A DNA stretch of 32,000 bases. Source: Moraxella nasicaprae (lineage in GTDB: Bacteria; Pseudomonadota; Gammaproteobacteria; Pseudomonadales; Moraxellaceae). The notes beneath the pieces were generated by a model, which was not told the origin of the DNA, did no database searches, and worked only from the letters and a program-made list of their open reading frames with translations. The stretch is taken from assembly GCF_025643275.1 (NCBI RefSeq), contig NZ_CP089977.1:2010001-2042000 (forward strand). Reading direction: 5' to 3'. Within the stretch, counting starts at the first letter, position 1. The number at the start of each line of letters is the position of its first letter. This document shows, in pieces, positions 1 through 32,000 of the stretch. The translations under genes were made by a program, and so were the position numbers.

Positions 1-1117
1 CACTAAGGACGATGGCGGCTGACACATAACCAATCATGCCCAGCCCCAGATGTGTGATGGTCAATCCGCCAATCATTGCCCCTGCACCGATACCAATATT
101 AAAAATGCCTGAAAAAATAGACATCGCCACATCGGTTTCACGGCTGGCGTGTGTCAATAGGCGAATTTGTAGAGCCAGACCAGCCCCTGTATTGGCAATG
201 CCCCAAATCAAGATGACCATCATCCAAGTTGATATTTGACCAGACAATAGAGCAAAGGACGATAAAGCGATAAAGATGGTGAATAGGGCTGTTTGAATGA
301 ATGTCAAGCCATGTTTGTCATAATACCGCCCAAACAACAGACTGCCAATCACGCCTGCCACGCCAAAAATCAGCAAAGTGCTGGTGGCAACTTGCCCGCC
401 AAGTTGAGCAAAGGTAATGACAAACGGCTCAATGTAGCTATAAGTGGTAAAATTGGCGGTAACAATCAAAACAATCAATAGATAAATCATCAAAATGGGC
501 TTGTTCTTGATGACGAATGGCAAGCTGGATAAATCACCTGTGTTCTTGGCGGGCAGTTTGGGTAAATAATACGCCAAAAGTCCAGCAACCAGTAGGCTGA
601 TGATACCAATGATACCAAAACTACTTCGCCAGCCCAGCCATTGCCCAAGCAGTCGTCCAATCGGCAATCCCAATACCATCGCCAATGCACCACCTGTGGA
701 CAAATAGCCTAAGGCTTTACTTTGCATGTCTTTTGGAGCAAGGCGTACTACCAAACTGGCAGTAATCGACCAAAAAATAGCATGTGCAATCGCAACCATC
801 GCTCGTGAGATGAGTAGCATCATAAAACTGCTTGCCAAATACGACACCAGATGACTGATGGCAAACAAGACAAACACAAAGAGTAGTAATTTTTTACGCT
901 CCATTTTGGCGGTGGCAAGCATCATGGGTAAAGAAAGCAGAGCCACAATCCAAGCATAGATGGTCATCATTACGCCTGTTTGACTGTTATTCATACCAAA
1001 ACTTGTGCCAATATCGCTCAATAGGGCAACGGGAATGAACTCTGTTGTATTAAAAATAAACGCTGACAAGGCTAAGATGATGACAGGAATAAGACCGTTA
1101 TTTTGTGTGTTCGTCAT
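1..1117 (-). CDS. sotB: MFS sugar-efflux transporter, SotB/YdeA-like; 3' end runs off the window start
   Basis: Missing from the ORF track because it has no stop inside the window. My minus-strand translation from the ATG at 1117-1115 reads MTNTQNNGLIPVIILALSAFIFNTTEFIPVALLSDIG...SRAMVAIAHAIFWSITASL...FSGIFNIGIGAGA and stays open to position 1. These blocks match E. coli SotB as I remember it. Confidence 0.8.
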   Translation of the reverse strand, partial: MTNTQNNGLIPVIILALSAFIFNTTEFIPVALLSDIGTSFGMNNSQTGVMMTIYAWIVALLSLPMMLATAKMERKKLLLFVFVLFAISHLVSYLASSFMMLLISRAMVAIAHAIFWSITASLVVRLAPKDMQSKALGYLSTGGALAMVLGLPIGRLLGQWLGWRSSFGIIGIISLLVAGLLAYYLPKLPAKNTGDLSSLPFVIKNKPILMIYLLIVLIVTANFTTYSYIEPFVITFAQLGGQVATSTLLIFGVAGVIGSLLFGRYYDKHGLTFIQTALFTIFIALSSFALLSGQISTWMMVILIWGIANTGAGLALQIRLLTHASRETDVAMSIFSGIFNIGIGAGAMIGGLTITHLGLGMIGYVSAAIVLS

Positions 1118-1181
1118 GATGGCTTGATGAAATGTTTGGTAGGGCTTGGTTTGATGGCGTGTGATTAACTGCCAATGTCAG

Positions 1182-1214
1182 ATAAAAATTCCCCCAAGTG
1201 AAACACTGGGGGAA
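1182..1214 (-). terminator. Rho-independent terminator downstream of ppa
   Basis: Hairpin ttcccccaagtg (1189-1200) / cactgggggaa (1204-1214) with a 3-nt loop and one bulge. On the minus strand it is followed by a TTTTT run (1184-1188). Confidence 0.65.
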
Positions 1215-1235
1215 ATGATGAACCAAAACAGCTGA

Positions 1236-1766
1236 TTATTTGTCATTCCAGCGTTGCTGGCTTTCTTTGATGACTTCTTTGGCGACATCAATACCAAAGA
1301 AACCTTCAACTTTGGTTGTGCCAGCTTTTTTCAAATCTTTGTAGTGGTTGAAATGAAATTCTAGTTGCTTGATGAACTGGGCTGGCAAATCTTCTAGGCT
1401 ATTGTAAGCATTACCATTGTTGCGGTCATCAGCTGGTACAACAATCACTTTGTCGTCCACTTCGCCATCGTCCACAAATTTCATCACGCCAATGACCTTA
1501 GCTTTTAGGAAAATGCCTGTGGTCAAAGGCTGGTCGGTAATGATGAGTGCGTCTAGCTCATCGCCATCTTCGTCCAAAGTTTGTGGGATAAAACCGTAGT
1601 TGCAAGGCTTGGCAAAAGCAATCGGCTCAACACGGTCAAGCTCAAAGCATGCCAATTCACGATTCCACTCAATCTTGTGGTTTGAGCCTGTTGGAATCTC
1701 AACCACGACATTGATGATACCGCTATCAACATCGCCTGCGTCTAGAATTTTGTTAAAGTCTGCCAT
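1236..1766 (-). CDS. ppa: Inorganic pyrophosphatase
   Basis: 176-aa ORF with family I PPase blocks: IEIPTGSNHKIEW, DEDGDELDALI, DDKVIVVP. Confidence 0.95.
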   Translation of the reverse strand: MADFNKILDAGDVDSGIINVVVEIPTGSNHKIEWNRELACFELDRVEPIAFAKPCNYGFIPQTLDEDGDELDALIITDQPLTTGIFLKAKVIGVMKFVDDGEVDDKVIVVPADDRNNGNAYNSLEDLPAQFIKQLEFHFNHYKDLKKAGTTKVEGFFGIDVAKEVIKESQQRWNDK

Positions 1767-1816
1767 AATGTACTCCGTTGGAAAATATCGCCATCACTAT
1801 GATGGAACAATAGTGG

Positions 1817-2557
1817 CTATTGTAGCGTATCTATTGGGCGTAGTGCAAGGCGTCCAGCACGGCGGTCAGCAATATTTTTGACAAATTGCTGCACAAAGTC
1901 TGCCATGTCTTGCTCGCTAAACAGACCAAAACTTGCCAATTTTGCCATTGGCATACCTGCATAGCCACAGGGATTGATGGCATTAAAAGCACTCAAATCA
2001 TTCACCAGATTGATGGCAATGCCATGATAACTAAATCCTTGCTTAATCTTAAAGCCCAAGCTGGCAATTTTGCCCAGCATATCGCCATCTTGATTGTAAA
2101 TGTACACACCAGGGGCATCACGACGAGCCTTGGCGGTCAGCGTTGGTGGTAGATAGCGTTGGACGACATCTTCGATGGCTTGTTCGGCATGACTGACCAA
2201 GTCTCGTACGCCCAGACCTAAGGCGTGCAAATCAAATAACCAATACACCACCAGCTGTCCACGCCCATGCCAAGTCACTTGACCGCCTCTGTCAGTCTGA
2301 ATGATGGGTGTGTCTGTGCGATACAAGATATGCTCAGGCTTGCCAGCTTGCCCTAAGGTATAGACATCTTGGTGTTCAACAATCCATAGCTCGTCAGGGT
2401 GTACGATGCCTTGTTTTTTATCGGCAATACGAGCCAGCGTGCTATCAAGCATGGCTTGATGAGTGTCTTGATAGGGAGCATCGTCAAGTAGGCGAATGGT
2501 TAGATGGTCATCGTTGTTAAACAAGCCAGCCAAACGACTGGGTGTAATGCTATTCAT
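1817..2557 (-). CDS. lipB: Octanoyltransferase (lipoyl(octanoyl) transferase)
   Basis: 246-aa ORF with the LipB signature TDRGGQVTWHGRGQLVVY and the catalytic-Cys region INPCGYAG. Confidence 0.9.
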   Translation of the reverse strand: MNSITPSRLAGLFNNDDHLTIRLLDDAPYQDTHQAMLDSTLARIADKKQGIVHPDELWIVEHQDVYTLGQAGKPEHILYRTDTPIIQTDRGGQVTWHGRGQLVVYWLFDLHALGLGVRDLVSHAEQAIEDVVQRYLPPTLTAKARRDAPGVYIYNQDGDMLGKIASLGFKIKQGFSYHGIAINLVNDLSAFNAINPCGYAGMPMAKLASFGLFSEQDMADFVQQFVKNIADRRAGRLALRPIDTLQ

Positions 2558-2844
2558 ATTATCTGATGGTATAAAAAATAAAACATTGCCCTATGATAGG
2601 GGCTTTGCTACAAAAAAGCAAGCCATCAACCATCGGTTGTTTTAATTGCTGCACAGGTAAGCTGTTGTCAAATCGGTTTACAAAATTCTTGATAAAATTT
2701 GGTAAATATCCTGCAAAGCTGGGTTGTTTTTGATATGATATGGGGTGTACTTTGCCAAAGGAATGGGATATTGGTGGCTTAGATACAAGCCATTGGCGTG
2801 CAAAGGAATGGTAAAAATTTTGCTAAGACAATGAAGGAATGCTT

Positions 2845-4092
2845 ATGCAAACCGCAGTTCAAACCAAGCCTGCGTTTAAACCCATCATCACTTCGCTGCT
2901 TGATAATGATTTGTACAAATTCACGATGCTACAAGCGATGTTGCATCAATTTCCACAGACGCACAGCGTATATCGTTTTCGTTGCCGCAATCATGACCAG
3001 ACCGCCTATCCACTTAGTGAGATTCAGGCGGATTTAGAAGAGCAGTTAGATGCGTTATGCCAACTTCGCTTTACCCAAGATGAGCTGGATTATCTGCGTG
3101 GACTTAGATTCATTAAGTCTGATTTTGTGGATTATTTGGAGTTATTTGCCCTAAAACGCCGCTTCATTACGGTGTCCATTGATGATGAGAATCGTCTGTC
3201 TATTGATATTGAAGGACCGATGATTCAGGCAATGTTTTTTGAAATTTTTGTGCTGTGTATTGTCAGCGAGTTGTATTATCGTCGTTTGGTGACCGATGAG
3301 ATTTTGGCACAAGGACAAGCCAGACTTGACCAAAAAATCAACCTGCTCAAAGAATGTCATGCACGCCAGCAACAGATGGGCATTGCAGGACAAGAGGATT
3401 TGGCATTTAGCGTGGCGGATTTTGGTACTCGCCGTAGATTTAGCAAAGAGTGGCATTATCATGTGGTCAAGACATTGGTCGAATCCTGCCCAAAAATCGT
3501 GCGTGGCACAAGCAATGTTTATCTTGCCAAAGAGCTTGGCATCACACCGATTGGGACGATGGCACATGAGTTTATGCAGGCATTTCAAGCCTTAGATGTG
3601 CGTTTGCGAGACAGTCAAAAGGCGGCATTAGAATGCTGGGTGCGTGAGTATCGTGGCGATTTGGGTATTGCCTTGACTGATGTGGTGGGCATGGACGCAT
3701 TTTTAAGGGATTTTGATTTGTATTTTGCCAAACTGTTCGATGGGCTTCGTCATGACAGTGGCGACCCATACGAATGGGGCGAAAAAGCAATCGCTCATTA
3801 TGAAAAACTCAAAATCGACCCACGCACCAAGATTTTGACTTTCAGCGATGGTTTGACTGTTCAAAAGGCGTGGGATTTACATCAGTATTTTTTGGGCAGA
3901 ATCAAGACAGGGTTTGGTATTGGTACGAATTTGACCAATGATTTGGGCATAACTCAGCTTAATATTGTCCTAAAATTGGTGGCGTGTAACGGTCAGCCTG
4001 TCGCCAAGATTTCCGACAGTCCTGGCAAAACAATGATTGATGATGATACTTATTTGGCATATCTAAAACAAGTATTTGAAATATCTGAATAA
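2845..4092 (+). CDS. pncB: Nicotinate phosphoribosyltransferase
   Basis: Collinear with E. coli PncB: [63 protein letters not shown]. The track ORF starts at 2839. I prefer the ATG at 2845 because the AAGGA at 2834-2838 abuts 2839 but lies 6 nt from 2845. Confidence 0.92.
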
Positions 4093-4114
4093 TAGCAATA
4101 TAAAAAAGAGCGAA

Positions 4115-5005
4115 ATGGCGATGCTTAATATTCTACAAAATCAATATCAACCCATCAAATCGCCAGCTATTAGCTTCATCGTGCCTGTGTATAATACGAT
4201 GGCGTATTTGGCTCAATGTTTGGACAGTATTGTCTGCCAAACGATAGACAAGGAAATCATCATCATTGATGATGGTTCAACCGATGATAGCTTGTCCATC
4301 ATATTGGATTATGCCAAGCGGTATCCTGACATTCGTGTGCTACATACCAAGAATGCAGGATTGTCTGCGGCACGCAATCAAGGCTTGCGACTGGCACGAG
4401 GTGATTATGTGTATTTTGTGGATTCTGATGATTATCTGGGTACAGATAGATTTGAGGAAATCTATCAGGTGGCAACACAGACCAATGCAGATGTCGTCAA
4501 AATGCAAAGAGAGTTGTTTTTGGACGATAATCCAAATTGTCGTGAGCTATGGCAACCAGTGTCAAAGACATTGGCAGAAAATGAAGCCATGCTGTATCAT
4601 GGCTATGGTTTTTTTGTTGCTTTGACACACAGTCGATGGGTGCCGTGTGTATGTTGGAGTATGTACAAAAAAGATTTTCTGTTAAAGCATGGACTGTATT
4701 TTATTGAAGGACTTAAAGCAGAGGATCAGATTTTCTATACGCAGCTCTTAACCGTAGATGAAAAGCTGCTGGTGCTTGAATTGCCTATTGTTGCATACCG
4801 ATACAGACATGGTAGGATAACAAGCATTTCCAATAACCAGCAAGACCTGCAATATGTTCATGATTTGTCGGAAAATATAAAATTGCTGAAAGCTTGGCAG
4901 CATCAGCACGATTTCCCCAAAGAGGTGCAGGCAGGCGTGGCGTATGTGATTGAGAATCTAGAATATGCCATACAGCATCGCACCCAGCCTGACACTACTA
5001 TCTGA
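4115..5005 (+). CDS. Family 2 glycosyltransferase (GT-A fold), possibly LOS/surface glycan
   Basis: N-terminal GT2 pattern ISFIVPVYN...LDSIVCQT...IIIIDDGSTDDS...NAGLSAARNQGL...YVYFVDSDD (DxD). The track ORF starts at 4076 and overlaps pncB. The ATG at 4115 follows an AAGAG Shine-Dalgarno and seems more likely. Confidence 0.8.
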   Translation: MAMLNILQNQYQPIKSPAISFIVPVYNTMAYLAQCLDSIVCQTIDKEIIIIDDGSTDDSLSIILDYAKRYPDIRVLHTKNAGLSAARNQGLRLARGDYVYFVDSDDYLGTDRFEEIYQVATQTNADVVKMQRELFLDDNPNCRELWQPVSKTLAENEAMLYHGYGFFVALTHSRWVPCVCWSMYKKDFLLKHGLYFIEGLKAEDQIFYTQLLTVDEKLLVLELPIVAYRYRHGRITSISNNQQDLQYVHDLSENIKLLKAWQHQHDFPKEVQAGVAYVIENLEYAIQHRTQPDTTI

Positions 5006-5039
5006 GTATTTTTTATGCCCATCCATTAGGCTAATGGGA

Positions 5040-5255
5040 TTATTCTATTGGTAATTGGCTGTTTTCAAAAGCACTGTTTAGGGCATTTTCCACCGCTTCA
5101 ATGCGAGATTGGCAGACACGATATGCCGCCAATGAGGCTTCAACAATATTCACCAAATTATCAATATCCAGTTGTTCTGATTGTTCCAACTGTTCGGCAT
5201 TGGTTTTAAGGATTTGGTAGGCTTCTTGAAAACTTTCGGGTGCTGTATGACTCAT
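5040..5255 (-). CDS. xseB: Exodeoxyribonuclease VII small subunit
   Basis: 71-aa helical ORF with the XseB-like pattern SFQEAYQILKTNAEQLEQSEQLDIDNLVNIVEASLAAYRVCQSRIEAVE. Confidence 0.8.
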   Translation of the reverse strand: MSHTAPESFQEAYQILKTNAEQLEQSEQLDIDNLVNIVEASLAAYRVCQSRIEAVENALNSAFENSQLPIE

Positions 5256-5531
5256 GGGTTTGACCGTTTATTCATCAATATCGCTAACATTCTAACGGAT
5301 TTTTGCAAATTTGTTAAGTAAAATATGGCGATGATATTGGGCGATGAGTGTTTTGACTTAGTAACTTGGCGGTCAGCTGTTTTTCATATTGACAATAGAC
5401 CCCATTCATTCGTAAAATTGTGTTGAAGAATGTTGCTGTTTTATTAAGCAATTTGTCAAGGCACAGCACAAGGTAATCATGCTGCTGGCGTGGGTGCTGT
5501 GTTTATTTTCTTTCATAACGAGTAATTGATT

Positions 5532-6974
5532 ATGACCAATAACACTCAACAAGAATCGGATTACACGCTTAGAACCGATTTTCAGCATAATGACAATCAT
5601 ACGCCACCATCGGGAACTGTGCGTAGCGATGCCATTAAAGGGGTTGTCATTACGATTTTGGCGGCGATTGTTTCCTATTTTTTGGCAACAATTTTACCAT
5701 TTGAGCCACTTGCTAATAAGGGTTTGGCTTTATTGACATTTGTGGGTATTTTATGGCTAACCGAAGCCATTCATGTAACTGCAACGGCAATTTTGGTGCC
5801 GATTTTGGGTATTTTCTTGGGCATTGAAGATTTTGATACCAAAAAAGCCCTGACCAGCTTTGCAGACCCAATCATCTATGTATTCTTTGGTGGTTTTGCT
5901 TTGGCGGCAACACTACATGTACAAAAGTTGGATAAAAAAATCGCCTATGGCATCATCAGTTTGGCAGGTGGTCATTTAGGTCGTGCAGTTTGGCTGATTT
6001 TTGCAGTCACGGCAGCGTTGTCGATGTGGATTAGTAATACAGCAACCGCAGCAATGATGTTGCCTTTGGCGGTGGGTTTGTTATCCCAAGTTGATGAAGC
6101 CAAAGACCGCAACACTTTCATCTTTGTATTATTGGGGATTGCATATTCAGCATCAATTGGTGGTTTGGGTACGATGATTGGTTCTCCGCCAAACGCCATT
6201 GCTGCCAAAGAGTTGGGCATTGGTTTTAGCGAATGGCTATCTTTTGGTTTGTCAATGATGCTGGTGATGATGCCATTCTTGCTTGGTACGATGTATTTGG
6301 TGTTGCGTCCTAATCTTAACCAAAAAGTGCAGATGAAAGAGCAAGAAACCATCGCTTGGACTACGCCACGCATTTTAACCATTGTGATTTTTGCAATCAC
6401 AGCACTGTGTTGGATTTTTGGTAAGCAATTAGGCGAAGCTTATGGCTTTAAAGCACCAGATACAGTGATTGCCTTGTTTGCTGCGGTGGCGGTATTGGGT
6501 CTAGGCTTGGTCAGCTGGAAGCAGGTTTCTGACAATACTGACTGGGGTGTATTGATGCTATTTGGTGGTGGTATCGCTTTATCAAACATCATGAAGGATT
6601 CTGGTGCATCAGCGGTACTGGGCGAGACCATTGCCACCACAATGGCATCAGCATCGCCACTGATGGTGATTTTAGTGATTGCTGCATTCATTATTTTCTT
6701 GACGGAATTTACCTCCAACACCGCATCAGCTGCATTGCTTGTACCATTGTTTGCACCAATTGGTGTCAGACTTGGTTTGCCACCAGAGGTGTTGGTGATG
6801 GTCATTGGCATTGGTGCATCTTGTGCCTTTATGATGCCTGTGGCAACACCTCCTAATGCCATTGTGATGGGTACAGGTCATGTCAAACAAAAAGACATGA
6901 TGAAAGTAGGCTTTTGGCTCAACATTGTTGCCATTGTCATTGTTACCATTTGGGCGTATTTCTTTTTAACCTAA
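5532..6974 (+). CDS. DASS/SLC13 family anion:sodium symporter (sulfate/di-tricarboxylate type)
   Basis: About 480 aa and polytopic, with two SNTATAAMMLP / SNTASAALLVP hairpin motifs and PPNAI repeats typical of the DASS family. The track start at 5526 is TTG. The first ATG is at 5532. Confidence 0.85.
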   Translation: MTNNTQQESDYTLRTDFQHNDNHTPPSGTVRSDAIKGVVITILAAIVSYFLATILPFEPLANKGLALLTFVGILWLTEAIHVTATAILVPILGIFLGIEDFDTKKALTSFADPIIYVFFGGFALAATLHVQKLDKKIAYGIISLAGGHLGRAVWLIFAVTAALSMWISNTATAAMMLPLAVGLLSQVDEAKDRNTFIFVLLGIAYSASIGGLGTMIGSPPNAIAAKELGIGFSEWLSFGLSMMLVMMPFLLGTMYLVLRPNLNQKVQMKEQETIAWTTPRILTIVIFAITALCWIFGKQLGEAYGFKAPDTVIALFAAVAVLGLGLVSWKQVSDNTDWGVLMLFGGGIALSNIMKDSGASAVLGETIATTMASASPLMVILVIAAFIIFLTEFTSNTASAALLVPLFAPIGVRLGLPPEVLVMVIGIGASCAFMMPVATPPNAIVMGTGHVKQKDMMKVGFWLNIVAIVIVTIWAYFFLT

Positions 6975-6987
6975 GTGAGCAAATCTG

Positions 6988-7024
6988 AAAAAAAATCCCC
7001 AAGCATTATCTTGGGGATTTTTTT
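6988..7024. terminator. Bidirectional rho-independent terminator between the convergent DASS permease and the LysR gene
   Basis: Arms aaaaaaaatccccaag (6988-7003) and cttggggattttttt (7010-7024) around the loop cattat. A-run and T-run flanks allow function on either strand. Confidence 0.8.
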
Positions 7025-7040
7025 GTGAGGGTGTTTGGAT

Positions 7041-7985
7041 TTATGGCTGGGCAAATTGAGCTTGGCAAAGTTTGATGAATTCATGCCCAAATTTGCGAAT
7101 TTCGCTATCATCTCTGATGGCAATCCAACTGGTAAAACGACCAAAGTGAGTGATGGGAATGGCAACCAAATCAGGATAATGACTTGGCTGATACGCCATT
7201 TGGGCGATAATGCCAATACCTAAGCCTGCTGATACATAGGTGCTAATCACATCGGAGTCTAGGGCGGCAAGCACAATCTCAGGGGTAAATCCTGCTTGGG
7301 CAAAGGTTTTATCAATTGCCCCACGACCTGTAAAGCCGCCATGATAGGTTACCAAAGGATAACTTGCTAATGTGGGCAAATCCACACCATCAACCACCCC
7401 TGCATATTGTGCCAGTTCATGATTTTTTGGGACGATGATGACATGAGACCAGTCATAATATCGATGACAACGCAAGACATCGTTATTCAGCAATGACTCG
7501 GTTGCAATCCCAATATCTGCCTGTCCACGAATGACCATCTGAGCGATGGTCTCTGGGTCAGCCTGTTGTAATACCAGATTGACCTTATCAAATTTTTGGC
7601 GAAATTCTTTGACGATTTGTGGTAAGACATAGCGAGCTTGGGTGTGGGTGGTGGCAACTGTCAGCACGCCTGCTTGGGCATTGTTAAAATCAAGACTAAG
7701 ATTTTCGATGGTGCGAATCTCAGCAAAAATCGCCTCAATGTGTGGCAACAAAGCCTTGCCGATGGGTGTTAGTCCTGTTAGGCGTTTGCCTTGACGAGTA
7801 AAGACATCTGCTTTAAGCTGATTTTCAAGAGCAGCAATCTGCTTAGATAGGCTAGATTGACTGGTATAAAGCAGCTCAGCAGCTTGGCTTAGATTATAGC
7901 CATTGACCACGGTGTGCCAGACGGTTTCTAGCTGTTTGAGTTGAATTTGTAGATGTCTTTGGTTGATGACGATGTCGATTGCCAT
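7041..7985 (-). CDS. cysB: LysR-family transcriptional regulator, CysB/Cbl subfamily
   Basis: 314 aa. The HTH region has the CysB-type LYTSQSSLSKQI, and the effector domain has VATTHTQARYVLPQIVKEF, GQADIGIATE and YPLVTYHGGFTGR, all collinear with E. coli CysB as I remember it. Confidence 0.8.
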   Translation of the reverse strand: MAIDIVINQRHLQIQLKQLETVWHTVVNGYNLSQAAELLYTSQSSLSKQIAALENQLKADVFTRQGKRLTGLTPIGKALLPHIEAIFAEIRTIENLSLDFNNAQAGVLTVATTHTQARYVLPQIVKEFRQKFDKVNLVLQQADPETIAQMVIRGQADIGIATESLLNNDVLRCHRYYDWSHVIIVPKNHELAQYAGVVDGVDLPTLASYPLVTYHGGFTGRGAIDKTFAQAGFTPEIVLAALDSDVISTYVSAGLGIGIIAQMAYQPSHYPDLVAIPITHFGRFTSWIAIRDDSEIRKFGHEFIKLCQAQFAQP

Positions 7986-8399
7986 GAAAATCCTTGTTAA
8001 AAACGATTATTTAAGAACATAATGAATTAAAAAATATGATTATTCGCATTGAGATGGTTTATGGTTACTATCTAAAACCAAATCCAATATCAGTTTTCAT
8101 ATTAGCTTAATATCTGGTGCATGTGCATCAAATTACTGCCCATCATACAAAATTTCCTCCAAAAAAGGTAGTCAAAATTAACAAAGTCTTTGTGCTGTAT
8201 GGTAAAACAAGCCATGATATTTATTGATGACGCATTTTTGGCTATTTGGCGGGATTATTGGTCGGCATGGCGTCATCAAGATGAAGTGTGTGACCAAAAT
8301 AAGAAAAATTTGTGAAATTTGACAAAAACCCTTTGCAAGCATGACCGTGTTGGTCTAATATGTATCCATTTGGTTAAATGATATTTTTTTGAGGGAAAT

Positions 8400-9941
8400 A
8401 TGTCAAATACTGGACAAGGCACGATGAGTGCTTGGCAAAATTTTGAGCGGGCTTATTTAAACCGCCAAGCATTGTCGCTACTGTTTTTGGGTTTTGCGGC
8501 TGGTGTGCCAATTTTGCTGGTTTTTTCAAGTTTGGGCTTATGGCTACGAGAGGCGGGTATTGATCGTGCGACAGTCACGATGTTTGGCTGGGCAACTTTG
8601 GCATATTCCTTCAAATTCATTTGGTCGCCACTGGTTGATGCCTTGCCATTACCAATACTTAAAAATTACTTAGGTCATCGCCGTTCATGGTTGTTTTTGA
8701 CACAGATTTTGGTGATTGTGGCATTGGTGCTGATGGCGATGTTTGACCCAGCGTCTGGCGAATCGGCATTGTATCTGATGGCTTTTTCGTGTGTCTTATT
8801 GGGCTTTTCGGCGGCATCACAAGACATTGTGATTGATGCTTATCGTATCGAATCTGCACCCGCCTCCATGCAGACGGCTTTATCAGCCAGTTATGTGGCA
8901 GGTTATCGCATTGGTATGATTGTTTCTGGTGCAGGTGCGTTGTACTTGGCGGATTTTTTTGGGTCAAGCATGGAGGTGTACAGCTATGCTGCTTGGCAAA
9001 AAACTTATTTGATTATGGCGGCAGTAATGCTCATCGCTGTCTTTACCACGCTTGGCATTAAAGAACCAGCCATCGACAGAAAGCCTATCGGCAACGACAC
9101 CAAAGACTACGCTCGCTTGGTGCTAGTGTTTGGATTATCGGTGGTGGCTTTTATCATCGGTTATAATCTGATTGGCGGTGCATTACCAGAGACTGATGGT
9201 GTTTTGACGGGCTTTTTGTTAGGTAGTGTGCAGTTTATTGGCAGTATTTTCTTGTTTGGCTTGACAAGCTGGTTGTCGGTCAATGCTGGTGTCGCCCCCA
9301 AGAGTGTCGTACAGCAGGCGTGGCTGACACCCGTCACAGAGTTTTTTGAGCGTTATGGTAAAAAAGCCATTTATGTCCTTGCTTTGATTGGTCTGTATCG
9401 TGTTTCTGATGTGGTGGCAGGCAATATTTCTAACATCTATTATCAAGAATTAGGATTTAGTAAAACCCAAATCGCCACAGCGGTCAAGATGGTCGGTGTA
9501 TGGGCAGGGATTGTTGGGGGATTTATTGGTGGTTATCTTGCCCAAGCAACCAACATCATGCGTGCGATGACGATTGGGGCGATTTTGGCGTGTCTGACTA
9601 ATCTGCTATTTGTTGCTTTGTTCTATTTGCCAAATGCACCGATGATGTACACCGCTGTGATTATTGATAATTTGGCGGCAGGTCTGGCAAGTGCAATATT
9701 TGTGGCGTTTTTATCAGCATTGACCTCCATTCGCTTTACGGCAGTGCAATATGCGTTATTTTCATCATTGATGACTTTGTTTCCAAAGGTGCTTGGTGGA
9801 TACTCAGGGGCGATTGTTGAGGCGACCAACTATTCATTTTTCTTTGGATTTACTTTTGCGATTGGTTTGCCTGTGTTGATTTTGATTTATCTGGTTAATA
9901 AGCACATTCAAATCGGTCAGCCTAAGATTGGCGATGAATAA
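8400..9941 (+). CDS. ampG: AmpG-family MFS muropeptide permease
   Basis: 513 aa and polytopic. The N-terminal block LLFLGFAAGVPILLVFSSLGLWLREAGIDRATV...FKFIWSPLVD...GHRRSWL is characteristic of AmpG. Confidence 0.85.
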   Translation: MSNTGQGTMSAWQNFERAYLNRQALSLLFLGFAAGVPILLVFSSLGLWLREAGIDRATVTMFGWATLAYSFKFIWSPLVDALPLPILKNYLGHRRSWLFLTQILVIVALVLMAMFDPASGESALYLMAFSCVLLGFSAASQDIVIDAYRIESAPASMQTALSASYVAGYRIGMIVSGAGALYLADFFGSSMEVYSYAAWQKTYLIMAAVMLIAVFTTLGIKEPAIDRKPIGNDTKDYARLVLVFGLSVVAFIIGYNLIGGALPETDGVLTGFLLGSVQFIGSIFLFGLTSWLSVNAGVAPKSVVQQAWLTPVTEFFERYGKKAIYVLALIGLYRVSDVVAGNISNIYYQELGFSKTQIATAVKMVGVWAGIVGGFIGGYLAQATNIMRAMTIGAILACLTNLLFVALFYLPNAPMMYTAVIIDNLAAGLASAIFVAFLSALTSIRFTAVQYALFSSLMTLFPKVLGGYSGAIVEATNYSFFFGFTFAIGLPVLILIYLVNKHIQIGQPKIGDE

Positions 9942-10785
9942 AATGATACAGTCAGGTCAGACGCTTGCACAGATTCGCCAAGTGTTTCGCACCATCAGTA
10001 GCCCACGATTGCCAATGCATTGGCTGGACGGCTGGCTGCTGGCGGTGATTGATAAGCCAAGCATCCATGTGATGACAGAGCCAAATGATGTCCCAACAGA
10101 CCAGCAGATTATCCGTATCAATGAGGGTGTTGAGCGTATGATGGCAGGCGAGCCGTTGGCATATCTGCTTGGCAAGTGTGAATTTTGGGGCAGGGAGTTT
10201 GTTGTTAATCGCCATACTTTGATTCCAAGACCAGACACCGAGCGACTGGTGGAGATGGTGATGGCGTTTGCCAAGCCGTTGCCAGCAGGCAGGTTGCTTG
10301 ACTTGGGAACGGGTAGTGGCTGTATTGGCATTACCTTAGCTTGTGAGCTTGCGGACTGGCAGGTGGTTTTGGTGGATAATTCCCCACAGGCATTAGAGGT
10401 TGCCAAGACCAATGCACAACAACATCATGCCAATACCCAATGCCAGCTTAGCCATTGGTACGATGCACTGACTGGCAATTTTGATGTCATTGTTTCTAAT
10501 CCGCCCTATATTCGAAGTGATGATGAACATCTGGCAGGGTTGCAACATGAGCCAATCACAGCTTTGGTGGCTGGTGATGATGGGTTGTCAGACATCAAAC
10601 AAATCATTGGTGGTGCAAAACATCATCTGAACGCAGGTGGATTGCTTGCCATTGAACATGGCTATCATCAAGGGGCATTGGTTTTTGAGTTATTTGTACA
10701 AGCAGGTTTTACTCAGGTGCAAACCATCAAAGACTACGGTGGTAACGACCGTTTGACGATGGGTATATTACCAACTGGTGCTTGA
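9928..10785 (+). CDS. prmC: Release-factor glutamine N5-methyltransferase (HemK/PrmC)
   Basis: 285 aa with the SAM motif LLDLGTGSGCIGI and the catalytic VSNPPYI (NPPY). Also PLAYLLGKCEFWGREF and RPDTE. The start overlaps the ampG end by 14 nt. Confidence 0.9.
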   Translation: MAMNKMIQSGQTLAQIRQVFRTISSPRLPMHWLDGWLLAVIDKPSIHVMTEPNDVPTDQQIIRINEGVERMMAGEPLAYLLGKCEFWGREFVVNRHTLIPRPDTERLVEMVMAFAKPLPAGRLLDLGTGSGCIGITLACELADWQVVLVDNSPQALEVAKTNAQQHHANTQCQLSHWYDALTGNFDVIVSNPPYIRSDDEHLAGLQHEPITALVAGDDGLSDIKQIIGGAKHHLNAGGLLAIEHGYHQGALVFELFVQAGFTQVQTIKDYGGNDRLTMGILPTGA

Positions 10786-10843
10786 ACTTGTCGGTCATTG
10801 TCCTTATTGTAGTCGTGTCCATGAATATAAACAAAGAGTTATT

Positions 10844-12130
10844 ATGCCAAAAAATCCTTTTGACTTTGCCAAAAAAGGGCTGACACAAGGTGTGAATGTC
10901 TTAGGTCGCCTACAAAAAACCGCCAGCGTGGCAGGGCTGTCTGCCTTGCGAGTGGCAAAGGGCGAGCCCATCAATGGTCAGCTTTTAAAAGAATCTTTTG
11001 AGCAGATGGGCGTTACCTATATCAAACTGGGGCAATTTATTGCAAGTACACCATCTATATTTCCCAAAGACTATGTCATTGCATTTCAAGATTGTCTAGA
11101 CCAAACCACGCCTGTGCCATTTACCCATATTCGCCAAGTACTGATTGATGAGTTGCAGACAGATGAGCGGGGGCTGGGCGATATTTTTTCGCACATTGAC
11201 CCAAAACCTTTGGCATCTGCCAGCATCGCCCAAGTACATAAGGCAACTTTGGTTGATGGTCGTCAAGTGGCTTTAAAAGTCCAAAAACCTAATGTGCAGA
11301 CCATCATGCAGACGGATTTGAATGTTTTGCATTCGGTATTTTGGGTGCTTGAAAAAGCAGTACCTAGCCTAAAAGCCGCCAATCTGGCTCCGATTGTTGA
11401 TGAAATTCGCCAAAGAATGCTGGCGGAGACCGATTTTTTGGCAGAAAGTGCCAATATCGACCGTTTTTTGACAACCCTAAAACAAATGGGCAATGCCAAA
11501 GTTACTGCACCCACCGTGCATCATAATCTTTCTACCAAAAAGGTACTGGTGATGGATTTGCTATTGGGTCAGTCATTGATTGATGATGTTTATCAAGGGA
11601 CAACCGATGAGCGTCGCCAGCTGATGAGCGATGTGCTAGACACTTGGTTTTTGGCGTTGATGATGACTGGTGAGTTTCATGCTGATTTGCACGCAGGCAA
11701 TCTGATGCTGCTCAATGATGGGCGTTTGGCTTTCTTGGATTTTGGCTTGATTGGCAAAATTGACCCAAAAAGTTTGCAAGCCTGTTTTGCTTTGGTGCAA
11801 AGTTTGCAAGCAAACGACCATGACGGCATGGCAAGAGCGATGGTGGATATTGGCATGACCAAAAAAGCCGAACAAATGGACATTGACCGACTCAGTCAGG
11901 ATTTGCAAAGTGTGCTTGGCAAAATCACGCCACAAACCAATGGTAATGATGGGCTAAATGCCATGATGTTAGAAATGGTTGAGATTGGCAAGCGACATGG
12001 CATTCATTTTCCACGAGATTTTGCTCTTTTGACCAAGCAATTGCTGTATTTTGACCGTTTTATGGTAACGCTTGCCCCTGATATGGACTTATTTGAGGGA
12101 GAACGCCTAAAACTGGTGAGTATGCCCTAA
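10844..12130 (+). CDS. ABC1/AarF/UbiB-family atypical protein kinase
   Basis: ABC1 kinase blocks GVTYIKLGQFIASTPSIFP, PLASASIAQVHKA, FHADLHAGNL and FLDFGLIG. The track start at 10778 is GTG. The ATG at 10844 (MPKNPFDF) follows an AAGAG Shine-Dalgarno and is preferred. Confidence 0.85.
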   Translation: MPKNPFDFAKKGLTQGVNVLGRLQKTASVAGLSALRVAKGEPINGQLLKESFEQMGVTYIKLGQFIASTPSIFPKDYVIAFQDCLDQTTPVPFTHIRQVLIDELQTDERGLGDIFSHIDPKPLASASIAQVHKATLVDGRQVALKVQKPNVQTIMQTDLNVLHSVFWVLEKAVPSLKAANLAPIVDEIRQRMLAETDFLAESANIDRFLTTLKQMGNAKVTAPTVHHNLSTKKVLVMDLLLGQSLIDDVYQGTTDERRQLMSDVLDTWFLALMMTGEFHADLHAGNLMLLNDGRLAFLDFGLIGKIDPKSLQACFALVQSLQANDHDGMARAMVDIGMTKKAEQMDIDRLSQDLQSVLGKITPQTNGNDGLNAMMLEMVEIGKRHGIHFPRDFALLTKQLLYFDRFMVTLAPDMDLFEGERLKLVSMP

Positions 12131-12144
12131 GCCATCGCAAAACC

Positions 12145-12187
12145 AAAAAAACAATGAGCCAAGAGCGTTTCTTGGCTCATTGTTTTA
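12145..12187. terminator. Bidirectional rho-independent terminator
   Basis: Perfect 14-bp stem acaatgagccaaga (12151-12164) / tcttggctcattgt (12170-12183) with a 5-nt loop. An A-run lies upstream and a T-run downstream, between convergent genes. Confidence 0.85.
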
Positions 12188-12196
12188 TCTTTTGTA

Positions 12197-13576
12197 TTAG
12201 GAAAGCTGTGCCAAATGCTCGTCCAGCACTTCTGCCAGTTCGTCCGCCAAAGTTTTTCTTAGATTGGCTTTTTCATCATAGCCTAAGGTTAGACTGCTAT
12301 AATGAGGCAGGCTTCTGGCTTTTTTGAGGGATTTTGGCAGCTTACCAGTTTGCCAAGGCAGGGCATGATGCTCGGTTGTGATGGCATTGAGGCTGGCATG
12401 TCCACGATGACGCAGGCTATAATGCAGGTTTTGGGCTTGGGCGGCAAGCAGGGTTAGTGTTGCCTCATCAATCATCAAGGTTTTTACGCCTGTGGCTTTA
12501 TCTTTGATGGTGCTGGTGTTGGGCAAGAGTCCGCCAAGCAAACCACCAACCGCTGTACCGAGCCCCAGACTTGCCCCAAAAGTTGCAATATCAATACCTG
12601 CACCAATAATCATGCCCGCAGCACTACCGCCAGCCGTGCGAATCCCATAGCGTGTCAGCAGTTCGCCATCAAATATATCCTGTTCTTGCCCCAAGATGTC
12701 GATTTGTTGGTCGTTAATTTGAATATGATAAAATTTATAAAGATTTAATAATTTATCATGCAAAATCGTTTGGGCTTGGCGAACGCTGTTTTGCATCAAA
12801 CTTAGCGTGGGTGCAGGGTCGTCATTTTCGCTGATTTTTTGGCTAAAACTGGCCACATTGATGAGAAAATCAGCGATGAGCAAACTACCCGTTTCTTGTA
12901 GGCGTTGCCAGATGTCTTGTCGTTCTTGTTGTAGCTGTTTGATGTTTTGATGATTGCTTAATATCGCCAAATGATGCCACAATGACATTTCAGCATCAAA
13001 CTCAAAAGCTACCGTATCAAAGGCACTACTGATGTGCAAGGCACGACGAGAAAGCATCTCACGCCAGTTGTGCATGTTTTGTTCATTGCCTTTGATGAAA
13101 TTAAAGACAGGCAAGACGGGTGTGCCAGAGCTTGCCAAGATTGCCAATTCGTCTTTATACTTTGATAAAACAGGCTCACGAGCGTCAATCACATATAGGG
13201 CGACATCAGCATCTAGCAGACTGCGAATCACTTTGGCTTCTTGGCTAAAATCATCGGTCAGATTGGCATCTTGATGATGTACCGCCGCCAAAAATTGATG
13301 CAATCGCTCCACGCCATCAAATCGTGCATCGGTATGTTCGTGCAGATAGTTCATCACGCCTGTGGCATCTTCTAAGCCGGGGGTGTCGTGTAGTACTAGC
13401 AAAGGTTGACCATGCTCGCTTAAAATCTGCACCGCTTCAACATGGCGAGTGGTTGCCGATGCGTTTTTGACTTCGCCAAATTCACTGTCTCGTAGTAGGG
13501 TGCGAAGTAGGGAGGTTTTGCCAGTGTTGGTATGCCCAACCACTGACAGGACAAAGGGGTCAGTCGCATTGTTCAT
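12197..13576 (-). CDS. GTPase with a C-terminal glycine-rich membrane region (GTPase/DUF3482-type)
   Basis: 459 aa. P-loop VVGHTNTGKTSL, G3 motif HDTPGLED, then a long helical region and the Gly-rich hydrophobic segment GGSAAGMIIGAGIDIATFGASLGLGTAVGGLLGGLL. Confidence 0.75.
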   Translation of the reverse strand: MNNATDPFVLSVVGHTNTGKTSLLRTLLRDSEFGEVKNASATTRHVEAVQILSEHGQPLLVLHDTPGLEDATGVMNYLHEHTDARFDGVERLHQFLAAVHHQDANLTDDFSQEAKVIRSLLDADVALYVIDAREPVLSKYKDELAILASSGTPVLPVFNFIKGNEQNMHNWREMLSRRALHISSAFDTVAFEFDAEMSLWHHLAILSNHQNIKQLQQERQDIWQRLQETGSLLIADFLINVASFSQKISENDDPAPTLSLMQNSVRQAQTILHDKLLNLYKFYHIQINDQQIDILGQEQDIFDGELLTRYGIRTAGGSAAGMIIGAGIDIATFGASLGLGTAVGGLLGGLLPNTSTIKDKATGVKTLMIDEATLTLLAAQAQNLHYSLRHRGHASLNAITTEHHALPWQTGKLPKSLKKARSLPHYSSLTLGYDEKANLRKTLADELAEVLDEHLAQLS

Positions 13577-13781
13577 GGGTATTTATCGAAAAGAAATTTG
13601 TTGTATTATAGGGCGATTGATGATGAAAAAAAAGCCATTTGATGATTTTCTTTGTCTGAGTGAATCTGCCAAGATGGCTTGCACGATGGGGGCGGTTTGG
13701 TTTATAATTTTATTGTGTTACACTTTGTCATACTAAGACATTCATCATCTTAATTTAAGCAAAAAAGAAAAGGATACCATC

Positions 13782-14984
13782 ATGAGCATTGTTGCAATGA
13801 AATCGCTGGATTTATCAGGTAAGCGAGTGCTGATTCGTGAAGATTTGAATGTACCCATCAAGGACGGTATCATCACCAGCGATGTACGCTTACAAGCTGC
13901 ATTACCCACCATCAAAGATGCTTTGGCACAAGGAGCTATCGTACTGGTGGCATCGCATCTGGGTCGTCCAACCGAAGGCGAGATTGAAGAAAAATATTCA
14001 CTCAAACCCATTGCTGACTATCTTGCCAAGCACCTAGATTGCCCTGTGCATTTTTCGACAGATTATCTACAAAATGGCGTATCAGCACAGGCTGGCGAAT
14101 TGGTCTTGCTTGAAAATGTGCGTTTTAATGTTGGCGAAAAGAAAAATAGCCCAGAGCTTGCCAAGCAGTATGCCGATTTGTGCGATGTGTTTGTGATGGA
14201 TGCATTTGGCACAGCTCATAGAGCCCAAGCCTCAACCGAAGGCGTGATTCGTGCCGCAGCCAAAGATGGCAAGCCTGTTTGTTCTGGCAATCTTTTGACT
14301 GCTGAGCTTGATGCTTTGTCTCGTGCTTTGGATAATCCTGCTGCTCCTGTGCTTGCCATTGTTGGTGGCTCAAAAGTCTCAACCAAACTTGATGTACTAC
14401 TAAGCCTTGCTGAAAAATGTGACAGCATTGTCGTGGGCGGTGGTATTGCCAATACTTTCTTGGCAGCGACAGGCGTGAATGTGGGTGCGTCATTGTATGA
14501 GCCTGATTTGGTGGAGACCGCCAAGCAAATCATGCAAAAAACCAACATTTTGTTGCCAAACGAAGTGGTGGTGGCGGACAAATCACAAATCGACTTTGAT
14601 GATTTTTTAGGCTCGCTTGCTAAGGCAGAGGCGGTGGTTAAGTCGGTCGATGCGATTGGAGATAATGAGATGATTTTGGACATCTCACAAGGCAGTGCCG
14701 AACAGATTGCCAAACATATTTTTGATGCCAAAACCATTCTTTGGAATGGACCTGTTGGGGTGTTTGAGGTAGATAAATTTGGCACAGGTACCAAAATCTT
14801 ATCCTTGGCGGTCAAGGACAGTGCAGGTTTTAGTATTGCAGGCGGTGGCGATACTTTGGCAGCCATTGATAAATACCAAGTGGCTGATGATGTCAGCTAT
14901 CTATCAACAGGTGGTGGTGCTTTCTTGGAATTTGTTGAAGGCAAAGAATTGCCAGCCATCGCTGCATTGGCAAGCCAAGCATAA
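13782..14984 (+). CDS. pgk: Phosphoglycerate kinase
   Basis: 400 aa with PGK blocks [43 protein letters not shown]. Confidence 0.95.
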
Positions 14985-15129
14985 ATTTGTCAAGTGATTG
15001 GCGAAGCATATTTTGTTATTTTTTGTGATTTTGCTGGCTTAGGGCTTGTCAAAAGCACACCAAAACGCTAAACTAAGCAAGGATTTTATCAAGTTTCATC
15101 AAAGTGCATTTTTGATGACCAAAGAGAGA

Positions 15130-15411
15130 ATGAAGATGAAAAAAATTGCATTGTTTATGCTTGTGGCCGTAACCGCAGGTGCATTGGTTGCTTGCAATAA
15201 GCCAGCCGAAGAAAAAGCGGTCGATGGTCAAGAACAAAAAACTGCCGAAGTTGCCAAAGAGGCAGAAGCTGCTGCCCAAGAGCCAGCATCAAGCGAGCCA
15301 GCCCAAGAACAGCAGGCGAATCAAGATGCACCAGCAGCTGACGCACAGCCAGCAACCACGCCACAAGAAGATACTGCGGAATCCAAAGTATCAGAAGACC
15401 AAAAGTACTAA
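15130..15411 (+). CDS. Small secreted lipoprotein with an acidic A/E/Q/P-rich low-complexity body
   Basis: Signal peptide MKMKKIALFMLVAVTAGALVAC with lipobox LVAC, then a low-complexity tail. The track ORF (15046) is over-extended. ATGs at 15130 and 15136 follow GAGAGA. Confidence 0.7.
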   Translation: MKMKKIALFMLVAVTAGALVACNKPAEEKAVDGQEQKTAEVAKEAEAAAQEPASSEPAQEQQANQDAPAADAQPATTPQEDTAESKVSEDQKY

Positions 15412-15433
15412 TAAAGTCCATTTGGGATTATAT

Positions 15434-15468
15434 AAAACCAGTACGCCATCGTGCTGGTTTTATTTTAT
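15434..15468 (+). terminator. Rho-independent terminator after the lipoprotein gene
   Basis: Stem aaaaccagtacg (15434-15445) / cgtgctggtttt (15450-15461) with one G-U pair and loop ccat, followed by a T-rich tail. Confidence 0.75.
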
Positions 15469-15588
15469 CTGATGGTATGTGATTTATAAAAATTATAATA
15501 TATGTAAAATTGATTAAAAAAACCAATTATAATAATGATAAAAAACTTTGCCCAAAATCCAGCAAATGATGCACGCCATCAAAAATTT

Positions 15589-15597
15589 TGTTATAAT
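15589..15597 (+). promoter_or_regulatory. Predicted extended -10 promoter element for fba
   Basis: TGtTATAAT at 15589-15597, about 50 nt upstream of the fba GTG start in an AT-rich intergenic region. Prediction from sequence only. Confidence 0.4.
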
Positions 15598-15646
15598 AGA
15601 AAAATAACTTTGTGATACATTTTTTATTCATCATCAGGAGAACATC

Positions 15647-16684
15647 GTGGCATTAGTATCTTTACGCCAACTTCTTGACCATGCAGGCGAACATGCTTAT
15701 GGTCTGCCAGCTTTTAATGTCAATAACTTAGAGCAAATGCGTGCCATCATGATGGCAGCGGACAAGACTGACTCGCCAGTGATTGTTCAGGCATCAGCAG
15801 GTGCTAGAAAGTACGCAGGTGCACCATTTTTGCGTCATTTGATTTTGTCCGCCATTGAAGAATGGCCGCACATTCCTGTGGTTATGCACCAAGACCATGG
15901 CACCAGTCCAGCCGTCTGCCAACGCTCGATTCAGCTTGGTTTTAGTTCTGTCATGATGGACGGTTCTTTAAAAGAAGACGGCAAAACCCCAGCAGATTAT
16001 GAATACAATGTGGGCGTGACCCGTGAAGTGGTGCGTATGGCACATGCTTGTGGTGTGTCAGTAGAGGGTGAGATTGGCTGTCTAGGTAGTCTTGAAACTG
16101 GCATGGCAGGCGAAGAAGATGGTGTGGGTGCAGAGGGTGTGCTTGACCACAGCCAGCTATTGACTTCGGTAGAGGAGGCTAAGCAGTTTGTTGCCGATAC
16201 CAATGTGGACGCTTTGGCGATTGCAGTGGGTACTTCACATGGTGCTTATAAATTTACTCGTCCACCAACAGGCGACATTTTGGCGATTGACCGCATCAAA
16301 GAGATTCATGAGGCATTGCCAAACACGCATTTGGTGATGCACGGTTCATCAAGCGTTCCACAAGAATGGCTACAAATCATCAATGAAAACGGCGGTCAGA
16401 TTGGCGAAACTTATGGTGTGCCAGTTGAGCAGTTGGTTGATGCCATCAAGCATGGTGTGCGTAAAATCAACATCGATACCGATTTGCGTTTGGCAAGTAC
16501 AGGGGCGATTCGTCGTTTCTTGAATGAACACCCAGCCGAATTTGACCCACGCAAATATTTGGCAGCGTCAATCAAGGCGATGGAAGAGATTTGTGTGGCT
16601 CGCTACGAAGCCTTTGGTAGTGCAGGTAATGCCAGCAAAATCCGCCCAATCAGCCTAGAAAAAATGGTGGATTATTATAAATAA
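15647..16684 (+). CDS. fba: Class II fructose-bisphosphate aldolase
   Basis: 345 aa with a GTG start. Blocks [45 protein letters not shown]. Confidence 0.95.
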
Positions 16685-16705
16685 TCTTGAATACTGATTG
16701 AGTTG

Positions 16706-16745
16706 ATAAACCAAGTTCAATATTGGGCTTGGTTTATTTTATATG
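16706..16745 (+). terminator. Probable rho-independent terminator after fba
   Basis: ataaaccaag (16706-16715) pairs with cttggtttat (16728-16737) and is followed by a T-rich tail. The loop is fairly large at 12 nt. Confidence 0.55.
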
Positions 16746-16764
16746 AAATAAATGATGGGGTAGA

Positions 16765-17382
16765 ATGATGATTGCGTTGATTCGAGGTGAGATTTGCCAT
16801 TTGTCAGCACCAACCGTTTGTGTGATGACCCAAAGTGGTGTCGGTTATGAGATTGAATTGCCCATTCCTGATTTTTGTCAATTAACACTTGGCAGTTCGG
16901 TAACTTTATTCACGCATCTACATGTGCGAGAAGATGCCCAATTATTATTTGGCTTTTTGGAAAAGCAGGATAGGGAGGTCTTTCGAACGCTCATTAAAAT
17001 CACAGGCGTTGGGGCAAAAATGGCATTGGCTATGCTTTCTGCCATGCCAGCATCACAGCTAAAACGAGCGGTGGAGATGGATGATGACCACGCCCTAACC
17101 AAAATTCCTGGCATTGGCAAAAAAACCGCTCAACGCTTAGTGATTGAATTAAAAGGCAAGCTGACCGATATTGGTGTCGTATCCATGCAAGATGACGGAG
17201 GATTGTTCCAAGTGGAGACAACAGGTTCTGTCATGCAGGTCATTGCCGAAGTAGAAAGTGCGTTGATTAGTTTGGGCTATAAAGAAAAAGAAGCCCAAAA
17301 TGCCATTAAGAAAGTACAAAGTGATGAGCAGGACACCCAAGCATTGTTAAAAGCTGCCTTAAAGCAGTTGTCAGGGTTTTAA
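16765..17382 (+). CDS. ruvA: Holliday junction branch-migration complex subunit RuvA
   Basis: 205 aa. MIALIRGEI..., GVGYEI, and helix-hairpin-helix motifs ITGVGAKMALAMLS and IPGIGKKTAQRLVIELK. The start could be 16765 or 16768. Confidence 0.92.
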   Translation: MMIALIRGEICHLSAPTVCVMTQSGVGYEIELPIPDFCQLTLGSSVTLFTHLHVREDAQLLFGFLEKQDREVFRTLIKITGVGAKMALAMLSAMPASQLKRAVEMDDDHALTKIPGIGKKTAQRLVIELKGKLTDIGVVSMQDDGGLFQVETTGSVMQVIAEVESALISLGYKEKEAQNAIKKVQSDEQDTQALLKAALKQLSGF

Positions 17383-18061
17383 AGGCGGCTGTCCGAATAT
17401 ACCCATAGGAGCGATGAATGGCAACATTGCCAATTTTGCGGTCTGAAAATTCACAAATTTACAAACTCATATCAAGACAAAAAGCATGAGTATTGCAATG
17501 AGTATAAGTTTAAATTTCGTCTTATTTTTTTAAAATAACCTTGCCAGCTAGTCTAATTCGAAGTTTGTATTTTACTGGGCTGATGGAGTAAATCTAAGTT
17601 TTCTTGTTGTCTTCAAACTTTTCATATCCATTAAGACTTATCCAAATCATCACGAACAAGCCATGTCAATTTTTCTATCATCATGATTTTGGATACAAAA
17701 AGCATCAGATACAATTTTAGGGATTGCAGTCATGCCAATCAGGTAAATATTGGCATGATAAGGGAAAGCTTATCTTGGCTGGTGTGTACAAATACCTTAT
17801 TTAACAAATGTTTTGTGTAATTAACTTCAAATTATAAAAATCAATAAGTTAATTAATTATATTTGATTTTTAGTTCACAAACAAGTATTTTTACCATTTT
17901 TATGCCGTATCTGTACCAGAACAAGGGTAGAAAAAGTGGTCTTTTGGATTTGAATACATGCCCATCCCACCCTCATTTAACCACCCCATAAAAAACCGCC
18001 AGCCAAGCTAATTTGCCTAACTGATGGTTTTCTGATTGATTGGTTTGCTATCAATTTGCTT

Positions 18062-20005
18062 TTAAAAGCTCATCCCCAAACTTACACCACTGACCCAATC
18101 TTTGTTTGAAAAACCTGTGGGCTCACTAATTGCTTTTGAGGTGAAAACATCGTAATTAAAACTTAGGTGGGGGTTGTTTGTGTTTGGTGTGTATTGTCCT
18201 TTGATACCTATGGCAGCACCTGCTAGATGTTGTCCAAGCAATAGCTCATTTTGGCTTTTGTCGTGGTTGCTAACATAACCTGCATCCAATCCTAGATAGA
18301 TGGCATGGCTAGATTGGCTGTTTTGTGAGTTGTTTTGATTGGTTGTGGTGCTTTGTTTGGTTGTTTGTTGTTGATTTAGAAAGCTTGGATAAAAGCTGAT
18401 ATCTTGTCTTATCAAGATGCCATTATCCGCAGATAATGAACGCTCTCCATCAAAACCTCTGACGGTGTATCTGCCACCAATCGCCATTTTTAAATCTGGT
18501 GTTAGACTGTCAGTGGCGTATTGGGCTTTGAGTGTGGTGCTGTGGACAACGGGTAGTGGCTTATTTCTTATGATTGGATTGTATCTACTGGTTAGACCCA
18601 AGGTTAGCTGATAGATACCAACACGAGATGAGCCTTCATCAAACAGCTCTTCTGGCGATGGCAAGGCATTAAAAGCGGCGGTACCACGTTTATAAGAAAT
18701 ATCGGTGCTTAGGCTATGATTGGCTTGTTTGCCAAAAGCGGTCTCATGGCTAATGCCAAATAAATAACCTGCAGTTTTACGGGTTTGCACATCAATGGTC
18801 GTACCATCAATATCACTTTCTTGGGATTTGATATAGCCGCTAGTATATACATGGCTTTTACTGCGAGCATCTCTATGCACCAGATGAGATAATTTGGCGG
18901 TATATTGATTGGACTTACCGCCATAGACATAATCTTGGTTACTACCCGCCACAGTTTGATGGTAGGTGTAGTGATTGGCGTTGAGTTGTAATAAGCTGTT
19001 TTTAATGGGAATAACATAACCCATACTGTAATTCTTAGAGCCTTTGCTCTTATCAGACGGATAGTCTTTGTCATCATTGATTTGATTACCCAAATCTCGC
19101 CCAAAGCTAAGATAGAATAAATCATTATAGTTTGCCAGATTATCTAGGCTAAGTGTCGCCATGCCTTGATATTTGCCTGTGGATTTAGAGCCTGAATCAT
19201 CAATGCTTAGACTGCCACGAAGACGGCGGTGTTGGGCATAATCAATTAAAATATCACTAAAGCCAATGCCGTTACCAACAGGTTTATTGTTTTTATCATG
19301 ACCAATTGCTTGCAACCCATCAGATGGTGCAATCTTAAAATTGGCATCAGCACTTGGCACGCGTTTAAAGTTCTCAAGCGTGGTTTCCAAATCACGGATG
19401 TTTAACAGCTTACCTGATTGAGTGGTTAAGGCGGTGTCTAAGATAGCAGGATAAGCCATATTTGTCTGTTTAACATAGACAGGTACTTTACTATCGGCTG
19501 TATTGACCACCACCTGAGCAATCTTACCTGGGATTAAGGTTAATCTTAACTTCCCACCTGCCAAATTCTGATCAGCTACCATAATACGACTGGTGACATA
19601 GCCTTTGTCAATCAAGCGATTTTGCACACGAGTGGCAATGGCATTGATGTCAGCAACTGTCATGCACTTACCTAATACACTGTGATTACCCATGATTTCA
19701 GGCATGAGTGCAAAGCCAAGCTTGTCTGCAAAGATGGCATCATCAGCTGATAACACCGAATAGCTTATCTGATGAATATCAAAGCAAATGGCGTTATCTG
19801 CTACGGCTTGTTCTTGGGTTTGGGCAACCATATTGGCAGAAACAGCATCCACCACCACGCTTGGATTTGGCACTAATTGTTCAAGCAATGCCTGATTGCG
19901 AGCATCTTGGGTTTGGATTAGGGTTTGGTTGGCGGTGTTGGCAGAGACGGTGTTATGAACCAAAATTGCAATAATTGTGGTGGCAAGGATTGTTGGTCTA
20001 ATCAT
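18062..20005 (-). CDS. cdiB: Two-partner-secretion outer-membrane transporter (ShlB/FhaC/HecB family, CdiB/TpsB)
   Basis: 647 aa. Signal peptide MIRPTILATTIIAILVHNTVSA. POTRA-type block GKCMTVADINAIATRVQNRLIDKGYVTSRIMVADQNLAGGKLRLTLIPGKI. C-terminal beta-barrel with RYTVRGFDG and a terminal ...GMSF. Adjacent to and divergent from the large exoprotein. Confidence 0.92.
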   Translation of the reverse strand: MIRPTILATTIIAILVHNTVSANTANQTLIQTQDARNQALLEQLVPNPSVVVDAVSANMVAQTQEQAVADNAICFDIHQISYSVLSADDAIFADKLGFALMPEIMGNHSVLGKCMTVADINAIATRVQNRLIDKGYVTSRIMVADQNLAGGKLRLTLIPGKIAQVVVNTADSKVPVYVKQTNMAYPAILDTALTTQSGKLLNIRDLETTLENFKRVPSADANFKIAPSDGLQAIGHDKNNKPVGNGIGFSDILIDYAQHRRLRGSLSIDDSGSKSTGKYQGMATLSLDNLANYNDLFYLSFGRDLGNQINDDKDYPSDKSKGSKNYSMGYVIPIKNSLLQLNANHYTYHQTVAGSNQDYVYGGKSNQYTAKLSHLVHRDARSKSHVYTSGYIKSQESDIDGTTIDVQTRKTAGYLFGISHETAFGKQANHSLSTDISYKRGTAAFNALPSPEELFDEGSSRVGIYQLTLGLTSRYNPIIRNKPLPVVHSTTLKAQYATDSLTPDLKMAIGGRYTVRGFDGERSLSADNGILIRQDISFYPSFLNQQQTTKQSTTTNQNNSQNSQSSHAIYLGLDAGYVSNHDKSQNELLLGQHLAGAAIGIKGQYTPNTNNPHLSFNYDVFTSKAISEPTGFSNKDWVSGVSLGMSF

Positions 20006-20041
20006 AGGTGCATTCCAGCAGCGTATTTAAGAATATTACAT

Positions 20042-20070
20042 ATTGTAACCATACAAACACAATCTTACAA
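20042..20070 (-). promoter_or_regulatory. Predicted sigma70-type promoter for cdiB
   Basis: On the minus strand: -35 TTGTAA (rc of 20065-20070), 17-nt spacer, -10 TACAAT (rc of 20042-20047). It lies about 37 nt upstream of the cdiB ATG. Prediction only. Confidence 0.35.
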
Positions 20071-20087
20071 TCTCATTTAAATTACCA

Positions 20088-20116
20088 TTGCTGCATTTAT
20101 ACATATTTGTTACAAT
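20088..20116 (+). promoter_or_regulatory. Predicted sigma70-type promoter for cdiA
   Basis: -35 TTGCTG (20088-20093), 17-nt spacer containing a TG extension (20108-20109), and -10 TACAAT (20111-20116). It lies 32 nt upstream of the cdiA ATG. Prediction only. Confidence 0.35.
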
Positions 20117-20148
20117 GTAGTTGCTCTGCATTTTAAAAGAAAAGCTGT

Positions 20149-20334
20149 ATGAACCGCATATATAAAACCGTCTTTAACAAATCCACACAGACTTGGATGG
20201 CGGTTTGTGAATATGCTCGTCGTGTTGGTTGTGGCGGTGCAAGTAGCACCAGCAAATCTGCGGCACGAGGCGTAGCGGGTTCTATTACTTTCTTATCCTT
20301 TGCAGTACTTATGGCTTTACAGTCAGCCCATGCA
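20149..20334 (+). other. Extended signal peptide region (ESPR) plus Sec signal of CdiA
   Basis: The MNRIYK..FNK...W.AV.E.A.R motif is typical of ESPR-bearing TPS/autotransporter proteins. It is followed by the hydrophobic core ITFLSFAVLMALQSAHA, with predicted cleavage after AHA (aa 62). Confidence 0.75.
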
Positions 20335-23300
20335 GGCACCCCCACCACCATCATCGCTGACTCATCTGCCCCTAAAAATCTACAACCCATCATCTTAAAT
20401 ACCGCAAGCGGCATCACCTCTGTGAATATTGCCACCCCCAATGCTCGTGGCTTATCCAATAACCATTACAGCCAGTTTGATGTCGGTAGCACAGGTGCTG
20501 TATTAAATAACAACCGTAAAGCAGTGGGTACCCAAATCGCAGGCTTTGTGGCAGCCAACCCTTTTATGGCTCGTGGCGAAGCCTCTACCATCTTAAACCA
20601 AATCAATTCCAATAATCCAAGTCATTTAAATGGCTTTGTTGAAGTGGCAGGTAAAAAGGCAGATGTCATCATTGCCAATCCCAATGGTCTTATCATCAAT
20701 GGTGCTGGCTTTATCAATGCTGGTAATGTCCATCTGGCAGCAGCAAATGCCCAAGTAAAACAAGGGCAATTATCAGCTTATCAAGTCGGCAATGGTGATA
20801 CTGGCAATATTCAAGTCAATGGCAAATTAAACCTACAAGGCACCGATTATGCTGCTCTCATCGCTAAAACCGCCCAAATCAATGATGAAATTTATGCAGG
20901 AAAACAGCTGGATGTTATCCTAGGTGAAAACCAAGTCAATCTTCAAAACGGTGATTTTACCAAGCTTAATGCCACCAATAAACAAACCCATGTATCATCT
21001 GCTAGCCAAACCACCAATAAAGAACAACAAGGCGTTGCCTTAGATATTTCATCATTGGGCGGAATGTATGCAGGTAAAATCCACCTTGTCGGTACAGACA
21101 AAGGCTTTGGGGTCAATAACCAAGGGGTCATCACAGCAACCGGCAATGGACAACAACTTGGCACAGGTACACTCACGCTAGATAGTCAAGGCAATCTTGT
21201 CAATACAGGCACCATGTCTGCTAAAGATAAACTTGCCATCAACACCCATGATAACACCACTCAAAACGATGGCACCTTGTTAAGTGAACAAGCTGATATC
21301 GCCATCAATACCGCAAGTCTTAATAACACAGGTGCCATTCACAGCACCCAAACCACCAAGATTGCAGCCAAACAAGCGATTGAAAACCTTGGCAGTGTCT
21401 ATGGCGGTGTTTTGCAAGTGGATACGGATAAGCTTAATAACACCGGCCAGCTTATCCAAACTGGTACAGGTAAGCTTGATATCACCACCAATACACTGAC
21501 CAACTCCGATAAAGCGGTTATCGGTCAAAGCTTGTATGGACAAACCATCATACCCACACCTTCTACCCCAAGCAGCGATCAAAGTGCTGGTAGCATTAGC
21601 AATACTCCTATACAGACAAGCACAACAACAGGTAATATCGCCACAAACCCAAATACGCAGACTTTAAACAAACCATCCACCCCAAACGCTAACGGTCATA
21701 TTACTGCCAGTCAGTCTTTGACTAACACAGGCAATCAAGCACTCATCACTGCCACAGGTGACATCAGCATCAATGCTGATAAAACCCATAACACCAAGCA
21801 AGCATCGATTGATGCCGCCACTTTAAACACCAACACTCTTGTCAATACCGACAGTAAAATCGCCTTAGATGATATTAATTGGCAATTGACTCGCTTTGAT
21901 AACAGCAAAGGTAGTATCACTGCCAAAGATGGTATGGTGATTGGCAGTGAATCTGCCATCATCAACACAGGTGGCAGCTTAACAAGCGGTGGCGATATGA
22001 CACTTATCGCCAAAGACAGGATTATCAATCAAGACGGCACCATTACCGCGGTCAAACAAGCAGATATTACTGCCAAAGAGGTGCAAAACGGCGGCAGCAT
22101 CACGGCTGATACACTTACCATCACCCAACAAGCCGACTACGCCCACACAGATCAAGATAAGCTTGTTGCCAATCGCTTAGCGTTTACAACAAGTGGTAAG
22201 CTGATTAACCAAAGCCAATTAACCGCAGGTCATGATTTGACACTGAACGCCAAACACATTGACAACAGCCAAACAGGTATCATCACCAGCGGCAATCACA
22301 CACAGATTACTAGCCAAACAAACATCACCAACCAAGGCTTAATCAATGGTGAAAATACACTCATCAAAGCCAAAAACACCATCAACAATCTTGCCGGTGG
22401 TCGTATCTATGGCACGCATCTTGCAATACAGGCTGATACGCTAAATAATACGCCAGCAAAAGCTGTCAACCAACAAACCAATCAAGAAAATGACCATCAC
22501 ACCGCCCCTGTCATCGCAGCCAGAGGGCGTCTGGATATCGGTGTTAATCACTTAAACAACAACCCCAATCCAGATAGAGCAGGTAAATTTAATAAAAACT
22601 TTGACAGTCAAGCTTTAATCACAAGTCTTGGCAGTCTGCACATCGGTGGTAGCCTAGATGACAACCATCACGCCACAGGCAAAGCACAGACGGTTATCAA
22701 TAAAGGGGCAACCATAGAGTCTGGTGGACAGATGCAAATTGCCACCAGCACCTTACTAAATACCAATGCCGACTTTAAAAAGCATACGGTCAAAGTGGAA
22801 GCCGAATCCGTTTATGGACAAACACTTTACCGCAACCGTGAGCAATCTGGAGTGCCTGCCACCCAAAAAAGCACCAACATAGCCGATTTGGGCAAAAAGC
22901 CCATGGCAGGTTTATTTGACTGCCCTAAAGGCAGTGAATGTATTGTCAATTATGATCACAACTCCACCATTTGGTCATACTTTAAGATTGAACCACCCAA
23001 ACAGCCTGTTCCAAACATCAAAGCCAAAGACCTGTTAGATGAACCTGACTTACCAAAAGGCGAGACCACTCAAAGCTGTGCCTTGGCGGGTGCAAACAAT
23101 CAAGCCTGTGCCCAATACAACAAAGATCTGGCGAATTACACCAAGGTCATGGGGCCATTATTAAAATGGGAAGAAGATAATGCTGCCTCCATTGAGGCAC
23201 TGGAGCTTGCCATTCGGGAGCATAACCGCCAATTTAATAAAAATAAAAGCGATGTGGATTTGGCGTTAAACATCTACACCACCGATGAAGCATATTTAGG

Positions 23301-26300
23301 TCCAACCAGCCGTAAAGGTGCACCAGATGGTGCTTTGTATGTCAAAGATGTCAGTGGTAACTTTTATCGCCTCACTGAAGAGGTGGATGTCATTACCACT
23401 GACTTTGTCGTCTATGAAGATAAAACTCTATCTTCTGACCCTGCTCGTATGGTATCAGGAGAAAATCTTATCATCCATGGCGACACCTTAATTAACGATA
23501 AAAGCCAAATGAATGCGGGTAATGGCTTTGCAATCATTGGTGATACCGTGATTCAAACACCTGACAATGGCTTGCATGGTGAAAAAACCAAAGTCACCGA
23601 AAATGGTCGCTTTACCAGATATAGCGTATTTGCCTCAGGAATTAACCGCCACAAGCGCAAAGCAACTGGCGGTGGTAGCTTTACTCAATCCTTTGCACCA
23701 CTAGCAACGTATGAACTTCCCATCTTAAACGCTACCATCAATACCACACCAAGTAGCACCAAGATTGATGAGCTAGCCACAGGCAATGATACTTCTGTGA
23801 TTGTTGATGTTAAAGACAGTACCATCACCTTACCAACTTCAGCCCTCTACATCATCAACGCTGACAATCCCAATCTACCACTAATTCAAACCGACCCTGC
23901 ATTCACCAATTACAAACAGTGGCTCTCCTCTGATTATATGCTAAAAGCCCTACAATCAGACCCAAATCACATCCACAAACGCCTCTCTGATGGTTATGGT
24001 GAACAACAGCGTATTAAAGATCAGTACTATCTACTGACAGGCAGACACATCAACACTGATTACCGCAGTCATGAAGATGCTTATAAAACCTTGATGGATA
24101 ATGGCATCACGGCAGCCAAACAGTTTAACTACACACTTGGCACGGCACTCACGCCTGAGCAGATGGCAACTCTCACCACGGACATCGTTTGGCTTATCAA
24201 ACAGCCCATCACGGTTGTCACCAAAGACAAAGATGGCAATAGCATCAGCAAAACCCAAGACGCCTTAGTGCCTAAGCTGTATCTGCGTTCTGCCAATGCA
24301 GATACTGGCACACTGAGTCCTGATGGCAGATACAGTGCCGTCTCAGCCAGAAGCATTGACATGCAGCTGACTGGCAATCTTGACAATAATGGCAACATCA
24401 TTGCCAAAGACACCGCAAACATCAATGCAAACAATGTCACCAATGACGGCGGTGTTTATGGTAACTTTGTCGCTGTCACAGCAGATAACACCATTGCCAA
24501 TCATGGCACCATGTATGCAAACAGTGCCATGAGGCTAAGTGCTGGCAATAACATCATCAACCAAAGCCAAACAGCTACCCATCACAATAAACAAGGGCAA
24601 AGCGCTTCATCTAACACCGCCATCACACGCATCGCCACCATCCGTGTAAGCGATGGATTAAAAGACCAAACAGATGACAATGGCAATCCATTAACCACCC
24701 TAAGTCTGCGTGGCAATCAGATCATCTATCAAGGTGCCGCATCAGACAACGCAGGTGGTAGTACCCACATGACCGCCAAAAACGGCATTAACATCACCAC
24801 CATCACCACAAGCAATCACATCAATGCTGTCGCTGATGAGAATAACTACTTTAACTACAGCCAAAGCACCGATGTGGGTTCAACCATCACCAGTCATGGC
24901 AACTTAACGATAGCCACAACAGGCAAAGATGCTGACATCAACATCAAAGGTTCAAGCCTACAATCAGACGGCATGACTGCTGTTATTGGGACAGGCGACA
25001 TTAGCATCACCGAAGGTCGTGCTACCCAAAGCTTGGATACAGCAAGTAAATTTACCAACAAAGGACTTGTTAGCAAAAAAACCACTCAAACCGCCTATCA
25101 GATGGACAGCAATACCAGCATTCAAAGTACGGTGGGTGGTGAGACTGTACTGATGAAATCAGGTAGGAATATGCAGGTTGTGACAACCAATGTACTTGCC
25201 GACAAAGACATTCTGCTTGCCTCAGGTGGCAATATGACCATTGCCAGTGCTGCTAATACACAAAGTATGCACGAATATTCACAGGTGGATAAAAAAGGCT
25301 TATTTACCACTTCGCCAACTTCTGCCACATTGGGTAAACAACGCACTCAAAATCAAGCAGATGCCATGCAGACCACCTATACAGGCTCGCTGATTGGTAC
25401 TACAGGAGGTAATGTTCGCCTAGTAAGTAATGACAGTCTTGCCATCACCAATAGCGATGTCATTGCCAAAAAAGATGGTGCCAACACCAATACAGGCAAT
25501 ATCTACATCCAAGCCACTGATGCCACCATCCAAAGCCAAAACACCATCAGCAACAACAGCCATCGCTTTGCCCAAAAAACCACAGGAGTGACTGCCAGCG
25601 TCTCTAGCAGTCTTGTTAGCGAGGTTCAAAGCCTAGAAACGCTAAAAGAGTCTGTTAATGACACCGACTCTCGCAAAGCTAAATTGGCTGGCACTTTAGC
25701 GGCAGCTTCCAAGGTTAAAACGCTTATCAATAACCTAAACAATAAAGACTTGGGTAGTCTAAGGGCTCAAGCCACTATTGGCTCACAAAGCACCAAGAGC
25801 CAAACCACAAGCCATCAAGAAACTAATGATGCTGCTAACCTTTTGGCTCAAAATAATCTGATCGTCAACCTTAAAGGCAAAGGTGCGGATTCGGATTTGA
25901 CTGTCATAGGTAGCAATCTTACAGTGGGCAACAACTTCTACCAATCGGTAGAAGGCGATGTCATCTACCAGGCCTCAACACAAACTGATACCACAAACAG
26001 CCAAAACAGCAGTAAAGGTTGGGGCGTGGGTATCTATGCCAGCACTCAGATAGGTGGTGGTCAATCCAATCACGGCTTTACCATCAATGCCAACAAAGCA
26101 AAAGGCAATAGTACTGAAACAACCACCACCCACACCAATACCCAAGTCACTGTTGGCGGTACAACCATCAATGACATTGGTGGCAATCTTATCCTAGATG
26201 GTGCCAATCTTGATACCAAGCACCTAACTGGTACAGTTGGCGGTGATTTGATTGTCAAAAGCCGTCAAGACACCTATCAATACACCCATGATCAAAAACA

Positions 26301-28035
26301 AGCAGGATTTAGTGCCGATGTTGGCTTTAATGGCAAACCCCAAAGCATAAGCATCAATGGTGGTAAAACCGATGTAGATGCCGATTATGCCCAAGTCACC
26401 CGCCAATCAGGCATCAAAGCCAAAGAGTCCACCCTAATCGTACAAGGACAAGGTAAGTTTACTGGTGGCTATCTCATCACCGATGCCGGTAAAAACCAAA
26501 CCCAGTTTGCCCAAGGTATCCAAACCCAAGACATTCACAACCATCTAGATTATGAAGGTGATGCCATCAGTGTCGGCATTGGTATTGGTGTAGACACCAG
26601 CAATCCAAATGGCAAAGCAAAACCTGCCCTACAAGGCCTAGGCTATGGTAAAATAGACCCAACTCATAAAACCAGTACCACCCATTCTGCCATCACAGAC
26701 CAAGCAGGGCTTAGCCATATTAATACAGACAACTTCAAACAAGCAGAAGTTCAACATGAGCTTAACCAAATCATCACCAATGATTTTAATAAAGAGCAAG
26801 TGCTTAAAGAGTTAAATGCTCAGGTGAATATTACTACTGAGTTTGGGAGAGAAGCTCCAAAAAGAGTGGCGGAGTTTGCCGACAACCAAGCCTTTAAACT
26901 TATTCAAAAGCTAGATGAACTTAATGATAAAAACATTGACATTGCTTCTGATGAGTATCAAAATACCATCAAAGAGATTGATAAGTGGAGCGAAGGTGGG
27001 GTTTATCGTGTGGCGTTGCATACGGCTGTTGGTGCTTTGGGGACAGGCACTATCGAAGGAGCAATATCAGCAGGTGCAACCGCCTACACCATTCCAAAGA
27101 TAGACGAATACCTAAAAGAACAAGGCTTTGATGAAACCACAAGACAAACCGCCTTGCTTACCTTATCAGCAGGCATTGGTGCGACTGTTGGTGGCGATAC
27201 TGCAAGCACTGCCAATAATGCTGGGCAGGTGCAGTGGAATTATTTGAGTCATAAGGAGAACGAAAGATTGAGAGAATTAAAAAAAGAGAAAGCTGGACTA
27301 TCTAACGCCTACGGCAATTGTGTATCTCAAAGATGTGCAGAAATTACACGAGAAATAAAAGTGCTTGAAGATCTCAGTAAACAACGAGATAAGGCGTTTG
27401 ATAAAGCTTATACAGACTGCCGTGCAGGCAAGGATTGTAATCAGTTTTATTATTTGCATGTCATTCAAAGAAGAGACTGGAATAAGGATGCAGAAGAATT
27501 ATTTAAGGTAAATCGCAGTGATTGGAAGCTGATGGAGGATTATCAAAATGCCTTTCACAACTACAATGCAAATGGCATTCCAGAAAAATTACCTAATGGT
27601 AACTACCGATACAAAAAATTTGTTCACAATAACGGGCAAATGGAAATAATTATTGATACAAAAGACGGTATTTTAAGTGATGATGACTACACTAGAATTG
27701 TAAGAGATCCAACCAATGCTGGAACATTTAATTATTACGCCCCCAGTGATGCTAGTGGTCATAAATTATATGATGTAGATCCGTATACAAACTTTGGGAA
27801 TGGTAAGGGCGACAAAACAACTCTATCAAACAGAAAAAATGTCATGCTACGCCTACCAGTCCCCTATACAAATTACACAGTTCCAATTGGAACTTCTGGT
27901 TTTTGGACAGGAAATCTACCAGGAAAAACCACAAACCCAAAAACAATGGGGGCAAATAGAATAACAAATAATGCCGAACGTAGCTTTAACGCATCACAAG
28001 ATTTTTGTGAGAATAATAAGGAGGATTGCAAATGA
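20149..28035 (+). CDS. cdiA: CdiA/TpsA filamentous-hemagglutinin-type exoprotein with a C-terminal polymorphic toxin (2628 aa)
   Basis: Extended signal peptide MNRIYKTVFNKSTQTWMAVCEYARR...ALQSAHA. The TPS domain has NNHYSQFDV and ANPNGLIING (NPNG at 20677-20688). Long FHA-type beta-helix repeats follow. A conserved central block reads HKRLSDGYGEQQRIKDQYYLLTG...LTTDIVWL...VPKLYL. The pretoxin region ends in VQWN (27229-27240), followed by a 264-aa variable C-terminus. Confidence 0.95.
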   Translation: MNRIYKTVFNKSTQTWMAVCEYARRVGCGGASSTSKSAARGVAGSITFLSFAVLMALQSAHAGTPTTIIADSSAPKNLQPIILNTASGITSVNIATPNARGLSNNHYSQFDVGSTGAVLNNNRKAVGTQIAGFVAANPFMARGEASTILNQINSNNPSHLNGFVEVAGKKADVIIANPNGLIINGAGFINAGNVHLAAANAQVKQGQLSAYQVGNGDTGNIQVNGKLNLQGTDYAALIAKTAQINDEIYAGKQLDVILGENQVNLQNGDFTKLNATNKQTHVSSASQTTNKEQQGVALDISSLGGMYAGKIHLVGTDKGFGVNNQGVITATGNGQQLGTGTLTLDSQGNLVNTGTMSAKDKLAINTHDNTTQNDGTLLSEQADIAINTASLNNTGAIHSTQTTKIAAKQAIENLGSVYGGVLQVDTDKLNNTGQLIQTGTGKLDITTNTLTNSDKAVIGQSLYGQTIIPTPSTPSSDQSAGSISNTPIQTSTTTGNIATNPNTQTLNKPSTPNANGHITASQSLTNTGNQALITATGDISINADKTHNTKQASIDAATLNTNTLVNTDSKIALDDINWQLTRFDNSKGSITAKDGMVIGSESAIINTGGSLTSGGDMTLIAKDRIINQDGTITAVKQADITAKEVQNGGSITADTLTITQQADYAHTDQDKLVANRLAFTTSGKLINQSQLTAGHDLTLNAKHIDNSQTGIITSGNHTQITSQTNITNQGLINGENTLIKAKNTINNLAGGRIYGTHLAIQADTLNNTPAKAVNQQTNQENDHHTAPVIAARGRLDIGVNHLNNNPNPDRAGKFNKNFDSQALITSLGSLHIGGSLDDNHHATGKAQTVINKGATIESGGQMQIATSTLLNTNADFKKHTVKVEAESVYGQTLYRNREQSGVPATQKSTNIADLGKKPMAGLFDCPKGSECIVNYDHNSTIWSYFKIEPPKQPVPNIKAKDLLDEPDLPKGETTQSCALAGANNQACAQYNKDLANYTKVMGPLLKWEEDNAASIEALELAIREHNRQFNKNKSDVDLALNIYTTDEAYLGPTSRKGAPDGALYVKDVSGNFYRLTEEVDVITTDFVVYEDKTLSSDPARMVSGENLIIHGDTLINDKSQMNAGNGFAIIGDTVIQTPDNGLHGEKTKVTENGRFTRYSVFASGINRHKRKATGGGSFTQSFAPLATYELPILNATINTTPSSTKIDELATGNDTSVIVDVKDSTITLPTSALYIINADNPNLPLIQTDPAFTNYKQWLSSDYMLKALQSDPNHIHKRLSDGYGEQQRIKDQYYLLTGRHINTDYRSHEDAYKTLMDNGITAAKQFNYTLGTALTPEQMATLTTDIVWLIKQPITVVTKDKDGNSISKTQDALVPKLYLRSANADTGTLSPDGRYSAVSARSIDMQLTGNLDNNGNIIAKDTANINANNVTNDGGVYGNFVAVTADNTIANHGTMYANSAMRLSAGNNIINQSQTATHHNKQGQSASSNTAITRIATIRVSDGLKDQTDDNGNPLTTLSLRGNQIIYQGAASDNAGGSTHMTAKNGINITTITTSNHINAVADENNYFNYSQSTDVGSTITSHGNLTIATTGKDADINIKGSSLQSDGMTAVIGTGDISITEGRATQSLDTASKFTNKGLVSKKTTQTAYQMDSNTSIQSTVGGETVLMKSGRNMQVVTTNVLADKDILLASGGNMTIASAANTQSMHEYSQVDKKGLFTTSPTSATLGKQRTQNQADAMQTTYTGSLIGTTGGNVRLVSNDSLAITNSDVIAKKDGANTNTGNIYIQATDATIQSQNTISNNSHRFAQKTTGVTASVSSSLVSEVQSLETLKESVNDTDSRKAKLAGTLAAASKVKTLINNLNNKDLGSLRAQATIGSQSTKSQTTSHQETNDAANLLAQNNLIVNLKGKGADSDLTVIGSNLTVGNNFYQSVEGDVIYQASTQTDTTNSQNSSKGWGVGIYASTQIGGGQSNHGFTINANKAKGNSTETTTTHTNTQVTVGGTTINDIGGNLILDGANLDTKHLTGTVGGDLIVKSRQDTYQYTHDQKQAGFSADVGFNGKPQSISINGGKTDVDADYAQVTRQSGIKAKESTLIVQGQGKFTGGYLITDAGKNQTQFAQGIQTQDIHNHLDYEGDAISVGIGIGVDTSNPNGKAKPALQGLGYGKIDPTHKTSTTHSAITDQAGLSHINTDNFKQAEVQHELNQIITNDFNKEQVLKELNAQVNITTEFGREAPKRVAEFADNQAFKLIQKLDELNDKNIDIASDEYQNTIKEIDKWSEGGVYRVALHTAVGALGTGTIEGAISAGATAYTIPKIDEYLKEQGFDETTRQTALLTLSAGIGATVGGDTASTANNAGQVQWNYLSHKENERLRELKKEKAGLSNAYGNCVSQRCAEITREIKVLEDLSKQRDKAFDKAYTDCRAGKDCNQFYYLHVIQRRDWNKDAEELFKVNRSDWKLMEDYQNAFHNYNANGIPEKLPNGNYRYKKFVHNNGQMEIIIDTKDGILSDDDYTRIVRDPTNAGTFNYYAPSDASGHKLYDVDPYTNFGNGKGDKTTLSNRKNVMLRLPVPYTNYTVPIGTSGFWTGNLPGKTTNPKTMGANRITNNAERSFNASQDFCENNKEDCK
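25990..26835 (+). repeat. Direct repeat copy 1 (846 bp), inside cdiA
   Basis: Matches 29384-30229 at an offset of 3394 bp. The encoded 282 aa are identical in both supplied translations. The antisense track ORFs 26070..26258 / 29464..29652 and 26224..26406 / 29618..29800 are also identical. Identity starts at a25990/a29384 (the preceding bases t and c differ) and ends at t26835/t30229 (the next bases a and c differ). Confidence 0.95.
27241..28032 (+). other. CdiA-CT toxin region of the primary cdiA (264 aa after VQWN); no family assigned
   Basis: Begins YLSHKENERLRELKKEK, immediately after the VQWN motif that occupies the VENN position. Contains six Cys (NCVSQRC, TDCRAGKDC, FCENNKEDC). I recognise no catalytic motif. 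Confidence 0.7.
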
Positions 28036-28133
28036 GAAGTAGTAAAGTATTTTTTTTACTAATCTGTATCTTTTTATTTGTTTTGATTGTATATAATATA
28101 TTATCAAATCATGTAATTAGAACTTTTTATTAA
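28032..28133 (+). CDS. Micro-ORF 1: 33-aa single-pass membrane peptide, candidate cognate immunity (cdiI) for the primary toxin
   Basis: The ATG overlaps the cdiA TGA (ATGA at 28032-28035). A strong AAGGAGG Shine-Dalgarno at 28018-28024 sits 7 nt upstream. My translation is MRSSKVFFLLICIFLFVLIVYNILSNHVIRTFY. The ORF is below the 60-aa cutoff of the track. Confidence 0.5.
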   Translation: MRSSKVFFLLICIFLFVLIVYNILSNHVIRTFY

Positions 28134-28156
28134 ATAGTACTACTGCTGTCAATTAA

Positions 28157-28240
28157 GGAATCAAAATTGCCCATGATTCTTTTGACGAATCTGAAAAATT
28201 ATGTGAAGCAAATAAGAGTAATTGTTATCATGAAAAATAA
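28157..28240 (+). pseudogene. Fossil 3' tail of a homologous cdiA-CT (module 2)
   Basis: My translation GIKIAHDSFDESEKLCEANKSNCYHEK* aligns with the primary toxin tail GANRITNNAERSFNASQDFCENNKEDCK* (A-x2-SF-x2-S-x3-CE-x-NK-x2-C). There is a stop immediately upstream and no start codon. Confidence 0.6.
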
Positions 28241-28343
28241 TTTATTTTTTATTTTTTTGTTTTTTGTTTTTATTCTGTTAATTATTTTTTCAAAGACTAT
28301 TATTGCTTATTTCTTAGTTTCATTTGGGTATGTTACTGTTTGA
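28230..28343 (+). CDS. Micro-ORF 2: 37-aa single-pass membrane peptide (orphan immunity candidate)
   Basis: The ATG at 28230 overlaps the end of fossil tail 2, the same arrangement as micro-ORF 1 with cdiA. My translation is MKNNLFFIFLFFVFILLIIFSKTIIAYFLVSFGYVTV. The Shine-Dalgarno is weak. Confidence 0.4.
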   Translation: MKNNLFFIFLFFVFILLIIFSKTIIAYFLVSFGYVTV

Positions 28344-28405
28344 TTTTACCTCTACATGATTCACATTAATAATCAAAAGTGTTTTCGAAATTAATGTTAA
28401 TATAG

Positions 28406-28546
28406 ATTTTATCAAAAACAGGAAAACCGCAGGCAATAGGGGCGGGTAGAATTATTAGTGAAAAATAAGACAAGCTAAAAAATAAGTTTGATAAGTCTCA
28501 AAAAATTTGTGAGAATGATTATGTTCGATGTGAAGAAAATGATTAG
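28406..28546 (+). pseudogene. Fossil 3' tail of a homologous cdiA-CT (module 3), with an internal stop
   Basis: My translation ILSKTGKPQAIGAGRIISEK*DKLKNKFDKSQKICENDYVRCEEND* aligns with the primary tail PGKTTNPKTMGANRITNNAERSFNASQDFCENNKEDCK*. There is an in-frame TAA at 28466-28468. Confidence 0.6.
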
Positions 28547-28637
28547 ATATTTTTGCATTGCTTTTGCAATCGGTGGGGTTTTATGGATCATACTTTACTC
28601 TTTAGCTGTGATAGGATTACTACATAGCAACTTATGA
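28539..28637 (+). CDS. Micro-ORF 3: 32-aa single-pass membrane peptide (40 aa if started at 28515), orphan immunity candidate
   Basis: The ATG at 28539 overlaps the end of fossil tail 3. My translation is MIRYFCIAFAIGGVLWIILYSLAVIGLLHSNL. In-frame upstream ATGs lie at 28515 and 28521. Its TGA overlaps the ATG of the next ORF (ATGA at 28634-28637). Confidence 0.4.
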   Translation: MIRYFCIAFAIGGVLWIILYSLAVIGLLHSNL

Positions 28638-29140
28638 ATAATCTTGGGTCTCTAGCACGGAAGAAAATTGGGAAGATGCTAATGAGAATTAGGATAAGAA
28701 GATTTATTCTTATAACAGCCATACTAATTATTCCCAGTTATTATCTGCTAAGCATGTATACCAGAGGATTGGATATAAGAAAGGATTCTATTTTGGGTGA
28801 AGCAATAGCGGATATCCCTTTCAAATATAATCCATCTAGGAATCTAGCAGTAACTCAATCAATTTCCATAAAAAATGGCAAATTGGTACATTATGTATAT
28901 ATTTTCAAATTTCATGGTGTATTTTATAATAAGAAACTTATTTTCAGCTTCAAGGGGGATGCTACATGCGGTGATTATAATTCAGAAAATGTTAATTCAT
29001 GGATAAATTGGCATGGTGATAGCAAATTAAAAATCAATATTAACAGCAATACGTTACAGAAAGTGTTAATAAAGGAAGAGAATTATGATAATGTTCAAAT
29101 TGATTACTTATATTATTTCGAATCCTGTAATAGGATATAG
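28634..29140 (+). CDS. Hypothetical membrane-anchored protein (168 aa), possible orphan immunity or accessory protein
   Basis: Track ORF. Basic N-terminus, one TM helix (RRFILITAILIIPSYYLLSMY), then a roughly 120-aa N/K/I/Y-rich domain. Extremely AT-rich and coupled by ATGA to micro-ORF 3. I recognise no family. Confidence 0.55.
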   Translation: MNNLGSLARKKIGKMLMRIRIRRFILITAILIIPSYYLLSMYTRGLDIRKDSILGEAIADIPFKYNPSRNLAVTQSISIKNGKLVHYVYIFKFHGVFYNKKLIFSFKGDATCGDYNSENVNSWINWHGDSKLKININSNTLQKVLIKEENYDNVQIDYLYYFESCNRI

Positions 29141-29212
29141 CACGTATAATGTGTATACATAATATTATTAAAATAGCCCGTAGATACCATCTCCCAACCC
29201 CAAAGTCAAACC

Positions 29213-29362
29213 CTAAATTGCCTGAATTTGTGGTTGGTAGGGTTTTTGGTGCTTAACCACACCAAAACAGATTTGTACCAATTTACGCATACAAGCATAT
29301 AGTACGGCAGGATGTGTGTCACACACCATTAATTTAAGCTGTTTTAGGATTGTGTTGCACGC
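29213..29362 (-). pseudogene. IS110-family transposase, C-terminal remnant (5'-truncated)
   Basis: The C-terminal 49 aa of the minus track ORF 29213..29539 read ..NTILKQLKLMVCDTHPAVLYACMRKLVQICFGVVKHQKPYQPQIQAI*. This resembles the conserved IS110/IS1111-type C-terminus (..NP.LK.FY.RL...GK..KVALVACMRKLL...FGVLK...P..) as I remember it. The rest of that ORF is antisense to the cdiA repeat and is not real coding sequence. Confidence 0.5.
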
Positions 29363-29383
29363 ACTACCACATGCTATGCCAAC

Positions 29384-30229
29384 ACCACAAACAGCCAAAA
29401 CAGCAGTAAAGGTTGGGGCGTGGGTATCTATGCCAGCACTCAGATAGGTGGTGGTCAATCCAATCACGGCTTTACCATCAATGCCAACAAAGCAAAAGGC
29501 AATAGTACTGAAACAACCACCACCCACACCAATACCCAAGTCACTGTTGGCGGTACAACCATCAATGACATTGGTGGCAATCTTATCCTAGATGGTGCCA
29601 ATCTTGATACCAAGCACCTAACTGGTACAGTTGGCGGTGATTTGATTGTCAAAAGCCGTCAAGACACCTATCAATACACCCATGATCAAAAACAAGCAGG
29701 ATTTAGTGCCGATGTTGGCTTTAATGGCAAACCCCAAAGCATAAGCATCAATGGTGGTAAAACCGATGTAGATGCCGATTATGCCCAAGTCACCCGCCAA
29801 TCAGGCATCAAAGCCAAAGAGTCCACCCTAATCGTACAAGGACAAGGTAAGTTTACTGGTGGCTATCTCATCACCGATGCCGGTAAAAACCAAACCCAGT
29901 TTGCCCAAGGTATCCAAACCCAAGACATTCACAACCATCTAGATTATGAAGGTGATGCCATCAGTGTCGGCATTGGTATTGGTGTAGACACCAGCAATCC
30001 AAATGGCAAAGCAAAACCTGCCCTACAAGGCCTAGGCTATGGTAAAATAGACCCAACTCATAAAACCAGTACCACCCATTCTGCCATCACAGACCAAGCA
30101 GGGCTTAGCCATATTAATACAGACAACTTCAAACAAGCAGAAGTTCAACATGAGCTTAACCAAATCATCACCAATGATTTTAATAAAGAGCAAGTGCTTA
30201 AAGAGTTAAATGCTCAGGTGAATATTACT
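29384..30229 (+). repeat. Direct repeat copy 2 (846 bp), the 5' part of the orphan cdiA-CT
   Basis: See copy 1 (25990-26835). Confidence 0.95.
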
Positions 30230-31483
30230 CAAGCATTTGATGCTGAACGCCGTGCCATTAGAAGTGAATTTGCTAAAAAAGCAGAAGACCATCGCAAACA
30301 AGCAGAAAGGCTATCAGATGACGACCCAAGAAAGACAGAGCTTGTACAAGAGGCCCAAAAGATTGAACAAAACCTAAGACTCTTCGATGGCATCACCTCT
30401 GCCTTGTATGCTCCTAATTCAAATGGTATTATAGGTGATGTGGCAAGAGCAGCAAGCCCAGAGCTTGCTTATCGGATTGGTCAAGAATTTAAAGAAAACA
30501 AAGCCCTAAACCAAACAGACAATGGTAACAGACCAGAAGAGCAATCAGCCAATCATCTACTGGCTCATGCCATACTTGGTGCTGCCACAAGCTATGCCAC
30601 AGGTAATGACATCGCCACAGGTGCCGTCTCTGCGGTAAGCAATGAGGCTGTCGCCCCAGTATTGTCAAATTACCTATATGGCACCAAAGAAACAAAAACA
30701 CTTAGCCAAGAACAAAAAGACACCATCACAAGCATTCTAAACCTAGCCACTGCTACAACCATCTACACAGCAACTGATGGCAGCACCACTGATGCAGTAA
30801 GTGGGGCTGAGATTGGGAAGGTTGGGGTGGAGTGGAATGCGGATACTATACGTCTAGATGGCAAAGATGCTCATGATAGAGTATTTGAAGCAGAAGCTAA
30901 ACGATTGTTTCCTAATAATCCTGAGTTGCAGCAGCAATATATTGCTCAACAAAATAAAAAAATTGGTGAAATTAGTTTAGCAATCATAATGACCGCTGTG
31001 CCAACCGAAATTTATGAGGTTGCACCAATCGGCAAAGGGTTTGGTATTATTGCAAAGGGAAGCAAGAAAGTTGTTGGTCTTTTTAAGAGCAAAGGAGATG
31101 CTGAAAAGGTATTGGAAGGAGCCAAGAAGCAATCTAAAGCTGATAACAACATATATAGAGATGATAGTTATGGCTATACTTGGTCGCAAGGAAGACCGCG
31201 AGATTTTAATCGAAATTTAGCCACTCACTGGAATAAGCATAAGCATGAATTTCCCGAGTTTCGGTCTCAAAACGATTATTATAGATTTGCAAGAAATTTT
31301 GTTGACAATCCTCCTGCTGGAACTCTAACTAAGGTTAGAGCTAATGGAGATATGGTATTTTATCAACCGTCAACAAATACTTTTGCTATCAAGGATAAAA
31401 GTGGTAGCATTATGACGCTATTTAAACCTGATGTTACAAAACATAAGTATGCTACAAATTTGGAGTATTTTCATGCACAATAG
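29420..31483 (+). CDS. cdiA: Orphan cdiA-CT: 5'-truncated CdiA C-terminal fragment carrying an alternative pretoxin region and toxin
   Basis: The frame is open from 29348 (stop at 29345-29347) with no credible start or RBS, no signal peptide and no TPS domain. The track start at 29420 is an internal GTG. The first 282 aa are identical to CdiA aa 1948-2229. The sequence then diverges (QAFDAERRAIRSEF...), reaches a DUF637/PT-like region (ANHLLAHAILGAATSYATG...) ending in VEWN (30827-30838), and finishes with a 214-aa distinct C-terminus. Confidence 0.85.
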   Translation: MGIYASTQIGGGQSNHGFTINANKAKGNSTETTTTHTNTQVTVGGTTINDIGGNLILDGANLDTKHLTGTVGGDLIVKSRQDTYQYTHDQKQAGFSADVGFNGKPQSISINGGKTDVDADYAQVTRQSGIKAKESTLIVQGQGKFTGGYLITDAGKNQTQFAQGIQTQDIHNHLDYEGDAISVGIGIGVDTSNPNGKAKPALQGLGYGKIDPTHKTSTTHSAITDQAGLSHINTDNFKQAEVQHELNQIITNDFNKEQVLKELNAQVNITQAFDAERRAIRSEFAKKAEDHRKQAERLSDDDPRKTELVQEAQKIEQNLRLFDGITSALYAPNSNGIIGDVARAASPELAYRIGQEFKENKALNQTDNGNRPEEQSANHLLAHAILGAATSYATGNDIATGAVSAVSNEAVAPVLSNYLYGTKETKTLSQEQKDTITSILNLATATTIYTATDGSTTDAVSGAEIGKVGVEWNADTIRLDGKDAHDRVFEAEAKRLFPNNPELQQQYIAQQNKKIGEISLAIIMTAVPTEIYEVAPIGKGFGIIAKGSKKVVGLFKSKGDAEKVLEGAKKQSKADNNIYRDDSYGYTWSQGRPRDFNRNLATHWNKHKHEFPEFRSQNDYYRFARNFVDNPPAGTLTKVRANGDMVFYQPSTNTFAIKDKSGSIMTLFKPDVTKHKYATNLEYFHAQ

Positions 31484-31718
31484 CAATAAATTCAATAGCT
31501 GTAAGATATGTGGTTACTATGAAAGCGGTTGGTTTCCATGGGGTGTTGATGGTAGAACGCCATCTTTTGATATTTGCCCCCAATGTAATGTGCAGTTTGG
31601 CTATGAAGATTGTAACGATGAGGCTATAAAAAGTTATAGAAAAGTTTATGAAGAGATGATTAAATATGACCAAAATAAGAAAAATTTCCATACCTATATC
31701 CATGGATGCTCTAAATAG
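31473..31718 (+). CDS. cdiI: Candidate immunity protein (cdiI) for the orphan toxin; small zinc-ribbon, CPCC-like cysteine-rich protein (81 aa)
   Basis: The ATG at 31473 overlaps the last codons of the orphan cdiA-CT. GGAG at 31462-31465 sits 7 nt upstream. The protein MHNSNKFNSCKICGYYESGWFPWGVDGRTPSFDICPQCNVQFGYEDCND... has a CxxC...CxxC pair. The track start at 31431 is probably over-extended. Confidence 0.65.
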   Translation: MHNSNKFNSCKICGYYESGWFPWGVDGRTPSFDICPQCNVQFGYEDCNDEAIKSYRKVYEEMIKYDQNKKNFHTYIHGCSK

Positions 31719-31792
31719 ATTAAATTACAATATCTGCGAAACCCAATAAAATCAATGGGTTGCATAATAATGATGGGTTACGCTATCGCTAA

Positions 31793-32000
31793 CCCAGCCT
31801 ACGGGCTGAAAAGAAATGTGAAGAACATGTTCAAAAATACGATAAAATTTCTGCAGAGCAAGACGAGGACTTACGTAAAACTTGTTCAAGCAATCCAAAT
31901 AATGTTGAGTGCCATCGTATGATGGAAGAGGCTTTGGAGTATGTGGGACGGAACAGAAATCATTATGGAAAGGCAAGCGATATCCAAGATTCGACCAAAA
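31793..32000 (+). pseudogene. Possible further orphan toxin fragment, open to the window end
   Basis: A frame is open from 31793 to the window end with no start codon at its beginning. My translation is PSLRAEKKCEEHVQKYDKISAEQDEDLRKTCSSNPNNVECHRMMEEALEYVGRNRNHYGKASDIQDSTK. This charged, helical, Cys-paired composition resembles the segment just after VQWN in the primary CdiA-CT (..CVSQRCAEITREIKVLEDLSKQRDKAFDKAYTDCRAGKDC..). Confidence 0.3.

Follow-up and report, generated by a model that had tools for sequence, protein, structure and literature searches.

Organization of the CDI locus of Moraxella nasicaprae

The window, a stretch of 32,000 nucleotides of the Moraxella nasicaprae chromosome, carries what its domain content identifies as a genuine CdiB/CdiA two-partner-secretion locus, followed by an orphan cdiA fragment (Table 1; annotated as cdiB UXZ04801, cdiA UXZ04802, orphan UXZ04803 and immunity UXZ04804). 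Loci and contigs fetched for comparison are referred to by L numbers. In the cdiA product, Pfam searches recovered a signal and a TPS domain at the N-terminus and FHA-type repeats after them, and the Omp85-type transporter CdiB is encoded next to it. Unlike in the published cdiBAI operon of E. coli, cdiB is divergent from cdiA, an order shared with L001, L004, L006 and L012. The GC content is 22–35% in the CT and immunity regions versus about 45% in the cdiA core. The island is probably strain-variable; it is missing altogether from a relative with 96.9% identity (one related contig, found via PGK look-up), which is thus uninformative about the repeat. Exact-protein look-ups of cdiB, P0001, P0164 and orf168 returned no contigs from other isolates; the locus is known from one genome.

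Table 1. Features of the CDI locus (positions in the window)
Feature	Position	Strand	Characteristics
cdiB, TpsB transporter, 647 aa	18062–20005	−	Pfam ShlB 1e-76, POTRA_2, POTRA_3; exact match UXZ04801.1
Primary cdiA, 2628 aa	20149–28035	+	Pfam ESPR 3e-11, TPS 5e-44, Fil_haemagg_2 5e-30; exact match UXZ04802.1
Repeat copy 1, homology arm	25990–26835	+	CdiA aa 1948–2229, end of FHA-2 region; Fil_haemagg_2 2.6e-18
Primary pretoxin region, DUF6862-type	26836–27258	+	Ends ...GQVQWN; weak Pfam DUF6862, E=0.0016, below curated cutoff
CT1, toxin now deployed, 258 aa	27259–28035	+	Homologue in L016/L017 at 91% aa identity
m35, 33-aa single-TM peptide, likely CT1 cdiI	28032–28133	+	ATG overlaps cdiA stop; AAGGAGG 7 nt upstream of ATG
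Decayed module 2	28169–28343	+	19-codon CT1-family tail remnant (28169–28225), then 37-aa TM peptide m58 (28230–28343)
Decayed module 3	28406–28637	+	CT1-family tail remnant with in-frame stop (28406–28531); 38-aa TM peptide m49 (28521–28637)
orf168, stranded orphan immunity gene	28634–29140	+	N-terminal TM segment; cognate toxin absent here
3' stub of probable IS110/IS1111-family element	29174–29383	−	Weak NCBIfam NF033542 match, E=0.036
Repeat copy 2, 5' homology arm of orphan	29384–30229	+	Base-by-base identity to copy 1
Orphan pretoxin region, PT-VENN class	30230–30838	+	Ends ...GVEWN; Pfam PT-VENN 3.8e-6
CT2, orphan toxin	30839–31483	+	N-terminal half and C-terminal colicin-D-like tRNase domain (~31205–31480)
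imm81, 81-aa CxxC...CxxC protein, likely CT2 immunity	31473–31718	+	ATG overlaps CT2 stop; GGAG upstream; exact match UXZ04804.1
Second orphan start, 5'-truncated DUF6862-class CT	31805–32000	+	Without pretoxin or arm; runs off the window

The orphan follows cdiA on the same strand, and its frame (29384–31483) holds only the end of Fil_haemagg_2 and PT-VENN, without secretion domains. Unlike the adjacent decayed toxin tails, this 687-codon frame is wholly intact, with neither stop nor frameshift. Its homology to the resident cdiA covers 846 bp at 100%; it stops 203 codons short of VEWN, and no sequence beyond that point is shared. The N-terminal 101 aa of CT2 are 83% shared with L018, the toxin half of which differs. 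The C-terminal domain matches PDB 8EY4_A (phmmer, 5.6e-21), and its model (pLDDT 84–93) is predicted to adopt the colicin D tRNase fold: Foldseek retrieved 8EY4, chain A of which is the CDI toxin of E. coli O32:H37, with a TM score of 0.93 and 44% identity, followed by the colicin D tRNase structures 1V74, 1TFO and 5ZNM. By its intact frame, modelled tRNase domain and overlapping immunity ORF, the orphan looks functional.

Downstream, imm81 is the likely candidate for the immunity protein of CT2. It has no detectable relative in the PDB, and searches of Pfam, NCBIfam and PDB assigned it to no known family, Pfam giving only a weak rubredoxin-like hint. The protein recurs without CT2 in metagenome contigs, at 100% identity in L019–L022 and as the same protein with 99.7% nucleotide identity in L023–L028. 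The second orphan corresponds to aa 23–87 of an orphan CT of L006 (13123–13863; 62% identity over 65 aa). A promoter and terminator scan was uninformative, with 43 promoter-like sites versus 40 expected from shuffled controls.

The 846-bp direct repeat and its two edges

Base-by-base comparison of the two arms at an offset of 3394 gave one unbroken identical run of 846 bp with 0 mismatches. Dense mismatches start immediately outside either end, and both edges are hence abrupt. A sequence-only reading of this DNA had described the copies as identical wherever compared and abruptly divergent at their ends, and had proposed an exact alignment as the check; the alignment bears out both statements, for 846 of 846 bp. 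The pair is the sole long repeat of the 32-kb window, as determined by repeat search and self-BLAST. Copy 1 begins at a codon boundary of cdiA (25990 − 20149 = 5841 = 1947 codons), and copy 2 shares the frame of ORF 29420–31483. The antisense ORFs, rightly reported as identical in the earlier reading, recur at the same offset of 3394 (26070–26258 and 29464–29652; 26224–26406 and 29618–29800), a trivial consequence of the identity of the arms. An exact match of this length cannot have originated by chance; such perfect identity points to a recent event or else to gene conversion acting between the arms. The reading had drawn that same alternative from an arm both unusually long and free of drift. 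The exact 846 bp stand, but the length is partly an ascertainment effect, because long perfect arms break short-read assemblies (L007, L008), and the lack of drift limits the age of the repeat only loosely.

At the left edge, copy 2 abuts the 3' stub of a probable IS110-family element, an illegitimate junction. The NF033542 match covers just the last 26 of 343 profile positions, and the stub had no match in Pfam and none in PLSDB plasmids. The same stub with the terminus ATAGCCYGTAGAYAC ends orphan modules at L006, L010 and L018, where it extends further, the copy in the window being more truncated. This sharp terminus, common to four loci, supports its interpretation as the end of an IS. A 33-bp piece of the stub also adjoins orphans at L003 and L007. 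Along cdiA, a sliding comparison with L001 and L002 detects no step in identity at 25990, indicating that the left edge belongs to the orphan and not to cdiA modularity. A hairpin within the stub (29314–29326) was considered as a dif- or REP-like site and rejected; its variant in L003 and L007 preserves LMV..HP.VL at the protein level, consistent with a coding remnant. Rfam searches over 27900–32000 yielded chance-level matches only and so lend no support to a structured RNA, for instance a bridge RNA. The hexamer CAACAC at the left junction is a possible microhomology, too short for interpretation.

The right edge is, judging from comparison of Moraxella CdiA sequences, a genus-wide module junction of pretoxin/toxin exchange. 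Native full-length Moraxella CdiAs continue at the same residue with a pretoxin of either DUF6862 or PT-VENN type. PT-VENN follows the arm in the native CdiAs of M. caviae (L002, 3231 aa) and L006 (2589 aa) as well as in L009, where cdiA is frameshifted; the DUF6862 class follows it in the full-length CdiAs of L004 (2668 aa) and L005, and many homologues of the primary pretoxin region carry the DUF6862 annotation. Homologue searches with the orphan- and primary-specific regions listed only proteins of up to 678 aa, and the full-length genes came from tblastn on the fetched loci; the short proteins are a property of the lists, not a sign of missing full-length genes. Unlike in published CDI orphans, the exchange point here lies 141–203 codons upstream of the VENN-like motif, so that the whole pretoxin class (DUF6862 versus PT-VENN) is swapped with the CT; the swap unit is the pretoxin class plus CT, not merely the CT after VENN. 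That whole pretoxin classes are exchanged at one fixed point ahead of VENN is an observation in its own right, and could matter more than the repeat.

CT1, membrane peptides and a stranded immunity gene

The 3394-bp interval is composite: CT1 with m35, two decayed copies of a CT1-type module, orf168 and the IS stub. All the contents listed for it in the sequence-only reading (pretoxin, toxin, micro-ORF modules, 168-aa ORF and IS remnant) were recovered, with their identities refined. CT1 had no match in Pfam, NCBIfam, PDB or fold searches, its structure model having a pLDDT of 65. The peptide m35 has a Kyte-Doolittle mean of 3.08 over 19 aa and is found directly 3' of CT1 homologues in L007 (83%) and L016/L017 (89%) as well. 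The CT1–m35 pairing is kept in three independent contexts, and m35 is likely to be the cognate immunity protein of CT1. The toxin remnant of module 2 aligns with CT1 aa 239–257 (tblastn, 47% identity, E=0.013), and m58 occupies the same relative position as m35. The remnant of module 3 aligns with CT1 aa 220–257 (tblastn, E=1.8e-4), and the homologue of m49 in L011 comes after a CT1-family gene. Positions 28661–29344 are 98.5% identical at the nucleotide level to 15303–15985 of L006, where an orphan CT of the PT-VENN class (14362–15324) has its stop overlapped by the orf168 homologue. A PADLOC search returned nothing. Single-pass membrane peptides of 33–38 aa emerge as candidate CdiI proteins for the CT1 toxin family, and such small candidates could also matter more than the repeat.

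Toxin switching and alternative explanations

[quoted passage not shown] 2011, PMC3150448; Ruhe et al. 2016, PMC4927057), and the present locus adds a probable case in Moraxella; our literature search found no dedicated description for this genus. Like the published orphans, this one is an apparently promoter-less, TPS-less cdiA 3' fragment that follows cdiA on the same strand and combines a VENN-type motif with a variable CT and a short candidate immunity ORF. As in those cases, cdiA sequence upstream of VENN could mediate recombination, IS debris is associated and the proposed trade-off is loss of the resident cdiI. Published orphans retain ‘varying amounts’ of homology upstream of VENN (PMC3150448; PMC4927057), whereas the present arm copies 846 bp exactly. 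The locus also resembles rhs of Salmonella Typhimurium. In that system a direct repeat occurs both in the full-length polymorphic toxin gene and in the orphan CT that follows it, and homologous recombination attaches the orphan toxin to the main gene. There the recombination was demonstrated experimentally, with an arm of 522 bp and 95% identity (Koskiniemi et al. 2014, PMC3967940); here the geometry alone is seen, with an arm of 846 bp at 100%, and the protein is a CdiA exported by two-partner secretion rather than an Rhs delivered by T6SS.

We consider it likely that this is a true orphan cdiA-CT/cdiI module set in a CDI island that varies between strains, a displaced former cdiA 3' end whose CT2 would be reloaded by recombination between the arms. 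Every structural prerequisite of the switching interpretation offered in the sequence-only reading holds (CdiB/CdiA, orphan order, identical in-frame arms, collinear fusion), and the interpretation is supported. The former 3' end, with its arm, PT-VENN pretoxin, CT2 and imm81, would have been displaced downstream, leaving a composite block of 3.4 kb between two copies of the 846-bp cdiA stretch. RecA recombination between long direct repeats is established biology, and the arms, which are direct and in frame, are of sufficient length for it. Since they are identical and in frame, a RecA-type crossover would excise 3394 bp and give a fused CdiA. The recombinant built in silico is, as had been predicted, a complete CdiA (7941 nt, 2646 aa, terminal stop only) with CT2 and with imm81 directly downstream. 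It is collinear, free of gaps, with the native 2589-aa CdiA of Moraxella sp. ATCC 23246 (L006; 75% identity over 297 aa spanning the junction). A collection of 15 billion proteins lacks the exact 2646-aa product, a weak test that covered proteins rather than reads. Neither a recombinant junction nor an excised circle nor a fused protein turned up in public data, and the contigs fetched for their exact match to imm81 carry that gene in the absence of CT2.

Any switching is likely to be rare and selected against, because the deletion costs four immunity-type genes, a loss that speaks against its frequent use as an adaptation. A deletant would no longer have m35 and the three other immunity genes, and its parental siblings would retain imm81. 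Deletants should thus arise regularly and be removed by their kin, so that the arrangement would persist. A switch would then be of benefit only once cells have dispersed, or if the locus had been duplicated beforehand; it is by such a duplication that Salmonella rhs avoids the loss of immunity (PMC3967940).

The same four losses on deletion also count in favour of a pure fossil or immunity archive (a fossil model is set out in PMC4927057): a displaced cdiA 3' end kept since imm81 would protect against CT2-deploying neighbours, its arm a by-product of recent insertion with no role in switching as deletants are always eliminated. Immunity genes do outlast toxins here and in relatives (m58 and m49 beside decayed tails, orf168 toxinless), imm81 occurs without CT2 in the metagenome contigs and the second orphan is wholly without an arm. 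However, CT2 and its 687-codon frame are intact beside decayed toxin tails, a perfect 846-bp direct repeat with copies 3.4 kb apart cannot avoid recombining (522 bp at 95% does; PMC3967940), and contig L007 suggests identical arms in a second genome, a hint of maintained arm identity. We therefore regard the archive as unlikely. Misassembly of a duplication, or identity created by consensus polishing of multi-mapped reads, is highly improbable. In the 2,106,666-bp genome, homogenisation of a few SNPs by polishing could account for part of the perfect identity, and related short-read assemblies break or cycle at the arm (L007 as a 2741-bp cycle, L008 as a 981-bp contig labelled cov 1123.9). Yet each copy has unique, coherent flanks (cdiA before and the DUF6862 pretoxin after copy 1, the IS stub before and the PT-VENN pretoxin after copy 2), the arm is joined to both pretoxin classes in other genomes, the same type of junction between IS stub and arm lies inside a 143-kb contig of L003, and assemblers collapse repeats rather than invent them.

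The structure is also exactly that expected from Campbell-type integration of a one-arm circle. A 3394-bp unit made up of arm, CT1 block and IS stub could accordingly enter and leave cdiA as a circle by single crossover in the arm and pass between strains by natural transformation, with gene conversion keeping the arms identical. The homologous unit of a Moraxella MAG (L007) assembles as the 2741-bp cycle mentioned above, with arm, DUF6862 pretoxin, CT1-family toxin, m35 and 33-bp IS piece; arms are identical within each genome (in the MAG at least at the k-mer level) and just 86% identical between the two, and a similar stub-to-arm junction lies in L003 and L007, 30 bp from that of the window. 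However, any assembler produces a graph cycle from a direct repeat, which is thus no evidence of circular DNA, the putative homology of the window junction with that of L003/L007 needs an extra deletion of 85 bp, and the unit has no associated recombinase. Such shuttling has very little probability in our view. Concerted evolution as such, in which gene conversion and not just recency keeps Moraxella orphan arms identical to the resident cdiA, would make the junction of IS stub and arm in the window, M. pluranimalium (L003) and MAG contig L007 an old, shared one; arms are identical within a genome and only 76–93% identical between genomes. We put this forward as a rather improbable scenario. 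If it were true, selection would maintain recombination-ready cassettes, which might even travel as circles that carry an arm, forming a cassette system for polymorphic toxins that needs no integrase.

As a displaced cdiA 3' end that could be reloaded, the M. nasicaprae orphan offers an unusually clean natural substrate for the CDI orphan-reloading model, which is still largely inferential. It combines perfect arms, an in-frame product, a recognisable CT2 fold and a definable cost, namely m35 and three other immunity genes. Moraxella are naturally associated with dense mucosal communities, and it is in such communities that kin surveillance could be measured.

Direct repeat and its genomic setting

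The 846-bp arm occurs twice, inside cdiA and at the head of the orphan cdiA 3' fragment. In a base-by-base comparison at an offset of 3394, the copies form a single unbroken identical run with dense mismatches directly beyond both ends, and the arm is the sole long repeat in the 32-kb window. Copy 1 starts exactly at codon 1948 of the 2628-aa cdiA ORF, while copy 2 shares the reading frame of the orphan. An in-silico join of the two copies takes out 3394 bp and leaves a 7941-nt, 2646-aa ORF with a terminal stop only. The sequence-only reading had claimed identical copies with abrupt edges, and an in-frame 2646-aa CdiA left by a crossover deleting 3394 bp. The exact alignment that it asked for is uninterrupted over 846 bp, with 0 mismatches, the join gives the expected product, and all its figures were correct on recomputation. 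The fused allele had no match in an exact-sequence look-up of a public protein collection.

CdiA carries ESPR, TPS and FHA-type repeats, and its divergent neighbour, cdiB, encodes a ShlB/POTRA transporter. The two genes are divergent in all Moraxella loci examined (the window, L001, L004, L006, L012), an order that differs from both the E. coli-type cdiBAI and the Burkholderia-type cdiAIB. Since the accessions of cdiA and the orphan are consecutive, the stretch between them seems to contain no annotated genes. Contig L015, 96.9% identical over window positions 6536-17380, passes from ruvA directly to yajC-secDF, without cdi genes; thus, the CDI locus is, by sequence comparison, an island that varies between strains; it begins near 17810 and ends past the window.

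Features of the locus and IS110-like stubs in related Moraxella sequences
Feature	Sequence	Position	Strand	Match or remark
cdiB	window	18062-20149 region		UXZ04801.1, exact-sequence match; divergent from cdiA
cdiA	window	20149-28035	+	UXZ04802.1, exact-sequence match
Arm copy 1	window	25990-26835		inside cdiA
CT1, primary toxin	window	27259-28035	+	258 aa
m35	window	from 28032		33 aa
Three tandem modules	window	28032-28637		m35, m58, m49
orf168	window	28634-29140	+
orf168-stub block	window	28661-29344		L006 15303-15985
Stub	window	29174-29383	-
Arm copy 2	window	29384-30229		head of orphan
Orphan	window	ORF ending 31483	+	UXZ04803.1, exact-sequence match
CT2, orphan toxin	window	30839-31483	+
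imm81	window	31473-31718	+	UXZ04804.1, exact-sequence match
73-bp segment	window	31735-31807		two short hairpins
Second orphan	window	31805-32000		runs beyond window
Stub	L006	15814-16040
Stub	L010	about 6650-6900
Stub	L018	about 3000-3260
Stub	L003	9957-10000
Stub	L007	2581-2624

Two edges of different kinds

For the right edge, window segments were compared by tblastn with 14 Moraxella loci and the residue after '...NAQVNIT' was inspected. At this point native full-length CdiAs carry one of two pretoxin classes. The orphan-like PT-VENN type is found in M. caviae (L002, 3231 aa), Moraxella sp. ATCC 23246 (L006, 2589 aa) and, with the same join in a frameshifted cdiA, M. caprae (L009); the primary-like DUF6862 type is found in M. 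nonliquefaciens (L004, 2668 aa) and, as judged by tblastn, in L005 and L007. The right edge is accordingly a module junction. The predicted recombinant aligns gaplessly across this junction with the ATCC 23246 CdiA (75% identity over 297 aa), so the exchanged unit is pretoxin plus CT, not CT alone; the motif follows the exchange point by 141 codons in the primary gene (VQWN) and 203 in the orphan (VEWN). The architecture of the predicted fusion already exists in nature. The proposed orphan toxin switching is therefore supported as a structural capability, by the in-frame product and by fusion-type architecture native in other Moraxella.

Compared with the cdiA genes of L001 and L002, the sliding identity of the window cdiA passes 25990 without a step, so this position is not a module border within cdiA; on its left side the repeat ends in an illegitimate junction. 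Directly upstream of copy 2 lies a block of ~210 bp, the stub, whose end, read on the minus strand, resembles an IS110-family transposase (weak NF033542 match, positions 318-343/343, E=0.036). It has a sharp common terminus, ATAGCCYGTAGAYAC. In L006, L010 and L018 the stub lies at the end of orphan modules and extends further than in the window, and a 33-bp piece of it is the exact 5' boundary of the long-arm orphans in M. pluranimalium L003 and the Moraxella MAG contig L007, which begin just 30 bp deeper in the arm than the window orphan.

The IS110-like 3' stub recurs at orphan-module ends in at least five Moraxella contexts, with constant orientation and outer terminus. Orphan 5' ends in L004, L006, L010, L011 and L016 cluster at pretoxin aa 34-59 (both classes), arm aa 181-216 and arm aa 1-11, which suggests a few founding truncations later spread by recombination. 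In L003 (1722-15664), the long-arm orphan follows the gene of a trimeric autotransporter adhesin (2520 aa), and there is no cdiA in the vicinity; because this large neighbour is not cdiA, the orphan has no partner arm close to it. About 165 bp upstream match the outer flank of cdiB in ATCC 23246, and one IS21 element (95.6% identity) lies behind the orphan arrays of both L003 and L006 (16148-19230). The L003 region resembles a CDI locus that has decayed or relocated.

The interval and the orphan module

All components that had been listed for the deleted interval (pretoxin, toxin, three micro-ORF modules, a 168-aa ORF and an IS remnant) were located. The DUF6862-type pretoxin region is followed by CT1, which had no family match or recognisable fold in family, structure and fold searches. 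The single-TM peptide m35 has a strong RBS, overlaps the cdiA stop and is kept in the same place behind CT1 homologues in L007 and L016/L017; it is the leading candidate for cdiI. Downstream lie two further, decayed copies of the CT1-m35 module, with CT1-type tail remnants of 19 codons and 42 codons (the latter containing a stop), each succeeded by a TM peptide, m58 and m49. The three tandem modules thus combine a CT1-family toxin tail with a 33-38-aa single-TM peptide, intact only for m35. As candidate CdiI proteins all three peptides are unusually small, and GenBank seems to carry no annotation for them. GC content is 22-35% across the interval parts versus about 45% in the cdiA core.

The block that reaches from roughly codon 10 of orf168 through most of the stub shares 98.5% nucleotide identity with ATCC 23246, whereas the cdiA arms of the two are only about 80% identical, which points to a recent horizontal exchange of a partial module. 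In ATCC 23246 the homologue of orf168 overlaps the stop codon of another toxin, a PT-VENN orphan; since that toxin is missing here, orf168 is a stranded immunity gene.

The orphan frame is unbroken from arm to stop. The last roughly 90 residues of CT2 are modelled with pLDDT 84-93 and match the CdiA-CT of E. coli O32:H37 (PDB 8EY4; sequence E=5.6e-21, TM 0.93, 44% identity), followed by the colicin D tRNase domain; the orphan looks functional, as predicted from sequence and model. Over its first 101 residues CT2 is 83% identical to the L018 orphan, whose C-terminal half is different, which fits the two-part organisation of CdiA-CTs. The 81-aa CxxC...CxxC ORF imm81, with GGAG, overlaps the CT2 stop and had no relative in family and PDB searches. 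Ten metagenome contigs encode its protein, in the absence of CT2, downstream of another PT-VENN CT and a 110-aa gene (100% nt in L019-L022; 99.7% nt, same protein, in L023-L028). It is probably a stand-alone circulating immunity gene, and immunity genes would thus circulate and persist apart from their toxins. The 73-bp segment just 3' of imm81, with hairpins AACCCA...TGGGTT and GGGTTA...TAACCC, occurs inverted in L019-L022 (97% identity) and may represent a short palindromic element that is mobile or can invert. Past imm81 begins a second orphan, a 5'-truncated DUF6862-class CT without pretoxin or arm, 62% identical to aa 23-87 of an ATCC 23246 orphan toxin.

Age, proposed recombination and its cost

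The arm had been called unusually long: at 846 bp and 100% identity it does exceed the arms in resolved arrays of other species (120-530 bp, 72-98%), but this comparison is biased, as perfect long repeats break short-read assemblies. L007 (2823 bp), whose ends overlap by 82 bp, closes into a graph cycle of 2741 bp. Its order, homologous to that of the window's 3394-bp unit, is arm, DUF6862 pretoxin, CT1-family toxin, m35, a stub piece of 33 bp and once more the arm. The cycle is either how the assembler represented a perfect direct repeat or, with lower probability, a cassette that is circular or amplified in tandem. An M. oculi contig consisting of the arm only is labelled cov 1123.9. Arm identity is 76-93% between species, 100% within the window and 100% over the comparable 81 bp within L007. 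This within-genome identity would reflect concerted evolution if the stub-to-arm junctions share ancestry, and parallel recent events otherwise. With a typical short-term bacterial substitution rate of about 1e-6 per site per year, 0 differences in 846 bp loosely bound the age at about a thousand years, to an order of magnitude. The lack of drift taken as a sign of recent formation or ongoing gene conversion thus gives only a loose age bound.

The repeat geometry is directly observed, and from it we infer the process. An arm-carrying block would have been placed before the old cdiA 3' end by a single crossover or homology-anchored illegitimate insertion, and, in reversal of this step, a RecA-type crossover between the arms would excise 3394 bp and leave cdiA equipped with CT2. 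The same process has been proposed for CDI orphans (PMC3150448, PMC4927057). In Salmonella rhs it was demonstrated with a shorter and less similar arm (522 bp, 95% identical), usually after prior locus duplication (PMC3967940). A deletant would lose m35, m58, m49 and orf168. Because these four putative immunity genes are lost and parental cells retain imm81, deletants would be inhibited by siblings without any gain against them; such inhibition would remove deletants and would account for the persistence of a perfect repeat that is intrinsically unstable. A switch would be of benefit only post-dispersal or with prior duplication.

A dedicated description of Moraxella CDI orphan arrays was not found in the searchable literature. 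The locus is a very clean case of the already published orphan-recombination model. The more original leads are the micro-peptide immunity candidates, the swapping of whole pretoxin classes and the IS stub that recurs at orphan-module ends.

Follow-up and report, generated by a model that had tools for sequence, protein, structure and literature searches.

A CDI locus of Moraxella nasicaprae appears to use membrane peptides of 33–38 residues as its immunity proteins. In the reading that we favour as a whole (probability about 0.65), the micro-ORF overlapping the end of cdiA (micro-ORF1) is the immunity gene of the resident CdiA-CT, cassettes have been exchanged at this locus, and two further micro-ORFs (micro-ORF2 and micro-ORF3) are retained orphan immunity genes. 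That the peptides confer immunity is strongly inferred from their position, their conservation and the context of the toxin family. All coordinates refer to the window, the whole stretch of 32,000 nucleotides that was analysed.

Pfam matches identified a CdiA with an ESPR signal, a TPS domain and FHA repeats, and a CdiB that is an Omp85/ShlB transporter, as in CDI systems. The features up to micro-ORF1 are as follows.

18062..20005, minus strand: cdiB, TpsB transporter, divergent from cdiA (Pfam ShlB, 1e-76; POTRA_2; POTRA_3)
20149..28035, plus strand: cdiA, 2628 aa, from the ORF list (Pfam ESPR, TPS, Fil_haemagg)
From about 27241, plus strand: CdiA-CT toxin region, beginning after VQWNYL
27241..27504, plus strand: helical domain at the N-terminus of the CT, containing the two Cys pairs CVSQRC and DCRAGKDC, with a weak DUF6862 match
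27505..27840, plus strand: conserved toxin core of about 110 aa, unclassified (alignments A2 and A3)
27841..28035, plus strand: variable C-terminal toxin tail, type 1, ending SFNASQDFCENNKEDCK and the stop codon
28018..28024, plus strand: ribosome-binding site of micro-ORF1, AAGGAGG, within the cdiA coding sequence and 7 nt upstream of the ATG
28032..28133, plus strand: micro-ORF1, 33 aa, one hydrophobic helix, candidate cognate cdiI (type 1), with ATGA overlap with cdiA

VQWNYL stands before the toxin region of cdiA; PT-VENN is absent from the Pfam matches of the window CT, and is matched in P0072 and P0063, relatives with the same toxin core. The N-terminal domain of the CT was predicted to form three long helices (pLDDT 76–92), and its DUF6862 match (E = 4e-4) lies under the Pfam cut-off. 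The core is a polar domain built of both strands and helices (alpha/beta; AF2 model, pLDDT 88), and has 628 relatives at E ≤ 1e-3. Its residues H18, E47, N76, H86, D90, P93, G98 and D103, numbered from 27505, are invariant in alignments A2 and A3. No match to the core was found in Pfam, PHROG or PDB; neither the core profile (A3; E ≤ 10) nor the whole-CT profile (A1; E ≤ 1) matched a PDB sequence, and Foldseek of the toxin against PDB and BFVD gave no match with E below 0.8. We regard the core as a widespread, unclassified and enzyme-like domain, with invariant His/Glu/His/Asp residues typical of an enzyme. Distant relatives end directly after the core, and the Moraxellaceae toxins carry an extra variable tail of 50–65 aa, which is hydrophilic. 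Nucleotide homology between types ends at about 27803–27820, at the core/tail junction.

It had been claimed that no ORF of at least 60 aa directly follows cdiA, and we found that none on the plus strand downstream of cdiA starts before 28634. The predicted 33-codon ORF with its AAGGAGG site could also be read from the sequence: its ATG (28032–28034) overlaps the cdiA TGA (28033–28035) as ATGA, and its translation is MRSSKVFFLLICIFLFVLIVYNILSNHVIRTFY. Its orthologue in locus L002 is 93% identical at the nucleotide level (pS 0.11 versus pN 0.06). Two more modules follow.

28151..28240, plus strand: type-2 toxin-tail remnant, last 27 codons plus stop, frame open from 28157
28230..28343, plus strand: micro-ORF2, 37 aa, orphan immunity candidate (type 2), with an 11-nt overlap with remnant 2
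28411..28546, plus strand: type-3 toxin-tail remnant
28521..28637, plus strand: micro-ORF3, 38 aa, orphan immunity candidate (type 3), overlapping remnant 3

The tblastn and ORF results agree with the original prediction that both modules consist of a degenerate toxin tail and an overlapping hydrophobic micro-ORF. In a search space of 665 nt, remnant 2 (28157..28240; GIKIAHDSFDESEKLCEANKSNCYHEK and a stop) matched the primary tail at E = 1e-4 and remnant 3 at E = 4e-6. Remnant 3 (28415..28546) reads KTGKPQAIGAGRIISEK, then the in-frame stop that had been reported for one of the tails (TAA, 28466–28468), then DKLKNKFDKSQKICENDYVRCEEND and a stop; its nucleotide identity is 72% to L006 and L011, and 70% to L020. 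The region 28151..28356 is 82.5% identical to positions 1082..1286 of the Moraxella cuniculi locus L003. There, the orthologue of micro-ORF2 follows an intact toxin with the identical 11-nt overlap (pS 0.38 versus pN 0.15), and is annotated as hypothetical protein SIS10658.1. Micro-ORF3 has a conserved ATG at 28521 (alternative starts at 28515 and 28539), and its orthologues are in L006, L011 and L020 (toxin intact; pS 0.59–0.83 versus pN 0.20–0.22).

Displaced material continues further downstream.

28661..28681, plus strand: last ~21 nt of an unrelated CdiA-CT (L027 match; ends RKLGRR and a stop in M. veridica)
28682..29140, plus strand: orphan cdiI of 152 aa with a TM segment at its N-terminus and a soluble domain, 99% identical to P0244
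29384..31483, plus strand: orphan cdiA-CT module (direct repeat D1; ORF 29420..31483)
31473..31718, plus strand: putative cdiI of the orphan module, 81 aa, assigned by position (ORF opens at 31431)

A 168-aa ORF had been named as the rival immunity partner. It is really the 152-aa gene starting at 28682 with a fortuitous upstream extension, and we rejected it as a partner of the resident toxin: its own toxin, intact in M. veridica, is an unrelated one. The region 28661..29368 is 97.5% identical to 3980..4685 of L027, where the 152-aa gene lies directly 3′ of a different, 320-aa orphan toxin, and no homologue of it was found beside any other member of the family of the resident toxin. Truncated toxin 3′ fragments precede intact micro-ORF2, micro-ORF3 and the 152-aa cdiI, as expected of an orphan array. 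The orphan module begins with an exact copy of cdiA 25990–26289 (29384–29683; D1, 100% over 300 nt); the translation of its ORF matches cdiA well beyond this repeat and diverges after VEWN. Its putative cdiI had no family match.

All three window peptides begin with a short basic stretch and contain a single 19-residue segment of Kyte-Doolittle hydropathy 2.5–3.1, and so they do share the topology that had been ascribed to them. Overall the peptides are 30–40 aa long with a single hydrophobic stretch of 19–25 residues; they would be almost wholly intramembrane, with only 4–12 residues exposed outside the membrane. The module region is 41% T and 74% A+T, a composition favouring Phe, Leu and Ile codons, and the exact window peptides were not found in a collection of 15 billion proteins. 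Both observations would suit chance frames in T-rich intergenic DNA, or the decayed first helices of longer immunity genes, without function. We consider this highly improbable and effectively refuted by the shuffles, the pN/pS values and the conservation of frame. Three such ORFs are observed; of 2000 dinucleotide-preserving shuffles, 97% contained none and 3% a single one, and no shuffle reached two. pS exceeded pN in every micro-ORF pair, and pN/pS is well under 1 at pS up to 0.83; in the pooled comparison of the window with its orthologues, synonymous changes amounted to 25.5/61.8 (0.41) and nonsynonymous changes to 33.5/244.2 (0.14; Fisher p = 3.5e-6). The micro-ORFs comprise seven sequence types at about 15 Moraxella/Psychrobacter loci, and their frame is the sole one without stops in all copies. 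Frames and starts are conserved across genera, as are the ribosome-binding sites and the overlap geometry: the micro-ORFs begin either 1 nt past the toxin stop or inside the 3′ end of the toxin gene, with an overlap of at most ~26 nt, and in one type the start codon is a conserved TTG and the site is GGAG. Judged from these comparisons of sequences, the micro-ORFs are real genes under purifying selection, including both orphan copies in the window, where the selection may date from an earlier attachment to intact toxins. Promoter-like sites near modules 2 and 3 were no commoner than in shuffles. Gene callers do miss ORFs of this size, as had been anticipated: they are uncalled in L020, L021 and L036–38.

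The tail and the peptide go together across the loci. The window shares type 1 with L002, type 2 with L003 (toxin intact) and type 3 with L006, L011 and L020 (toxin intact); types 4–7 occur in other loci, and the peptide is always paired with its own tail type. The anticipated conservation and co-variation of a tail-plus-micro-ORF unit behind homologous toxins in other genomes was thus observed, and the unit probably represents one exchangeable, co-inherited cassette. As tail and peptide are adjacent, their co-variation could reflect physical linkage alone. In L003 and L020 the peptide gene is followed by the next toxin fragment, with nothing else in between.

The wider toxin family gives hints about the site of action. 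CdiA-linked distant relatives (37–57% identity) are each followed, at the same position, by a polytopic hydrophobic ORF of 62–111 aa, and of the two RHS-linked relatives, both have a signal-anchored or lipobox (lipoprotein) ORF behind them. Such partners point to toxin action at the periplasmic face of the inner membrane. In phages, homologues of the core lie between terminase and portal without an immunity gene, and the core appears to serve there as head-packaged cargo; if this cargo is injected, the toxin might be able to reach its target from the cytoplasm.

In the favoured reading, the toxin would comprise an N-terminal disulfide-type helical domain, the enzyme-like core of ~110 aa and the Moraxellaceae-specific variable tail, and would act at the periplasmic inner-membrane face. 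The product of micro-ORF1, translationally coupled to cdiA through ATGA, would be a single-pass inner-membrane peptide with its basic N-terminus in the cytoplasm, one helix, and 4–12 residues in the periplasm. Recombination inside the conserved core would repeatedly bring in new tail-plus-peptide cassettes and displace older ones downstream, where the toxin part erodes to a tail stub, and selection would keep micro-ORF2 and micro-ORF3 as orphan immunity against neighbours with those toxin types. The original view of a fossil record of displacements with retained immunity fits these data, and is extended by a probable fourth fossil next in line, the unrelated ~21-nt toxin stub with its 152-aa immunity gene. 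The cognate peptide may neutralise the toxin there by binding the variable tail in a type-specific manner and so keeping the enzyme, held or mis-oriented, away from a membrane-associated substrate. This mode of neutralisation is the weakest step and we propose it tentatively, with more doubt than belief. Such an interface is hard to picture because the tail is hydrophilic and the peptides expose so few residues.

Immunity could instead be indirect, the peptides binding not the tail but an inner-membrane protein or lipid that the toxin requires as its receptor, substrate or route of entry, much as AcrZ and other small proteins associate with larger membrane proteins. The almost wholly intramembrane peptides and the polar core and tail would be in keeping with this, and the N-terminal domain of the CT could be a membrane-targeting or entry domain; in L027 the same DUF6862-type domain stands ahead of a different toxin, and there too a membrane ORF comes after the toxin. 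Immunity of the PmiA type against ColM is thought to work in the membrane, and can be non-cognate (PMC5821083). On the other hand, seven divergent peptide types tied to their tails would be needless were the partner a conserved host protein, and the several orphan types kept in one locus argue for type-specific protection, and we regard the indirect route as unlikely. Less likely again are genuine genes without any immunity role, acting as helpers of CdiA export, release or stability or as type-I-toxin-like peptides, with immunity encoded elsewhere or needless. The peptides do resemble Hok/Ibs/TisB-like peptides in size and composition. Peptide genes of type I toxin-antitoxin systems stand alone, overlapped by an antisense RNA; no Rfam family was found in the window, and here every type of peptide gene is translationally coupled to the toxin stop. 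The peptide genes sit exactly where the sister subfamilies have their membrane ORFs of 62–111 aa, L003 and L020 offer no other candidate gene, and retention beside dead toxin stubs fits immunity genes rather than helpers.

CdiI proteins had been described in the original prediction as usually soluble and of ~100–150 aa. This needs correction, as membrane CdiI proteins, two-helix hairpins of 72–100 aa directed against ionophore toxins, are already known (PMC11630599). The ionophore toxins of the CdiA-CT EC93 family resemble the Moraxella system in being CdiA-delivered, in being followed by a gene for a small, very hydrophobic inner-membrane protein, and in being polymorphic with type-specific protection (PMC11630599, PMC3482391), immunity here being predicted. 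The Moraxella peptides differ from Imm-CdiI in their 30–40 aa and single hydrophobic stretch, and the polar alpha/beta toxin with invariant His/Glu/His/Asp residues differs from hydrophobic five-helix bundles that depolarise the membrane. The lipid II-degrading ColM family offers another parallel: a soluble enzymatic toxin at the periplasmic inner-membrane face, a site probably shared by the Moraxella toxin. The immunity partners of the one ColM domain are unrelated to each other and vary in topology, from membrane-anchored periplasmic proteins to integral ones of 3–6 helices such as PmiA, BmiA and PmiC (PMC5821083), a spread also seen here. ColM is, however, a TonB-dependent bacteriocin and not CdiA-delivered, its immunity proteins (Cmi, PmiA/BmiA/PmiC) have 110–232 aa, and it has no sequence or Pfam relation to the Moraxella toxin (PF14859 not matched at E ≤ 1).

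As in the orphan cdiA-CT/cdiI modules of Poole et al. (2011; PMC3150448), displaced toxin 3′ fragments and intact immunity genes lie downstream of the expressed pair, and 29384..31483 is in addition an orphan of the classical kind, with a homology arm at its 5′ end. The Moraxella fossils, however, are trimmed to 27–44 toxin codons, and the exchanged unit is not the whole CT but a sub-domain (tail plus peptide), with its breakpoint inside the toxin domain. In size, single helix, predicted N-in topology and frequent lack of annotation the peptides recall AcrZ, MgrB, MgtS and CydX. Members of this class have 30–50 aa and one N-in helix, and are often missed by annotation; they regulate or join housekeeping membrane complexes, and are not known to be polymorphic or toxin-coupled. 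We would class the locus as a CDI toxin/immunity system with orphan arrays, new as a variant in peptide size and in sub-domain exchange.

We see an even chance that single-helix peptides of 30–40 aa are complete immunity proteins for a new envelope-acting toxin domain, with specificity encoded by a swappable cassette; no polymorphic toxin system would then be known to have smaller immunity proteins. If peptides of 33–38 residues suffice for immunity, the lower size limit of immunity proteins about halves, and standard gene calling would systematically miss such genes; many ‘immunity-less’ toxin loci would then conceal unannotated micro-immunity genes. The system would provide a minimal model for a transmembrane helix that neutralises a soluble enzyme, and would make toxin/immunity diversification visible at the sub-domain scale. 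It also brings to light an uncharacterised toxin fold common to CdiA, RHS and phage proteins, the target of which is probably a component of the cell envelope.

We found a type Vb/CDI locus in the window from the Pfam matches and the ORF list. The cdiB gene is divergent from cdiA (18062-20149), an exception to the usual cdiBAI arrangement. A tblastn search of the DNA 3' of cdiA with the last 70 toxin residues gave two tail-like stretches, and a short ORF overlaps the 3' end of each.

Features of the cdi locus and the DNA downstream of it
18062-20005, - strand: cdiB (ShlB/POTRA)
20149-28035, + strand: cdiA (ESPR, TPS, FHA repeats)
28169-28225: tail-like stretch 2 (tblastn E=1e-4)
28230-28343: micro-ORF2, 37 aa
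28415-28534: tail-like stretch 3 (tblastn E=4e-6), frame broken by TAA at 28466-28468
28521-28637: micro-ORF3, 38 aa counted from the conserved ATG at 28521

No + strand ORF of at least 60 aa starts before 28634 downstream of cdiA in the ORF list. Instead, the TGA of cdiA (28033-28035) shares bases with the ATG (28032-28034) of a 33-codon ORF, micro-ORF1, and AAGGAGG is located upstream of this start (28018-28024). Each of the three peptides starts with a basic segment and contains a single strongly hydrophobic stretch (Kyte-Doolittle 2.5-3.1 over 19 residues). None of 2000 dinucleotide shuffles of 28021-28640 yielded two or more ORFs of this kind. The original prediction had described an ATGA-overlapping micro-ORF in place of a longer gene, two downstream tail homologues, one with an in-frame stop, and a tiny hydrophobic ORF at each tail; as the ORF anatomy, the tblastn tails, the hydrophobicity and the shuffles agree, this description is accurate. 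No known RNA element was found in the window, and the promoter and terminator scan was uninformative.

Homologues of the toxin region were confined to Moraxella and Psychrobacter at the first search pass, and their loci were taken from genomes and metagenomes for comparison. All members of the Cys-tail subfamily, and the Psychrobacter/M. nasovis branch as well, have a 30-40-codon hydrophobic micro-ORF that begins at the toxin stop or overlaps it. The predicted tail-plus-micro-ORF unit is thus present downstream of homologous toxins in other genomes, in seven sequence types.

Tail-plus-peptide types and the loci (L numbers) carrying them
Type 1: window; L002
Type 2: window; M. cuniculi L003 (toxin intact)
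Type 3: window; L006; L011; L020 (toxin intact)
Type 4: L002, L010 and L006, with a conserved TTG start and GGAG site; frameshifted copy in L011
Type 5: L001
Type 6: P. piscatorii L004; M. nasovis L021
Type 7: L036-38, ATGA overlap here as well

By Nei-Gojobori counts, pS exceeds pN in all micro-ORF pairs (0.74 and 0.20, respectively, for type 3 of the window against L006). Pooling of the three window peptides, each compared with its orthologues, gave differences at 25.5 of 61.8 synonymous and 33.5 of 244.2 nonsynonymous sites (Fisher p=3.5e-6). The micro-ORF frame is the sole stop-free frame of six in every copy. Chance ORFs, an unlikely explanation, were ruled out by the shuffles, these pooled counts and the open-frame test. 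Judged from the sequence comparisons, the micro-ORFs code for proteins and are conserved, and this also holds for the two next to dead toxin stubs in the window. Their annotation is uneven. The expectation that gene callers miss such ORFs held for L020, L021 and L036-38 but not for the M. cuniculi copy, which is deposited as 'hypothetical protein'; the window's peptides have no entry in a collection of 15 billion proteins. In Psychrobacter sp. PL19 (L024 3138-3610), the post-toxin micro-ORF (MRKKEKYIYIISFIII...) is split by an IS630-family (DDE_3) insertion.

Alignment of the micro-peptides of all types (A4) showed a similar C-terminal motif in types 1, 4, 5 and 7, namely a small residue, Phe or Leu, and Tyr or His (RTFY, TSFY, ASLY, TLYL/TLHL). 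Type 3 peptides always terminate in GLLHSNL and type 6 peptides in GMGV. The short periplasmic end of the micro-peptides may be their functional part.

Nucleotide homology between toxins of different types ends at ∼27803-27820, where the conserved core stops. Module 2 (tail remnant plus micro-ORF2, 28151-28356) matches L003 at 82.5%, and module 3 (28411-28635) matches L006 and L011 at 72%. From these homology limits and module matches, we concluded that the toxin tail and the peptide gene are swapped, and left as remnants, as one unit.

The next ORF, of 168 aa (28634-29140), was rejected as the immunity gene of the resident toxin, since the other members of the toxin family have no homologue of it nearby and in M. 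veridica it is paired with a different toxin. The relatives closest to it are 152 aa long. Window 28661-29368 shares 97.5% identity with M. veridica L027. There, the start codon of the 152-aa gene is the ATG that corresponds to 28682, and this gene comes directly after a different, 320-aa orphan CdiA-CT ending in ...RKLGRR*; the window retains ∼21 nt of that toxin (28661-28681). By this comparison the ORF is a fourth fossil, a 152-aa orphan cdiI of an unrelated toxin starting at 28682, and the 48-nt upstream extension that gives it an ATGA junction with micro-ORF3 is fortuitous. It is unrelated to the 168-aa proteins of L021 and L026. Farther downstream is a classical orphan cdiA-CT (29384-31483). 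Over its first 300 nt (29384-29683) it repeats cdiA 25990-26289 without a mismatch; the two translations remain identical well past this repeat and then diverge. The toxin domain of this orphan module (29384-31718) is without a family match. The putative immunity ORF following it is of 81-95 aa, with CxxC pairs and a faint rubredoxin-like match.

In the resident toxin region, CdiA-CT, a weak DUF6862 match is confined to the N-terminal 65 residues, and none of the families in Pfam or NCBIfam matches the remainder. In 1.84 billion representative proteins, a profile search detected 628 relatives at E<=1e-3. What they share is a ∼110-aa core in which H18, E47, N76, H86, D90, P93, G98 and D103 (numbered from 27505) are invariant; this core forms the C-terminal part of three kinds of proteins: PT-VENN/CdiA, RHS and ∼200-aa phage proteins. 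Distant relatives stop just past the core, and the Moraxellaceae toxins carry 50-65 extra residues. The core had no match in Pfam, NCBIfam or PHROGs. PDB sequence profiles gave no match to the whole-CT profile (A1, E<=1) or the core profile (A3, E<=10). An AF2 model from 60 sequences had a pLDDT of 88; Foldseek gave no match with E < 0.8 for this model against PDB and BFVD, or for the whole-CT model against PDB. The invariant His/Glu/His/Asp set suggests that the toxin is a hydrolase, possibly metal-dependent.

The phage core proteins (∼190-260 aa) have an N-terminal DUF7211 (PF23847) motif (L022 668-4812; L023; L032/L033 2001-2579). Their genes lie between those of the terminase large subunit and the portal, singly or with up to four DUF7211 genes in a run, and no immunity gene was found beside them. 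These proteins look like head-packaged cargo, for which DUF7211 may be a packaging tag.

CdiA-linked relatives with 37-57% identity (L005, L007, L008, L012-L019, L034) are followed by polytopic hydrophobic ORFs of 62-111 aa. In two of two RHS-linked relatives, the next gene encodes a signal-anchored (L026) or a lipobox (L035) protein. As the candidate immunity proteins are always membrane-embedded or periplasm-facing, the gene following the toxin indicates that the latter probably acts at the periplasmic face of the inner membrane. A counter-indication is that the phage copies, which lack an immunity gene, might reach the target from the cytoplasmic side if injected. At L034, the 111-aa ORF directly after the distant toxin relative (1442-1810) is three-helix, Cys-rich and uncalled by the gene caller, and a paralogue is present immediately 5' of the toxin gene (395-751). 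A different orphan toxin of M. veridica (L027 1800-2971) has a DUF6862-type N-terminal CT domain and is followed by a 143-aa polytopic membrane ORF. We suggest that DUF6862 marks CDI toxins acting at the membrane or in the periplasm.

We observed the anatomy, conservation, selection and linkage of the micro-ORFs and the absence of another candidate gene, and put the probability that the peptides confer immunity at about 0.7. Micro-ORF1 would be the cognate CdiI of the resident toxin. Its peptide would be produced via translational coupling and inserted N-in/C-out, and its type-specific contact with the variable tail would neutralise the toxin at the membrane surface, whether it is incoming or self-delivered. 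Docking on the toxin tail is a tentative part of this scheme. The main rival is indirect protection, where the peptide would mask a membrane receptor or substrate; roles other than immunity are unlikely. Under the immunity reading, micro-ORF2 and micro-ORF3 would be orphan immunity genes retained against the type 2 and type 3 toxins of neighbours.

The pairing of this toxin domain with membrane-embedded or periplasm-facing candidate immunity proteins resembles the ColM family. There, protection against a soluble enzyme that degrades lipid II comes from the anchored, periplasmic Cmi or from PmiA/BmiA/PmiC with 3-6 helices (PMC5821083). The present family is unlike the CDI ionophore toxins. Those toxins form hydrophobic bundles themselves, and their CdiI proteins have two helices and 72-100 aa (PMC11630599). 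There is precedent for CDI, for orphan modules and for membrane CdiI proteins. In the literature searched, there was no earlier description of micro-immunity proteins or of DUF7211, and three aspects appear new: a candidate immunity gene of single-helix, micro-protein scale, its combination with an enzyme-like, polar toxin whose fold is unclassified, and diversification via a sub-domain cassette of toxin tail plus peptide.

Follow-up and report, generated by a model that had tools for sequence, protein, structure and literature searches.

The window analysed here, a 32,000-nucleotide stretch of the Moraxella nasicaprae genome, carries a cdiB-like gene and cdiA, which are transcribed divergently; the TpsB (Omp85/POTRA) transporter gene adjoins cdiA. 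The product of the first gene is annotated in M. nasicaprae as a ShlB/FhaC/HecB family protein, and that of the second (WP_263076298.1) as a ‘hemagglutinin repeat-containing protein’. CdiA has a TPS domain and FHA repeats, and a pretoxin motif in it marks off a polymorphic C-terminal toxin region (CT). The features of the two genes and of the CT, in window positions, are:

18062..20005, minus strand: cdiB-like TpsB transporter (Pfam ShlB 1e-76, POTRA_2, POTRA_3)
20149..28035, plus strand: cdiA, 2628 aa, with ESPR, TPS and Fil_haemagg_2 domains (Pfam)
27229..27240, plus strand: VQWN pretoxin boundary motif, the equivalent of VENN, placed by the similarity break between CT types
27241..27510, plus strand: CT module 1, residues 5-94, predicted helical, with pairs C31/C36 and C64/C70 (AF2, DUF6862 similarity)
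27511..27858, plus strand: CT module 2, residues 95-210, a Cys-free, predicted alpha/beta toxin core of an unannotated family (profile search, AF2)
27859..28035, plus strand: CT module 3, residues 211-268 and the stop codon, a variable tail (identity comparison)

Similarity between this CdiA and orphan CTs with a different toxin (L006:2053-3066 and L011:1952-2692) stops just past VQWNYL(S/T)H. An orphan CT inside the window uses VEWN as its boundary motif and matches PT-VENN (Pfam).

Translation of 27229-28035 gives VQWN, 264 further residues and a stop. As an earlier sequence-only reading of this DNA had stated, the CT contains three close cysteine pairs, at positions 31/36 (NCVSQRC), 64/70 (DCRAGKDC) and 260/267 (FCENNKEDC). 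When six cysteines are scattered at random over 268 residues, about 0.2% of trials produce three pairs whose gaps are 7 or less. The label ‘cysteine-rich’ is apt in a relative sense, as the cysteine content is 2.2% in the CT against 0.25% in the remainder of CdiA, where the other six cysteines also all lie in close pairs. Cys64/70 is the only pair invariant across the Moraxellaceae set of homologues; the first pair changes position among them, and the third is lineage-specific, found in 6 of 19. The CT had been described as one domain, but it is composed of three modules; the core string quoted in that description is present and lacks cysteine.

The first module is modelled by AF2 as helices at residues 8-24, 34-65 and 70-94 (pLDDT about 80-90). 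Its similarity to DUF6862 (PF21726) is the only Pfam match of the CT, covering residues 9-71 at 20.8 bits (E 3.9e-4), below the gathering threshold of 24.1. A sister CT (L006:2053-3066) matches DUF6862 at 38.7 bits and has the same Cys-pair pattern as the window CT, and module 1 of the latter is probably a divergent relative of DUF6862. The module is 43-80% conserved among homologues, and its profile finds three matches in a database of 5.8 billion proteins, a number too small for surveying its toxin partners. In a local HMM scan of fetched loci, which surveyed these partners, this type of module also precedes a second, unrelated toxin core, which is then likewise followed by polytopic membrane ORFs. 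The Rhs, MafB and phage versions of the window core lack the module. Most CdiA-CT entry domains contain at least one Cys pair (PMC9424206). By sequence and predicted structure, module 1 fits this class, being N-terminal, alpha-helical, provided with Cys pairs and modular toward the toxin, and it is predicted to be of an entry or membrane-docking type. The paired cysteines had earlier been taken to point to activity or stability in an oxidising compartment. This argument is weak: two pairs out of three belong to an N-terminal module typical of most CdiA-CTs, cytosolic tRNases included; the third pair is confined to a lineage and the core has none.

The CT had been said to belong to no recognisable toxin family. 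This is correct for the curated libraries Pfam and NCBIfam, but the core is no orphan, as a profile search returns 524 cluster representatives at E<1e-3. Its carriers are CdiA, Rhs and MafB proteins, one eCIS polyprotein and phage DUF7211 proteins. Nearly invariant positions are H110, K130, E139, N163, G165, T166, Y167, N168, P172, H178, D182, P185, G190, D195 and R202. Polar residues of the core are strictly conserved over 94 diverse members, the same eight being kept in CdiA of Gram-negative bacteria, in Rhs of the Firmicutes type and in phage proteins. In the eCIS polyprotein, the core lies beside AHH nuclease and TNT NADase domains. In the phage proteins, of about 200 aa, a short N-terminal DUF7211 motif is combined with C-terminal domains that vary, this core being one of them. 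Their genes lie in tandem beside terminase and portal genes, and no immunity gene accompanies them. A literature search on DUF7211 and on motif strings found nothing relevant.

Two checks that had been proposed for the CT were carried out. The Pfam search gave no confident match to a characterised toxin family, and structure prediction gave a confident, compact alpha/beta model of the core (pLDDT 89.9, pTM 0.82) for which Foldseek found nothing below E 0.5 in PDB or BFVD; the full-CT model likewise has no match below E 0.5 in PDB. That the fold matches nothing is an observation that counts against an envelope hydrolase. NCBIfam, PHROGs and PDB sequences hold no confident match to the CT, and searches of PDB sequences with the whole CT and with a 56-member core profile return chance matches only, such as influenza HA2 (‘GTYNYY’). 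Scans of the window core and 56 family members against Pfam, NCBIfam and PHROGs yield scattered single weak matches, among them Tox-MPTase4 (1/56, 5e-4) and Tox-GHH (1/56, 0.034). Tox-MPTase4 was rejected as an identity for the core, as that family requires HExxH (PMC3482391), which is absent here. The earlier statement that the core of the CT has no HExxH, HNH or similar motif is borne out: across the window core and the 56 members, Pfam and NCBIfam give no supported profile match or signature for HNH, PD-(D/E)xK, EndoU, BECR, deaminase, ART or zincin Tox-MPTase, and the core matches none of the nuclease, deaminase, ART or peptidase families. LAS or M15 peptidases, Amidase_3, PAP2, PLD (HKD) and His-Me finger enzymes were considered and set aside, as the order of conserved residues fits none of them and no fold match was found. 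Judged by its profile and conservation, the core is a widespread, undescribed and enzyme-like toxin domain. To call it a hydrolase is a guess, drawn solely from the kinds of residue that are conserved.

Polymorphism of the CT is concentrated in the tail, which is 16-57% identical to Moraxellaceae homologues as against 43-85% for the core (64-85% within the closer tail subtypes A and B). The tail contains a G-x-aromatic-x-G motif and a terminal C260-x6-C267 loop (CExNxxxC). Most of the distant homologues lack it, their match ending at profile position 126-131 or thereabouts. A cassette boundary near 27910 is common to the window and L008, at 91% nucleotide identity.

Directly behind cdiA lies an unannotated small ORF, and two extra cassettes, each of a tail remnant and a peptide, follow downstream:

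28018..28024, plus strand: AAGGAGG Shine-Dalgarno site, 7 nt upstream of the immunity-peptide ATG (read from the sequence)
28032..28133, plus strand: candidate cdiI, an unannotated 33-aa single-pass membrane peptide, MRSSKVFFLLICIFLFVLIVYNILSNHVIRTFY, with an ATGA overlap with the cdiA stop
28157..28240, plus strand: remnant of a second tail type (...EKLCEANKSNCYHEK*), 82.5% nucleotide identity to the M. cuniculi toxin end in L007
28230..28343, plus strand: orphan immunity peptide 2, 37 aa (MKNNLFFIFLFFVFILLIIFSKTIIAYFLVSFGYVTV), with a homologue directly behind the P0005 toxin in L007 (dN/dS 0.30)
28406..28546, plus strand: remnant of a third tail type (...KICENDYVRCEEND*) with an internal stop, 71% nucleotide identity to L011 4593-4817
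28539..28637, plus strand: orphan immunity peptide 3, 32 aa (MIRYFCIAFAIGGVLWIILYSLAVIGLLHSNL), conserved in L002, L003, L010 and L011 behind the matching tail

The 33-aa peptide has one predicted TM helix (KD19 3.08), and its exact sequence is absent from the protein collection. L008 has the same pair of tail and peptide as the window, the peptide differing by five conservative changes (dN/dS 0.57). In peptide 3, differences fall at 18 of 76 nonsynonymous and 15 of 20 synonymous sites. These small ORFs are read as real genes because the window peptide has the AAGGAGG site and the ATGA overlap, the frames are conserved across species and dN/dS is 0.2-0.6. The 33-aa membrane peptide appears to be the candidate immunity partner of this CdiA-CT. 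A Pfam search of ten immunity candidates matched no known immunity family.

The same arrangement extends to the family. In all 28 toxin or tail-remnant loci, of CdiA, Rhs and orphan-remnant types, a downstream ORF has at least one strong predicted TM helix, as called by a simple hydropathy window in AT-rich DNA. This ORF is nearly always the first, and starts between -11 and +12 nt from the toxin stop, except in L022 (+267) and L001 (+81). The candidates are single-pass peptides of 30-39 aa, polytopic proteins of 65-148 aa and, at two Rhs loci, proteins of 178 and 203 aa with an N-terminal anchor or signal. At least seven distinct pairings of tail and peptide occur in Moraxellaceae, the peptides co-varying with the tail. 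The pattern holds in loci with a GC content of 0.51-0.54 as well as in the window region (GC about 30%), and no cytosolic-type immunity gene lies behind the toxin in any of the 28 loci. The sequence of the toxin is hydrophilic (maximum 19-residue hydropathy 0.42, GRAVY about -1). Probably, then, the toxin is aimed at the periplasm or inner membrane and not at cytosolic nucleic acid, because in 28/28 loci the downstream ORF codes for an integral-membrane product or one with an N-terminal anchor or signal, and the toxin is hydrophilic with enzyme-like conserved residues. A preference for such a target over a cytosolic nuclease had already been voiced in the sequence-only reading; it now draws support from the family-wide immunity topology, though not from the cysteines.

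The favoured interpretation, to which we assign a probability of about 0.5, is a soluble hydrolase that would act at the inner membrane, on its periplasmic face, and that a membrane-embedded CdiI would block. CdiA would deliver the CT into the target periplasm with cleavage near VQWN, a step that would follow the established CDI pathway. The helical module, with two disulfides, would stabilise the CT in the periplasm and probably dock on an inner-membrane component; it would not bring the toxin into the cytosol. The 115-residue alpha/beta core would be a soluble enzyme, in which H110, K130, E139, N168, H178-x3-D182, D195 and R202 resemble the active site of a cofactor-free, probably metal-dependent hydrolase, this chemistry being a guess. 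Its place of action at the periplasmic membrane face is suggested by the immunity topology. The substrate may be an envelope component common to Gram-negative and Gram-positive bacteria, with a lipid-linked cell-wall precursor, a phospholipid head group or peptidoglycan as candidates, which are guesses. The producer would be protected by the 33-residue single-pass peptide, translationally coupled to cdiA and lying in the inner membrane, probably N-in/C-out. The peptide would probably capture the toxin through the variable C-terminal tail, since tail and peptide cassettes co-vary. That a peptide with only about 10 exposed residues would have to neutralise an enzyme counts against the envelope reading.

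It is unlikely that the core is a cytosolic enzyme toxin, with the helical disulfide module serving as a true cytoplasm-entry domain and the membrane peptides blocking translocation, for example by occupying the receptor or trapping the CT, and not catalysis. A two-part layout with an alpha-helical, Cys-pair N-domain is standard for nuclease CTs and typical of those that enter the cytosol (PMC9424206), and the core travels with AHH and TNT toxins in the eCIS polyprotein and occurs without immunity genes in phage proteins that are likely capsid-packaged. Both the domain type and these contexts, where delivery is usually cytoplasmic, count against an envelope site. However, the immunity peptides co-vary with the C-terminal tail and not with the conserved N-terminal module, Rhs versions without the helical module still have exported or anchored immunity proteins, and the absence of cytosolic-type immunity genes in the 28 loci also speaks against entry.

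A non-enzymatic core that binds and blocks an essential inner-membrane or periplasmic protein, its conserved His, Asp and Glu forming a structural metal site, is a somewhat poorer prospect still. Microcins and bacteriocins directed at membrane proteins typically come with small TM immunity proteins, and the lack of a recognised catalytic fold in the Foldseek searches agrees with binding. The eight conserved polar residues, however, favour catalysis on a universal substrate over binding of a lineage-specific protein. There is little to suggest that the small hydrophobic ORFs arise as a side effect of AT-rich sequence or serve some other function, with the real immunity gene elsewhere, for example the 168-aa ORF at 28634-29140. 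The low GC of the region would allow for this, and the peptides are unannotated and missing from the protein collection, but the Shine-Dalgarno site, start/stop overlap, frames conserved between species and dN/dS below 1 are those of genes, and the pattern persists in the GC-richer loci. The 168-aa ORF was rejected as an immunity gene, as it has no homologue in any related locus. Finally, it is barely credible that the CT depolarises the membrane as an ionophore or pore former like CdiA-CT(EC93), since, although a small hydrophobic CdiI is the hallmark of CDI ionophores (PMC11630599) and a candidate of this type is present here, the hydrophilic sequence and the compact, confident alpha/beta model offer neither a hydrophobic helix nor a five-helix bundle, and the only GxxxGxxxG string (tail residues 224-232, GFWTGNLPG) lies in a polar, Pro-containing, low-confidence segment outside any hydrophobic helix, and homologues do not maintain it as a zipper.

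In a 2022 review, every characterised CDI toxin was a nuclease, one pore former excepted (PMC9086364); related ionophores were added as a family in a later study (PMC11630599). If the favoured interpretation is true, a soluble, enzyme-like CDI toxin with membrane-embedded immunity would bring the known modes of action to three. It would also establish a family of toxins that neither Pfam nor NCBIfam now detects and that T5SS, Rhs, MafB, eCIS and phages have in common. Annotation systematically overlooks immunity genes of 30-39 residues, which affects the interpretation of orphan toxin/immunity arrays in Moraxella and in other bacteria of the respiratory tract. The tail and peptide cassettes offer a compact, testable system for the evolution of toxin/immunity specificity. 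A bolder proposal, only a tentative one, is that the core may be the founding example of a new enzyme fold that hydrolyses a universal envelope component (lipid II, undecaprenyl-linked precursors or phospholipid) from the periplasmic side. It would then stand apart from both cytosolic enzymes and ionophores, as the first CDI toxin to do so. Its neutralisation would take place within the membrane, through immunity proteins of 30-39 aa that would be the smallest described so far and would recognise a swappable C-terminal tail; the same enzyme would be carried by phages as capsid-delivered DUF7211 cargo.

Several known systems resemble parts of this arrangement. Phages carry polymorphic toxin cargo such as MuF-fused toxins, and T4 has internal proteins with a capsid-targeting sequence; for the DUF7211 proteins, capsid packaging is suggested by gene position alone. 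Colicin M-type bacteriocins degrade lipid II, and their immunity proteins, Cmi and PmiA, are membrane-anchored or polytopic. By analogy only, they offer a soluble enzyme that attacks a membrane-bound substrate from the periplasm, with immunity in or on the inner membrane. The ColM catalytic motif, DxYD(x5)HR, is absent from the CT sequence, and Foldseek found no PDB fold match. Periplasm-acting Rhs and T6SS effectors, such as amidases and lipases, have exported immunity proteins, and the genes behind the Rhs-borne copies of the core (L030, L032) likewise code for proteins that combine an N-terminal signal or anchor with a soluble domain. Scans of family members and Foldseek detected no homology between the core and the Tae, Tge or Tle families.

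Nuclease CdiA-CTs such as CdiA-CT(EC3006) (PMC9424206) have in common with the window CT a pretoxin motif, an alpha-helical hairpin domain with conserved Cys pairs and a globular alpha/beta toxin. EC3006-type toxins act as nucleases, BECR or other, and their immunity proteins are soluble and cytosolic, whereas here there is no nuclease signature and the immunity candidates are membrane-embedded. The CDI ionophores of the CdiA-CT EC93 family also have a small hydrophobic CdiI (Halvorsen et al., 2024, PMC11630599). No sequence relation between them and the window CT was detected, but both are delivered by CdiA, place an N-terminal helical entry-type domain before the toxin domain and have small, polymorphic, membrane-embedded immunity proteins specific to the cognate toxin, those of the window family being candidates. 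For both, the probable site of action is the inner membrane, with no entry into the cytosol. In contrast to the EC93-family toxins, which are hydrophobic five-helix bundles with a glycine zipper, the window toxin is predicted to be alpha/beta and hydrophilic with enzyme-like residues; and where the EC93-family CdiI proteins are two-helix hairpins of 72-100 aa, the CdiI candidates described here are single helices of 30-39 aa.

This is an ordinary CDI locus that also carries orphan modules. The features of its primary toxin/immunity region are as follows:

18062-20005, minus strand: TpsB/CdiB gene (ShlB at 1e-76, with POTRA domains)
20149-28035, plus strand: CdiA, 2628 aa, with ESPR, TPS and FHA repeats
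27229-28035, plus strand: the CT of CdiA, by translation VQWN followed by 264 residues and the stop
28018-28024, plus strand: AAGGAGG site directly at the cdiA stop
28032, plus strand: ATG of a 33-codon ORF (MRSSKVFFLLICIFLFVLIVYNILSNHVIRTFY), overlapping the cdiA stop as ATGA
28157-28343, plus strand: degenerate 'tail remnant plus peptide' cassette
28406-28637, plus strand: another degenerate 'tail remnant plus peptide' cassette

The cdiB and cdiA genes diverge from a 143-bp intergenic region (window 18062-20149), unlike the usual cdiBAI or bcpAIOB orders, in which the genes are co-directional.

A search of 5.8 billion proteins recovers 25 relatives, mostly orphan CT fragments; those that are named all belong to Moraxella. 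Alignment of these relatives, together with a profile search and domain boundaries, divides the CT (numbered from the V of VQWN) into a helical module (residues 5-94), a toxin core devoid of Cys (95-210) and a tail (211-268). The sequence-only reading had described one Cys-rich 264-aa domain outside any recognised family. Its extent and three close Cys pairs are borne out by translation, and so is the lack of a family: Pfam yields only a sub-threshold match to DUF6862, while NCBIfam, PHROGs and PDB sequence searches are empty. The single domain, however, gives way to three modules.

The core represents a toxin family that is large but unannotated. Among 1.84 billion cluster representatives its profile matches 524 at E<1e-3, including 48 at E<1e-10, and the core is nearly always C-terminal. 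Carriers include CdiA/TPS proteins with PT-VENN or DUF637, RHS proteins, one MafB-N protein and phage proteins of ~200 aa with an N-terminal DUF7211 motif. A metagenomic protein of 2960 aa (P0045) is an eCIS-type polyprotein with two eCIS_core (PVC-metallopeptidase) domains and two copies of the core, after which come AHH nuclease and TNT NADase domains. No Pfam domain covers the toxin region in the CdiA/TPS, RHS, MafB-N, eCIS or phage carriers. Across 94 members, H110, K130, E139, N163, G165, T166, Y167, N168, P172, H178, D182, P185, G190, D195 and R202 are nearly invariant. The AlphaFold2 model, built with a 56-sequence alignment, is confident (pLDDT 89.9, pTM 0.82) and comprises a short strand, a helix bearing H110, a beta-hairpin with both K130 and E139, and a long helix in which H178-x3-D182 lies. 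Foldseek finds no match to this model (best E 2.3 in PDB, 0.55 in BFVD).

The tail is missing from most distant homologues and varies much more than the core does: it is 16-57% identical to Moraxellaceae relatives, as against 43-85% for the core, or 64-85% when the comparison stays within tail subtypes A and B, which are closer. A motif, G-x-aromatic-x-G-(K/E/N)-(L/F), lies 15-25 residues past the core (here 27898-27924, CT 224-232). Exemplified by GFWTGNL, KIFGKLP, VIFGELP and KFFGEFK, it is found in all Moraxellaceae tail subtypes and several distant CdiA-type members despite variable surroundings.

Each Moraxellaceae tail subtype has its own downstream membrane ORF, which nearly always starts no more than ~12 nt from the toxin stop (locus L001, at +81 nt, is an exception):

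...CEANKDNCNYEK: 37-aa membrane peptide
...CENNYDLCKKDD: 32-aa membrane peptide
...CENNSEECKIEKKKK: 30-aa membrane peptide
...CETNKEKCK: 30-aa membrane peptide
...CERNRGVCDAK: 34-aa membrane peptide
...RDFEKEKK: 36-39-aa membrane peptide (Psychrobacter and M. nasovis)
...KKLIRSDR: 89-90-aa protein with three TM helices

The 33-codon ORF of the window has one strong predicted TM helix, and its tail-plus-peptide cassette recurs in a Moraxella MAG (L008) at 91% nucleotide identity. Pairwise dN/dS of the small downstream ORFs is 0.2-0.6. Twelve metagenomic loci of distant members extend the pattern beyond Moraxellaceae: CdiA-type loci have polytopic membrane ORFs of 65-122 aa downstream of the toxin, and at the two Rhs-type loci (GC 0.51-0.54) the protein downstream, of 178 aa in one and 203 aa in the other, begins with an anchor or signal. 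A downstream ORF with one or more predicted TM helices is present at each of the 28 loci inspected, a count that takes in the two remnant cassettes of the window. A scan of ten immunity candidates matched no known immunity family. Because tail and peptide co-vary, their pairing suggests that the membrane peptide would capture the toxin by its tail.

The six Cys of the CT lie at positions 31/36, 64/70 and 260/267, a tightness expected in ~0.2% of random placements. The remaining six of CdiA are likewise closely paired (20/28, 925/931, 977/987), so that pairing characterises the exported protein as a whole. Within the Moraxellaceae set, Cys64/70 is the one invariant pair; the terminal pair, always CExNxxxC, occurs in 6 of 19 homologues. 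Both N-terminal pairs fall in the helical module, modelled by AF2 as helical hairpins (helices 8-24, 34-65, 70-94), where residues 9-71 give the sole Pfam match of the CT (DUF6862, 20.8 bits against a cut-off of 24.1). CdiA-type members of many lineages have this two-pair module after a (V/A)xNN(Y/W)L boundary; Rhs, MafB and phage versions of the core lack it. In Moraxella the module also heads a second, unrelated toxin core, there with a bona fide DUF6862 match (38.7 bits) and again with polytopic membrane ORFs downstream. Entry domains of CdiA-CTs are as a rule alpha-helical, and most have a Cys pair; one example belongs to a cytosolic tRNase, whose entry domain is kept stable in the periplasm by the disulfide (PMC9424206). 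The pairs thus mark a periplasm-exposed delivery module, but by themselves they do not show where the toxin acts.

Further modules lie downstream. A 168-aa ORF (28634-29140) combines an N-terminal TM anchor with a soluble part that contains Cys; Pfam and NCBIfam give no match, the protein collection lacks the exact sequence, and no homologue occurs in the fetched related loci. An orphan cdiA-CT module (29420-31483) duplicates cdiA in its FHA and pretoxin segment and, after VEWN (30827-30838), encodes a different 215-aa toxin without a Pfam match. Its end is overlapped by a 95-aa ORF (31431-31718, annotated as an 81-aa hypothetical protein) with two zinc-ribbon-like Cys-x2-Cys pairs. Unlike the primary pair, these two look like toxin and immunity protein of the cytosolic type. 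At 31793-31999 lies the first part of a third CT, which continues past the window end; this part has a helical Cys-pair module resembling DUF6862 (...KKCEEHVQKYDKISAEQDEDLRKTCSSNPNNVECH...). The CT is of a second toxin type, which in other loci, M. sp. ATCC 23246 among them, likewise has polytopic membrane ORFs downstream (L006 3066-3532, L011 2683-3123).

Taken together, the membrane or exported immunity seen across the family and the conserved H/K/E/N/H/D/D/R set speak for an enzyme that is soluble and cofactor-independent, probably a metal-dependent hydrolase that acts on the outer side of the cytoplasmic membrane and whose substrate is common to Gram-negative and Gram-positive cells. The module structure, the breadth and conservation of the family and the topology, coupling and co-variation of the downstream ORFs are observed; site of action, hydrolase chemistry, substrate and binding mode are inferred from them. 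The envelope-directed activity proposed earlier is favoured by the family-wide membrane ORFs, and the eCIS and phage contexts count against it. On phage or prophage contigs (L016 5016-8612, L034 2504-5439, L038 140-3171, L041 459-2980), two to four tandem DUF7211 proteins share a start motif (HHGVKGMKWGVRRYQN) and differ in their C-terminal domains, one of which is the core. These arrays adjoin large terminase and portal genes, have no immunity gene beside them, and look like polymorphic effector sets, possibly capsid-packaged. Since these contexts and the eCIS polyprotein, with its AHH and TNT domains, hint at delivery to the cytoplasm, a cytosolic enzyme whose immunity protein blocks entry stays in consideration, though it is unlikely. 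An EC93-type ionophore is rejected on two grounds: the strong hydrophilicity of the toxin (maximum 19-residue hydropathy 0.42, GRAVY about -1) and its alpha/beta core.

The characterised CDI toxins listed in a 2022 review are nucleases, with a single pore former besides (PMC9086364). EC93-type ionophores form hydrophobic bundles of five helices that contain a glycine zipper, and the CdiI proteins paired with them are hairpins of 72-100 aa (PMC11630599). The CT resembles CDI ionophores in delivery architecture and immunity location. ColM-type toxins are soluble enzymes guarded from within the membrane, and the predicted enzyme of the CT would be alike in this respect. The CT falls in none of the curated toxin families, the ionophore family or the ColM-like enzymes; as a polymorphic toxin/immunity pair it is new in that the toxin domain has no earlier description and the immunity peptides are unusually small.

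Follow-up and report, generated by a model that had tools for sequence, protein, structure and literature searches.

The window analyzed here is a 32,000-nucleotide stretch of Moraxella nasicaprae (contig NZ_CP089977.1, positions 2,010,001 to 2,042,000). It carries a gene for a cdiB-type transporter, a full-length cdiA and, farther downstream, an orphan reading frame that repeats part of cdiA and overlaps a small gene at its 3′ end. The features are listed below in window coordinates.

18062–20005, minus strand: cdiB-type TpsB transporter (Pfam ShlB, 1.1e-76; POTRA_2, POTRA_3)
20149–28035, plus strand: full-length cdiA (ORF list), 2628 aa; the expressed effector and a possible recombination acceptor for the orphan
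29384–30228, plus strand: homology arm that repeats cdiA 25990–26834 directly and without mismatch (FHA-2/pre-toxin-proximal region; repeat search, 100% identity)
29420–31483, plus strand: orphan ORF, 687 codons from a GTG, frame intact
30229–30838, plus strand: orphan-specific pre-toxin region with VEWN at its end (Pfam PT-VENN at aa 426–473, E 7.4e-6)
30839–31135, plus strand: first ~100 aa of the CT region, with the hydrophobic stretch ISLAIIMTAVPTEIYEVAPIGKGFGII; by position, presumed cytoplasm-entry/translocation domain
31136–31483, plus strand: toxin domain of the 8EY4_A type with a predicted colicin-D-like BECR fold (phmmer, profile, AF2 and Foldseek)
31226 (H603), 31235 (K606), 31238 (H607), 31247 (E610), 31415 (T666) and 31424 (K669), plus strand: candidate catalytic residues, from conserved columns
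31430–31480, plus strand: class-B toxin tail, DVTKHKYATNLEYFHAQ
31462–31465, plus strand: GGAG Shine-Dalgarno sequence for the immunity gene, within the toxin coding sequence and 7 nt upstream of the ATG (direct reading)
31473–31718, plus strand: 81-aa Cys4 zinc-ribbon immunity candidate, class B, putative remote CPCC relative (homologues, hhalign, AF2, synteny)
31500 (C10), 31509 (C13), 31575 (C35) and 31584 (C38): putative zinc-knuckle cysteines, CKIC...CPQC
31608 (D46): aspartate of the FGYED acidic loop that follows the second knuckle

The repeat shared by cdiA and the orphan measures 845 bp without a mismatch (repeat search), and in a sliding-window comparison the identity of the two genes is 1.0 up to ~26834/30228 and then falls to ~0.3. 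A Fil_haemagg_2 match (Pfam) covers orphan residues 6–92, while VEWN, a variant of VENN, occupies residues 470–473 (30827–30838), so that the CT region begins at 30839. Two Moraxella nonliquefaciens sequences (P0006 and P0007) retain 95% identity to the orphan across the junction between repeat and pre-toxin region. The segment at 30839–31135 had no Pfam match and is shared in part with P0002; it is presumed to be a cytoplasm-entry domain because its position ahead of the toxin fits the general CdiA-CT architecture given in a 2022 structural review of CDI (PMC9086364). The GC content is 0.36 in the CT region and 0.34 in the immunity region, against ~0.44 for the genome. Megablast of 29000–32000 returned no plasmid match, and a promoter/terminator scan of 28000–32000 gave promoter predictions no better than those of shuffled sequence. 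The locus displays the marks of an orphan module, namely a cdiA-derived fragment downstream of cdiB and cdiA, shared pre-VENN sequence, and its own CT and immunity gene. We consider it probable that a complete cdiB-cdiA locus is followed here by an orphan cdiA-CT/cdiI cassette, with toxin and immunity gene as proposed.

An earlier note on this DNA, made from the letters alone, had described an orphan CT with an H-W-N-K-H-K-H-E-F motif followed by an 81-aa ORF, and all of these elements are present where it placed them. The motif is carried by a toxin domain of ~90 aa, the C-terminus of which ends in ...NLATHWNKHKHEFPEFRSQNDYYRFARNFVDNPPAGTLTKVRANGDMVFYQPSTNTFAIKDKSGSIMTLFKPDVTKHKYATNLEYFHAQ before the stop codon. 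Scans of the orphan ORF and the CT region with Pfam and NCBIfam assigned no family to this domain. A phmmer search of the PDB matched it to chain A of 8EY4 (E 5.6e-21 over 73 residues, ~52–55% identity), and a profile built from the toxin family retrieved the same chain from PDB sequences at 3e-49. Released on 2023-11-08 under the title ‘toxin-immunity protein complex’, 8EY4 is a CDI toxin-immunity complex of E. coli O32:H37. Entry 8EY3 contains its immunity protein alone, and both 8EY3 and chain I of 8EY4 are Cys_rich_CPCC proteins. A cysteine-rich, presumably metal-binding immunity protein has therefore already been solved for this toxin family. By sequence and by model, the window's toxin domain is a clear relative of the E. 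coli O32:H37 CdiA-CT (PDB 8EY4).

The AF2 model of the toxin (pLDDT 86) superposes on 8EY4_A with a TMt of 0.88, an rmsd of 1.5 Å and an E of 1.3e-9 in Foldseek, the window's structure being a predicted one. The next neighbors are the colicin D tRNase domains 5ZNM, 1TFO, 1TFK and 1V74 (E 1.4–2.0e-3, prob 1.0), with a moderate fit (TMq 0.49–0.52, rmsd 4 Å), and the HigB toxins 7AWK and 5YCL follow lower in the list as weak matches (E 0.08–0.6). Colicin D cleaves the anticodon loops of tRNA-Arg between positions 38 and 39. Homology to colicin D did not register at the level of sequence families: Pfam Colicin_D (PF11429) gave no match at E ≤ 1, whether to the whole orphan ORF or to its 214-aa CT region, and the toxin family profile did not retrieve colicin D from PDB sequences. 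Modeling thus supports a toxin fold closest to the colicin D tRNase within the BECR superfamily. The earlier suggestion of an RNase-type (BECR/colicin-D-like) terminus holds at the level of the predicted fold, and the check by HMM and structure prediction that accompanied it turned up a nuclease-like fold, that of 8EY4_A with its colicin D neighbors.

The toxin domain is widespread, with 3797 database relatives at E ≤ 1e-3 distributed over CdiA, Rhs/PT-HINT and S-pyocin scaffolds in many phyla. Family-wide conservation extends to H603, W604, K606, H607, E610, F611 and P612 (ORF numbering), which make up an H-W-x-K-H-x-x-E-F-P motif on helix 1 that is joined by T-x-x-[KR]-P in the last strand. 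Within the motif singled out earlier, only these positions are conserved; its third His, H609, gives way to G, K, S or T in relatives. Most of the invariant or near-invariant columns checked (PP.G.L, R.NG, Y.P, N.F, T.F.P and others) are filled in the window toxin, which departs from the family at alignment columns 92 (I for P) and 95 (L for M). The domain is basic (pI 9.5). The Tox-ColD signature has been formulated as ‘[KH]K, Hxx[ED], [ST], [TS]xxK’ (PMC3482391), and the catalytic His611 of colicin D is borne on a helix (PMC9990079); the colicin D residues corresponding to the signature are K607, K608, H611, D614 and S677. As a sequence pattern, H603-W-N-K606-H607-K-H-E610 together with T666-L-F-K669 fits the published Tox-ColD pattern.

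The immunity candidate starts at ATG 31473 and overlaps the last 11 nt of the toxin gene (ATGCACAATAG). The ORF listing also offers a longer frame of 95 aa from ATG 31431; the 81-aa start is favored because homologues begin at a conserved MH(K/N/S). Another 81-aa member of the same 90% cluster (P0279) is on record from 29 contigs in NCBI and other sources. Across the family, C10, C13, C35 and D46 do not vary, C38 is conserved in at least 90%, and the consensus of the 255 representatives reads CRVCG..PWGEDG..ICxCCGVEFGYED. The zinc-ribbon part is acidic (pI 5.2) and is modeled by AF2 with a pLDDT of at least 90 for residues 11–60. With a Shine-Dalgarno sequence, an 11-nt overlap, conserved synteny and a sister class co-crystallized with its toxin (8EY4 chains A and I), the translationally coupled immunity candidate of the earlier note is borne out.

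No informative family emerged from Pfam and NCBIfam scans of the 81-aa protein. The Cys_rich_CPCC model (PF14206) did not match it at E ≤ 10 and matched none of 61 class-B members at E ≤ 0.1; as a positive control, the 72-aa protein of locus L002 matched at 1.2e-15. Profile-profile alignment nevertheless connected the class-B family with CPCC (hhalign probability 96.2%, E 2.2e-9, 56 columns). The resemblance to CPCC proteins noticed earlier thus amounts to remote homology and not to membership in PF14206, and the 81-aa protein is probably a divergent, uncatalogued sister family (class B) of the CPCC immunity protein. From its cysteine pattern, it presumably binds zinc. When the immunity model was compared with the PDB by Foldseek, nothing matched significantly, 8EY4_I and 8EY3 included; the ribbon of the model is almost devoid of regular secondary structure, which may explain the empty result. 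Zinc-finger and rubredoxin PDB matches obtained by phmmer for the 81-aa protein and a Gilliamella homologue were set aside as chance. P0177 and P0208, multicopy matches considered as poly-immunity proteins, are a choline-binding/GH25 protein and a Por-secretion-tail protein and probably spurious.

A Cys4 ORF is the next gene after the toxin in 49 of 50 toxin-homologue loci, mostly overlapping the toxin stop, and these loci span Proteobacteria, Actinobacteria, Planctomycetes, Chlamydiae, Bacteroidetes and Firmicutes. With 3797 relatives of the toxin, 255 of the small protein and this synteny, the pairing goes far beyond chance. Two tail types terminate the toxins, a short one (..GxxYWNKQ) and a long one (..PxxHGYxTNLDYFNAQ), and tail type agrees with immunity class in 49/49 loci, a 7-residue insertion in the tail co-occurring perfectly with class-B immunity. 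P0002, with the tail KDKEKYWNAQ, is of the short type. The toxin cores do not part along the same line, as identities within and between classes are alike (BB 55.5%, AA 59.4%, AB 56.4%). The window toxin core, for instance, is 79% identical to the CPCC-paired toxin of L002, and nucleotide identity to that locus drops from 79% before ~31430 to 43% after it, with a sharp breakpoint directly after the FKP codons. It appears that the tail travels together with the immunity gene as a single 3′ cassette.

A tentative reading of this association, to which we give a minor share of belief, is that the last ~17 toxin residues serve as a swappable immunity-class tag, such that tail length sets which zinc-ribbon family neutralizes the core and tail and immunity gene are exchanged together. 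Such a tag would constitute modular specificity, with immunity recognition separate from the catalytic core, and the searchable literature yielded no description of this mechanism for CDI toxins. Physical linkage alone could also produce the association, as tail and immunity start codon are no more than 50 nt apart. The association offers a cheap and direct test of how toxin-immunity specificity is encoded.

These observations suggest the following model. The 845-bp stretch identical to upstream cdiA would serve as a recombination arm. The toxin would act as a metal-independent endoribonuclease, most likely a tRNase, in which H607 on helix 1 may be the general base, helped by K606, E610, T666 and K669; RNase activity and an RNA substrate are inferred from the predicted fold. 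The cognate immunity protein would be the 81-aa protein, built of one Cys4 zinc ribbon and a helix after it, and would form a 1:1 complex with the basic toxin that denies the substrate access. Class-specific recognition may involve the C-terminal tail of the toxin, given the perfect co-occurrence of the tail insertion with class-B immunity. Neither an independent start nor a secretion signal is obvious in the orphan, and without recombination into cdiA its toxin may therefore remain silent.

That the 81-aa protein is a small nucleic-acid-binding or regulatory zinc-ribbon protein merely adjoining the toxin would agree with its lack of a Pfam family and of a PDB structural match, and with the occurrence of some family members in housekeeping neighborhoods or fused to unrelated domains such as DUF4259. 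We regard this as very improbable in view of the overlapping start, the ribosome-binding site inside the toxin gene, a Cys4 ORF in the same position at 49 of the 50 loci across many phyla, the co-crystallization of the homologous CPCC class with a homologous toxin (8EY4), and the perfect covariation of immunity class with toxin tail. The substrate allows more latitude. A BECR-fold RNase could instead act on rRNA or mRNA, or in a ribosome-dependent manner like RelE and HigB, and a target-cell cofactor could take part; several CDI tRNases need one. Members of the superfamily cleave many different RNAs (PMC9990079), and the HigB structures noted above do appear as weak Foldseek matches. After 8EY4, however, only colicin D tRNase domains match near 1e-3, and K-H-x-x-E on helix 1 with T-x-x-K in the last strand resembles the Tox-ColD signature, so that a non-tRNA target seems rather unlikely to us, and a tRNase remains the favored assignment.

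Somewhat more weight, though still well short of an even chance, goes to the view that the orphan toxin is a silent, decaying remnant and that only the immunity gene functions, being kept against toxin-deploying neighbors. A GTG within the cdiA repeat is the only start of the orphan ORF, which lacks a signal peptide. Among relatives, the Moraxella marmotae counterpart (P0005, locus L055) is frameshifted through toxin and immunity gene, and the M. nonliquefaciens sequences P0006 and P0007 are truncated ~40 aa past VEWN. Class-B immunity genes moreover often stand alone; when four class-B homologues were inspected starting from the immunity gene, three turned out to have no adjacent toxin. Against decay, the 687-codon frame is intact in the window, most of the family-conserved residues checked are present, and the homology arm is 100% identical. 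An orphan ready to recombine would be expected to look like this, and we continue to read the region as an intact orphan cassette.

The reading given in the earlier note was largely right and the module is real, being a normal orphan CDI module of an under-annotated type and an undescribed sub-variant. Literature searches found no paper on 8EY4 or 8EY3, on Cys_rich_CPCC as an immunity protein, or on zinc-ribbon cognate immunity proteins, and term searches of the 2022 CDI structural review (PMC9086364) and of the CASP14 paper gave no mention of a zinc-ribbon CdiI. The expectation that metal binding would be out of the ordinary for a CDI immunity protein stands as far as that review goes, its text containing none of the terms zinc, metal-binding and cysteine, but fails for this toxin family, in which a Cys4 partner is the rule. 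Both partner families (CPCC and class B) are predicted Cys4 zinc ribbons, an immunity type absent from the review. The toxin domain itself, for all its 3797 relatives, has neither a Pfam nor an NCBIfam model, and no paper on it was found. Recognition of the class-B family, 255 representative clusters now labeled ‘hypothetical’, would let annotators name many orphan immunity genes. For the window, the message is modest: an ordinary orphan CDI cassette.

Compared with known systems, the closest relative is the 8EY4 complex. The two share the toxin motifs H-W-x-K-H-x-x-E-F-P, GTLTK, NGD and TMFKP, the placement of the toxin after a VENN-type motif of a CdiA, and a small partner in which an acidic loop comes after two CxxC knuckles. 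They differ in that the window toxin has a tail 7 residues longer (..KPDVTKHKYATNLEYFHAQ vs ..KPEKGIEYWNKQ in 8EY4), and its partner falls outside Pfam CPCC with CKIC in place of CPCC, a longer inter-knuckle loop containing PWGxDG, and FGYED instead of WEDD, without the GGAN motif; the window cassette is, in addition, an orphan in a Moraxella-like genome. With Cys_rich_CPCC proteins (PF14206) at large, the class-B family has in common a small size (~65–90 aa), two CxxC knuckles, an acidic motif right after the second knuckle, a C-terminal helix and a position directly downstream of this toxin family, whereas the class-B signature motifs differ and the two classes go with different toxin tails.

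Colicin D (structures 1V74, 1TFO, 1TFK and 5ZNM; Pfam PF11429, Tox-ColD) resembles the window toxin in its BECR alpha+beta fold, predicted for the latter, with a helix preceding a four-stranded antiparallel sheet, by sequence pattern in a first-helix His flanked by Lys with an acidic residue three residues on, and in an alcohol residue and Lys in the last strand along with a basic surface. Differences are the lack of detectable sequence homology (Pfam and family profile negative; TM ~0.5), a predicted Cys4 zinc ribbon as immunity protein vs an ImmD fold that is tRNA-mimicking according to the title of Graille et al. 2004, and delivery by CDI, Rhs and pyocin scaffolds vs colicin D's own translocation domains.

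Orphan cdiA-CT/cdiI modules were reportedly described by Poole et al. in 2011 in E. coli EC93 and EC869. Like such modules, the window cassette consists of a truncated piece of cdiA that lies downstream of the main cdiBAI locus, is still homologous to the cdiA of that locus ahead of the VENN motif and is followed by an immunity gene of its own; the two are the same in principle, and the homology arm of the window is unusually clean (845 bp, 100%).

The orphan, a truncated cdiA fragment with its own toxin end (CT), lies downstream of a full-length cdiA and has the anatomy of a CDI cassette, its toxin gene overlapping that of an 81-aa Cys4 immunity candidate:

18062-20005, minus strand: cdiB (Pfam ShlB, 1.1e-76), divergent from cdiA
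20149-28035, plus strand: full-length cdiA, 2628 aa, from ORF calling
28167-28343 and 28488-28637: two small hydrophobic ORFs between cdiA and the orphan
28634-29140: ORF of 168 aa between cdiA and the orphan, without Pfam or NCBIfam match
29420-31483, plus strand: orphan ORF, 687 codons, its start inside a perfect direct repeat of cdiA
orphan aa 426-473, plus strand: the orphan's own pre-toxin region (Pfam PT-VENN), terminating in VEWN
31462-31465, plus strand: GGAG, 7 nt upstream of the ATG at 31473
31473 (ATG), plus strand: 81-aa ORF starting in the toxin's last codons, 11-nt overlap ATGCACAATAG

Because VEWN (orphan aa 470-473) occupies 30827-30838, position 30839, at which the earlier note began its feature, is exactly the first CT codon; the ORFs, overlap, GGAG, coordinates, and toxin C-terminal sequence that it reported were also confirmed. 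GC content is 0.36 in the CT DNA and 0.34 in the immunity DNA versus ~0.44 in the remainder of the window. The pre-toxin motif reads VEWN, not VENN, and the main CdiA reads ..GQVQWNYLSHKEN.. at a possibly equivalent position (~27300); a V(E/Q)WN variant may be in use in this lineage. A direct repeat of ~845 bp (29384-30228 = 25990-26834, 100% identity, with identity of ~0.3 beyond) joins the orphan to the full-length cdiA, which points to a recent duplication or gene conversion and would constitute a ready substrate for moving the orphan CT into cdiA. The stretch from the cdiA stop codon to the orphan (28036-29383) is very AT-rich (GC 0.30), and one of its ORFs presumably serves as cdiI for the main CdiA-CT (27400-28032), which has no Pfam match. 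On the 3′ side of the immunity gene, an open frame (31721-32000, plus strand, frame of 31721) leaves the window end, ..EKKCEEHVQKYDKISAEQDEDLRKTCSSNPNNVECHRMMEEALEYVGRNRNHYGKASDIQDSTK, and may mark the beginning of another gene or of one more orphan fragment.

The CT region matched no Pfam or NCBIfam model. A phmmer search of PDB sequences retrieved chain A of 8EY4 (E 5.6e-21 over 73 residues), an 88-aa "PT-VENN domain-containing protein" from an entry released 2023-11-08 and titled [quoted passage not shown]. By sequence, the toxin is thus a member of the 8EY4 family, homologous to a crystallized CDI toxin with a Cys_rich_CPCC (PF14206) partner. A profile of close toxin homologues retrieved 3797 proteins (E<=1e-3), with annotations including filamentous haemagglutinin or VENN pre-toxin, PT-HINT (Rhs-type), and S-type pyocins; since none carries a Pfam domain over the toxin part, the toxin domain is a widespread polymorphic-toxin domain uncatalogued in Pfam. 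Family-conserved residues are H603, W604, K606, H607, E610, F611, and P612 in helix 1 and T666-x-F-[KR]669-P in the last strand. Of the H-W-N-K-H-K-H-E-F motif singled out earlier, the third His (H609, in HKH) is not conserved.

An AF2 model of the toxin domain, built from a 62-sequence alignment (mean pLDDT 86), displays helices at 24-38 and 45-57, then four strands, and a tail with two short helices. In a Foldseek search of the PDB, the best match was 8EY4_A (E 1.3e-9, TMt 0.88, rmsd 1.5 Å), followed only by colicin D tRNase domains (5ZNM, 1TFO, 1TFK, and 1V74; E 1.4-2.0e-3, prob 1.0, TMq about 0.5), with all other matches at E>=0.07. The predicted fold thereby bears out the suggestion of a colicin-D-like RNase terminus. 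As a sequence pattern, the conserved residues of helix 1 and the last strand fit the Tox-ColD signature, "[KH]K, Hxx[ED], [ST], [TS]xxK" (PMC3482391), as well as the catalytic His611 of colicin D, which is located on an α-helix of the basic tRNA-binding surface (PMC9990079). Because the toxin family profile did not retrieve colicin D among PDB sequences, the link, drawn from the model, is structural only. The toxin domain is itself basic (pI 9.5). Its probable activity is that of a metal-independent RNase of the colicin D type, with tRNA as the most likely substrate.

For the small ORF, an alternative reading of 95 aa from ATG 31431 exists; the 81-aa start is favored because homologues begin at a conserved MH(K/N/S) and because a protein of 81 aa in the same 90% cluster is recorded on 29 contigs, by NCBI among other sources. 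A word-indexed search gave only two close homologues, and an exhaustive HMMER search gave 255 representative relatives (E<=1e-3). This family, here class B, has the consensus CRVCG......PWGEDG..PSF.IC.CCGVEFGYED.....I...R..W., in which C10, C13, C35, and D46 do not vary and C38, G14, W23, G24, and G43 reach at least 90% conservation. In the AF2 model (pLDDT >=90 for residues 11-60), isolated β-bridges lie beside each knuckle and residues 49-65 form a helix, which is compatible with a zinc ribbon followed by a helix; searched against the PDB with Foldseek, this model, its ribbon consisting of isolated bridges, returned no match. The ribbon part has a pI of 5.2. Among the relatives, P0207 (363 aa) carries the class-B domain fused C-terminally to DUF4259 (Pfam 8.1e-9), and several, including P0130 and P0131, have two domain copies; these may be poly-immunity architectures.

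The earlier note had likened the 81-aa protein to CPCC-type proteins. None of 61 class-B members matches Pfam Cys_rich_CPCC, and the 81-aa protein does not match it even at E<=10. The closest toxin homologue (P0002, locus L002) has as its neighbor a genuine CPCC protein (PF14206, 1.2e-15) that matches 8EY4 chain I and 8EY3 at ~4e-13, both recorded as "Cys_rich_CPCC domain-containing protein"; therefore, the partner of the crystallized toxin is a CPCC protein. A profile-profile comparison of class B with CPCC proteins from toxin loci aligned both CxxC knuckles and the C-terminal helix (probability 96.2%, E 2.2e-9, 56 columns). Given this match and the absence of a Pfam one, the resemblance is best read as remote homology outside the Pfam family, whose canonical members are here class A.

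Patterns derived from the toxin, run against one genome per species, yielded 48 loci from Proteobacteria, Actinobacteria, Planctomycetes, Chlamydiae, Bacteroidetes, Firmicutes, and others, to which L001, L002, and the window were added. A Cys4 ORF directly follows the toxin gene in 49 of 50 loci, as proposed for the window, and usually overlaps the toxin stop codon by 4-15 nt; the exception, L047, is on a 1.8-kb contig. The partners belong to class A in 32 loci and class B in 17. When four class-B immunity representatives were taken as the starting point, one was seen to follow a long-tail toxin (L061) and three to stand alone. Standing alone is common for orphan immunity genes, and these lone genes leave room for other roles of the domain. 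Short-tail toxins of Formosimonas limnophila (L015, 3309-3846) and Serratia plymuthica (L018, 1609-2059) are followed by class-A and class-B genes in tandem, so both classes can occur in one locus; the second gene may be an orphan immunity gene. Moraxella marmotae (GCA_042436635.1; L055, 1158-2559) contains a degraded copy of the window's module, in which P0005 joins a C-terminal piece of the toxin to a class-B remnant with a frameshift, amid an array of small ORFs that includes a CPCC gene (1158-1394). P0006 and P0007 of Moraxella nonliquefaciens are 95% identical to the VEWN junction and first ~40 CT residues, after which they end (..QQNKKNW*), which suggests that this related species has truncated remnants of the window's CT.

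The toxin tail matches the immunity class in 49/49 loci: class B always accompanies ..KP[DN]PxxHG[YF]x[TS]NL[DE]YF[NH]AQ, and class A a 7-residue-shorter ..KPxxGxxYWN[KR]Q. Toxin cores do not separate the classes (mean identity 55.5% within B, 59.4% within A, 56.4% between), and the window core is closest to two class-A-paired toxins, L002 (79%) and L005 of Moraxella cuniculi (74%). This association could be functional, with the immunity protein contacting the tail, or could reflect tight linkage only. DNA identity between the window and L002 is 79% over 295 nt up to the FKP codons (~31430) and 43% thereafter, whereas 84% identity to the class-B relative L051 persists over the tail and immunity gene; because of this break, the tail and the immunity gene appear to form a single 3′ unit of exchange. 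AF2 models the long tail as two short helices with high confidence (100-103 and 108-114, pLDDT about 92), so it could be a structured recognition element. The toxin's [NH]-A-Q-stop and the immunity M-H-[KNS] share nucleotides in different frames (31469-31483 and the equivalent in class-B loci); the two protein ends therefore constrain each other, which explains some of their conservation.

In the proposed mechanism, recombination across the 845-bp arm would carry the cassette into the expressed cdiA. Entry after delivery would be mediated by the N-terminal CT domain of ~100 aa, and the C-terminal domain would cleave RNA, probably tRNA, H607 acting as the general base. In the 81-aa protein, C10, C13, C35, and C38 would bind zinc; the protein would present its acidic FGYED loop and neutralize the basic toxin in a stoichiometric manner.

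Most of the earlier interpretation thus stands. Its view that metal binding would be unusual in a CDI immunity protein accords with a 2022 CDI structural review, which mentions no such protein under zinc, metal-binding, or cysteine, but a Cys4 partner is the rule for 8EY4-type toxins and one structure is public; no publication on it was found in the literature searched. Among known systems, 8EY4/8EY3 comes nearest; colicin D/ImmD is next, by fold only, and then Pfam CPCC, by remote homology only. Compared with what is already catalogued, the new elements are the class-B immunity family, which lacks a Pfam model, structure, or paper, the long-tail toxin sub-variant, and the tail/immunity cassette association.
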